This document shows, one piece after another, positions 1 to 24,196 of a stretch of DNA of 24,196 bases (positions are counted from its first letter, which is position 1; each line of letters begins with the position of its first letter). This stretch comes from Promethearchaeota archaeon (lineage in GTDB: Archaea > Asgardarchaeota > Thorarchaeia > Thorarchaeales > Thorarchaeaceae): the NCBI GenBank assembly GCA_014728035.1, contig WJMJ01000170.1:1-24196 (forward strand). The letters are read 5' to 3'. Made by a program: the position numbers and the translations under genes. The notes beneath the pieces were generated by a model. It was not told the origin of the DNA. It saw only the letters and a program-made list of their open reading frames with translations, and did no database searches.

Positions 1-45
1 ACTGTTCCGTCCCCGCACGTGTGCGATGTCCTGGGATGATAAGGC

Positions 46-202
46 CTACCATCCGTAACACGTGGTGCGGGCGCGATACAATGACTCTCAATTAGCAGAT
101 GTCATCCGACCCATCCGTCCCAGCACACGCGGGCGCGATGTATATTGTCTACAGGTCGCGGCATGGGCCGGACCCATCCGTCCCAGCACACGCGGGCGCG
201 AT
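46..202. CRISPR. CRISPR-like mini-array: two identical 32-nt repeats and one degenerate repeat, with a further remnant at about 5-27
   Basis: GACCCATCCGTCCCAGCACACGCGGGCGCGAT occurs at 108-139 and 171-202. A degenerate copy, CTACCATCCGTAACACGTGGTGCGGGCGCGAT, is at 46-77. Unrelated spacers are 30 nt (78-107) and 31 nt (140-170). No cas genes are in the window. Confidence 0.55.
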
Positions 203-290
203 ACTGACGGATCGTACCACAACCGATTGGGTTGGCGAGCGTATCATCTAAATGACCTCCCTCGCCTTTTGGCCACGAATGGATGGCCCT
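203..290. other. Structured GC-rich flank of the array (possible leader or ncRNA scaffold)
   Basis: Three consecutive hairpins: CAACC/GGTTG (about 220-234), GGCGAG/CTCGCC (about 234-266) and GGCCA/TGGCC (271-288). Confidence 0.3.
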
Positions 291-297
291 AAATATG

Positions 298-1236
298 CTA
301 TTTTATATCATGATTAGTAATTATATATGGCGGGTCGAGCTTCTTTTGTGAATCATAGCCACCAAATTCACGACGGAAGAAGCATGCTCTTCTCTTGTGT
401 GGCTTGGTTTTCTCTTCCAATTCTTTCTGGATTTTCGGATCCATTGGTCGAAAGCTTTTGGCTATAGCCACGTTTTCTTCTAATTGTTCTACCGAATCCA
501 TCCCCACTATTACCGTACCGACATCCTGGGACAAGGCATAGGTGAGTGGTTCCCAGGAAGTGGTTGCTGCTTTGGGATGGAAGACGAAACCTTGGGCGAA
601 TACCTTCATCCCGATCACTCCCATGTTGTCCTTCTTCGCTTCTTTCAACACCGTCTTAATAAAGGGCGGGTCCATAGACATGTCCCCCATGTTAACGGGG
701 CAAAGGACTGTATCGAAGGGATGTCTTTTCATTATTTCTAAAAGGACTCTGGGATAACTATGGCCGGTTATTCCTAGTTTCTTTACAACTCCTTCTTCTT
801 GCATCTCAAGAAGAGCTTCTAGTGCTCCATTTTTACCTGTTACTCTATTTACTTCTTCCATGGTGTCTAGGTGATGAATTTGCCAAATATCGATATAATC
901 TGTCTTCAATCTTTTCAGAGATTTTTCTATTTCTTTTAGACTACCGTCTCGATCTCTCACGTCTGTTTTCGTTGCAAGAATTATTTTGTCTCTCCACCCA
1001 CCCATCGCTTCGCCATAATAATTTTCTGATTCTCCATAAATGGGCGAAGTATCCATGTATCTAATTCCAAGATCAAATGCTTTTTGTATTATCTCTACAC
1101 AATTTTCTTTGTCTCCATGTGACTCCAGAGATCCTTGACCTCCGAGGCTAATTATGGGCACATCAAATCCGGTCTTTCCCAATTTTCTTGTTGGGATGTC
1201 ATTATTCTTGTCTTCAAACAGACAGTTTAATCTCAT
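298..1236 (-). CDS. Aldo/keto reductase
   Basis: Motifs RKLGKTG..LGG, DTSPIYG, LATK and SLKRLKTDYIDIWQIH. The catalytic D/Y/K/H tetrad is present. Confidence 0.93.
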   Translation of the reverse strand: MRLNCLFEDKNNDIPTRKLGKTGFDVPIISLGGQGSLESHGDKENCVEIIQKAFDLGIRYMDTSPIYGESENYYGEAMGGWRDKIILATKTDVRDRDGSLKEIEKSLKRLKTDYIDIWQIHHLDTMEEVNRVTGKNGALEALLEMQEEGVVKKLGITGHSYPRVLLEIMKRHPFDTVLCPVNMGDMSMDPPFIKTVLKEAKKDNMGVIGMKVFAQGFVFHPKAATTSWEPLTYALSQDVGTVIVGMDSVEQLEENVAIAKSFRPMDPKIQKELEEKTKPHKRRACFFRREFGGYDSQKKLDPPYIITNHDIK

Positions 1237-1808
1237 CTTTTTTGCATTTTCCCAGGAAAGTAATTATTGTCGGCCATTTTGGGGTGTGTGTGAAATACGA
1301 AAGTGTCGTCTATGTCATCAAGAGCTTCTATTGGCTTGACTTTCTTTGGATCATATGGTACTTCTATCTCTACATGGTCCGGTGTCCCGATTCTTTTTAA
1401 TTCTGTCGCCCTGGCCCCTCTTTCTCCCCTAGTACTTACCCCACCGACTTCCTTGCCAGTTGCGGTCGGTACTTGAGAACCAAACTGTTTTACTTGAGAT
1501 TGCAATTTTGGGTCGCCTTTACCAAATTTTCCGTCCGCTTCTCCAGAGATGTCGAATCCCATGTCTCTCAACCCATTTACCAATATATCAATGTTGTTCT
1601 GTGACAATGCTTCTTTGACTAACTTGTTGTATGTTTCAGCGTTGATTTTTGGTGTTTTGCCATGGGCTGGTTTGATTAAAACATATCCGCCCTCTTCTGG
1701 ATATATCACAGATGGTTTGCCTATTTGGAACATTGCTACCGCAGAAATCAGGTCCTGCAATGATGGAATTCTTGACACTATTGATTTGTGCACACTATCT
1801 AGTTTCAT
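1233..1808 (-). CDS. Hypothetical protein with a C-terminally truncated JAB/MPN-like motif
   Basis: KEVGGV followed by VFHTHP......FP, but the ORF stops before the expected S-x-x-D. It has 4-nt ATGA overlaps with both neighbours. Confidence 0.5.
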   Translation of the reverse strand: MKLDSVHKSIVSRIPSLQDLISAVAMFQIGKPSVIYPEEGGYVLIKPAHGKTPKINAETYNKLVKEALSQNNIDILVNGLRDMGFDISGEADGKFGKGDPKLQSQVKQFGSQVPTATGKEVGGVSTRGERGARATELKRIGTPDHVEIEVPYDPKKVKPIEALDDIDDTFVFHTHPKMADNNYFPGKMQKR

Positions 1809-2770
1809 AATTCTTCGACCTCGTTGGGTGAATATTCAGGTTCTTCATTAGAAGCCATTGCCAATATCAAGTATTTTTGGTCAGATCCATATGCTCTATT
1901 TTCAAATTCTTCTCGAGCCATATAACTATAAGAGAACTTTCCTGGGTCTCTAAAAATAAGACCATCGTCATAATATCCCACTATTAGCACAAAATGGTGG
2001 TATTCTTTGTTTTCTTTTAGGACTGCCACTACCATGGGTATTTTATCATCTAGAGTCTTTATTATGTTGTCGTAGCTTAGTTTTTCTCTGTGTGTCTTTA
2101 GGCCCATCTCATTCGCCACTTTTTGTATTTTGCTTAGCTTTACGCCAGATTTCTTAGTAATACCAAGCTTTTCAATTATATCAGATTCTCTGATGTTGTG
2201 ACCATAATAAGCTGATACCATCTGTATGACGGTGGCTCCACAAGAATAATGTTCAGATTGTCTTGATGGGGGTATTTCTACTGGTATACGAGCGCCTGGT
2301 AAATCCTGGACTTCGTGTTCTACTTCTTCTTTCAGAGCTTTTCTTTGTTTTAAGATGAGTTTTCTTTTCATTTCTGGCGTTAGTCTTGGTTTTTTCTTGC
2401 TTTCTTTATCCAAACCTATTTCTGCTCTAATATAAGGCACATAGGCTTGTGGGATTGTTTTATTATCAACAGCCTTGTCGATAGCTTTGCTAACTTGTTG
2501 TTCCAAGTAAGAAGGTCCTAGACTTATAGATTTCAGATGCCTGTTAGAGCGATCTGGCTTGTAATTTATTATTTTTATACATTCTTGTGATTTAATGGCG
2601 TCAAATATGTCGAGAATTGAAATATCGTTCTCTTTGAGAGGGATTTTCAGACGGCCGGTTCCAGATACAATGGCATTCCTTACCGAATCGGCAAGTATCA
2701 TATTGGTTTTGTTTCTGTTGTAGAAGCAATGTGGTTCGTTGCATTTTTCAGTAATTGTATTTAATTTCAT
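1805..2770 (-). CDS. C39-family cysteine peptidase with an unknown N-terminal region
   Basis: Q..Y-SCGA (catalytic Cys), HFVLIVGY (His) and FRDPG (Asp) in the C-terminal half. Confidence 0.85.
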   Translation of the reverse strand: MKLNTITEKCNEPHCFYNRNKTNMILADSVRNAIVSGTGRLKIPLKENDISILDIFDAIKSQECIKIINYKPDRSNRHLKSISLGPSYLEQQVSKAIDKAVDNKTIPQAYVPYIRAEIGLDKESKKKPRLTPEMKRKLILKQRKALKEEVEHEVQDLPGARIPVEIPPSRQSEHYSCGATVIQMVSAYYGHNIRESDIIEKLGITKKSGVKLSKIQKVANEMGLKTHREKLSYDNIIKTLDDKIPMVVAVLKENKEYHHFVLIVGYYDDGLIFRDPGKFSYSYMAREEFENRAYGSDQKYLILAMASNEEPEYSPNEVEEL

Positions 2771-2774
2771 GTTT

Positions 2775-2785
2775 TATATTTGATC
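2775..2785 (-). promoter_or_regulatory. Putative late-promoter motif GATCAAATATA
   Basis: Lies 4 nt before the ATG of the C39 operon. Similar motifs precede the genes at 12268, 18495 and 20855. Confidence 0.4.
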
Positions 2786-2811
2786 AATTTTTCGGTGCTT
2801 TATAAAAAGAC

Positions 2812-3144
2812 ATGGAATACGAGAGCAGACTTGTCCAGGTTGTGTCGACCGGTTATTGTCCATGCAGCATTTGTTGCGGGAAGGATGCCGATGGCAAAAC
2901 ATGCACTGGGAGAGATGCATATCTCGAAGGGGTGGCTGTTGATCCTTCAATCATAGCTCTCGGAAGTAGAATAGATATACCTGGGTATAATAGGGGATCT
3001 AATAGTAATGGGTCTTGGATATTGGCAGATGACGTTGGTGGTGCTATAAAAGGCCATAGAATAGACGTTCGTTTCAAAACACACGGAGAAGCTAAAAAAT
3101 GGGGCAAGAAGAAAATAAAGATAAGAGTGTGGACGAAGAAGTAG
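2812..3144 (+). CDS. 3D (Asp-Asp-Asp) domain protein, MltA-like putative peptidoglycan lytic transglycosylase
   Basis: TGYCPCSICCG, VAVDPSIIALGS, ADDVGGAIKGHRIDV and A.KWG motifs. Confidence 0.9.
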   Translation: MEYESRLVQVVSTGYCPCSICCGKDADGKTCTGRDAYLEGVAVDPSIIALGSRIDIPGYNRGSNSNGSWILADDVGGAIKGHRIDVRFKTHGEAKKWGKKKIKIRVWTKK

Positions 3145-3332
3145 ATTCTATTAATTTATCGATCGATGAAATAATTGCTTTGGCATATGCTCTAGAGTAT
3201 GAGTATAATGATGAGGTTCATGGTCTAATTGGGCGTATCTTGGAAAAAATAGAGCAAGGACTTCATATTGATGCCTATGTCGGAAGTCGACTGGCTGAGT
3301 ACGGACGGATAATGGGATGGTCTAAGGAGTAA
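3099..3332 (+). CDS. Hypothetical protein (start may be GTG at 3129)
   Basis: The ORF fills the gap in the plus-strand operon. No motif was recognised. Confidence 0.6.
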   Translation: MGQEENKDKSVDEEVDSINLSIDEIIALAYALEYEYNDEVHGLIGRILEKIEQGLHIDAYVGSRLAEYGRIMGWSKE

Positions 3333-3334
3333 TA

Positions 3335-3514
3335 ATGAGTAAGAATCAAACTCAAGATAAGATTGTTGATACAATCCGCCAAATGAATAATAATGGCCTC
3401 AGAATTGGCCAAATAATGTCTAACGTTTTCGACATAATAGCCAAAAATGGCATAGATCCTTTTTTCGTAGAAGATGATAAACTACTGAAACATTTAGAAG
3501 AATTTAACAACTAA
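3335..3514 (+). CDS. Small phage protein, 59 aa, LRxGQ...DPFFxED type (not in the ORF track)
   Basis: Translated by hand as MSKNQTQDKIVDTIRQMNNNGLRIGQIMSNVFDIIAKNGIDPFFVEDDKLLKHLEEFNN. An AAGGAG ribosome-binding site lies just upstream. Confidence 0.8.
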   Translation: MSKNQTQDKIVDTIRQMNNNGLRIGQIMSNVFDIIAKNGIDPFFVEDDKLLKHLEEFNN

Positions 3515-3526
3515 GGCAACCATATT

Positions 3527-4534
3527 ATGAAATTAGAAGACCTATTGGGTCCCGATGAGGGGCTGGTGGCTATACATACCCACAACACGCCAGATCCAGA
3601 CGCACTGGCTTCTGCTTTTGGCGTACAGTGGATATTAAAAAAGCATGGCAGAGAATCGCATATCTTTTATGATGGAGAAATATCGCACCCACAAAACAAG
3701 ACGATGGTAAATTATCTTGGAATAGGAGCACAGAGAATAGAAGATTTTGATCATGAGAAGTACGATTATAATATAATAGTTGACGCTACGGAGAGCAATT
3801 CAACAACCAAGGAACCCGATGTTGTCATAGATCACCATAAATCAAAAACGAAAGCGAAACATCACATAATCGAATCTGTTGGGTCTGTTTCCACTTTAGT
3901 TATGGAATTAATAAACAAATTTGGTGTGCCATTTGAGGATGAATTAGATTTTAATGTTGCCACTGCTTTGTATATAGGCATTAAGACAGATACTAATGAT
4001 TTGTTGAGCGACAACGCCATAGACAGAGATTATAAGATATCAATATCTTTATTGCCACATGTCGATAAAAAGAAGCTTCAGGCAATAGTTGAATACCCAT
4101 TGCCTGCTTATTTTTATGAATTAGAATATGAATTGCAACAAGAGGGCAATAATAAAATAGAAGGATCGTGTTGGGTTGGAAGTGTTGGTGTCATAGCAAG
4201 AGCTAAACGTGACGCGTTGCCGATTTTGGCAGAAAAGATGTTGAGAAGAGAAGGTATAGAGACATCTGTTGTGTTGGCTGTTGTCGGTGATGTCCTTGAT
4301 GCCAGTATAAGAAGCACAAATGCGTCTCTTAACGTTGATCAATTCTGTAAGAAAGTCTTTGATAAAAATCATTCGGGTGGGAAATTGGGTGCAGGCGGAA
4401 CAAAATCTCCTCTTGGTGTTTGCAGCCTAGAAGTAGATGGCAAGTCAATGCCAGATGAAATAAGAGATCGCATGTGGAATGGTATAAAAGATGGATTATT
4501 TTATAAAATCCTTCACATTGCGTCTGGCAATTAA
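3527..4534 (+). CDS. DHH/DHHA1 phosphoesterase (NrnA-like oligoribonuclease / pAp phosphatase family)
   Basis: HNTPDPDALAS, IIVD, VIDHH, GIKTDT, SIRS and GG...AGG motifs. Confidence 0.92.
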   Translation: MKLEDLLGPDEGLVAIHTHNTPDPDALASAFGVQWILKKHGRESHIFYDGEISHPQNKTMVNYLGIGAQRIEDFDHEKYDYNIIVDATESNSTTKEPDVVIDHHKSKTKAKHHIIESVGSVSTLVMELINKFGVPFEDELDFNVATALYIGIKTDTNDLLSDNAIDRDYKISISLLPHVDKKKLQAIVEYPLPAYFYELEYELQQEGNNKIEGSCWVGSVGVIARAKRDALPILAEKMLRREGIETSVVLAVVGDVLDASIRSTNASLNVDQFCKKVFDKNHSGGKLGAGGTKSPLGVCSLEVDGKSMPDEIRDRMWNGIKDGLFYKILHIASGN

Positions 4535-4590
4535 TGTGCGACAAAACATAACAAATTAATTCATTCAAAGACGTACAAATTGTTGCAATA

Positions 4591-4634
4591 CTCCTCGTGT
4601 CAAAGTTACATAAGACGTAGCGCAATGCGAGGAG
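4591..4634 (+). promoter_or_regulatory. Anti-Shine-Dalgarno hairpin upstream of the metallophosphoesterase
   Basis: CTCCTCG (4591-4597) is complementary to CGAGGAG (4628-4634), which contains the RBS of ATG 4641. Confidence 0.5.
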
Positions 4635-4640
4635 AAATTC

Positions 4641-5441
4641 ATGCCGAAGAAAAAAAGAAGAATTTTAATTATCTCCGATCTTCACTCCGGTCATCAAGTT
4701 GGATTAACACCGCCTTCCTGGCACGATAAAGTACCCGACACAGCCGACCCCGCACGCAAAAAACTAGCCGAATTTCGCGAACAATCCTACGAAGTCTATT
4801 ATAAGACAGTAAAGAAGTTGAAGCCCATTGACATATTGATAGTCAATGCTGATTGTATTGATGGTAGAGGAGAAAAGAGCGGTCAAACTGAACTTCTTAC
4901 CAGCAGCAGAGACAGGCAATGTGATATGGCGGCAGAAATTATCAAATTTGTCAATGCTAAAAATATCGTTATGACATATGGAACTCCATATCACACAGGA
5001 TCGCTTGAAGATTTTGAAGATCAAATAGCCAAAGAAGTGAAAGCTGAAAAAATAGGCGGGCATGAATGGGTTGAAGTGAACGGTTTAGTATTTGACATTA
5101 AACATAAGGTTGGTAGTTCGACGATTCCTCACGGAAGAATGACACCAATAGCAAAAGAACGTTTGTGGAACCTGTTGTGGTCTGAGCGAGAAGAGAGCCC
5201 CAAATCGAATATCATAATAAGATCACATGTCCATTACCATAATTATTGTGGTGGGGATGATTGGTTAGCTATGACTACCCCAGCCTTACAGGGTCCGGGG
5301 TCAAAATATGGAACTAGACAATGTGCTGGAACTGTTGATTTTGGCATGATACATTTTGATGTTAATGCGAGTGGGAGTTACGAATGGCAATCTCACATAA
5401 CAAGACTGCTAGACAGAAAAAAGATGTTACTGAAACTATAG
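4641..5441 (+). CDS. Calcineurin-like metallophosphoesterase, phage type
   Basis: ISDLHSGH, ADCIDG, GTPYH, KH and RSHVH motifs. Confidence 0.85.
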   Translation: MPKKKRRILIISDLHSGHQVGLTPPSWHDKVPDTADPARKKLAEFREQSYEVYYKTVKKLKPIDILIVNADCIDGRGEKSGQTELLTSSRDRQCDMAAEIIKFVNAKNIVMTYGTPYHTGSLEDFEDQIAKEVKAEKIGGHEWVEVNGLVFDIKHKVGSSTIPHGRMTPIAKERLWNLLWSEREESPKSNIIIRSHVHYHNYCGGDDWLAMTTPALQGPGSKYGTRQCAGTVDFGMIHFDVNASGSYEWQSHITRLLDRKKMLLKL

Positions 5442-5695
5442 TTACAGATGATTTGGCGTCAGCAATAAGGGAATTGAGGTCACACAGTAATGAACAAGAT
5501 TTCAGTGATTGCTATTCAATAGAAGATATATGCAATAGATTGGGCGAAAACTACAGAAATGCTAGAAATATAATTAAAGATTGTATGGCAAACGGAACAT
5601 GCGAATATGCCGGTAAAAGGCGCGGAAGAGGTATTGATGGAAGAATAACAAAAACTCCAGTATATAGATTCAAATTCAAAAATAAGAAGAAATAA
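5384..5695 (+). CDS. Hypothetical basic protein, possibly winged-helix DNA-binding
   Basis: YSIEDICNRLGENYRNARNII looks like a helix-turn-helix and is followed by a basic beta-hairpin-like segment. Confidence 0.55.
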   Translation: MAISHNKTARQKKDVTETIVTDDLASAIRELRSHSNEQDFSDCYSIEDICNRLGENYRNARNIIKDCMANGTCEYAGKRRGRGIDGRITKTPVYRFKFKNKKK

Positions 5696-6085
5696 ATGAT
5701 AAAATCTCATTTGTTTCGCAATAAACGATTCAAGTTCTTTTTTCGTCACCCAAAGAACAAGAATCACCTTGGGACTTGCAGTTCAGAAGATAAGGAAATA
5801 GAAATATCGCCAAAACTTAAAGGAGAAGAACTTTTAGATTGCGTCATACATGAATCCATACATGCTTGTTTGCCAGACATTGATGATGACGCGGTTGACG
5901 AGACTTCTACTTCTATAGCTAAGTTGCTTGTAAGGTTAGGAATAGGAGAAATAGAGATGCAAAGCAAATTTGTTAAGAAGCCTCAAAAGAGTCAGGGCGG
6001 CATGAAAGGCAAACCACAGAACCAAGGTTCTGAGAAAAATTTCACACGTATTTCACACAGCAGCAAGAACATCAAGAAAAAATAA
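5696..6085 (+). CDS. HExxH zincin-like metallopeptidase
   Basis: LGTC...EIEISP...CVIHESIHA followed by a downstream Glu. The basic tail may also be made from an internal AGGAG-ATG at 5957. Confidence 0.7.
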   Translation: MIKSHLFRNKRFKFFFRHPKNKNHLGTCSSEDKEIEISPKLKGEELLDCVIHESIHACLPDIDDDAVDETSTSIAKLLVRLGIGEIEMQSKFVKKPQKSQGGMKGKPQNQGSEKNFTRISHSSKNIKKK

Positions 6086-6112
6086 TGGTTTGGTGAGATT
6101 ATGGTTCTAACA

Positions 6113-6139
6113 TTGCCCCAAGAGGTTATTTTGGGGCAA
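6113..6139. other. Intergenic stem-loop
   Basis: TTGCCCCAA-N9-TTGGGGCAA is a perfect 9-bp stem. It can be extended by AACA/TGTT. There is no U-tract. Confidence 0.5.
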
Positions 6140-6166
6140 ACGCATGTTCCGTGTCAAGGAGAAATC

Positions 6167-6442
6167 ATGCCATACATACCAGTAGAAGCCAGAGAAGAGT
6201 TAGATAACAGCATAGAAAACTTGGCAAATTCGCTTACCAACGAAGGAGAAGTAAATTACGCAATCACTAGAATTTTGAGCATTGCGTGTGGTGTTTCTGA
6301 ACCACGTTATAGCAAAATCAATAAGGCAATTGGCATATTGGAATGTGCTAAGTTGGAATTCTACAGAAGACTTGCTAAATACGAAGACAAAAAGATTGAC
6401 GAAAACGGTGATGTATATGAATATAAAGAGAGCAAAGTGTAA
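6167..6442 (+). CDS. Conserved phage protein (DUF6899-like)
   Basis: MPYI...R..GEVNYAITR...RYSKIN.AIGILECAKLEFYRRL..YEDKKI.ENGDVY. An AAGGAG RBS supports ATG 6167 rather than 6101. Confidence 0.75.
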   Translation: MPYIPVEAREELDNSIENLANSLTNEGEVNYAITRILSIACGVSEPRYSKINKAIGILECAKLEFYRRLAKYEDKKIDENGDVYEYKESKV

Positions 6443-6627
6443 TGGTGTCATATAGATATAGGTGCGGTGGGTGTTGTTTGATTATTGATGAAGAATTTAA
6501 GATGGGCACTGCGCCATCGAGAATAAAATGTTCGTGTGGTCAATATGCGGACAGGGTTTATACAGTTCCTTCTGTTAGGGTGCCAAATCCAGTTAGCAAC
6601 GCACGCGCTGGCAGGGGTCGTGGATAG
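6442..6627 (+). CDS. FmdB-like zinc-ribbon protein
   Basis: Y.YRCxxC...CxCG...RVY..P pattern. Confidence 0.7.
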   Translation: MVSYRYRCGGCCLIIDEEFKMGTAPSRIKCSCGQYADRVYTVPSVRVPNPVSNARAGRGRG

Positions 6628-6636
6628 GAGAGCGTC

Positions 6637-6960
6637 ATGAAAATGAAAGAATTTTGTAATCAAATTGAATCTTCTAAAGATATGAGTGGTGTTGGTATGG
6701 AATTGGGCGAAAATGATAAATTAAAGAGCGTGATTGTCAAGAGTGAGTTTACTGGTCTTGATGTAAAGTTGCCTGTTGAGGCCATAGAAAAATCTGATTG
6801 GAGCACAATCAGTGACATAATTGCTGGGAAAAGAGAACCTGCTGTCTTACAACACATGAGCAGGGTAGTAGGTTATTTTAGTAAAATAGAAAATTGGAAT
6901 TCGAGCAAGATTGGTGAATTGCACGACAGACAAAAGGGCGATTACCAACTTAAGGATTGA
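6637..6960 (+). CDS. Stand-alone NrdD-type glycyl-radical domain protein
   Basis: The C-terminal SRVVGYFSKIENWNSSKIGELHDR is the class III RNR glycyl-radical motif (Gly codon at 6871-6873). An AGGAG RBS is present. Confidence 0.85.
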   Translation: MKMKEFCNQIESSKDMSGVGMELGENDKLKSVIVKSEFTGLDVKLPVEAIEKSDWSTISDIIAGKREPAVLQHMSRVVGYFSKIENWNSSKIGELHDRQKGDYQLKD

Positions 6961-6965
6961 ACCAA

Positions 6966-7775
6966 ATGAAGATGTCTGTAATTACAGAAACCACGGAACT
7001 GGAATTTACTGAACCAGAAGGATATTTCGTGTATGGTGGTGATAAATATCCATATTGGGGCAATCCTGGTGGTAGATCAAAGACTATCGAATATGAAGTG
7101 GGTAAATTCAATCGATATGCAAAGATGGGTCATGCCGCTGATGAGTTGGTTGAAAAATTCGAGCGGAACGTAAAACAAGATTGGAAAGGTGTTAAAGGCA
7201 GATGCTCCTATGCTTGTTTAGTAATGATGAAATATGGAATAAGAATAGGAAATGAGGATTCTGCTGTCGGGTATGAGTCTGGCCTAGAAGAAACTGAGGG
7301 CGAAATAGTACAGACATATGGAACCACTACTCTATTAAACAAACATGTGTTTGTGGAAGAAGACAAAATAATTCTCGATTTTTTGGGCAAAACCCAAGTC
7401 GAACAACATGTGGATATAGATGATCCATTCGTTGTAGAATATGCGAAGAGATATGATGATTCGGATCGTCCAGAAGAGAAATGGCTTGGGATTGACTATG
7501 ATATGCTGTTTGATTTTGTAAAAAGTGAAGTCGGCGATTCTTTTGTACCCAAAGATTTTCGGACTTTTTGTGCAAATGTGACCGCGTGGAATGAAATTAA
7601 ATCATATCTTGACAACCCAAAAAGAGAAACAAGAACAGATGTTAACAATGAAATAAAAAGTGTTGTTGAAGCTGTTGCTAATCAATTGGGTAATACGCCC
7701 GGAATATCAAAACGTAATTATATTGATTCCAGAATGTTGGACTGGTTTAAGAGCAAAAGACTAAATGAAGAATAA
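6966..7775 (+). CDS. DNA topoisomerase IB, catalytic domain with a short N-terminus
   Basis: IRIGNE, TYGTTTL...HV, LDFLGK, KDFRT and LGNTPGISKRNYID give the R-K-R-N-Y pentad. AAGGA upstream supports ATG 6966. Confidence 0.88.
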   Translation: MKMSVITETTELEFTEPEGYFVYGGDKYPYWGNPGGRSKTIEYEVGKFNRYAKMGHAADELVEKFERNVKQDWKGVKGRCSYACLVMMKYGIRIGNEDSAVGYESGLEETEGEIVQTYGTTTLLNKHVFVEEDKIILDFLGKTQVEQHVDIDDPFVVEYAKRYDDSDRPEEKWLGIDYDMLFDFVKSEVGDSFVPKDFRTFCANVTAWNEIKSYLDNPKRETRTDVNNEIKSVVEAVANQLGNTPGISKRNYIDSRMLDWFKSKRLNEE

Positions 7776-8025
7776 AGATTTCATATCCAAAGCAAGAAAC
7801 ACCCATGGAAATATGTATGATTATTCTATGGTTGAATATATCAATCATTTATCTCCTGTGAAAATAATATGCCACAAACATGGTGTTTTTGAACAAGTTC
7901 CATCATATCATCTGAGCGGTAATGGATGTCAAATGTGTTCGAAGGAAAAACTTGGAAACACAAAAGAGAAATTTGTTAAAAATTTTTGGGATGCTGGACA
8001 TTATAGGTTCGTGATGGGGAGATAA
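7765..8025 (+). pseudogene. Homing-endonuclease remnant (DUF723-like zinc repeat, nuclease core missing)
   Basis: FI.KA...HG..YDYS.VEY...VKIIC.KHG.FEQ.P..HL.G.GC..C, then the start of a second repeat, then WDAG. Confidence 0.65.
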
Positions 8026-8027
8026 AT

Positions 8028-8324
8028 ATGACAATTGTGTATAGTCTACCGAATTGTTGTAAGTGCGATGCGGCGAAACAAAAATTGAAAATATTTCATA
8101 TTGACTATGAGGAAAGGCCTTATGGTCATTATGTCACATATCATGATGGTTGGAGAGAAGATGGTAGTTTAGAGGCAGTCACAGCAAGGTGCTTCTATGG
8201 AGAAAAGGCAGTGCCACTCATTGAGCATGACGGCAAATTTTATGATTACCCTGGTTTTATGAAAGAAGTGAAAAGGGCGTCAAATGCGGAACTTCCGTCT
8301 TGTAATATTAAATGCAGCGCATAG
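8028..8324 (+). CDS. Glutaredoxin/NrdH-like redoxin
   Basis: IVYSLPNCCKCDAAK (CxxC) and the VPLI..DG cis-Pro motif. It lies directly upstream of nrdD. Confidence 0.8.
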   Translation: MTIVYSLPNCCKCDAAKQKLKIFHIDYEERPYGHYVTYHDGWREDGSLEAVTARCFYGEKAVPLIEHDGKFYDYPGFMKEVKRASNAELPSCNIKCSA

Positions 8325-8337
8325 AGAGGTCAAATAA

Positions 8338-9255
8338 ATGCCGTCAAACATCAAGGTTCGTAAGAAAACTACCAGGAAGAACAATTCTACAGACATCAAC
8401 TTGTTGGTGAACACGGAAACAGATGATGTTTATTTTGAATGGGACAGGCACAAGATCGTAAATGCTCTACGCGAAGAGGGAGGTGTAGGAGAAAGAACAG
8501 CCAAGAACATAGCAAAATCTGTAGAGCAAAGGGTAATGGATTCTGGAATAAAGAAGATCACCACTTCTCTCATAAGAGAATTGGTTGATAATGAGTTGTT
8601 TGAACTTGGCTATCAAAAGAAGTTAGAAAAACAAGCATCTATTAGCCTACCGAAATCTGATATAGAGGAATTGATATTTTCAAAGAGCCAAGAAAATTCA
8701 AACATCGGAACCAATAATCCAGAAGCTATTCAGTTTTCTCTTTCAGAAACTGCTCTAAAGCAATATGCACTGCAGGAAGTTTTTTCTGAAGAAGTTGCTG
8801 AGGCCCACAGAACCGGCAAAGTACACGTCCACGATTTAGGACACCCTACAAGAATTTATGCATTCAGTAAAGATACAAAATTAATTGTAAAAATTGATGG
8901 TGATATCAGAGAAATGACGCTAGAAGAATTATATGATTGTGTCGATGGAATATCTTTGCAGATAAATGAAACTCAGCACACAAAAGAATGTTCCCATTCA
9001 GATATGTTTGTCTTAGACAGAAATGATTGGGTGAAGTTAAATAGGGTTATATTTTCTGACGAAGTTAAGGACATGGTTGAGTTTAGTGTTGGTGGGCACA
9101 TCGTGAAAGTCACTTCAGACCACGGGTGTGTTGTTAAAAGAAACAATAGGGTAATAATAACAAGAGCGGACGAAGTCAAAAATACAGACGAATTCATGTA
9201 CGTAATGAAGGAGTCTGTTGATGGTAATATGCCAAATATGCAAGAAAAAATTTAA
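8338..9255 (+). CDS. nrdD: Class III RNR N-terminal fragment (ATP cone) fused to split-intein N half
   Basis: ATP cone (WDRHKIVNAL..E...ITTSLIRELV), ENSN...NPE, and AH..G.VHVHDLG.PTRIY. Intein motifs follow from 8860. Confidence 0.9.
   Translation: MPSNIKVRKKTTRKNNSTDINLLVNTETDDVYFEWDRHKIVNALREEGGVGERTAKNIAKSVEQRVMDSGIKKITTSLIRELVDNELFELGYQKKLEKQASISLPKSDIEELIFSKSQENSNIGTNNPEAIQFSLSETALKQYALQEVFSEEVAEAHRTGKVHVHDLGHPTRIYAFSKDTKLIVKIDGDIREMTLEELYDCVDGISLQINETQHTKECSHSDMFVLDRNDWVKLNRVIFSDEVKDMVEFSVGGHIVKVTSDHGCVVKRNNRVIITRADEVKNTDEFMYVMKESVDGNMPNMQEKI
8860..9255 (+). mobile_element. Split intein, N half (starts with Ala)
   Basis: Block A-like AFSKDTKLIV, TLEELY, block B VKVTSDH, and the RADEVKNTD motif. 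Confidence 0.85.
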
Positions 9256-10195
9256 GGCGATTGGTCACAATCATTTGAAGACGCATGGTTTAACAGTCAA
9301 AGAATATAAATTGTTATATCCAGGTCATAAAATGATAAGTGATTCAACGATGGAGAAATACAAGTTACATACCAAAAAACTTGTTAAAGAAGGGGTATTT
9401 GGATCACGATCATCAAAAACGCATCTGTTTTTCTTGCATTTGTTGGAACAATATTTCCCATGTGTCGAGTTTGAATCTGAATACACTATTAAATATTATA
9501 CTGTTGACATTGTTTGTTTGGAAAAGAAATTGGCCATAGAGATTAATGGTGATTGGTTCCACAACAAAGACAATAAACCATATGATGAATTGACACCAAT
9601 ACAAAAAAAGAATCATAAAAATGACAAATCGAAATCGACATTTTTAAGAAGGAAAGGTTGGAATCAGGTTATCTTGTGGGAAAGCGACATAAAAAATTCG
9701 GTCGAGTCACAAGTTGAAATTGTTTCCAATTTTCTCAACAAAAAACCACTAGAAAACATCCATATTGATTTAAAAAAGAAATGCAAACAATGTGGCAAGC
9801 GTATTCCACCAAGTAAAAACAATTATTATTCGGAAGCTAAGAAGTATTGTTCAAATGAATGCAAAAACAAAGCTTTCCTCAGAGATAGAAATGATGATTC
9901 TGAATGGCGAGTGCATTGTAAACAATGTGGTAAGAAATTAAAAAACAGAAGAAATAAATCGTTTTGTGGCAAAGATTGCCAAAAGAAGTTTGAATCGGAT
10001 GAATCTTATAGGGAGGATTTGCACCAAAAGATTAGTAAATCCATAAAAGACTCAGAATATCACAAAAAACGAAGAATTAATGGCAGAGTTGATTTGGTTT
10101 GTGATTGTGGTAAAAATTTTTGGGTCCATAAGAAAAGATTAAAGAGGGGTGGCAATATTTGGTGTTCTAGAGATTGTTATATTAAATATCACTGA
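9221..10195 (+). CDS. Free-standing putative homing endonuclease (Vsr/DUF559-like PD-(D/E)xK) with zinc-finger repeats
   Basis: N-terminal CQIC..HL..HG finger; core VDI.....AIEINGDWFH...ND..K....KGW....WE; three C-terminal Cys-rich repeats. RBS AAGGAG at 9208-9213. Confidence 0.85.
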   Translation: MVICQICKKKFKAIGHNHLKTHGLTVKEYKLLYPGHKMISDSTMEKYKLHTKKLVKEGVFGSRSSKTHLFFLHLLEQYFPCVEFESEYTIKYYTVDIVCLEKKLAIEINGDWFHNKDNKPYDELTPIQKKNHKNDKSKSTFLRRKGWNQVILWESDIKNSVESQVEIVSNFLNKKPLENIHIDLKKKCKQCGKRIPPSKNNYYSEAKKYCSNECKNKAFLRDRNDDSEWRVHCKQCGKKLKNRRNKSFCGKDCQKKFESDESYREDLHQKISKSIKDSEYHKKRRINGRVDLVCDCGKNFWVHKKRLKRGGNIWCSRDCYIKYH

Positions 10196-10206
10196 ATGGA
10201 GATGAA

Positions 10207-10368
10207 ATGATATTAGAAAAAGGTGAAATTATTGAGCTTGATCCAAAAAGTTTTGATTATGATTCATATAAAATAGATAGTATTTCGTACGACAAAGAAG
10301 ATGGTGTATATGATATCACAACTTCTTCTGGATTTTTTCAAGACACAAACAATATTGTTCACAAACAA
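10207..10368 (+). mobile_element. Split intein, C half (54 aa, ends in Gln)
   Basis: KIDSI...VYDITT..GFF...NIVHKQ followed by the +1 Cys of NrdD. RBS GGAG at 10198-10201. Confidence 0.85.
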
Positions 10369-11892
10369 TGTTCCAGTCATTCTTTAGAATATATTAAAAA
10401 ATATGGTCTAGATCTCAACAATCTAGATTCCAAATCGGCTCCAGCAAAGCACGCCAGAACTCTTAGTGTCCATTTGAATTCTTTTTTGGCCAGCATGCAA
10501 GCTTATTATGCCGGTGCTCTTGGTGTTGCTTATGTTAATATCATGTATGCGCCATATCTAACAGAGATGAGCGATGATGAAATGTATCAGGAAGCTCAAC
10601 ATCTGATCTTCCAAGCTAGCCAAAATGCTTTCACCAGAGGCGGTCAATGTCTATTTATAGATTTCAATATACACACCGGAGTTCCAGGGTACCTTAAAAA
10701 TATAAAAGCAATCGGTCCTGGCGGTAAGTATACTGGCAAGACATATGGTGATTATGAAGATGTGGCCCTCAGATTTACTCACGCTCTATTGAAAGTATGG
10801 GGAAAAGGGGACGCAACCGGCACACCCATGGCATTTCCGAAGTGTAATTTGCATATCAATGACGATACTTTCAAAGACCAAAACCAAAAACAAGTTTTCG
10901 ATTTCGCATGCAAGATTGCTGCTAAAAATGGGATCGTCTATTTTGTGTTTGATAGAGATGAAGTAACTCTGAGTGCTTGTTGCAGACTAAGAACAACCAT
11001 TAGTGATAATTACATGATTGATCATCCTGAAAGCTTAAGGTTCGCGGGTTTTCAGAATGTAACCATAAATCTACCACAGTGTGCATATAGAGCAGGCAAG
11101 GAAAATATTGATCAATTGTATAAAGAATTAGAATCAATGTTTAAGATATGCATCAAAGCACACCTAGATAAGAAAAAATTTGCGTCTGAACTTATGAGTA
11201 AACCAGGCATGCCATTGTGGCAAGTTGGAAAGATAGCCAGAGATGGAAGACCATACATAGATCTGGACAAAGCGACTTACATTATCGGCGTTATTGGTCT
11301 GAATGAATGTTTACATTATTTGATTGGTAAAGAATTGCATGAAGATGAAAACACATTGTGGATTGGAATTAGGATAATTTCATATTTGTTCTTTTTAGCA
11401 AAAGAAGCTGAGTCTAAGTATGGTTTAAAGTTTACGATAGAGGAATCTCCAGCAGAATCCGCGTCAAGGCGCCTTGCCAAAATAGACCAGTATAACTTTA
11501 AAGACGTAATAGTCAGAGGTACTGGTGACGAAATATATTATTCTAATTCTATTCACATGAGGCCAGATGCCGATATAGATCTTTTAATCAGAATAACATG
11601 GCAGGCCAAATTTCATAAGATTATAGAATCTGGGGCCATCATACATGCATTTGTTGGTGAAAAGATGCCATCTTCAAAATCTATAGCTAACGTGATCTAT
11701 AAGACATTCAAGAACACAGATGCTGCCCAATTAACTATTTCTCCCGAATTCACGATATGTAAGAATTGCGGCAAAACTAAAATAGGGCTGAGAGATGTCT
11801 GTCAGCACTGTGGAGCCTGCAATATTTATGGAGTAGAATTCGGGAAATTCGAAGAAATTCATGAATGGGATAATAAGATTTTAAATAGGTGA
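10207..11892 (+). CDS. nrdD: Split-intein C half fused to class III RNR catalytic core, lacking the glycyl-radical loop
   Basis: CSSHSLEYIKKYGL, RGGQ, FPK, SACCRL finger loop, NVTINLP, EESPAES, YYSNS and CxxC-CxxC zinc site. No R-x-x-G-Y motif occurs before the stop. Confidence 0.92.
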   Translation: MILEKGEIIELDPKSFDYDSYKIDSISYDKEDGVYDITTSSGFFQDTNNIVHKQCSSHSLEYIKKYGLDLNNLDSKSAPAKHARTLSVHLNSFLASMQAYYAGALGVAYVNIMYAPYLTEMSDDEMYQEAQHLIFQASQNAFTRGGQCLFIDFNIHTGVPGYLKNIKAIGPGGKYTGKTYGDYEDVALRFTHALLKVWGKGDATGTPMAFPKCNLHINDDTFKDQNQKQVFDFACKIAAKNGIVYFVFDRDEVTLSACCRLRTTISDNYMIDHPESLRFAGFQNVTINLPQCAYRAGKENIDQLYKELESMFKICIKAHLDKKKFASELMSKPGMPLWQVGKIARDGRPYIDLDKATYIIGVIGLNECLHYLIGKELHEDENTLWIGIRIISYLFFLAKEAESKYGLKFTIEESPAESASRRLAKIDQYNFKDVIVRGTGDEIYYSNSIHMRPDADIDLLIRITWQAKFHKIIESGAIIHAFVGEKMPSSKSIANVIYKTFKNTDAAQLTISPEFTICKNCGKTKIGLRDVCQHCGACNIYGVEFGKFEEIHEWDNKILNR

Positions 11893-11895
11893 ATT

Positions 11896-12249
11896 ATGGG
11901 TAATAGTTGGCCGTCACATTGTACCTTAAGATCTCCATTCAATCACAATAATAAGGCCGCAGTGGGTGAACCCAGTCAAAAACCAGATGTTTCACAAGAG
12001 ACTATTAATCAAATTGCCCGAGAAATGGACAAACAGAAGCAGTCCATAAACATAAAATCAAAGCAAGAATTATGTCAGAAGATGCTTTCTTCCATGCCAG
12101 AAATTGATGAAACAATATCGGACGCAACTGAAGATCAACCAAATGAATTAGATAAATTATTAAATAATGGTTATAGACCGTTACATAAGACCAATGGCGA
12201 ATGGTCTGAATGTAATCCCAACCCACATAACAAGCTACTTTTAGAATAA
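11896..12249 (+). CDS. Hypothetical protein
   Basis: 117-aa ORF tightly packed after nrdD. No motif was recognised. Confidence 0.6.
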   Translation: MGNSWPSHCTLRSPFNHNNKAAVGEPSQKPDVSQETINQIAREMDKQKQSINIKSKQELCQKMLSSMPEIDETISDATEDQPNELDKLLNNGYRPLHKTNGEWSECNPNPHNKLLLE

Positions 12250-12258
12250 TCAAATATA
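12249..12258 (+). promoter_or_regulatory. Putative late-promoter motif ATCAAATATA
   Basis: Lies 9 nt before ATG 12268. The same 10-mer is upstream of the C39 operon. Confidence 0.4.
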
Positions 12259-12267
12259 CCAGAGACT

Positions 12268-15200
12268 ATGTCTGGAGAGATTATGATTGATAAGATATTG
12301 GAGTCTAGTTTAGATAGACTAGATGAAGCTTATAACATATTATTAGAAGATCATGTTGTTACAGAAGAAACTGCAGAGCTTATTGATCAAGACCCCGCCG
12401 AAATATATAAACAGCAGAGATTATCTCCAACATATCTGTATGGTGCTTTGTCTGAATTGATGAATAATTATAGATTTGGATCATATTTGTCCACTGCATC
12501 ATCTATGTTAGAATATTCCGCATATGTTCTAGACAGACAAGTTCCAATAAAGAACAAGTTAATAGAACAGGGAGAAGACGAAACAACTGCAGGCATAGAT
12601 TCTTTGAACTTAGCTATTCAAGAGATAGTTAGAGAAAGAGAAGAATATATTAAAGAGCTGATGGATAAGGGATATAGTCTCGAAAAAGCAACAACAGAAG
12701 TCAACAGAAACAAACCACTTCTTAACAGAGTACCAAGAACTGATCAGATGAGTGTGCGCTCACAGGTGTCTGGTGAGCAAGAGATATTTATGCACGCAAA
12801 AAAGATCGGGGTTGAGGGAGTAGAGCCATCTCTTTCAGAAGCGCACATCGGCAGTAGAAAAATAGACGTACAGAGATACCTAGAAAGTCTACACAGAATA
12901 ACAGAAGTAGAAAAGACCGATCCGGCTTGGCACGAGGTGGATATTTCCAAAATGGTCATATTTGGAGATATTAAAACCAATATAACTTCATCTCCGATAA
13001 GAATAAGAAAGAAGAGAGAAGAATTAGGTGCGTTGATGGCAGCGGCCGAGCGAAAAATAGCACAATATTCTGAATCAGAAGACCCCATGGATGCAGCTAA
13101 ATTAAAGGATAAAGAAGCAGAACTTGATAAATATAAATCTTTGAAATCACAGCTGTCTGTTGGGGTTTGGAGACCTACTGATCTGAATGAATTGGCATAT
13201 GGAACACCAAGTGCAGATATTAAATATAGTGGTGCAGAATCTCAATTAGAGGAAATTAGTTTTAGGCCAGATGAAGTATCAACAGAAAAACCAGAAAATT
13301 TAACTGGTTTGTTTCCAAAATTGTATTATATGATTGGTGGATATGATAGCAAGATTCAACAAGAATCTATTGGAATGGATGTTTGGAGAGAAGAACTAGT
13401 AGAAGCAGGTGCTGGCCGATACCACCTCAAAAACTTGATAGATAAAGAAAAAAGGGGTAGAGAAGCTGATCTTGATGAAGAGACAAAGCAAAAAATTGAC
13501 AAATATGAAAATATGATTGATGAGTGGAAACAACATTCAGGAGATCTTCGTAAAATATCTGTTGATTTATACCAAATAGTTGTTAAATATTTGGTTGATA
13601 GAATAGATGGGGCAAGAGACAGATATCATAAGAGAAAAGTAGAATTTAAAGGCAACAAAGAAATAATTGACAAGATAAATTCCGATCTTGACATATTAGA
13701 TGGAATAGTACCAGAGGACCCATCACAAAATATAGAGTTAGTAATTGGAAACACCAGATTCGTTAAAGGCAAAGACAACAAAAACGAATATGGTAAGTGG
13801 AGTGATGGATCTGACATATCAGATCCAGCAGATAGAAGTAGGATGCTACACATAACGTCATCTTTGTATGATGTTGATTTGGATTCTAGTTACAATGTTG
13901 GTAGTATATTTAAGAGAGTCTCAGTGGCCAAAATGATGGCTCAGTGTGTTGATAATTCAATTTATATGTGGGTATTGAACAAAGTATTCGATAATATTTA
14001 CAAATATGCTGATCCAGACAAATATGGTGTTGCTAATATAGGCAGTGATCCTGGAGTAGTAAATAAATTTATATGCAGCATTGATCAATCTGATAGCATA
14101 TATGGAATAGATAGTCGGTTTTCATGGTATCTAATACCGTTTATAGACAACCACAAAAGCAAGGCCAATAGATATTTTAGTGAGTCCCACGAAATAGTTT
14201 CAAGTACAGAGATCTTCCAAGGCAAAGAGGAACCAATTTCGTTTAGTGATTTCGAAAATTGGAGATCTGGGGTTTTAGATTTTGAAGACAAACAAATAGT
14301 AAGAGATAAATCCGGGAACCCAATAAAGATTGGCGGAGAAGGATTTGATAGATATCTGAATGCGGCTCTTTATGATATGAGCAGAAAAGGGAAAGTAGAC
14401 TTAGAATATTTACAATTAGACCTGCCAGAGAGCATTTCTGAGACATCTGACAACAGAGACAGTATAAAAGAAGAGTATGACAATTGCCTTGGAGCAATAG
14501 AAGATATCAAAGAACGAATCTCAAATGCCAAAGATCAATCGGCTGCTGCTGAACTGCAGGTTGCTCTTGAGAAGGAACAGGAAAGATGTCAAAAACTATT
14601 TGGTATGATGAGGAAGTTAGATATTAGTCTAGAAAACATGCAAAAAGAATCAAATAATTTATGGAATGCAATATTTGATAGGGCGAAAGAATTACAACAA
14701 ACCAGCCCAGATGCATTGGCTGCGCTCGAAAAAGTAAACATGAATAAATTCAATAATGAGGCTTTTCAATCTTGGCTCGAGGAGACTGGCAGACAAGAGA
14801 AACTCGATAGTATCTATGAAAAGTATATAGATGACAACAAGATAGAATCTGAGCTTAGAAAGATGTTGAAGACATATAAAGATGAATTTATTGAAGAAAC
14901 TGAGGAAGATGGTGAAATTCACATAGAACCAGAAGTAAAGAACTTAGTAATTAATTTGGCTCACGGTGTCGAATATGGTGATGAAAAGGTTAATGCTCCC
15001 TATGAGAAATATGATTATAAGAGATTGGCCGAAATCACAAATGAGAGAATAGACGAAATAAATACGGAAGCCTTTCAATCTTGGCTCAAGGAGACTGGTA
15101 GACAAGAAGAATTAGATAAGGTTCATGAAGAATCTGAGATTAGAAAGAAGATGTTGAAAGATTACAAAGATGAGTTCATTGATGAGGGAAGGAATCTCAG

Positions 15201-18200
15201 CAAGGTTACCCCAGAAGATGTTGATATGATTTTGGGTGGGTCTAAAATTGATAGATCAAATATGCTATCTTATGCGGTAAATTCATTGCGGCAATTGGCA
15301 TCTAAATCTGCCAAAACAAACGTCAGAGAAAAAGTTGCTCCGGTTATGAGAGACATGGTGGAAAGAGACGGAAAAACCAATAAATTCATCCGTGCTATCA
15401 TAGAATCTCTTACTGCTATTGTAGAAACGCATATTGTGCAATGTTCGCAGACTGTTATGTTTGGTGGTGGTGGAACAAAAACAGGAGTTTCGTACAAAGA
15501 CGAAGATGGTTATCTAAGAATGCCTCCAGGATGGGATCCTGGAGAACTATATGGTAGGAGATCAAATCCTTATGCCGCAATACGTTCCTTGGCCAAGCAA
15601 ATTGACAGAATAAGCAGCGATGACAGATATTCAGAGGACCAAAAAGAAGAAGAAATAAATAAACGCAAAGAAATGATTAAATTATATAGCAGAAAAATGG
15701 AACAGGATCCGAAAGCCCGTAAGGTAGCCAATAGAGCACACTTAATAAATAGTATAAATAATCCATTTCTTCCGATTAATCAGGATCGTTTATCTAAATT
15801 AATGTCCAAGATGGAAGATTTTTATAATGGTTATGATGTGGAATGGGAAACTTATGATGTGACACTACCATCTGGCGATACGCAAATGGTATCTGAACCA
15901 GATATGGTTGATTTCTTACACAAGAATACTCCACTTATGCAAAGTATGGGAGTTAATGTTGCTAGAGTAGTTCTTAGATATTTAACTGAGACACCGCGCA
16001 GTGTTGCTATTGCTGGCATTCCAGAAAGACTCCCGACAGACAGGAGCAAAGACATAACTGATTTAGGCGCAATGAATGCGAGTAATGTGATTACAAGCAT
16101 GCTTGGCATGATTGGGGCCAAAGACTACCTGCATGGAAGAGACGAAGAAGATGAAGATGGCAATAAGTATCACATAGATGGTTTAATGGATGTTATGGAA
16201 AGTCAAGGATTAACAAAGTATCTTGAAGACATATCTGTCCCATCAAGAATTGTTCCTCAATTAGCTATGGAATTGGCCCTATGGGTGAACGGCCAAAAGG
16301 CGAAGGGCGGATTGGACATAGATGGTGCTAAGCTGGTCAGAGAACATATCAGAAACAAGCTTTTTGACTACATAAGCGCATCTATTCCAACACCAAAGGG
16401 CGAACTAGATAGAAGTTCTATTAATGCAAGGCGAGATATAGTTAATAAGATCAACAAAGCATCGAACAAGGTTGTTGAACAGATGATAAAACTTTCAACA
16501 CCAGATGCAGATGAAATATTGGATGGCCAAAAAGAGTTTGACAACGTTGTAGACATGTTCGCTAGAATGAAATCTGGAATGTTAAGATTGAAAGATTCAG
16601 ATTTACATTATAGCGCAGCCGATGAAGCTGACGTTAATGTAATAAATGATTTGATAAATTCAGCAAACAGTTTCAGAGAAACTGGCAATATAGAAGAATT
16701 AAAGAAAACATATAAGAATTTCCTGAATCTCTGTAATGATTTAGCAGTTAAGAAAGATTCTGAAAGGGTATTTGCAGATGCCACTCAGCATCTTGGGAAT
16801 ATTGATAGATTAGACAATCTGTCTTATCTAGTTTCTAAGATGGACAGAGCTGATGGAGAAGAGAGAGAAGACATAAAAACAAGCATAACGACATTAATTG
16901 ATGAACTGTCGGATAGAGGAGTTATATTATCTGGTGATTTAGGGTCGTTACCGGCATTGATGGATTCTGCTGCCAATTCTCGCAAAGACGAAATGAATAG
17001 AATTGAATCAATTATTGGGAGATATGCCAATATACCTAGAGATTATACGGATTATACTATTTCAATTCCCGAATTAGAAAACACTGAGGGAGATAAAGTC
17101 AAGATAGGTATCGATACTGATCTTGTATCAACTGTATATAGCAAGCTTAATGAGATAAGAAATGTTGCTCTTGCTATTGGCGATTATCATAGGGCAAGAG
17201 AAACAATAGAAACAGAAAACCCAGAATCAGCAGAATATGAGGATGCATTGGCTCGTAAAGAACAGGCTTACGAAACCATACATGTGTCAATGGGAAAAAT
17301 TGCTAGTGATATTGGGGAGACACCTGGTGCGAAATTAGATACACAAGGTGGGATAATTCATAAATTCACTGGGGAATTAGATAAATTCTCTAAAGAATAT
17401 AAGGGTCGTTTGGGTCTATATGATAAGTTAATAGATATCAGAAACGATCTTCTTGGACAGGGATTGTCCGACGATCAAATAAGAGAAGGTTATGTTAATA
17501 TTTATCGCAAATTATTACAGTCTGCTAAAGTATATAATTTAGAACCTCGACACGTTGCTTCAGAGTTAGCTGATAGATTTAGAAAATATATTGAATTTAA
17601 GAGAGAACAACACCGGACGAGAAGAGAAGCTTTTGGTGGTATAGAAATAGATACTATATTGTATGTTCCAGGATCGTCTGAACCGTTAGAAGTTTCTATT
17701 TATCCCATGGAAAATGTTTATGATAAGGTCAGTAAAACTCTTGATTCTGGGATATCGCTTGAGGCTACTTTGATCAATCCACAAAAATTCATAAATTCTG
17801 GAGAAGGTGTTCTGTCAATAAAATATGACAATGTGCAAGAAATGGAAAAAGGAGAAACAGAGACAGAAATAGCGCCAGAGGAAGAATACAGCATCGATGC
17901 AAATATGACTATAAGGTCAGCTGTTGAGATAGATATCGATAAACACGATGAAATAATAACATATCTGAACCAAAGTGGCAAAAAGCCAGTTATTATAAAG
18001 AAAACTAAAAAGGGCGAATTTTGTTGGGACAAATTAAGAGACAGTGTCAATGATTTGATAGATGAGACAAAGCCATTGCTTGAAAAAATGAGATCTGATT
18101 TTTCTGGGTTGGCTAAGAAATTTGGTTCAGATGAGTTGGCCAATGCTGTCGAGCATTATGATTTAGACAGAATGAGATCAATTGCAGATCATCTTATTGA

Positions 18201-18432
18201 TATTGGTGATAAAGATCCAGATAGAGCATTCCCACGTAAATTCTGGGATCAATTTAAGAATTTCTCTGATGTTCTTAAGAAATCAATGGGTCTTGGGAGT
18301 ATGAAAAAGGCCATAGAAGAATATGACACGGAAGGCATTCAAGAAATAATAGATGAATTGTCAAGCAGAAACATAAAATTGTCTCCAAGAATTATATCTG
18401 ACGTGCAGGAATGTATTGAATCTGTACGATAG
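12268..18432 (+). CDS. 2054-aa charged, probably helical protein of unknown function (candidate internal virion protein)
   Basis: Uninterrupted 6.1-kb ORF, D/E/K-rich, with coiled-coil-like segments and an internal duplication. No catalytic motif was recognised. Confidence 0.85.
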   Translation: MSGEIMIDKILESSLDRLDEAYNILLEDHVVTEETAELIDQDPAEIYKQQRLSPTYLYGALSELMNNYRFGSYLSTASSMLEYSAYVLDRQVPIKNKLIEQGEDETTAGIDSLNLAIQEIVREREEYIKELMDKGYSLEKATTEVNRNKPLLNRVPRTDQMSVRSQVSGEQEIFMHAKKIGVEGVEPSLSEAHIGSRKIDVQRYLESLHRITEVEKTDPAWHEVDISKMVIFGDIKTNITSSPIRIRKKREELGALMAAAERKIAQYSESEDPMDAAKLKDKEAELDKYKSLKSQLSVGVWRPTDLNELAYGTPSADIKYSGAESQLEEISFRPDEVSTEKPENLTGLFPKLYYMIGGYDSKIQQESIGMDVWREELVEAGAGRYHLKNLIDKEKRGREADLDEETKQKIDKYENMIDEWKQHSGDLRKISVDLYQIVVKYLVDRIDGARDRYHKRKVEFKGNKEIIDKINSDLDILDGIVPEDPSQNIELVIGNTRFVKGKDNKNEYGKWSDGSDISDPADRSRMLHITSSLYDVDLDSSYNVGSIFKRVSVAKMMAQCVDNSIYMWVLNKVFDNIYKYADPDKYGVANIGSDPGVVNKFICSIDQSDSIYGIDSRFSWYLIPFIDNHKSKANRYFSESHEIVSSTEIFQGKEEPISFSDFENWRSGVLDFEDKQIVRDKSGNPIKIGGEGFDRYLNAALYDMSRKGKVDLEYLQLDLPESISETSDNRDSIKEEYDNCLGAIEDIKERISNAKDQSAAAELQVALEKEQERCQKLFGMMRKLDISLENMQKESNNLWNAIFDRAKELQQTSPDALAALEKVNMNKFNNEAFQSWLEETGRQEKLDSIYEKYIDDNKIESELRKMLKTYKDEFIEETEEDGEIHIEPEVKNLVINLAHGVEYGDEKVNAPYEKYDYKRLAEITNERIDEINTEAFQSWLKETGRQEELDKVHEESEIRKKMLKDYKDEFIDEGRNLSKVTPEDVDMILGGSKIDRSNMLSYAVNSLRQLASKSAKTNVREKVAPVMRDMVERDGKTNKFIRAIIESLTAIVETHIVQCSQTVMFGGGGTKTGVSYKDEDGYLRMPPGWDPGELYGRRSNPYAAIRSLAKQIDRISSDDRYSEDQKEEEINKRKEMIKLYSRKMEQDPKARKVANRAHLINSINNPFLPINQDRLSKLMSKMEDFYNGYDVEWETYDVTLPSGDTQMVSEPDMVDFLHKNTPLMQSMGVNVARVVLRYLTETPRSVAIAGIPERLPTDRSKDITDLGAMNASNVITSMLGMIGAKDYLHGRDEEDEDGNKYHIDGLMDVMESQGLTKYLEDISVPSRIVPQLAMELALWVNGQKAKGGLDIDGAKLVREHIRNKLFDYISASIPTPKGELDRSSINARRDIVNKINKASNKVVEQMIKLSTPDADEILDGQKEFDNVVDMFARMKSGMLRLKDSDLHYSAADEADVNVINDLINSANSFRETGNIEELKKTYKNFLNLCNDLAVKKDSERVFADATQHLGNIDRLDNLSYLVSKMDRADGEEREDIKTSITTLIDELSDRGVILSGDLGSLPALMDSAANSRKDEMNRIESIIGRYANIPRDYTDYTISIPELENTEGDKVKIGIDTDLVSTVYSKLNEIRNVALAIGDYHRARETIETENPESAEYEDALARKEQAYETIHVSMGKIASDIGETPGAKLDTQGGIIHKFTGELDKFSKEYKGRLGLYDKLIDIRNDLLGQGLSDDQIREGYVNIYRKLLQSAKVYNLEPRHVASELADRFRKYIEFKREQHRTRREAFGGIEIDTILYVPGSSEPLEVSIYPMENVYDKVSKTLDSGISLEATLINPQKFINSGEGVLSIKYDNVQEMEKGETETEIAPEEEYSIDANMTIRSAVEIDIDKHDEIITYLNQSGKKPVIIKKTKKGEFCWDKLRDSVNDLIDETKPLLEKMRSDFSGLAKKFGSDELANAVEHYDLDRMRSIADHLIDIGDKDPDRAFPRKFWDQFKNFSDVLKKSMGLGSMKKAIEEYDTEGIQEIIDELSSRNIKLSPRIISDVQECIESVR

Positions 18433-18453
18433 ATATTTTTAGTGTTTTATGCT

Positions 18454-18466
18454 GATCAAAAATATA
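18454..18466 (+). promoter_or_regulatory. Putative late-promoter motif GATCAAAAATATA
   Basis: Intergenic, upstream of the acidic protein. It is followed by CTGAGAC, similar to CCAGAGAC after the 12249 copy. Confidence 0.4.
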
Positions 18467-18494
18467 CTGAGACCACTATTTGAAGGGGTACGAA

Positions 18495-19226
18495 ATGAAA
18501 AAATTAGCTTATGCCGATGAAGATCTTACTTCTTCTGTGAAGGAAGTAATCAAAGAGGCCGAAGAAATGAACGACAAAGAAGTCGAGGCCGAATATGGAG
18601 AGATATCCGACATTGCCGACAAGATGGAAATGGATGACGAGGATTTAGAGGGTGAGGCTGAAGACACAGAGATCACTTTCGAATATGATGCTCTTGTCAA
18701 TCTTGTTGGTGAAGACAAGGCCCAGATATTGTATGACAAATGTGAAGAAAAAGGTCCTGGTGTTCCTTTGACAATCGAAGATGTTGAGGAATGTTGCCCA
18801 GAAGCCGAAGAAATGACCCCAGAAGAAGGTGAACTGGAAGGTTACGAAGAAGGTATGGCGGTTGGTGCTGAGGAAGCAGCAGAGGGTCCCGATGAAGTTG
18901 AGGAATTTGAAGAGGGATTTGAAGAAGCCGTCGAGGGCGAGGGCGAGGGCGAAGAAGATGATATTGAAGCTGTTGGGTATGGAGATGATGGGGAATGCCC
19001 AGAGTCTGGCGAAGATGAATGTCCAGAGTCTGGCGAAGATGAATGCCCAGAAGCAGGAATGGATTCTACCGGGGCGATGGAAACTGGTGCGGTTCCTGAG
19101 GGTGGCGAGCAGATAATGGATGACGAAGTCGAGGCAGGAGAGGATGAAGATCCACATGCTGCTGCATTAGCAAGAAAGGGTGAAGACGAAGACCCACATG
19201 CTGCTGCTTTGGCCCGGAAGGACTAA
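18495..19226 (+). CDS. Highly acidic low-complexity protein with internal repeats
   Basis: E/D-rich, with ECPESGED repeats and a duplicated GEDEDPHAAALARK. ATG 18495 follows AAGGGG. Confidence 0.8.
   Translation: MKKLAYADEDLTSSVKEVIKEAEEMNDKEVEAEYGEISDIADKMEMDDEDLEGEAEDTEITFEYDALVNLVGEDKAQILYDKCEEKGPGVPLTIEDVEECCPEAEEMTPEEGELEGYEEGMAVGAEEAAEGPDEVEEFEEGFEEAVEGEGEGEEDDIEAVGYGDDGECPESGEDECPESGEDECPEAGMDSTGAMETGAVPEGGEQIMDDEVEAGEDEDPHAAALARKGEDEDPHAAALARKD
18993..19053 (+). repeat. 24-nt coding tandem repeat (ECPESGED, about 2.5 copies)
   Basis: GAATG[CT]CCAGAGTCTGGCGAAGAT at 18993 and 19017, with a partial copy at 19041. Confidence 0.9.
19137..19220 (+). repeat. 42-nt coding tandem duplication (GEDEDPHAAALARK x2)
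   Basis: The two peptides are identical and differ only at synonymous positions. Confidence 0.9.
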
Positions 19227-19570
19227 CGTTCCAAAAATATATTCAATATTGCAAATACTATTTCTATTTCTACCCCACTTCCAATTCGAAGTGGGGTAGA
19301 AATTATCGGTCTCATTTTTGAATTTTCTAATCCATCCACCAACAATTCTATTTCTGCTACTAGTTTGCTATTTTCATATTTTAAAGAATGTGTTAGATGT
19401 GTTATATCTGTTGTGCGACCAACATGATCTCTGTTTAATATCCCCCCCTTTTTCGGGCATTTTTTATTAAATTCGTCAATTGCGTTTAGAAAAGTTTGTA
19501 AAATATATTTATTATTGTTCTCTGTACATATTATCCCATTTTCTTCTTTTAGTTTTATCGAGAATTCCAT
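19223..19570 (-). CDS. Hypothetical protein resembling a degenerate T4 gp21-type prohead protease
   Basis: N.N.Y....F..AI.EF...G.L...ITH....L..E...L.AEIELL loosely follows the gp21 pattern. The catalytic Ser motif was not recognised. Confidence 0.4.
   Translation of the reverse strand: MEFSIKLKEENGIICTENNNKYILQTFLNAIDEFNKKCPKKGGILNRDHVGRTTDITHLTHSLKYENSKLVAEIELLVDGLENSKMRPIISTPLRIGSGVEIEIVFAILNIFLER
19266..19303. terminator. 16-bp perfect inverted repeat where convergent transcription units meet
   Basis: ATTTCTACCCCACTTC-CAATTC-GAAGTGGGGTAGAAAT. There is no immediate U-tract on either strand. Confidence 0.5.
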
Positions 19571-20763
19571 AATTTTTCGTTTCCTTTCATTAGATCTATT
19601 TCATCCCCATTAACCGGTTCGAATAATTTAACTGGGAATTTCGTGTATATGTCAATGTTTTGTCCATCCATGTATTTGCCATGACCTAATTGTTCGCATC
19701 CCTCGTAATGGCAGTCTCTTAGCCAGTTTGGTATTCTAATGTCTTCTGATAGATCTAATTTTATGGATTTATTTATTGCATCATGTGCTGCTTTTGATCG
19801 TGGATTCATTGCTAAATAGGCGGTAGCAGAAGAAAGTATTATTTTAGCTTCTGGCAGTCCCACTATTAGAGCTGACTTCACTGCTGCATAAGTGTGTATT
19901 AGTGCTATTGGATTACAACACCCAACATCTTCTGACGCCGTTACCAATAATCTTCTACATACTGATTCTATATCGCCATTTGTGTTTATTATTTGCCCTA
20001 GCCAAAATATTGCTCCATCTACATCGCTAGCTTGTATCGATCCCTGTAACGCTGACAAACCATCATAAATAGCTGTGTCTTTATCTATGGTTGAGAATTT
20101 GGTTGGCATTACTTGCTTACATGTATCTATATTTATTTCATTTCCGGATTCAACAATAAATTCTATCGCAGTGATTATTCTTCTAGCATCTCCGCCAGAC
20201 ATAGACAACAGGTATTGTGCTGATTTTTTATCAATGCCTACGTTCTTATCTTTATAATATTGTATCGTTTTTTTTATTACTTGTAGCATATCTTTTTTAG
20301 ATAATGGTTTGAATTCAAATATAATGCTCCTAGATATTAAAGCATGGTTTACTGAGTGAAACGGATTTTGTGTTGTTATTCCTATAAGAATTAATGTCTG
20401 ATTTTCTACGTGCGGTAGTAACAAGTCTTGTATGTTCTTTGGAAATCTGTGCAACTCATCTATTGCTACTAATGTTTTCTTCTTTTCCAGGTCTTTTGAG
20501 ACTTTTGCTCCGTTTATTGCTTCTCTTACATCTGCGGTTTTGGCAGTTGTTGCGTTCATTCTAATGAAATTAGAATTTGTTTTGTTTGCAATTATCTCGG
20601 CGAGGGTGGTCTTTCCTGTCCCAGACGGCCCAAACAATATCATGGATCTTATTGAATCATTGTTTATGGCATTCTTGAGAATAGAATTCTTGCCCAACAA
20701 ATGACTCTGTCCTAAGAATTCGTCGAGGGACTTTGGTCTCAATATATCTGCCAATGTACTCAT
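19555..20763 (-). CDS. rarA: Replication-associated recombination protein A (RarA/MgsA AAA+ ATPase)
   Basis: LAD.LRP.SLDEFLGQ.HL, Walker A GPSGTGKTT, IDELHRF, TTQNP, GDAR, ASEDVG, GLPEA and IP.WLRD.HY.G motifs. Confidence 0.95.
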   Translation of the reverse strand: MSTLADILRPKSLDEFLGQSHLLGKNSILKNAINNDSIRSMILFGPSGTGKTTLAEIIANKTNSNFIRMNATTAKTADVREAINGAKVSKDLEKKKTLVAIDELHRFPKNIQDLLLPHVENQTLILIGITTQNPFHSVNHALISRSIIFEFKPLSKKDMLQVIKKTIQYYKDKNVGIDKKSAQYLLSMSGGDARRIITAIEFIVESGNEINIDTCKQVMPTKFSTIDKDTAIYDGLSALQGSIQASDVDGAIFWLGQIINTNGDIESVCRRLLVTASEDVGCCNPIALIHTYAAVKSALIVGLPEAKIILSSATAYLAMNPRSKAAHDAINKSIKLDLSEDIRIPNWLRDCHYEGCEQLGHGKYMDGQNIDIYTKFPVKLFEPVNGDEIDLMKGNEKLWNSR

Positions 20764-20854
20764 ATTGCTTTATATCTTAACACAAAATTGTATTAGATGT
20801 TTCTAGATGATTGTTCGAGACAAAAATACAGAAACGTAAACAGAGAGGACCAAA

Positions 20855-21262
20855 ATGCCTAAAGAATATAATTCTGATCTGCAGGAACTGATGTACAAGA
20901 TTAAGAACAGTGTTACTTGCTCATGTCTGTTTGCGCTAGAGAATAATTTTAACAAGGTTGGTCTGACTCTTCAGACTACTACCAAGAATAGAATGATATT
21001 GTGTAAAATCAAAAACAGTAGGCCTTACTGCAAAGAATTTATGGATGATTATATATTTGTTGGATCTGCTGATGAAGATAGAGAACTAAGCAAAAGGGCA
21101 GTGGAATGCATAATTGAATTTGTAATGAATGCAGCTTCAGACAAACCTGCCAAAATAAAGGATGAGCAAAGAAATTGGCAGGATGGTATAAGTCTATATG
21201 GGAAAGTGATACTTGTAAATGAAGATGTAGAGGCCGTTGCTGGTAACCCATTAATGGATTAA
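20855..21262 (+). CDS. Hypothetical protein
   Basis: GAGGA RBS. First gene of the divergent plus-strand block that ends in the fiber gene. Confidence 0.7.
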   Translation: MPKEYNSDLQELMYKIKNSVTCSCLFALENNFNKVGLTLQTTTKNRMILCKIKNSRPYCKEFMDDYIFVGSADEDRELSKRAVECIIEFVMNAASDKPAKIKDEQRNWQDGISLYGKVILVNEDVEAVAGNPLMD

Positions 21263-21264
21263 TA

Positions 21265-21816
21265 ATGCCATATAATTTCCCGATACCAAGATCTAGAGGG
21301 TGTCAGCCTCCTAGAGAAGACAGTGAAAATAAATGTACTAGTGGATGCCTCGGTAACGAAGAGTTCTTCGTTAACGATATGATTTTGCATGCATTAATTG
21401 GCAGAGTAACTGCAAACAACGGAACTACTTACGAATTCGAGACTTTATATGATCCAGAATTAAAAGCAATGGAGGTAGACATACCTAGTTGCTATATGGA
21501 TTATCTCGAGACTGTCCAGGTTGGTCCTAATATACAGAGATATTTGCGATGGTTGATAGGCATAGCTTTTGGTGGATTGGCTAGCAATCTTTATTGGGCA
21601 GGCGAAGATGAGCTGGTTGACCTCGGTGGTGGGGTTTGGCAAACTCCACATGATTTCTTTGACGAGACATTGGCTGTGTTCGTTAATGGCAAAAAGGTCG
21701 ACAGACACAGATCAAACGGTTTTGAAGTCCTGAGTGACAATACTTTCAAAATGAAAGATACACACCCATCTAGTTGTGGTGCTAAAATTTCTGTGGGATA
21801 CATGAAAAACGAATGA
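21265..21816 (+). CDS. Hypothetical, probably structural protein
   Basis: The C-terminal beta-rich module (TLAVFVNG....F..) is of a kind seen in large-phage tail proteins. ATGA overlap with the fiber gene. Confidence 0.6.
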   Translation: MPYNFPIPRSRGCQPPREDSENKCTSGCLGNEEFFVNDMILHALIGRVTANNGTTYEFETLYDPELKAMEVDIPSCYMDYLETVQVGPNIQRYLRWLIGIAFGGLASNLYWAGEDELVDLGGGVWQTPHDFFDETLAVFVNGKKVDRHRSNGFEVLSDNTFKMKDTHPSSCGAKISVGYMKNE

Positions 21817-24196
21817 GCGACGTAGATCCTGATGCTTTACAACAAGACTTTCAAATCTCTGGTTCGTGTAATTATGACGATACCATAGTTAATCCACATG
21901 ACCAAGGTGTAGCTGAGGGGCAAGACAATCTTGAGGGCGACCTGAATATGCTCAGGACGCTCTTGAGAATACTTCTTGGAACAACTAATTGGTATGATCC
22001 GCCGGAGATGACCATTCAGGACATCTCCGACAAGATGATACCAGAACCAGTTCATCCATCTGGTTTTGATGGTGTAACTGTATCCGGTGGTAGTACCACT
22101 GCTTTTGACTCCGCAATTAAAACAATTACTAATCATAATTCTGGTGTTGGAAGCCCAACCACAGACGGGGTGGTTGTTGATTCTACACGTTCTCATGTTC
22201 TTCATGTTAGAGATAGTTCAACACATGATCCTATCGACGATGGTGCCGGTAACAAAGTTTACGGGCGCTTATCTTATGGCGCCGGAACCTACACAGTTAC
22301 ATTCTATTCTTGGGTTGGTGGAGTAGAGACACCATATACGTTTACTGCTCCGAGAGATGTTGATCTTGGTTATGTACTCGTTTCAAGAAGATACGAGGAT
22401 CTGGAATGGGATAGATTTTTTGACCTTGAATTCCAGGATAATATTACTGGAGTTGGTGGTTATCAAGGTTATCAAGGACCAGCCGGAATAGATGGAACCC
22501 AGGGTCCTCAAGGGTGGCAAGGCCAAGTCGGAGTTACTGGTTTTCAAGGTCCTCAAGGATTCTTTGGCCCACAGGGTTATTCTCCACAGGGACCACAGGG
22601 TTTCCAGGGATCAGGTTTTCAAGGACCGCAGGGAAATGAGGGGAACGATGGAATTCAGGGTCCACAAGGTTCTGGATACCAAGGCCCAGCTGGAATAGAT
22701 GGAACCCAAGGTCCGCAGGGTTTTCAAGGTCCGCAAGGTTTAGGCTTCCAAGGCAACAGTGGTATTCAGGGACCACAGGGCTTTGGGTTTCAGGGATTTG
22801 TAGGCACACAAGGACCTCAAGGTTGGCAAGGAACACAAGGTAACCAGGGGACATCCGGGACACAAGGACATCAGGGTTTTGGTTATCAGGGTGTGCAGGG
22901 GCCAGCAGGTATAGACGGAACCCAAGGTCCACAGGGAGTAGACGGAACTCAAGGTCCCCAAGGATGGCAGGGCCAAATAGGATCTACTGGTTTCCAAGGT
23001 CCTCAAGGATTCTTTGGTCCACAGGGTTATTCTCCACAGGGACCGCAAGGCCATCGTGGGTTCCAGGGAGTAAGAGGTGTACAGGGGCCACAAGGAAATC
23101 AAGGAATACAAGGTTTTCAAGGTAATGATGGCCCACAAGGATTTCAGGGATTACAAGGAAATCAAGGTAATCGTGGTTATCAAGGATATCAGGGATCATT
23201 CGGAGTAGATGGAACCCAAGGTCCGCAAGGGTTTCAGGGATGGCAAGGCAAAATTGGTCAGCAGGGTAATCAAGGACCTCAAGGATGGCAAGGATCTATT
23301 GGTTATCAAGGCAACCAGGGTAATCAAGGAAATCAAGGTGATTTTGGACCACAGGGCTTCCAAGGGTTAGTTGGTACGCAAGGAACTCAAGGGGATCAAG
23401 GTCCGCAAGGCAACCAGGGTAATCAAGGAAATCAAGGTGAATTTGGGCCGCAAGGCTTCGGTTATCAGGGTGTACAAGGACCAGCAGGGACAGATGGAAC
23501 TCAAGGTCCACAGGGATGGCAAGGTCAAATAGGATCTACTGGTTTCCAAGGTCCTCAAGGATTCTTTGGTCCACAGGGTTATTCTCCCCAAGGCCCACAG
23601 GGTTTTCAAGGGAAACGTGGCTTCCAAGGCCCACAGGGCAATCAGGGTTGGCAAGGGGAAGTTGGGCCTCAGGGGTTTGGTTTTCAAGGAGCAAGAGGAC
23701 CACAAGGTAACCAAGGCAATCAAGGTTGGCAAGGTAAAGTTGGACCACAGGGGACTACAGGGCCACAAGGAAATCGGGGTTTTCAGGGAGTTCGTGGCAC
23801 ACAGGGGAATCAAGGAAAGCGTGGTTATCAAGGAATAAGGGGTCCAGGGCGGCAGGGGCCACAAGGCTGGCAGGGTAAGCGTGGTTTCCAAGGCAATCGC
23901 GGATTTCAGGGTAACCAAGGCAACCAAGGAAATCAGGGCTGGCAAGGTGAATTTGGGCCGCAAGGCTTCGGTTATCAGGGTGTACAAGGACCGGCAGGGA
24001 TAGACGGAACTCAAGGTCCCCAAGGATGGCAGGGCCAAATTGGATCTATTGGTTTTCAGGGTCCTCAAGGATTCTTTGGCCCACAGGGTTATTCTCCACA
24101 GGGACCACAGGGTTTCCAGGGATCAGGTTTTCAAGGACCGCAGGGAAATGAGGGGAACGATGGAATTCAGGGTCCACAAGGTTCTGGATACCAAGG
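21813..24196 (+). CDS. Collagen-like fiber protein, 3'-truncated by the window end (not in the ORF track)
   Basis: Translated by hand from MSDVDPDALQQDFQISGS. About 215 aa of non-repetitive sequence precede Gly-X-Gln triplets from 22458 to the end. No stop codon was seen. Confidence 0.92.
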   Translation, partial: MSDVDPDALQQDFQISGSCNYDDTIVNPHDQGVAEGQDNLEGDLNMLRTLLRILLGTTNWYDPPEMTIQDISDKMIPEPVHPSGFDGVTVSGGSTTAFDSAIKTITNHNSGVGSPTTDGVVVDSTRSHVLHVRDSSTHDPIDDGAGNKVYGRLSYGAGTYTVTFYSWVGGVETPYTFTAPRDVDLGYVLVSRRYEDLEWDRFFDLEFQDNITGVGGYQGYQGPAGIDGTQGPQGWQGQVGVTGFQGPQGFFGPQGYSPQGPQGFQGSGFQGPQGNEGNDGIQGPQGSGYQGPAGIDGTQGPQGFQGPQGLGFQGNSGIQGPQGFGFQGFVGTQGPQGWQGTQGNQGTSGTQGHQGFGYQGVQGPAGIDGTQGPQGVDGTQGPQGWQGQIGSTGFQGPQGFFGPQGYSPQGPQGHRGFQGVRGVQGPQGNQGIQGFQGNDGPQGFQGLQGNQGNRGYQGYQGSFGVDGTQGPQGFQGWQGKIGQQGNQGPQGWQGSIGYQGNQGNQGNQGDFGPQGFQGLVGTQGTQGDQGPQGNQGNQGNQGEFGPQGFGYQGVQGPAGTDGTQGPQGWQGQIGSTGFQGPQGFFGPQGYSPQGPQGFQGKRGFQGPQGNQGWQGEVGPQGFGFQGARGPQGNQGNQGWQGKVGPQGTTGPQGNRGFQGVRGTQGNQGKRGYQGIRGPGRQGPQGWQGKRGFQGNRGFQGNQGNQGNQGWQGEFGPQGFGYQGVQGPAGIDGTQGPQGWQGQIGSIGFQGPQGFFGPQGYSPQGPQGFQGSGFQGPQGNEGNDGIQGPQGSGYQ
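22458..24196 (+). repeat. Collagen G-X-Q repeat region with higher-order modules
   Basis: The module G[IVT]DGTQGPQGWQGQ.G..GFQGPQGFFGPQGYSPQGPQG starts at 22485, 22935, 23487 and 23997. Confidence 0.92.

What the first reader, a model, noticed from the sequence alone, without database searches (positions are those of the whole stretch)
1..202. Orphan CRISPR-like mini-array with polarised decay
Seen: two identical 32-nt repeats, one degenerate copy and a remnant, with 30-31-nt unique spacers and a 62-63-nt period, in a GC-rich island unlike the rest of the window. Decay increases leftwards, suggesting the leader is on the right and transcription is on the minus strand. The minus-strand repeat ATCGCGCCCGCGTGTGCTGGGACGGATGGGTC loosely resembles type I-C starts and I-E stems but lacks the usual 3' handle. 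Known: phages carry cas-less mini-arrays that use host Cas proteins, and also repeat-like RNA anti-CRISPRs. Inferred: it could be a phage guide cassette, a decoy, or the array of an effector just outside the window. I saw no convincing protospacer in the window.
Basis: partly seen in the sequence, partly recalled or inferred. Interest (0 to 1): 0.7.

Follow-up and report, generated by a model that had tools for sequence, protein, structure and literature searches.

The report
Orphan phage guide-RNA cassette, Cas12f-type
The small repeat array at the end of this contig is real. It is most likely a diverged copy of the "folded RNA handle plus mini-array" guide cassettes that a related T4-like phage in the same sample keeps beside a cutting-disabled Cas12f-like protein, but its own protein partner and its targets are not on the DNA available.

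Summary
There are two identical 32-nt copies (108-139, 171-202), a degenerate copy (46-77) and a remnant (1-27) in a 58-59% GC island, at base 1 of a 24-kb phage contig binned into a Thorarchaeota MAG.

It is not a type I-C or I-E array, and it is unrelated to the archaeon's own arrays (AT-rich, TTGAAAG-type, with cas1-cas2 on C104). Read on the minus strand, its 29-nt core repeat matches 20 of 29 positions (p<5e-5) of the repeat of six scaffold-led mini-arrays on contigs C70, C74 and C131. Those contigs belong to a T4-like phage whose Cas12f/TnpB-like gene appears to have lost its catalytic residues.

C152 comes from a second, related phage (orthologs 42-61% identical). It shares the 62-63-nt period, distal repeat decay, GC-rich composition, a -10-like box, and a first hairpin whose loop pairs with the repeat's 3' end. 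Hairpins 2 and 3 are only analogous, and covariance models built from the six copies do not detect the C152 flank significantly.

No effector gene for this phage is on the contig or in the bin, and no spacer target or outside relative was found. The scan has already recorded this kind of system on other DNA (at least 16 genomes). This copy adds a diverged comparison point.

The parts
300..311 (-). -10-like promoter box (ATGATATAAAAT on the minus strand), overlapping the stop codon (300..298) of the aldo-keto reductase gene
   Evidence: The same GATATAWAAT box lies directly 5' of hairpin 1 in 4 of the 6 phage-A cassettes. It is about 10 times more frequent on the phage contigs than on the large archaeal contigs. 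Not called by the generic sigma-70 scan. Function inferred.
203..291 (-). Structured GC-rich RNA flank ('scaffold') upstream of the first repeat, with three hairpins
   Evidence: RNA folding gives H1 and H2 in both the MFE and centroid structures; z = -2.1 alone and -2.8 with the first repeat. It has the same three-hairpin order as the phage-A scaffold. It is not significantly similar overall and is not found by the scaffold-only covariance model.
271..288 (-). Hairpin 1: 5-bp stem (GGCCA/TGGCC) with an 8-nt loop complementary to the last 7 nt of the repeat (one G-U pair)
   Evidence: loop-repeat duplex of 7 bp at the repeat's 3' end (chance about 0.06). Phage A has the equivalent 8-bp duplex although 5 of 8 loop bases differ. 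The H1 region is similar in sequence to phage A's (p about 0.001), including the CATCC anti-repeat.
234..266 (-). Hairpin 2: 6-bp GC-rich stem with a 21-nt internal region that forms a further small stem
   Evidence: The stem sequence is entirely different from phage A's hairpin 2 but is paired in both. The loop is 15 nt longer than in phage A.
220..233 (-). Hairpin 3 (weak): 4 bp, or 5 bp if C234 is borrowed from hairpin 2
   Evidence: Covariance-model alignment and helix listing. The MFE offers an alternative pairing. Least certain element.
174..202 (-). Repeat R3 (proximal, perfect); the identical copy extends to 171
   Evidence: 20/29 ungapped (23/30 gapped) identity to the phage-A repeat, never reached in 20,000 shuffles.
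140..173 (-). Spacer S1 (34 nt; 31 nt if the repeat is 32 nt)
   Evidence: No significant match in the bin, the phage records, genome contigs or viral contigs.
111..139 (-). Repeat R2 (perfect); the identical copy extends to 108
78..110 (-). Spacer S2 (33 nt; 30 nt if the repeat is 32 nt)
   Evidence: No match.
49..77 (-). Repeat R1 (degenerate, 21/29): both ends conserved, middle scrambled
28..48 (-). Short spacer S3 (21 nt)
   Evidence: Short, irregular distal spacers also occur in the phage-A arrays.
1..27 (-). Repeat R0 (remnant with a 2-nt deletion), ending at the contig end
   Evidence: Distal repeats with internal deletions are typical of the phage-A arrays.
298..1236 (-). Aldo-keto reductase gene immediately upstream, same strand (context only, not part of the system)
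   Evidence: Pfam PF00248, E 8e-34. Its ortholog on C70 is 55% identical and has no array downstream.

Best explanation
Bases 1-311, read on the minus strand, form a guide-RNA cassette of a T4-like bacteriophage ('phage B') that was binned by mistake with an Asgard archaeon. The cassette has a -10-like box, then an ~89-nt folded RNA handle, then a mini-array of four 29-nt repeats (two perfect, two decayed) with 34-, 33- and 21-nt spacers. It is a diverged homolog of six cassettes in a related phage ('phage A', contigs C70, C74 and C131), two of which flank a 463-aa Cas12f/TnpB-like protein that appears to have lost its RuvC catalytic residues. By inference, the transcript supplies handle-repeat-spacer guide RNAs in the Cas12 orientation (spacer 3' of the repeat). 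The loop of hairpin 1 pairs with the 3' end of the repeat next to the guide. The RNA would load into phage B's own ortholog of that dead Cas12f-like protein, which would then bind matching DNA without cutting it, to repress or steer genes of the host, of a rival element or of the phage itself. Shown: the anatomy, the repeat and hairpin-1 homology, the two-phage relationship, and the Cas12f-like protein in phage A. Inferred: transcription, loading, the existence of a phage-B effector, and binding without cleavage.
For: The window is the whole of contig C152. C152 proteins have orthologs on C70 at 42-61% identity. C131 carries a T4 Gp23-type capsid gene, so there are two related phages. Six scaffold-led arrays lie on C70, C74 and C131. 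The repeat matches 20/29 positions, p<5e-5. The period is 62-63 nt against 61-62 nt in phage A. All seven cassettes are 54-59% GC in 38-43% GC backbones and share the GATATAWAAT box. The distal repeat decay is the same. The H1 region is similar with p about 0.001. The H1 loop pairs with the last 7-8 nt of its own repeat in both phages despite 5 of 8 loop differences, and the extra C in the B repeat is matched by a G in the B loop. Hairpins 2 and 3 stay paired with different sequences. The full covariance model aligns end to end at 293..174 on the minus strand, exactly in register with the first repeat. The C131 protein matches Cas12f 9nzq (E 1.5e-6) and guided_TnpB (2.4e-6, below cut-off). In that alignment the GVDmG and iqmEDL motifs, which I take from my own knowledge of the family to be RuvC-I and RuvC-II, align to EVAFT and IEVFNM, and the protein ends soon after. 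This matches the C-terminal truncation reported for natural dCas12f (PMC13472631).
Against: The full covariance model scores only 8.5 bits (E about 0.45), third in the window. The scaffold-only model does not find the flank at all. Whole-scaffold sequence similarity is not significant. No Cas12f/TnpB-like gene lies on C152, and none besides the phage-A gene is near arrays in the bin. The array position is not syntenic with phage A. No spacer target was found. No expression data could be obtained. Only two repeats are intact, so the cassette could be decaying. That the phage-A arrays serve the Cas12f-like protein is itself an inference from adjacency and RNA anatomy.
Confidence: 0.6

Rival explanations
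1. Cas-less hijack or decoy RNA. The cassette has no effector of its own in phage B and instead loads into, or titrates, a Cas12f-type protein made by the host or by a co-infecting relative such as phage A. This would resemble RNA anti-CRISPRs or viral crRNA-like regulatory RNAs.
For: No effector on the contig or for phage B in the bin. The A and B handles remain cross-compatible over a 6-bp core, GGAUGG with CAUCC. Both phages occur in one sample. Published precedents: Racrs (PMC10651486) and phage crlRNAs (10.1101/2024.10.29.618823), both.
Against: Phage B is only partly present in the bin: no second capsid gene and few B contigs. Absence of the effector is therefore weak evidence. The scaffold has diverged far more than a mimic of phage A's RNA should. 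The host is unknown, so mimicry of host repeats cannot be tested.
Confidence: 0.15
2. Decaying relic. It is a former guide cassette that no longer functions and is on its way to loss.
For: Only two perfect repeats; the other two are degenerate. Hairpin 3 is weak and shares a base with hairpin 2. There are no targets and no effector is seen.
Against: Two 32-nt copies are still identical. The promoter-like box, hairpins 1 and 2 and the loop-repeat complementarity are intact. The presumably functional phage-A arrays show the same distal decay.
Confidence: 0.12
3. The end of an ordinary adaptive CRISPR array (type I or V with cas1-cas2) whose cas operon lies beyond the contig end.
For: Regular repeat-spacer geometry. 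The contig ends inside the array.
Against: The only cas1-cas2 in the bin is on the archaeal contig C104, beside an unrelated 37-nt AT-rich repeat. No Rfam CRISPR-DR family matches. The related phage-A arrays are six scattered 3-6-unit cassettes without adaptation genes. Decay points to the contig end as the distal end, so little array is likely to be missing.
Confidence: 0.08
4. Assembly chimera or coding repeat. The first 300 nt come from a GC-rich organism, or they encode a repetitive peptide.
For: An abrupt GC jump at about 300. A 77-codon stop-free frame runs through the repeats on the plus strand.
Against: All six phage-A cassettes are equally GC-rich islands inside long AT-rich contigs. 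The phage-type box and the AKR stop codon overlap the junction. The frame has no start codon and merely repeats the translated repeat.
Confidence: 0.03

Closest known systems
The six scaffold-led mini-array cassettes of the related T4-like phage in the same bin (C70:19357, C70:19914, C70:57656, C74:9640 minus strand, C131:6889, C131:9651), with the dead Cas12f-like gene at C131:7211-8599
   Same: 29-nt repeat with 20/29 identity. The same GGATGG 3' end and the CATCC anti-repeat in the loop region of hairpin 1. 61-63-nt period, 3-6 units, distal decay by internal deletion, a GC-rich island, a GATATAWAAT box, and three hairpins before the first repeat.
   Different: Hairpins 2 and 3 and the tail share no significant sequence. 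Hairpin 2 is 15 nt longer. The box lies 9 nt further upstream. The repeat has two 1-nt indels. The genomic position differs. No effector gene is at hand.
Natural nuclease-dead Cas12f systems of Bacteroidota (Hoffmann, Wiegand et al., Nature 2026, PMC13472631), including the briefly noted dCas12f cluster encoded near CRISPR arrays
   Same: A miniature Cas12f-type protein with a truncated or inactive RuvC site, and guide RNAs with a structured handle 5' of the guide. CRISPR-array-linked members are mentioned and are proposed to repress transcription.
   Different: Those are chromosomal, mostly sigma-E-linked, and use single guide RNAs. Here the system is phage-borne, with a handle fused to several repeat-spacer units and several cassettes per genome. 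No sigma factor link was examined, and for this contig the protein is missing.
Type V-F CRISPR-Cas12f (Cas14) with tracrRNA
   Same: Repeat-then-spacer orientation. An upstream RNA element base-pairs with the guide-proximal part of the repeat. The best structural relatives of the phage-A protein are Cas12f chains (9nzq, 7wju, 8j12).
   Different: No cas1, cas2 or cas4. The effector is inactive. The handle is about 80-90 nt and fused in cis to the array rather than being a separate tracrRNA gene.
Phage RNA anti-CRISPRs (Racrs, PMC10651486) and viral crRNA-like regulatory RNAs (10.1101/2024.10.29.618823)
   Same: Cas-less repeat units or mini-arrays in phage genomes.
   Different: Those mimic the host's repeats and depend on host Cas proteins. 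Here the repeat family is tied to a phage-encoded protein in the sister phage, and a structured handle precedes the array.

Membership tests
Scaffold-led guide cassettes of the sister phage (phage A) | 29-nt repeat of the family | tested here: met
   20/29 ungapped and 23/30 gapped identity; 0 of 20,000 shuffles reach it.
Scaffold-led guide cassettes of the sister phage (phage A) | Array geometry: about 61-63-nt period, 3-6 units, distal repeats decayed | tested here: met
   Periods of 63, 62 and 50 nt in C152 against 61-62 nt and then 46-58 nt in phage A.
Scaffold-led guide cassettes of the sister phage (phage A) | Hairpin 1 whose 8-nt loop pairs with the 3' end of the repeat | tested here: met
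   7-bp duplex in B and 8-bp in A, each at the repeat's last bases. H1 region similarity p about 0.001.
Scaffold-led guide cassettes of the sister phage (phage A) | Whole scaffold recognisable by a covariance model of the six copies | tested here: not met
   Full model 8.5 bits, E 0.45, rank 3. The scaffold-only model gives no hit at E<=10. Global sequence similarity p 0.24. The six training copies are 98% identical, so the model is narrow.
Scaffold-led guide cassettes of the sister phage (phage A) | A dead Cas12f-like gene in the same genome | tested here: inconclusive
   None on C152, and no second copy in the bin, but phage B is only partly represented.
Type V-F CRISPR-Cas12f / dCas12f | Effector of the TnpB/Cas12f fold next to the array | tested here: inconclusive
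   Met for phage A by sequence (9nzq E 1.5e-6; NF040570 2.4e-6, below cut-off). Not testable for phage B because the contig ends.
Type V-F CRISPR-Cas12f / dCas12f | Adaptation genes cas1, cas2 and cas4 | tested here: not met
   The only cas1-cas2 in the bin is on archaeal contig C104, with an unrelated repeat.
   No Rfam family, including the CRISPR-DR models, reaches its gathering score anywhere in the window. No dedicated CRISPR repeat database was available.
Racr / viral crRNA-like RNAs | Repeat mimics the host's own CRISPR repeat | not testable with these tools
   The bacterial host is unknown. The archaeal repeats in the bin are unrelated, but that archaeon is not the host of a T4-like phage.

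The most novel reading that the evidence does not exclude
The cassette is an effector-less 'guide parasite' or decoy in a conflict between related phages. Phage B keeps just enough of the shared handle (the GGAUGG repeat end and the CAUCC anti-repeat) to load its own spacers into, or jam, the dead Cas12f-like protein made by a co-infecting relative such as phage A.
Probability: 0.08. Interest if true: 0.8.

Novelty: new variant of a known kind. Interest (0 to 1): 0.42.

Why it matters
Natural dead-Cas12f systems were described only recently, and only in bacterial chromosomes. Phage-borne versions, with a folded handle fused to small arrays, appear in this scan's notes but in none of the papers I searched.

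This cassette is the first diverged relative of the phage-A cassettes that I could find. Comparing the two shows which RNA features are kept across about 45% protein divergence: the repeat ends, hairpin 1, and its loop-to-repeat pairing. It also shows which features are free to change: hairpins 2 and 3, the tail, and the genomic position. That gives concrete, testable constraints for defining the minimal guide RNA of these compact DNA binders. It also shows that the system is inherited within a phage lineage and is not a one-off.

On its own, the fragment has no effector and no known target, so its value is mainly comparative.

Tried and rejected
**Searches for the repeat or family**
- The exact 32-mer is absent from viral contigs, genome contigs and metagenome contigs.
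- A family-wide degenerate repeat pattern is absent from viral and metagenome contigs.
- The B-type handle twice at array spacing gave no hit.
- The A-type handle twice at array spacing gave seven viral contigs. All were Trp-Glu-Asp-Gly-type coding repeats or unrelated iterons, not arrays.

**Searches for the effector or related phages**
- Relatives of the phage-A effector: none in viral contigs, and only itself among 5.8 billion proteins.
- AKR relatives in viral contigs: none.

**Spacer targets**
- Only chance-level matches in the bin and in phage records.
- No exact 24-mer in genome contigs, and no 20-mers in viral contigs.

- Sequencing runs: none was listed, so neither expression nor the junction could be checked with reads.

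**Other negative results**
- No tRNA genes in the window. No Rfam family reached its gathering score.
- The generic sigma-70 and terminator scan gave nothing useful on the minus strand.
- Covariance models built from phage A did not significantly detect the B scaffold.
- The tetranucleotide profile did not group C152 with C70, C74 or C131. This is what pointed to a second phage.

**Readings rejected**
- A type I-C or I-E array.
- An array belonging to the archaeal cas1-cas2 locus on C104.
- An assembly chimera.
- A coding repeat.

Full report
**Observation.** The window is the whole of contig C152 (24,196 bp) in a 173-contig bin. The repeat finder gives two identical 32-nt copies at 108-139 and 171-202, a third at 46-77 (66%), and a core match at 6-18. 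The first 300 bases are 58% GC against 39% for the contig. The 32-mer occurs nowhere else in the bin, even with eight mismatches allowed. The repeats are real, regularly spaced (63 and 62 nt) and cut by the contig end.

**What the bin is.** Earlier notes of this scan call the genome a Thorarchaeota MAG with phage contamination. I checked the parts that matter here.
- The bin has one cas1-cas2 pair, on C104. It sits beside an array with a 37-nt AT-rich repeat ending TTGAAAG.
- Three more arrays, on C36, C83 and C143, have similar AT-rich repeats.
- None of these resembles the GC-rich repeat of C152, so the array does not belong to the archaeon's CRISPR-Cas system.

C152 itself looks viral. It carries a clamp-loader-type ATPase, a 3D-domain peptidase, a split anaerobic ribonucleotide reductase, topoisomerase IB, a 2054-aa ORF with no family match, and a Gln-rich collagen-like fibre.

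**The related cassettes.** I followed the lead in notes e1-5560615, e1-5560911 and e1-5560909 and searched the bin for the repeat's 3' motif. I found six mini-arrays on C70 (three), C74 (one) and C131 (two).
- Each starts with a nearly invariant ~80-nt element that folds into three hairpins.
- This is followed by 3-6 copies of a 29-nt repeat with a 61-62-nt period.
- The distal copies carry internal deletions and have shorter spacers.

C131 also encodes a T4 Gp23-type major capsid protein. Between its two cassettes lies a 463-aa protein with these properties:
- It matches Cas12f 9nzq (E 1.5e-6), other Cas12f/TnpB chains, and NCBIfam guided_TnpB (2.4e-6, below that family's cut-off).
- In the 9nzq alignment, the motifs GVDmG and iqmEDL align to EVAFT and IEVFNM. 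I take these to be the RuvC-I and RuvC-II motifs from my own knowledge of the family, not from a tool result.
- The protein ends about 16 residues after the last aligned stretch, while 9nzq continues for some 67 residues.
- This agrees with the C-terminal truncation reported for natural dCas12f (PMC13472631).
- It is single-copy in the bin.

**How C152 relates to them.** On the minus strand, the C152 repeat core is 29 nt (202..174), judged from what is conserved in the degenerate copy.
- It matches the phage-A repeat at 20 of 29 positions without gaps, or 23 of 30 with two 1-nt gaps. No composition-preserving shuffle out of 20,000 reached this.
- The period, the number of units and the style of distal decay are the same.
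- All seven cassettes are 54-59% GC islands in 38-43% GC backbones. This removes the chimera worry.
- A GATATAWAAT box is about ten times enriched on the phage contigs. It lies just upstream of hairpin 1 in four A cassettes and in C152.

C152 is not part of phage A. Eight of its proteins have orthologs on C70 at only 42-61% identity, and its tetranucleotide profile is closer to C26 and C140. It therefore represents a second, related phage (B) that is only partly present in the bin. The AKR ortholog in phage A is followed by a terminator-like hairpin and a convergent gene, not by an array, so cassette positions are not conserved.

**The flank.** The 89 nt between the box and the first repeat (291..203, minus strand) fold into three hairpins.
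- *Hairpin 1.* Its region is significantly similar to phage A's (p about 0.001). In both phages the 8-nt loop pairs with the last 7-8 nt of that phage's own repeat, although five of the eight loop bases differ. The extra C in the B repeat is matched by a G in the B loop. The chance of such a duplex at that position is about 0.06 for each phage.
- *Hairpins 2 and 3.* These are paired in both phages with unrelated sequences. Hairpin 3 of B is weak and shares a base with hairpin 2.

The limits are clear.
- The covariance model built from the six A cassettes aligns end to end at 293..174, in register with the first repeat, but scores only 8.5 bits (E about 0.45), third in the window.
- The scaffold-only model misses the flank.
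- Whole-scaffold sequence similarity is not significant.
- Homology is therefore supported for the repeat and hairpin 1. The rest of the scaffold is analogous in architecture only.

**Mechanism.** The order handle-repeat-spacer matches Cas12-type guide RNAs, in which the guide lies 3' of the repeat-derived part and an upstream RNA element pairs with the guide-proximal end of the repeat. This last point is from established knowledge of type V-F and TnpB RNAs, and from the handle description in PMC13472631. The most likely reading is that the cassette makes guide RNAs for phage B's own dead Cas12f-like protein, encoded off this contig, which binds matching DNA without cutting it. Transcription, loading and the existence of that protein are all inferred.

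**Targets and relatives.** No target was found for S1, S2 or S3 in the bin, the phage records, viral contigs or species-representative genomes. No relatives of the repeat family were found outside this bin. The seven hits to the loosest pattern were coding repeats or unrelated iterons.

**Rivals.**
- Hijack or decoy RNA without its own effector remains possible. The A and B handles share a 6-bp cross-compatible core, and there are published precedents for cas-less viral repeat RNAs.
- A decaying relic is possible, because only two repeats are intact.
- An ordinary adaptive array, a chimera and a coding repeat are all unlikely.

**Novelty and verdict.** The scan has already reported phage dead-Cas12f guide arrays on other DNA: at least 16 genomes, including phage A of this bin. 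Published work describes chromosomal dCas12f and only briefly mentions array-linked members. This cassette is a new, diverged instance of that variant. Its main use is as a natural comparison that shows which RNA features are conserved.

Noticed in passing
G000 contig C104:1-2400 (locus L003/L004): The archaeal CRISPR-Cas locus starts at a contig end with a 37-nt AT-rich repeat array, followed by cas1, cas2, a cas4-like ORF and a large HD-like gene. Further arrays with a related 31-nt repeat ending TTGAAAG lie on C36, C83 and C143, all at or near contig ends.
   Followed up: partly
window 16236-16298 (minus) and 12180-12211 (minus): Both covariance models give their best or second-best window hits here (12.6 bits, E 0.08; 8.2-9.5 bits, E 0.2-0.8). 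These are hairpin-1-like stem-loops antisense inside the 2054-aa ORF and at the end of the 117-aa ORF. No repeats follow them. Probably chance, but they outrank the real cassette flank.
   Followed up: partly
G000 contigs C118 and C158 versus C131:1-700: ORFs on C118 and C158 are 76-81% identical to the start of C131. This suggests a third phage variant or strain in the bin, besides phages A and B.
   Followed up: no
window 298-1236 (minus) and C70:40778-41695: Both related phages carry an aldo-keto reductase (55% identical to each other). This is an unusual auxiliary gene conserved across the two phages, with a different downstream neighbourhood in each.
   Followed up: partly
L005 (C131) 6950-7100; C70:57930-58045; C70:20030-20060: Distal repeats of the phage-A arrays are shortened to 21-23 nt by clean internal deletions that keep both repeat ends. 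One cassette (C131:6889) uses a second repeat variant that starts ATCG, as the C152 repeat does.
   Followed up: partly
window 21813-24194 and C70:48135-48970: Both phages encode Gln-rich collagen-like fibres (Gly-X-Gln triplets) at about 50-56% identity. In C152 the gene runs off the right end of the contig.
   Followed up: no
window 59-292 (plus): A 77-codon stop-free frame runs through the repeats and translates to a repeated PIRPSTRGRD peptide. It has no start codon and is convergent with the AKR gene. I take it as a by-product of the repeats.
   Followed up: yes

Follow-up and report, generated by a model that had tools for sequence, protein, structure and literature searches.

A class III ribonucleotide reductase encoded in parts, with its radical glycine probably on a separate 107-residue protein

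The window analysed here, a stretch of 24,196 nucleotides from a metagenome bin assigned to a Promethearchaeota archaeon (GCA_014728035.1 WJMJ01000170.1:1-24196), is a phage-like contig and probably encodes a working class III (anaerobic) ribonucleotide reductase (RNR) that is built from separately translated parts and has its radical glycine on a protein of 107 residues. An initial annotation of this DNA had proposed that a dedicated small protein supplies the glycine in trans, and this proposal gained support from the conserved split, the co-occurrence of the parts, the invariance of Gly79, the constraint on the core and a co-fold of the two chains. As judged from sequence comparison, an obligate trans-acting radical subunit is well supported. 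Beside a core that lacks the loop, the small protein would be a regular part of the enzyme and not a spare. The features concerned are listed in Table 1.

Table 1. Features of the split NrdD locus, in positions of the window
Feature	Position	Strand	Basis or remark
Small glycyl-radical subunit (putative), 107 aa	6637..6960	+	AGGAG Shine-Dalgarno 6 nt 5' of ATG
RVVGY glycyl-radical motif	6862..6876	+	residues 76-80; Gly79 codon 6871-6873
Homing-type endonuclease remnant, 86-aa fragment	7765..8025	+	phrog_681, phrog_559 (endonuclease / HNH endonuclease)
Glutaredoxin/thioredoxin-like protein, CCKC motif	8028..8324	+	Pfam Glutaredoxin E 8.6e-5; phrog_22 thioredoxin domain
NrdD N-extein, ATP-cone and NRDD start, ends ...HPTRIY	8338..8859	+	Pfam ATP-cone, NRDD positions 1-59
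Split-intein N half, 131 aa, begins AFSKDT (Ala at position 1)	8860..9255	+	intein structure matches
Homing endonuclease, free-standing, 325 aa: Vsr/DUF559-type nuclease core and zinc ribbons	9218..10195	+	between intein halves
Split-intein C half, 54 aa, ends ...NNIVHKQ before Cys+1	10207..10368	+	
NrdD catalytic core extein: barrel, CCRLRT finger loop 10978-10995, Zn site CKNC...CQHC 11758-11811	10369..11820	+	
Decayed glycyl tail, NIYGV-EFGKFEEIHEW-DNKILNR and stop	11821..11892	+	alignment to cis tails

The Pfam NRDD profile (PF13597) was found to be spread across three ORFs of the contig. ORF 8338-9255 holds profile positions 1-59, ORF 10207-11892 covers positions 54-529 (E 1.7e-98) and also matches the solved NrdD structures 8p23, 4coi and 4u3e, and positions 532-561 are matched by residues 68-100 of the small ORF. 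The core ORF encodes 561 aa, in which the zinc-site pairs CKNC (11758-11769) and CQHC (11800-11811) are followed by NIYGV, EFGKFEEIHEWDNKILNR and a TGA stop. Among 42 loop-less relatives of the core (mean column identity 72%), all four zinc cysteines were invariant, as was the CCRLRT loop, which we take from knowledge of NrdD structures to be the thiyl-radical site. No functional RVxGY is present in the core tail, and the core polypeptide lacks the same-chain glycyl motif of an NrdD. When the whole 4.3-Mb bin was searched in six frames with the pattern R[VIL]xG[YFW]...W, a single NrdD-type tail was detected on the contig, located on ORF 6637-6960, and one cis tail on a host contig (C95). The description of a core with a zinc site but without R-x-x-G-Y was thus borne out. 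The core ending, which had gone unrecognised, did prove to be familiar: alignment to cis tails showed that its last 18 residues are not a new peptide but a decayed tail, homologous at the sequence level to the cis glycyl tail. NIYGV is an extein sequence common to cis NrdDs, and Trp W501 of the decayed tail is invariant in the 42 loop-less cores. The decayed core tail has retained the conserved Trp-helix that the small protein also carries. Core tail and small protein may thus be rivals for a single site, and their joint fit rests on the model.

The small protein consists of an N-terminal alpha/beta domain (residues 1-65), a linker strand VLQHMS (residues 70-75), the RVVGY motif and a C-terminal helix (NWNSSKIGELHDR), so that the glycyl loop lies at the C-terminus of the ORF as annotated. 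Residues R76, V77, V78, G79 and Y80 and the flanks of Gly79 were invariant in 25/25 relatives, and the same holds for N86 and W87, among others, in the family. This family comprises 579 clusters (50% identity, E<=1e-10), and nearly all members of the best 150 of these clusters are full length, at 95-160 aa. The approximately 70 residues ahead of the loop had been regarded as unrelated sequence; instead they form a conserved N-terminal domain that was modelled with confidence (residues 1-65, pLDDT ~90) as a helix, three strands and two helices. A Pfam scan at E<=0.1 returned NRDD alone, and PF01228 (Gly_radical) was absent from the small protein. Furthermore, in two proteins (P0250 and P0278) a glutaredoxin (Grx)-like domain is fused to the small subunit, which appears to link the family to RNR redox chemistry.

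The same arrangement was found in independent phage contigs. Four of these (L008 and L010-L012) are syntenic, with the small ORF, a TopoIB gene, a Grx-like gene, nrdD and a giant protein, and their cores end in ...YG[IV]EFGKF...W... followed by a stop. The initial annotation had considered that close relatives might all keep the loop in cis, but R[VI]xGY was absent from every core relative at 66-84% identity, the closest that we found. The genome survey of co-occurrence that it had suggested was equally informative. In one order of Planctomycetota (Planctomycetaceae MAGs), one full-length small ORF was present in 17/17 genomes and NrdD was loop-less in 16/17, ending at Pfam position 530-539 or in a decayed tail; the small gene and the loop-less nrdD are unlinked in these genomes, as seen on closed or large contigs. 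Judged by these genes, an NrdD with a predicted detached radical protein is fixed throughout one order of Planctomycetota. In Omnitrophota, the small-protein family occurs beside an intact cis RIVGY NrdD. This coexistence was confirmed from the sequences of G418 and G419 and from the match patterns of G443 and G509, for a tally of 3/9 sampled genomes carrying this NrdD type. The relatives, read by their predicted products, form a series in which an intact cis loop (Omnitrophota), a decayed loop (Planctomycetota, anammox bacteria and these phages) and a truncated tail (Elusimicrobia) are each accompanied by the small protein.

The catalytic body itself is interrupted near its N-terminus. The NrdD of L008 is contiguous and intein-less, with PTRLY running directly into CSSHSL, whereas the window has PTRIY, then the intein up to HKQ, then CSSHSL; the junction between N-extein and intein was located by this comparison. 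The intein N half matches the solved inteins 9hth (E 1.7e-5) and 2lcj, the Pab PolC intein (E 1.3e-4), and gave a weak match to Pfam Intein_splicing. ORF 9218-10195 matches Pfam DUF559 (E 2.1e-6), MTES_1575 and the homing endonuclease family phrog_3339. The intein ends are non-canonical, with Ala1 at the start and Lys-Gln in place of His-Asn at the C-terminus, and L010 has kept both the N half with Ala1 and the HKQ-CSSHSL joint. These ends make splicing competence uncertain. Inteins with Ala1 and Gln-terminal inteins are known, and the N joint could thus still be spliced. On this reading of the ORFs, a predicted split intein fractures the core, and its homing endonuclease, of the Vsr-like kind, is free-standing. 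Of the three genes initially annotated, all three NrdD-derived ORFs stood, but two of them flank a homing-endonuclease ORF, and it is a split intein that causes the N-terminal break. The joint resembles the fractured genes described by Dassa et al. 2009 (PMC2677866) in its order of extein-intein half, Vsr/DUF559-type endonuclease ORF and intein half-extein, and here too the host is a phage gene for DNA-precursor synthesis. However, NrdD is outside the eight host enzymes given in that paper, in which the term 'NrdD' appears zero times, and the NrdD intein differs in Ala1 and the C-terminal Lys-Gln.

Co-folding of the core with the small subunit gave an ipSAE of 0.82 in three runs, whereas the best-scoring of three controls reached 0.01; the ipSAE mark applied was reached by 58/80 solved complexes and by 2/110 mismatched pairs. 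The runs shared at least 91% of contacts and the partner pLDDT was at least 84. The pass may partly reflect likeness to solved one-piece NrdD structures. In the model, residues 484-508 of chain 1 contact residues 43-44 of the small subunit, among others, and the decayed core tail is thereby a predicted docking surface for the N-domain. The loop of the small subunit was placed inside the barrel. Residues 205-206 of chain 1, the cysteines of the finger loop, do not figure among the model's confident contacts, so a position of Gly79 close to the thiyl cysteine is conjectural. The co-fold that had been proposed as a check therefore supports binding of the small subunit to the core in the model, while the reach of Gly79 to the finger-loop cysteines lies outside the confident contacts.

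We propose that the catalytic body would be formed from ORFs 8338-9255 and 10207-11892, whose ends are the intein halves around the Vsr-like endonuclease gene; through these halves the exteins would meet and probably be spliced. Barrel, CC finger loop and Cys4 zinc ribbon are all retained in the body, while its own tail, decayed and without the radical glycine, would be replaced as radical site by the 107-residue protein. The N-terminal alpha/beta domain of the latter would dock on the region of the zinc ribbon and decayed tail, its strand VLQHMS would pair with the core strand PEFTIC, and the RVVGY loop would enter the barrel in the manner of the cis loop of a one-piece NrdD. An NrdG-type radical-SAM activase, presumably that of the host, would have to place the radical on Gly79. 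As the initial annotation had stated, no radical-SAM or NrdG gene was found in the window, and no activase gene was found on the contig or on two contigs of matching tetranucleotide composition. A host enzyme would thus serve, and a candidate is the NrdG-like ORF with a CxxxCxxC motif on a host-like contig (C163), which scored 41 bits and so lies below the TIGR02491 cut-off of 126. The Grx-like ORF 8028-8324 is located directly upstream of nrdD, and a 56%-identical copy precedes a second loop-less nrdD of the bin, on contig C70; its product is a candidate, and the likely, reductant for NrdD. We infer that the assembled enzyme is active, that host NrdG would activate it, that the N joint is spliced and that the small subunit might be exchanged.

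Other explanations of the small protein were weighed against this trans-subunit reading. It could be a true spare part, analogous to GrcA, or a phage tool for host NrdD, with the loop-less phage core irrelevant or inactive alone. The coexistence with intact cis loops in Omnitrophota, the phage contigs such as L007 in which the small ORF has no nrdD within 10 kb, and the precedent of GrcA and T4 Y06I (PMC13450708) all point that way. Yet the core of this phage and its relatives shows strong conservation and no loss of catalytic or zinc residues, which a dead gene would not be expected to show. Wherever cores are loop-less, the small gene accompanies them almost without exception, and the NrdD tail of the host bin is of a different subtype, so that we consider this explanation unlikely. 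Somewhat less likely still is a loop-less core that uses another radical source, or no glycyl radical, with a different role for the small protein. Cellular operons with a loop-less nrdD do include two radical-SAM genes (244 and 334 aa), many cellular cores end in Cys-Cys pairs, and no small ORF was detectable anywhere in the bin as a partner for the contig C70 core. Against this, the small protein has lost none of the residues that are invariant in the radical tail of NrdD, it is found in 17/17 genomes having such cores, its loop sits in the barrel of the co-fold, and there is no alternative radical generator on the contig.

A covalent union of tail and core, made by protein trans-splicing via an atypical split intein whose N-fragment would be very short, is very improbable. 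The extra sequence (~24 and 67 residues) does fall exactly at one NRDD profile point, a Cys follows CGA in the core of the window, and the N joint of the same gene already has a split intein. However, L008 and other relatives have Ala, Phe, Val or Tyr in place of this Cys, the residues before the junction in the small protein are a conserved His-Met and not His-Asn, and NIYGV belongs to the extein. In addition, the 65-residue N-domain has a modelled fold for which a search returned no intein or HINT match, and 91 residues are too few for a HINT domain. The least credible reading makes the split an artefact of assembly or a pseudogene of recent origin. The contig does come from a metagenome bin with 8.5% contamination, but the same stop and tail recur in independent assemblies from other samples and in hundreds of protein clusters. 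Assembly error or decay of this one copy, which the initial annotation had allowed for, is effectively refuted by the independent syntenic contigs.

Compared with the one-piece NrdDs of T4 (1H78/1H79), Thermotoga maritima (4COI/4U3E) and Prevotella copri (8P23), the contig's enzyme has the barrel, the finger-loop cysteines and the Cys4 zinc ribbon in common, and their R-V-x-G-Y...NW tail stands at the same profile positions as in the contig's parts. One-piece NrdDs with NrdG differ in that here a 12-kDa protein of its own, which has an additional domain at the N-terminus, bears the radical tail, while the core has a decayed tail alone, an intein split and no adjacent nrdG. The pyruvate formate-lyase (PFL) cofactors GrcA/YfiD of Escherichia coli and Y06I of phage T4 are likewise small stand-alone glycyl-radical domains with an N-terminal extension, of which there is a phage-encoded example as here, and the Omnitrophota relatives, whose cis loop is intact, seem to be in this 'spare' situation as well. 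In contrast to these cofactors, the small subunit has no homology to the radical domain of PFL, its N-terminal part is modelled as a folded domain whereas that of YfiD is disordered, and its parent NrdD has no loop in the phage and in Planctomycetaceae, an intact-loop parent being seen only in Omnitrophota (G418, G419). RNR catalytic subunits in pieces that assemble non-covalently are known from NrdA-a/NrdA-b of Aeromonas phage Aeh1. The same applies to NrdJa/NrdJb of Pseudomonas aeruginosa (PMC9669993), where an extra C-terminal domain of NrdJa is thought to hold NrdJb. Both pairs belong to another RNR class and have another split point, and the radical-storing residue is not on the detached piece.

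A 2026 review names formate lyases as the only enzymes with known spare parts, and we found no published description of an NrdD with its radical glycine on a separate protein. It is conceivable, if doubtful, that the small-protein family is the first example, beyond pyruvate formate-lyase, of a glycyl-radical cofactor that can be detached, present at three evolutionary stages: an optional spare, an obligate part beside a decayed tail, and an obligate part beside a truncated core. If this reading is true, the phage would after oxygen exposure remake only a 12-kDa protein, to be re-activated by host NrdG, and phage-borne copies of the small protein may also re-arm host enzymes, both possibilities that the initial annotation had raised. 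The 86-aa endonuclease fragment aligns to internal parts of PHROGs profiles of 576-607 positions.

In the window, nrdD is divided among three ORFs. The core (561 aa) matched positions 54-529 of the Pfam NRDD profile (E 1.7e-98), the N piece carried an ATP-cone and profile positions 1-59, and residues 68-100 of the small ORF corresponded to positions 532-561. At its C-terminus the core reads CKNC...CQHC, then NIYGV, then EFGKFEEIHEWDNKILNR, then a TGA stop. The initial annotation had described a core that keeps its zinc site and lacks the radical loop, with that loop on the 107-aa ORF, and both points were confirmed: the zinc cysteines are present ahead of the loop-less end, and RVVGY occupies residues 76-80 of the small ORF. 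This was the one NrdD-type tail on the contig, C152, when the whole bin was scanned for the motif in six frames. The statement that the window lacks an nrdG activase likewise held, as no radical-SAM gene was found there and a search of the bin with an NrdG profile gave matches on contigs other than C152 only.

Positions of the features discussed, in the window and in compared loci
Feature	Sequence	Positions	Remark
Small ORF (107 aa)	window	6637-6960	
Homing-type endonuclease remnant (86 aa)	window	7765-8025	between TopoIB and Grx-like gene
N piece	window	8338-9255	
Core (561 aa)	window	10207-11892	
2054-aa ORF	window	12268-18432	no Pfam or PHROG match
Open-ended ORF (at least 794 aa)	window	21813-24194	collagen triple-helix repeats in eight stretches
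DUF723 endonuclease (518 aa)	syntenic contig L008	7602-9161	right 3' of small ORF
DUF723 endonuclease (518 aa)	syntenic contig L010	5329-6885	right 3' of small ORF
nrdD with LAGLIDADG intein	syntenic contig L008	10275-13571	at MRF/S...HN/CGFQNV
nrdD with mini-intein	syntenic contig L010	9034-11211	at FPK/C...KN/C
Loop-less nrdD operon	cellular locus L018	10606-12365	
Loop-less nrdD operon	cellular locus L019	7524-9921	
Second loop-less nrdD of the bin (P0076)	G000 C70 (L003, L004)	~54300-58000	
Another split nrdD	G406:C65 (L023)	3467-5538	75-aa tail ORF directly downstream

C152 (24.2 kb, the whole contig) belongs to a metagenome bin of 4.3 Mb with a contamination of 8.5%. The tetranucleotide correlation of the window with the bin's large contigs was 0.90-0.91, against a median of 0.98, and its best matches were C26 and C140. 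Besides the nrdD pieces, it encodes a 3D-domain protein, a C39 peptidase, a DHH phosphoesterase, a SprT-like protein, a type IB topoisomerase, homing endonucleases, a family-less 2054-aa protein, an MgsA-type AAA+ ATPase and a collagen-repeat protein. We read the window as a phage contig that was binned together with a bacterium. The position of the 2054-aa ORF 3' of nrdD is kept in syntenic contigs, which also carry a full-length DUF723 endonuclease. The collagen-repeat ORF probably encodes a fibre protein; the higher G+C towards the end of the contig is due to this ORF.

Host-like contigs of the bin contain an NrdG-like radical-SAM ORF (C163) and a one-piece NrdD whose sequence is divided between C44 and C95 and whose tail reads SRVTGY... 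The host activase would serve the phage, unless an activase of its own lies on unassembled phage DNA. A Grx-like ORF is located directly upstream of nrdD in the window, in the syntenic contigs and on C70, another contig of the bin; together with two members of the small-ORF family in which the small subunit is fused to a glutaredoxin-like C-terminal domain (P0250 and P0278), this neighbour points to a putatively redoxin-dependent enzyme. C70 carries a second loop-less NrdD (P0076, 940 aa with an intein), and the Grx-like gene just upstream of it is 56% identical. This 121-kb contig, with a tetranucleotide profile unlike the host's (0.82), is probably another large phage; by profile search and regex, no small radical ORF for its nrdD was found in the bin.

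The missing loop could conceivably reflect an assembly error, or the decay of a single copy whose close relatives all keep the loop in cis. Neither explanation agrees with the relatives. Synteny with the window was seen in two independent contig sets, L008 from ENA and L010-L012 from Logan, which share the order small ORF, (DUF723 endonuclease), TopoIB, Grx-like gene, nrdD, 119-125-aa ORF and giant protein. Their NrdDs end in the same manner, with ...YG[IV]EFGKF...W... and then a stop. Among the best 120 relatives of the core's C-terminal third, R[VI]xGY was missing in all those of 66-84% identity (683-690 aa), and also in a large set of ~795 aa encoded in Planctomycetota genomes, some of them chromosomes of 3.8-5.1 Mb; in a sister set (~810-815 aa) of Omnitrophota and Brocadiales, NVYGITRIVGYYSRI[DN]NWNKSKIGEL was retained in cis. 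On these comparisons of sequence, the split is neither an artefact nor a decayed one-off.

The region C-terminal to SPEFT was aligned across cis, intermediate and loop-less NrdDs. NIYGV of the window aligned with NVYGI, the stretch ahead of TRIVGY in cis enzymes, and the Trp of ...HEW with that of NW[ND]KSK in cis tails, a Trp that is invariant in 42 loop-less cores. Intermediate tails read KKIDGY (P0079) or RIGDY (P0108), and in P0083, P0086, P0088 and P0138 the glycine is gone and NW[ND][KR][ST]K is kept. Judged by this alignment, the C-terminus of the core is a decayed radical tail, and the idea that its last 18 residues form a new docking peptide was dropped. The glycine of EFGKF was considered as a cryptic radical site; however, this glycine and its spacing to the Trp vary and it is absent in P0035, P0037 and P0038, so that, not being conserved among loop-less cores, it is not read as such. 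An atypical split intein at the C joint, with a short N-fragment as in AceL-TerL, was also rejected: relatives have Ala, Phe, Val or Tyr in place of its candidate Cys1, the junction reads His-Met and not His-Asn, NIYGV is extein sequence, and the N-domain of the small protein is not HINT-like. Many cellular loop-less cores carry a Cys-Cys pair at the end of or within the decayed tail (e.g. ...AGCCR and ...NCCNW; P0053, P0077, P0094, P0125, P0130, P0145 and others), a feature reminiscent of the redox-active cysteine pairs at the C-terminus of class I and II RNRs.

The small ORF had 24 relatives of 89-121 aa in a 90%-clustered database, and an exhaustive search gave a family of 579 clusters (50% identity) at E<=1e-10; almost all of the top 150 were 95-160 aa long and matched over their full length. 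Invariant among the relatives are R76, V77, V78, G79, Y80, S82, N86, W87, S90, K91, E94, L95 and R98, and the N-terminal part is likewise conserved, for example at P46 and in the REPxVLQHM stretch. As labelled in the records, members of the family come from Planctomycetota, Planctomycetaceae, Omnitrophota, Elusimicrobiota and the anammox genera Scalindua and Anammoxibacter, and its ESM Atlas clusters are mostly viral. P0218 (802 aa) combines the small subunit with a PolA-type DNA polymerase; this may be a genuine fusion in a phage, or else gene calling may have read through. Other kinds of split were seen as well, in L023, P0025 and family f13 of the host phylum: a NrdD ending at profile position 531 with a 75-aa tail ORF directly downstream, 85-aa proteins with half a zinc site plus the loop, and genomes with 2-3 small tail ORFs each.

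The co-occurrence of loop-less NrdD with the small ORF that the initial annotation had envisaged was found in cellular genomes. A Planctomycetaceae genome with loop-less nrdD (P0053) encodes a full-length small ORF on a different contig. In its order, we surveyed 17 genomes of at least 85% completeness; each contained exactly one full-length small ORF, and the NrdD Pfam match ended at 530-539 in all but one, where it extended to 556 over a decayed, glycine-free tail. Where contigs are closed or very large, hundreds of kb to Mb separate the two genes; in G410, for instance, their positions are 335 kb and 3,510 kb. The cellular operon consists of nrdR, loop-less nrdD, a gene for a 244-aa radical-SAM protein, sometimes a 194-aa ORF, and a gene for a 334-aa radical-SAM protein. 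In the operons of L018 and L019, the 244-aa product is NrdG-like and the 194-aa ORF is family-less.

AlphaFold2 predicted residues 1-65 of the small protein with a pLDDT of ~90 as a helix, three strands and two helices, followed by a glycine loop (residues 74-83) with a pLDDT below 50 and a helix at 89-100. For the N-domain, Foldseek gave no match in the PDB at E<=0.001, the best Z in a wide VIA-align search was 5.0, to HicA-like and dsRBD-like small alpha/beta folds and within noise, and the ESM Atlas returned only the viral and Planctomycetota clusters of its own family. Core residues 54-561 were co-folded with the small protein in three runs, alongside three controls. The ipSAE was 0.82, 0.82 and 0.83, versus 0.01 for the best control. 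Of 80 solved complexes 58 reach the mark applied, as do 2 of 110 mismatched pairs; these counts hold only roughly, given the use of our own alignments. The runs had at least 91% of contacts in common, with a partner pLDDT of at least 84. Among the most confident predicted contacts, VLQHMS (70-75) of the small protein pairs with PEFTIC of the core, small-protein residues 76-82 touch conserved motifs of the interior (FPK, ESPAES, YYSNSIH and GAIIHAF), and in the N-domain residues 43-44 meet V543-E544 of the decayed tail. For the loop part, the pass may reflect likeness to solved one-piece NrdDs, and by the confident contacts the new part of the interface would be that of the N-domain with the zinc ribbon and decayed tail. 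The finger-loop cysteines fall outside the list of confident contacts. The proposal that this RNR obligately uses a trans-acting radical subunit is well supported by the comparative evidence and the passing co-fold, and we regard it as probable. Replacement of the subunit after oxygen damage, and help to host NrdD, would be possible further roles.

Genomes with other combinations of cis loop and small ORF were also found. Two from Omnitrophota (G418 and G419) combine an intact cis TR[IV]VGYYSR tail with a separate small ORF of the same family; in a sample of 151 Omnitrophota genomes, nine had this NrdD type, three of them with the small ORF too. In two anammox genomes (G420 and G421) the cis tail is decayed and the small ORF is present, and an Elusimicrobiaceae genome (G422) has a truncated core plus the small ORF. 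This series, drawn from few genomes and with MAG contamination possible at the intact-loop stage, fits a path in which a GrcA-like paralogue, at first optional, became an obligate subunit. The three stages would offer a plausible route from spare part to essential subunit.

To our knowledge, the textbook view places the radical glycine on the catalytic chain in every glycyl-radical enzyme, and the only detachable radical domains we know of are GrcA/YfiD and T4 Y06I, which partner pyruvate formate-lyase. A natural two-chain class III RNR would allow a direct test of the spare-part question beyond formate lyases. It would also suit the study of NrdG substrate recognition and of radical-loop entry into the barrel, as a clean system whose radical domain can be produced, labelled and mutated separately. 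For annotation, loop-less NrdDs and ~100-aa 'hypothetical proteins' would have to be read jointly as one enzyme, which concerns Planctomycetota, anammox bacteria and many phages. According to a 2026 review, spare-part proteins are known among glycyl-radical enzymes for formate lyases only, and whether others have them 'is yet to be determined' (PMC13450708). An analysis of RNR extensions described split class II NrdJa/NrdJb and no split class III enzyme (PMC9669993), and in our full-text literature search a detached NrdD radical domain was nowhere described.

At the N joint, the NrdD of L008 is unbroken (...PTRLY/CSSHSL...). In the window, PTRIY is followed by 131 residues beginning AFSKDT, and the core ORF opens with 54 residues that end in NNIVHKQ ahead of CSSHSL. 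The 131-residue part matched the solved inteins 9hth (E 1.7e-5) and Pab PolC (2lcj; E 1.3e-4). The intein halves are separated by a 325-aa ORF that combines a DUF559/Vsr-type nuclease core with zinc ribbons and also matched phrog_3339 (homing endonuclease). The split intein recurs in L010, Ala1 and HKQ included, but there the halves have no endonuclease between them. Its Ala1 and terminal Gln make the intein non-canonical, so that splicing would be plausible at most. This layout is that of the 'fractured gene' of Dassa et al. (2009; PMC2677866), who listed NrdA, NrdJ, gp41 and others, NrdD not being among them. Other inteins sit elsewhere in the relatives' nrdD, a LAGLIDADG intein in L008 and a mini-intein in L010; the phage nrdD is a hot spot for mobile elements.

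Follow-up and report, generated by a model that had tools for sequence, protein, structure and literature searches.

A naturally split NrdD intein that begins with Ala and ends in His-Lys-Gln

Described systems and class assignment

Two intein lineages have been described that splice without a nucleophile at the first residue, the archaeal KlbA inteins (class 2) and the helicase and terminase inteins with a Trp-Cys-Thr triplet (class 3), and a single origin is thought likely for each (PMC4031507, PMC2807308). All known class 2 inteins are KlbA orthologs. They combine Ala at position 1 with the loss of His at G:6 (Ser in KlbA), have the same Thr B:7, His B:10 and Asp F:4, and end in Asn; Gln-ended inteins can splice slowly (PMC4031507). 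In solved class 3 inteins Thr G:5 forms a catalytic triad with Cys F:4 and His B:10, and Trp B:12 belongs to the same motif (PMC7664689, PMC2807308). Up to PMC7891396, the paper on the first split class 3 intein, there was no report of a split class 2 intein; its authors predicted that a natural split form is possible and had seen none. A 2025 review names none either.

The element described here interrupts the NrdD gene in a window (the whole stretch of DNA that was analysed) of 24,196 nucleotides. The contig is phage-like. With the class 2 inteins of Methanocaldococcus jannaschii KlbA and its archaeal orthologs the element shares Ala1, Cys+1, the absence of His at G:6, the retained Thr B:7, His B:10 and Asp F:4, and the lack of a Trp-Cys-Thr triplet. 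It differs from them in its host (a phage NrdD instead of an archaeal KlbA), in Lys instead of Ser at G:6, in its terminal Gln instead of Asn, and in being split. Class 1 inteins have Cys, Ser or Thr at position 1, where Ala is found here. By its sequence the element would belong with class 2, having a non-nucleophilic first residue, Cys+1 and no triplet; judged by the same means, its family is not orthologous to KlbA and resides in another host gene. It is not of class 3, since Cys, Asp and His occupy the positions of Trp B:12, Cys F:4 and Thr G:5.

A C-terminal Gln is shared with the inteins of Pyrococcus abyssi (Pab) PolII and Chilo iridescent virus RNR. These two have Cys at the start and His at G:6, whereas the window intein has Ala1 and Lys G:6. 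The naturally split class 3 intein AceL NrdHF carries its internal Cys at F:4, where the window intein has Asp and no residue of the triplet (PMC7891396). The fractured genes of Dassa et al. 2009 (gp41-1, NrdJ-1, IMPDH-1; PMC2677866) show the same order of host N-part with IntN, free-standing Vsr-like endonuclease, and IntC with host C-part, likewise in phage-like DNA and in a DNA-precursor enzyme. However, NrdD is absent from the hosts given there and ends without a nucleophile are not mentioned, while the window intein has Ala1 and Lys-Gln. Canonical Cys1, Ser1 or Thr1 inteins are found at the same NrdD site; they share the Tyr/Cys insertion point and, by profile and tree, the family, but retain the first nucleophile and a His-Asn end.

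Anatomy of the locus

Removal of positions 8860-10368 regenerates HDLGHPTRIY/CSSHSLEYIKKYGL, the reading of uninterrupted NrdDs. The boundaries of the insert are exact, because more than 40 uninterrupted NrdDs read HLHDLGYPTRVY/CSSHSLEYLKKYGL at the junction; like the anatomy of the locus (Table 1), they are established. The insert is in frame, lies at a conserved position of its host and leaves the host sequence intact when exactly cut out, as expected of an intein. The N-terminal open reading frame (8338-9255) runs through HVHDLGHPTRIY into the intein with AFSKDTKLIV, and the C-terminal one (10207-11892) starts with Met and passes through NNIVHKQ into CSSHSLEYIKKYGL. Residue 1 is encoded by GCA, the terminal His-Lys-Gln by CAC AAA CAA and Cys+1 by TGT. 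The next-to-last residue is thus Lys, where His is usual, a point that the sequence-only reading had missed, as it had the family to which the whole signature belongs. Block B reads V-T-S-D-H-G-C (9109-9129) with Thr at B:7, His at B:10 and Cys instead of Trp at B:12; block F reads V-Y-D with Asp at F:4, and G:5 is His instead of Thr.

Table 1. Features of the interrupted NrdD gene and of the separate glycyl-radical ORF, in positions of the window
Feature	Position	Strand	Basis
Small ORF with the NrdD C-terminal glycyl-radical motif (..SRVVGYFS..), apart from the core	6637..6960	+	Pfam NRDD positions 532-561, E 5.9e-05, under the curated cut-off
NrdD N-extein: ATP-cone and first part of the NrdD core, ending ...HDLGHPTRIY (Tyr-1)	8338..8859	+	Pfam ATP-cone, NRDD positions 1-59; aligns to uninterrupted NrdDs
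IntN, 131 aa and stop (TAA 9253-9255); Ala1 8860-8862; Thr85-x-x-His88 9112-9123; Cys90 (B:12) 9127-9129	8860..9255	+	Family IntN profile vs Pab PolII intein
Free-standing homing endonuclease gene (predicted), 324 aa	9221..10195	+	Pfam DUF559 2.1e-06, MTES_1575; PHROG homing endonuclease
IntC, 54 aa; block F V-Y-D, Asp36 10312-10314; block G ends His-Lys-Gln 10360-10368	10207..10368	+	Conserved N-terminus; dN/dS
NrdD C-extein, from Cys+1 (TGT 10369-10371); core ends in a Zn ribbon	10369..11892	+	Pfam NRDD positions 54-529, E 1.7e-98

Each of the three genes is equipped for its own translation: the middle gene has AAGGAG 7 nt upstream of its ATG at 9221, and IntC has GGAG 5 nt upstream of its ATG at 10207. 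The first 35 nt of the middle gene lie within the end of IntN, in a different frame. The product of the middle gene comprises a ROS/MucR-like zinc finger, a Vsr/DUF559 nuclease core (Pfam DUF559, 28 bits against a cut-off of 20.6) and C-terminal CxxC zinc ribbons. With such a core between two intein halves it is classed as a Vsr-like homing endonuclease, a predicted nuclease. An identical layout occurs in an independent sample (locus L007, 82% protein identity), and the same endonuclease gene lies in the same place in L007 and in locus L023; some relatives have no gene in the gap. The N-terminus of IntC, M-x-L-x-x-G-x-I-I, is kept in relatives. The adjacent, separately translated halves, the endonuclease between them and their predicted docking identify a naturally split intein in a fractured gene. 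A group I intron and a frameshifted contiguous intein were also considered and rejected, all three genes having their own starts, stops and ribosome-binding sites and some relatives having an empty gap. A gene for nrdG was not found on the 24-kb contig.

The sequence-only reading had described a naturally split intein with an Ala start and a His-Lys-Gln end before a conserved NrdD Cys, with T-x-x-H intact, Asp in block F and no Trp in block B, whose excision restores a normal NrdD. All of this was borne out: the excision to the base (TRIY/CSSH matches uninterrupted NrdDs), the ends by their codons, the motifs by Cys B:12, Asp F:4 and His G:5, and the split by separate stop and start codons, ribosome-binding sites and the recurrence of the layout in L007.

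The insertion point lies between two active-site residues of NrdD. Cys+1 (Cys55) aligns with Cys125 of T. maritima NrdD and Tyr-1 with Tyr124. Cys125 is equivalent to T4 Cys79 and E. coli Cys175, the Cys of the reductive half-reaction conserved in all RNRs, and Tyr124 is an active-site residue (PMC4493059).

Blocks A, B (T-x-x-H), F and G together with the fold place the element among the HINT domains. Among solved structures the IntN profile of the family matched the Pab PolII intein best (E 1.2e-12); PolII inteins scored about 1e-12, against 4e-4 and a partial alignment for the KlbA intein (2jmz). Pfam Intein_splicing gave only a sub-threshold match to the window protein. An alignment-based AF2 model of P0076, a contiguous relative, has a pLDDT of 85 and a HINT fold, with a Foldseek probability of 1.00 against solved inteins. 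The IntN-IntC complex model scored 0.88 (best of 3 controls, 0.00). This passes a mark that 58 of 80 solved complexes attain, as do 2 of 110 mismatched pairs; the pass may reflect likeness only, because split inteins have solved structures. The complex runs agree in at least 95% of contacts, with partner pLDDT of at least 86.

Inteins at the same NrdD site

The sequence-only reading knew of no split intein that combines Ala1 with a terminal Gln. This fits the literature consulted, but the window element is not unique, as a family was found when the homologous inteins at the site were collected, a check proposed with that reading. Among 38 related inteins, 25 have no nucleophile at residue 1 (23 Ala, 1 Lys, 1 Gln) and the remaining 13 have Ser or Thr. 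The Lys1 variant was found in two independent assemblies. Lys is present at G:6 in all ten nucleophile-less members of which both ends are known, seven ending in HKQ, one in NKQ and two in CKN, so that each closes with Lys-Gln or Lys-Asn; a His-Asn end is present in 11 of 11 Cys/Ser/Thr-1 relatives. Thr B:7 occurs in 37 and His B:10 in all of the 38 inteins, and Asp F:4 and Cys+1 are invariant. Almost all HKQ-type members carry Cys at B:12, as do the canonical Ser1 relatives P0018 and P0085; the CKN-type members have Cys at G:5 and Val at B:12. This conservation is established across the family. All four Ala codons (GCA, GCG, GCC, GCT), both Gln codons (CAA, CAG) and both Lys codons (AAA, AAG) are in use.

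Side by side in the family are contiguous and split forms, forms fractured by an endonuclease gene and forms in which IntN is fused to the endonuclease. The contiguous (cis) relative P0076 is a 914-aa NrdD with Ala1 and the end NKQ/C; it would keep ~187 aa within its active site unless spliced. The canonical inteins at the site (Cys1, Ser1 or Thr1, with His-Asn before Cys) also occur in contiguous and split forms. P0079, a Ser1 member, is nested among Ala1 members. The tree is compatible with between one and three losses of the first nucleophile; by this phylogeny, as few as one to three evolutionary events may underlie the co-variation of the ends.

Compared with L007, IntN has a dN/dS of 0.18 and IntC one of 0.04, at saturated synonymous sites; values are given for some pairs only, because dS is saturated in most pairs, and those of the C-extein are disturbed by second inteins in relatives. 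The substitution patterns establish that the intein halves are under purifying selection.

A word-based search retrieved 2 proteins with IntC alone and 12 with the IntC alignment, and a metagenome scan yielded two short loci. Among phage GenBank records no match was found, either as DNA or as protein. Scans of IMG/VR returned only canonical phage DnaE split inteins with the IntN profile, and only one canonical Cys1 contiguous NrdD intein with the IntC profile.

Probable route of splicing and its meaning

The window intein probably still splices, by a rare route that would be new for natural split inteins, because ~25 metagenomic relatives keep the unusual signature. Functional trans-splicing through class-2-like direct attack of Cys+1 is given slightly better than an even chance. 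The two NrdD halves would be made separately, and IntN and IntC would dock into one HINT domain. With Ala as residue 1, a thioester at the N-terminal junction is impossible; the Tyr(-1)-Ala1 peptide bond would instead be attacked directly by the thiol of Cys+1, the catalytic Cys of NrdD. Thr B:7, His B:10 and Asp F:4 would put strain on this bond and polarise it, and the attack would lead to a branched intermediate, as in the class 2 route. Cyclisation of the terminal Gln would then release the intein, and an S-to-N shift would leave Tyr and Cys joined by a native bond in the active site. Lys G:6, which is conserved in place of the usual His, may lower the pKa of Cys+1 or aid the cyclisation of Gln. 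The homing endonuclease gene in the gap would be the selfish element that split the intein. We infer every one of these chemical steps. All the evidence for this route is comparative, and the Gln end differs from the Asn of known class 2 inteins.

The sequence-only reading had offered class-2-like trans-splicing or the loss of splicing. The comparison of sequences favours the former, given the conserved ends, the invariant activating residues, purifying selection, the contiguous relative and the location in the active site. Had splicing been lost, the HINT halves would do no more than dock tightly, cyclisation of Gln might cleave at the C-terminal junction, and the enzyme would work as a complex of two chains. 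The intein indeed lacks an N-terminal nucleophile, a His in the next-to-last position and an Asn; its halves are predicted to dock; and multi-chain assembly is not foreign to this NrdD, because a small protein of its own already carries the glycyl-radical motif. There is also a precedent in Aeh1 NrdA, a phage RNR split by a homing endonuclease, which reportedly (Friedrich, in 2007) works without splicing. Nevertheless, a HINT domain of ~185 aa would stay between Tyr-1 and Cys+1 in the active site, and docking is meaningless for P0076, which is contiguous and has the same ends. Thr B:7, His B:10 and Asp F:4, which serve bond activation only, are invariant in ~25 diverged members, and the Ala, Lys and Gln of the ends have each persisted while their codons changed synonymously. 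Loss of splicing is regarded as unlikely, though it carries some weight.

An internal nucleophile is conceivable because the conserved Cys at B:12 (HKQ-type, including the window intein) or G:5 (CKN-type) stands where the class 3 triplet has Trp or Thr, respectively, two of its three positions. Such a Cys would take the N-extein as a thioester and pass it to Cys+1. The candidate Cys is at no single homologous position across the nucleophile-less clade, and Cys B:12 predates the loss of the first nucleophile, since Ser1 relatives have it. F:4 is Asp, as in classes 1 and 2, and the +1 residue is Cys, whereas in class 3 it is nearly always Ser or Thr (PMC2807308). Class-3-like splicing is considered quite improbable. 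The same low standing is given to a chemistry outside the three known classes, relying on an internal Cys (B:12 or G:5) or on a catalytic next-to-last Lys that would enable attack on the amide and Gln cyclisation. The contig stems from a metagenome bin with 8.5% contamination, and the GCA codon had been suspected of being a read error or a recent one-step change from Ser. This suspicion was rejected, as Ala1 is conserved and written with four codons. An artefact or a decaying pseudogene is effectively refuted and can be dismissed almost entirely: the same co-conserved ends recur in many independent samples, the reading frames are all open, each with its own ribosome-binding site, dN/dS is far under 1 and synonymous codons vary.

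If class-2-like trans-splicing holds, the window intein would show that this route arose independently among phage-borne inteins, and would be the first split form of it known from nature. The phage NrdD family would then be a third, independent lineage without a first nucleophile, recognised by Ala, Lys or Gln at position 1 co-varying with Lys G:6 and Gln or Asn at G:7. Should the chemistry lie outside the known classes, the family would add a fourth class to the known mechanisms, one with both cis and split members in nature. The family would provide natural material for testing how an amide is activated by an intein for direct attack, and could yield a split intein that needs only Cys at +1.

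Layout of the fractured nrdD and limits of its intein

The window is one complete 24,196-bp contig belonging to a metagenome bin and carries phage-type genes (a clamp loader, homing endonucleases, topoisomerase IB and a 2054-aa protein). It is probably a piece of a larger phage genome, since the related locus L010 lies on a 206-kb contig. The nrdD gene is fractured into three neighbouring plus-strand genes, each with its own ribosome-binding site and start codon; the C-half is 561 aa long. No nrdG activase gene was found on the 24-kb contig, and radical-SAM candidates are present on other contigs of the bin.

Features of the fractured nrdD and nearby small ORFs in the window
Feature	Position	Strand	Content
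nrdD N-half gene	8338-9255	+	ATP-cone, first ~60 NrdD core positions, 131 intein residues
Endonuclease gene	9221-10195	+	324-aa protein, DUF559/Vsr-type nuclease core, zinc ribbons
nrdD C-half gene	10207-11892	+	54 intein residues, then remaining NrdD (Pfam NRDD positions 54-529)
Small ORF	6637-6960		NrdD C-terminal glycyl-radical motif (SRVVGYFS), apart from core gene
86-aa ORF	7765-8025		Probably a homing endonuclease gene remnant; matches only one segment of phage endonuclease families phrog_681 and phrog_559

In the N-half, HVHDLGHPTRIY is followed by AFSKDTKLIV, and in the C-half NNIVHKQ is followed by CSSHSLEYIKKYGL. With the N-half as query, more than 40 uninterrupted NrdDs were recovered that read HLHDLGYPTRVY directly followed by CSSHSLEYLKKYGL; the insert is therefore exactly 8860-10368, and the sequence-only reading, that its removal restores NrdD, is borne out. 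Re-reading of the sequence upheld the Ala1 (GCA) start and the His-Lys-Gln end at an NrdD Cys, as well as the intact TxxH of block B (V-T-S-D-H-G-C), the V-Y-D of block F and the lack of the class 3 Trp-Cys-Thr triplet (B:12 is Cys, F:4 Asp and G:5 His). Absent from that reading was the next-to-last residue, G:6, where Lys replaces the usual His. The flanking Tyr-1 and Cys+1 align to Tyr124 and Cys125 of Thermotoga maritima NrdD, which places the intein between two active-site residues. Cys125 (T4 Cys79, E. coli Cys175) is common to all RNRs and has a role in the reductive half-reaction, and Tyr124 is directed at the ribose (PMC4493059).

The NrdD core of the window ends in a Zn ribbon and lacks the glycyl-radical motif there; a 59-aa NRDD ORF follows nrdG in relatives L011 and L012. 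A second, contiguous LAGLIDADG intein is present in close-relative C-halves (L007 6437-8872, L008 5981-9232, L010 7258-10602) and absent from that of the window. A DUF723 gene (~473-518 aa) adjoins the topoisomerase IB gene in relatives, upstream in L007 and L016 and downstream in L008. The same bin encodes a second NrdD (G000 contig C70, locus L003, ORF from base 1) with an uninterrupted Tyr/Cys site and a canonical mini-intein ~110 aa after it (RGGQ, then SVHGDECIII ... IIAHN, then TLFSDFN; Ser1, His-Asn end, Thr+1).

Related inteins at the same NrdD site

Protein searches and contig look-ups showed that this arrangement recurs in numerous independent metagenomes. The gap between the halves holds the same DUF559 endonuclease as the window in L007 and L023, a DUF723 protein in L008, a 368-aa protein without family assignment in L010, a 49-aa ORF in L011, and no gene in L013, L015 and L016. 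IntN, the N-terminal intein half, continues in frame into the endonuclease in P0084 (locus L025, 1108-3210; Gln1 start, CKN end) and P0121, with IntC on a separate gene, a form that resembles a halfway stage between endonucleases that stand free and those embedded in an intein. P0076 is a contiguous NrdD of 914 aa containing a mini-intein. A Lys1 variant (FY, then KFSKH at the start; HKQ, then C at the end) is identical in protein across two independent assemblies (L015 269-1147, L020 402-1298); its halves overlap by 4 nt and the gap gene is absent.

Residue 1 of the 38 inteins tabulated at the site is Ala in 23, Ser in seven, Thr in six, and Lys and Gln in one each; a Cys1 form was also found. 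His B:10 occurs in all 38 and Thr B:7 in 37; Asp F:4 and Cys+1 are invariant among members with IntC known. Ten nucleophile-less members (residue 1 not Cys, Ser or Thr) have both ends known: seven end in HKQ (the window, L007, L008, L013, L015, L016 and L023), one in NKQ (P0076) and two in CKN (L010 and L025), all with Lys at G:6. The 11 relatives with Cys, Ser or Thr at residue 1 all end in His-Asn. Across the family, Ala1 occurs with each of the four Ala codons, and Gln and Lys with both of theirs. In an IntN tree built with residue 1 left out, the nucleophile-less rows group together. From these sequences the co-variation of the two ends is real, yet it may rest on few events, because the tree minimum is three changes at residue 1 and a single change may also be compatible.

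The window and L007 share 92% N-extein protein identity; for the same pair, in which synonymous sites are saturated, IntN gives a dN/dS of 0.18 and IntC one of 0.04. When IntN was modelled docked to IntC, the score was 0.88 (best of three controls 0.00; 58 of the 80 solved complexes reach this mark, as do 2 of the 110 mismatched pairs), with contact agreement between runs of at least 95% and partner pLDDT of at least 86; this pass may reflect likeness instead of binding, since solved split-intein structures exist. The AF2 model of contiguous P0076, built with an alignment (pLDDT 85), matches solved mini-inteins (the Aes123 PolB1 split intein and the TFIIB, PolII and RadA inteins), with KlbA at rank 15. 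In the sequence-profile comparison, PolII inteins come closest among solved inteins (E 1e-12), KlbA reaching only E 4e-4.

Splicing route and relation to described inteins

Class 2 inteins known so far are all KlbA orthologs, in which Ala1 occurs together with loss of His G:6 (Ser instead), and Thr B:7, His B:10 and Asp F:4 enable direct attack of Cys+1 on the N-terminal amide; splicing is also known for some inteins with a C-terminal Gln (PMC4031507; PMC2807308 for class 2, PMC4031507 for Gln). The NrdD inteins share this logic with other residues and separate ancestry. Because of the shared logic and the splicing of some Gln-ended inteins, class-2-like trans-splicing is the somewhat favoured reading: Cys+1 would attack the N-terminal amide directly, in trans, and the C-terminal Gln would then cyclise, all chemical steps being deduced from sequence.

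An internal Cys acting as nucleophile is quite improbable. B:12 is Cys in the HKQ group and G:5 is Cys in the CKN group, both positions belonging to the class 3 triplet (PMC7664689). However, the candidate position is not the same in the two groups, and Cys B:12 is present in canonical Ser1 relatives too. It is also unlikely that the halves form a docking module that does not splice: some split phage RNRs are known to function without splicing, and the glycyl-radical motif of the window NrdD already lies on a separate small ORF, but the bond-activating residues are invariant, a contiguous member (P0076) exists, and the intein sits in the NrdD active site.

Fractured genes with a Vsr-like endonuclease in the same layout as the window nrdD were described by Dassa et al. 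2009 (PMC2677866); NrdD was absent from their hosts and nucleophile-less ends were unreported, whereas the window has both. On the IMG/VR contigs L017, L018 and L019, a canonical split intein (Cys1, His-Asn end, then Ser) breaks up phage DnaE (Pol III alpha); the protein encoded in the gap is 324 aa long and combines a nuclease domain with zinc ribbons, like the window endonuclease but in the opposite domain order. Split class 2 or class 3 inteins were previously unreported, and split class 2 was predicted as possible (Hoffmann et al. 2020, PMC7891396); no natural split class 2 intein is named in a 2025 review or was found in further literature searches. According to Tori et al. (PMC2807308), nucleophile-less inteins beyond the Trp-Cys-Thr group comprise only five orthologs of KlbA and a single helicase intein with Gly1, and the NrdD family therefore falls outside both described lineages. 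With splicing predicted from sequence, the NrdD family would be class-2-like in its working, but it does not belong to the KlbA family.
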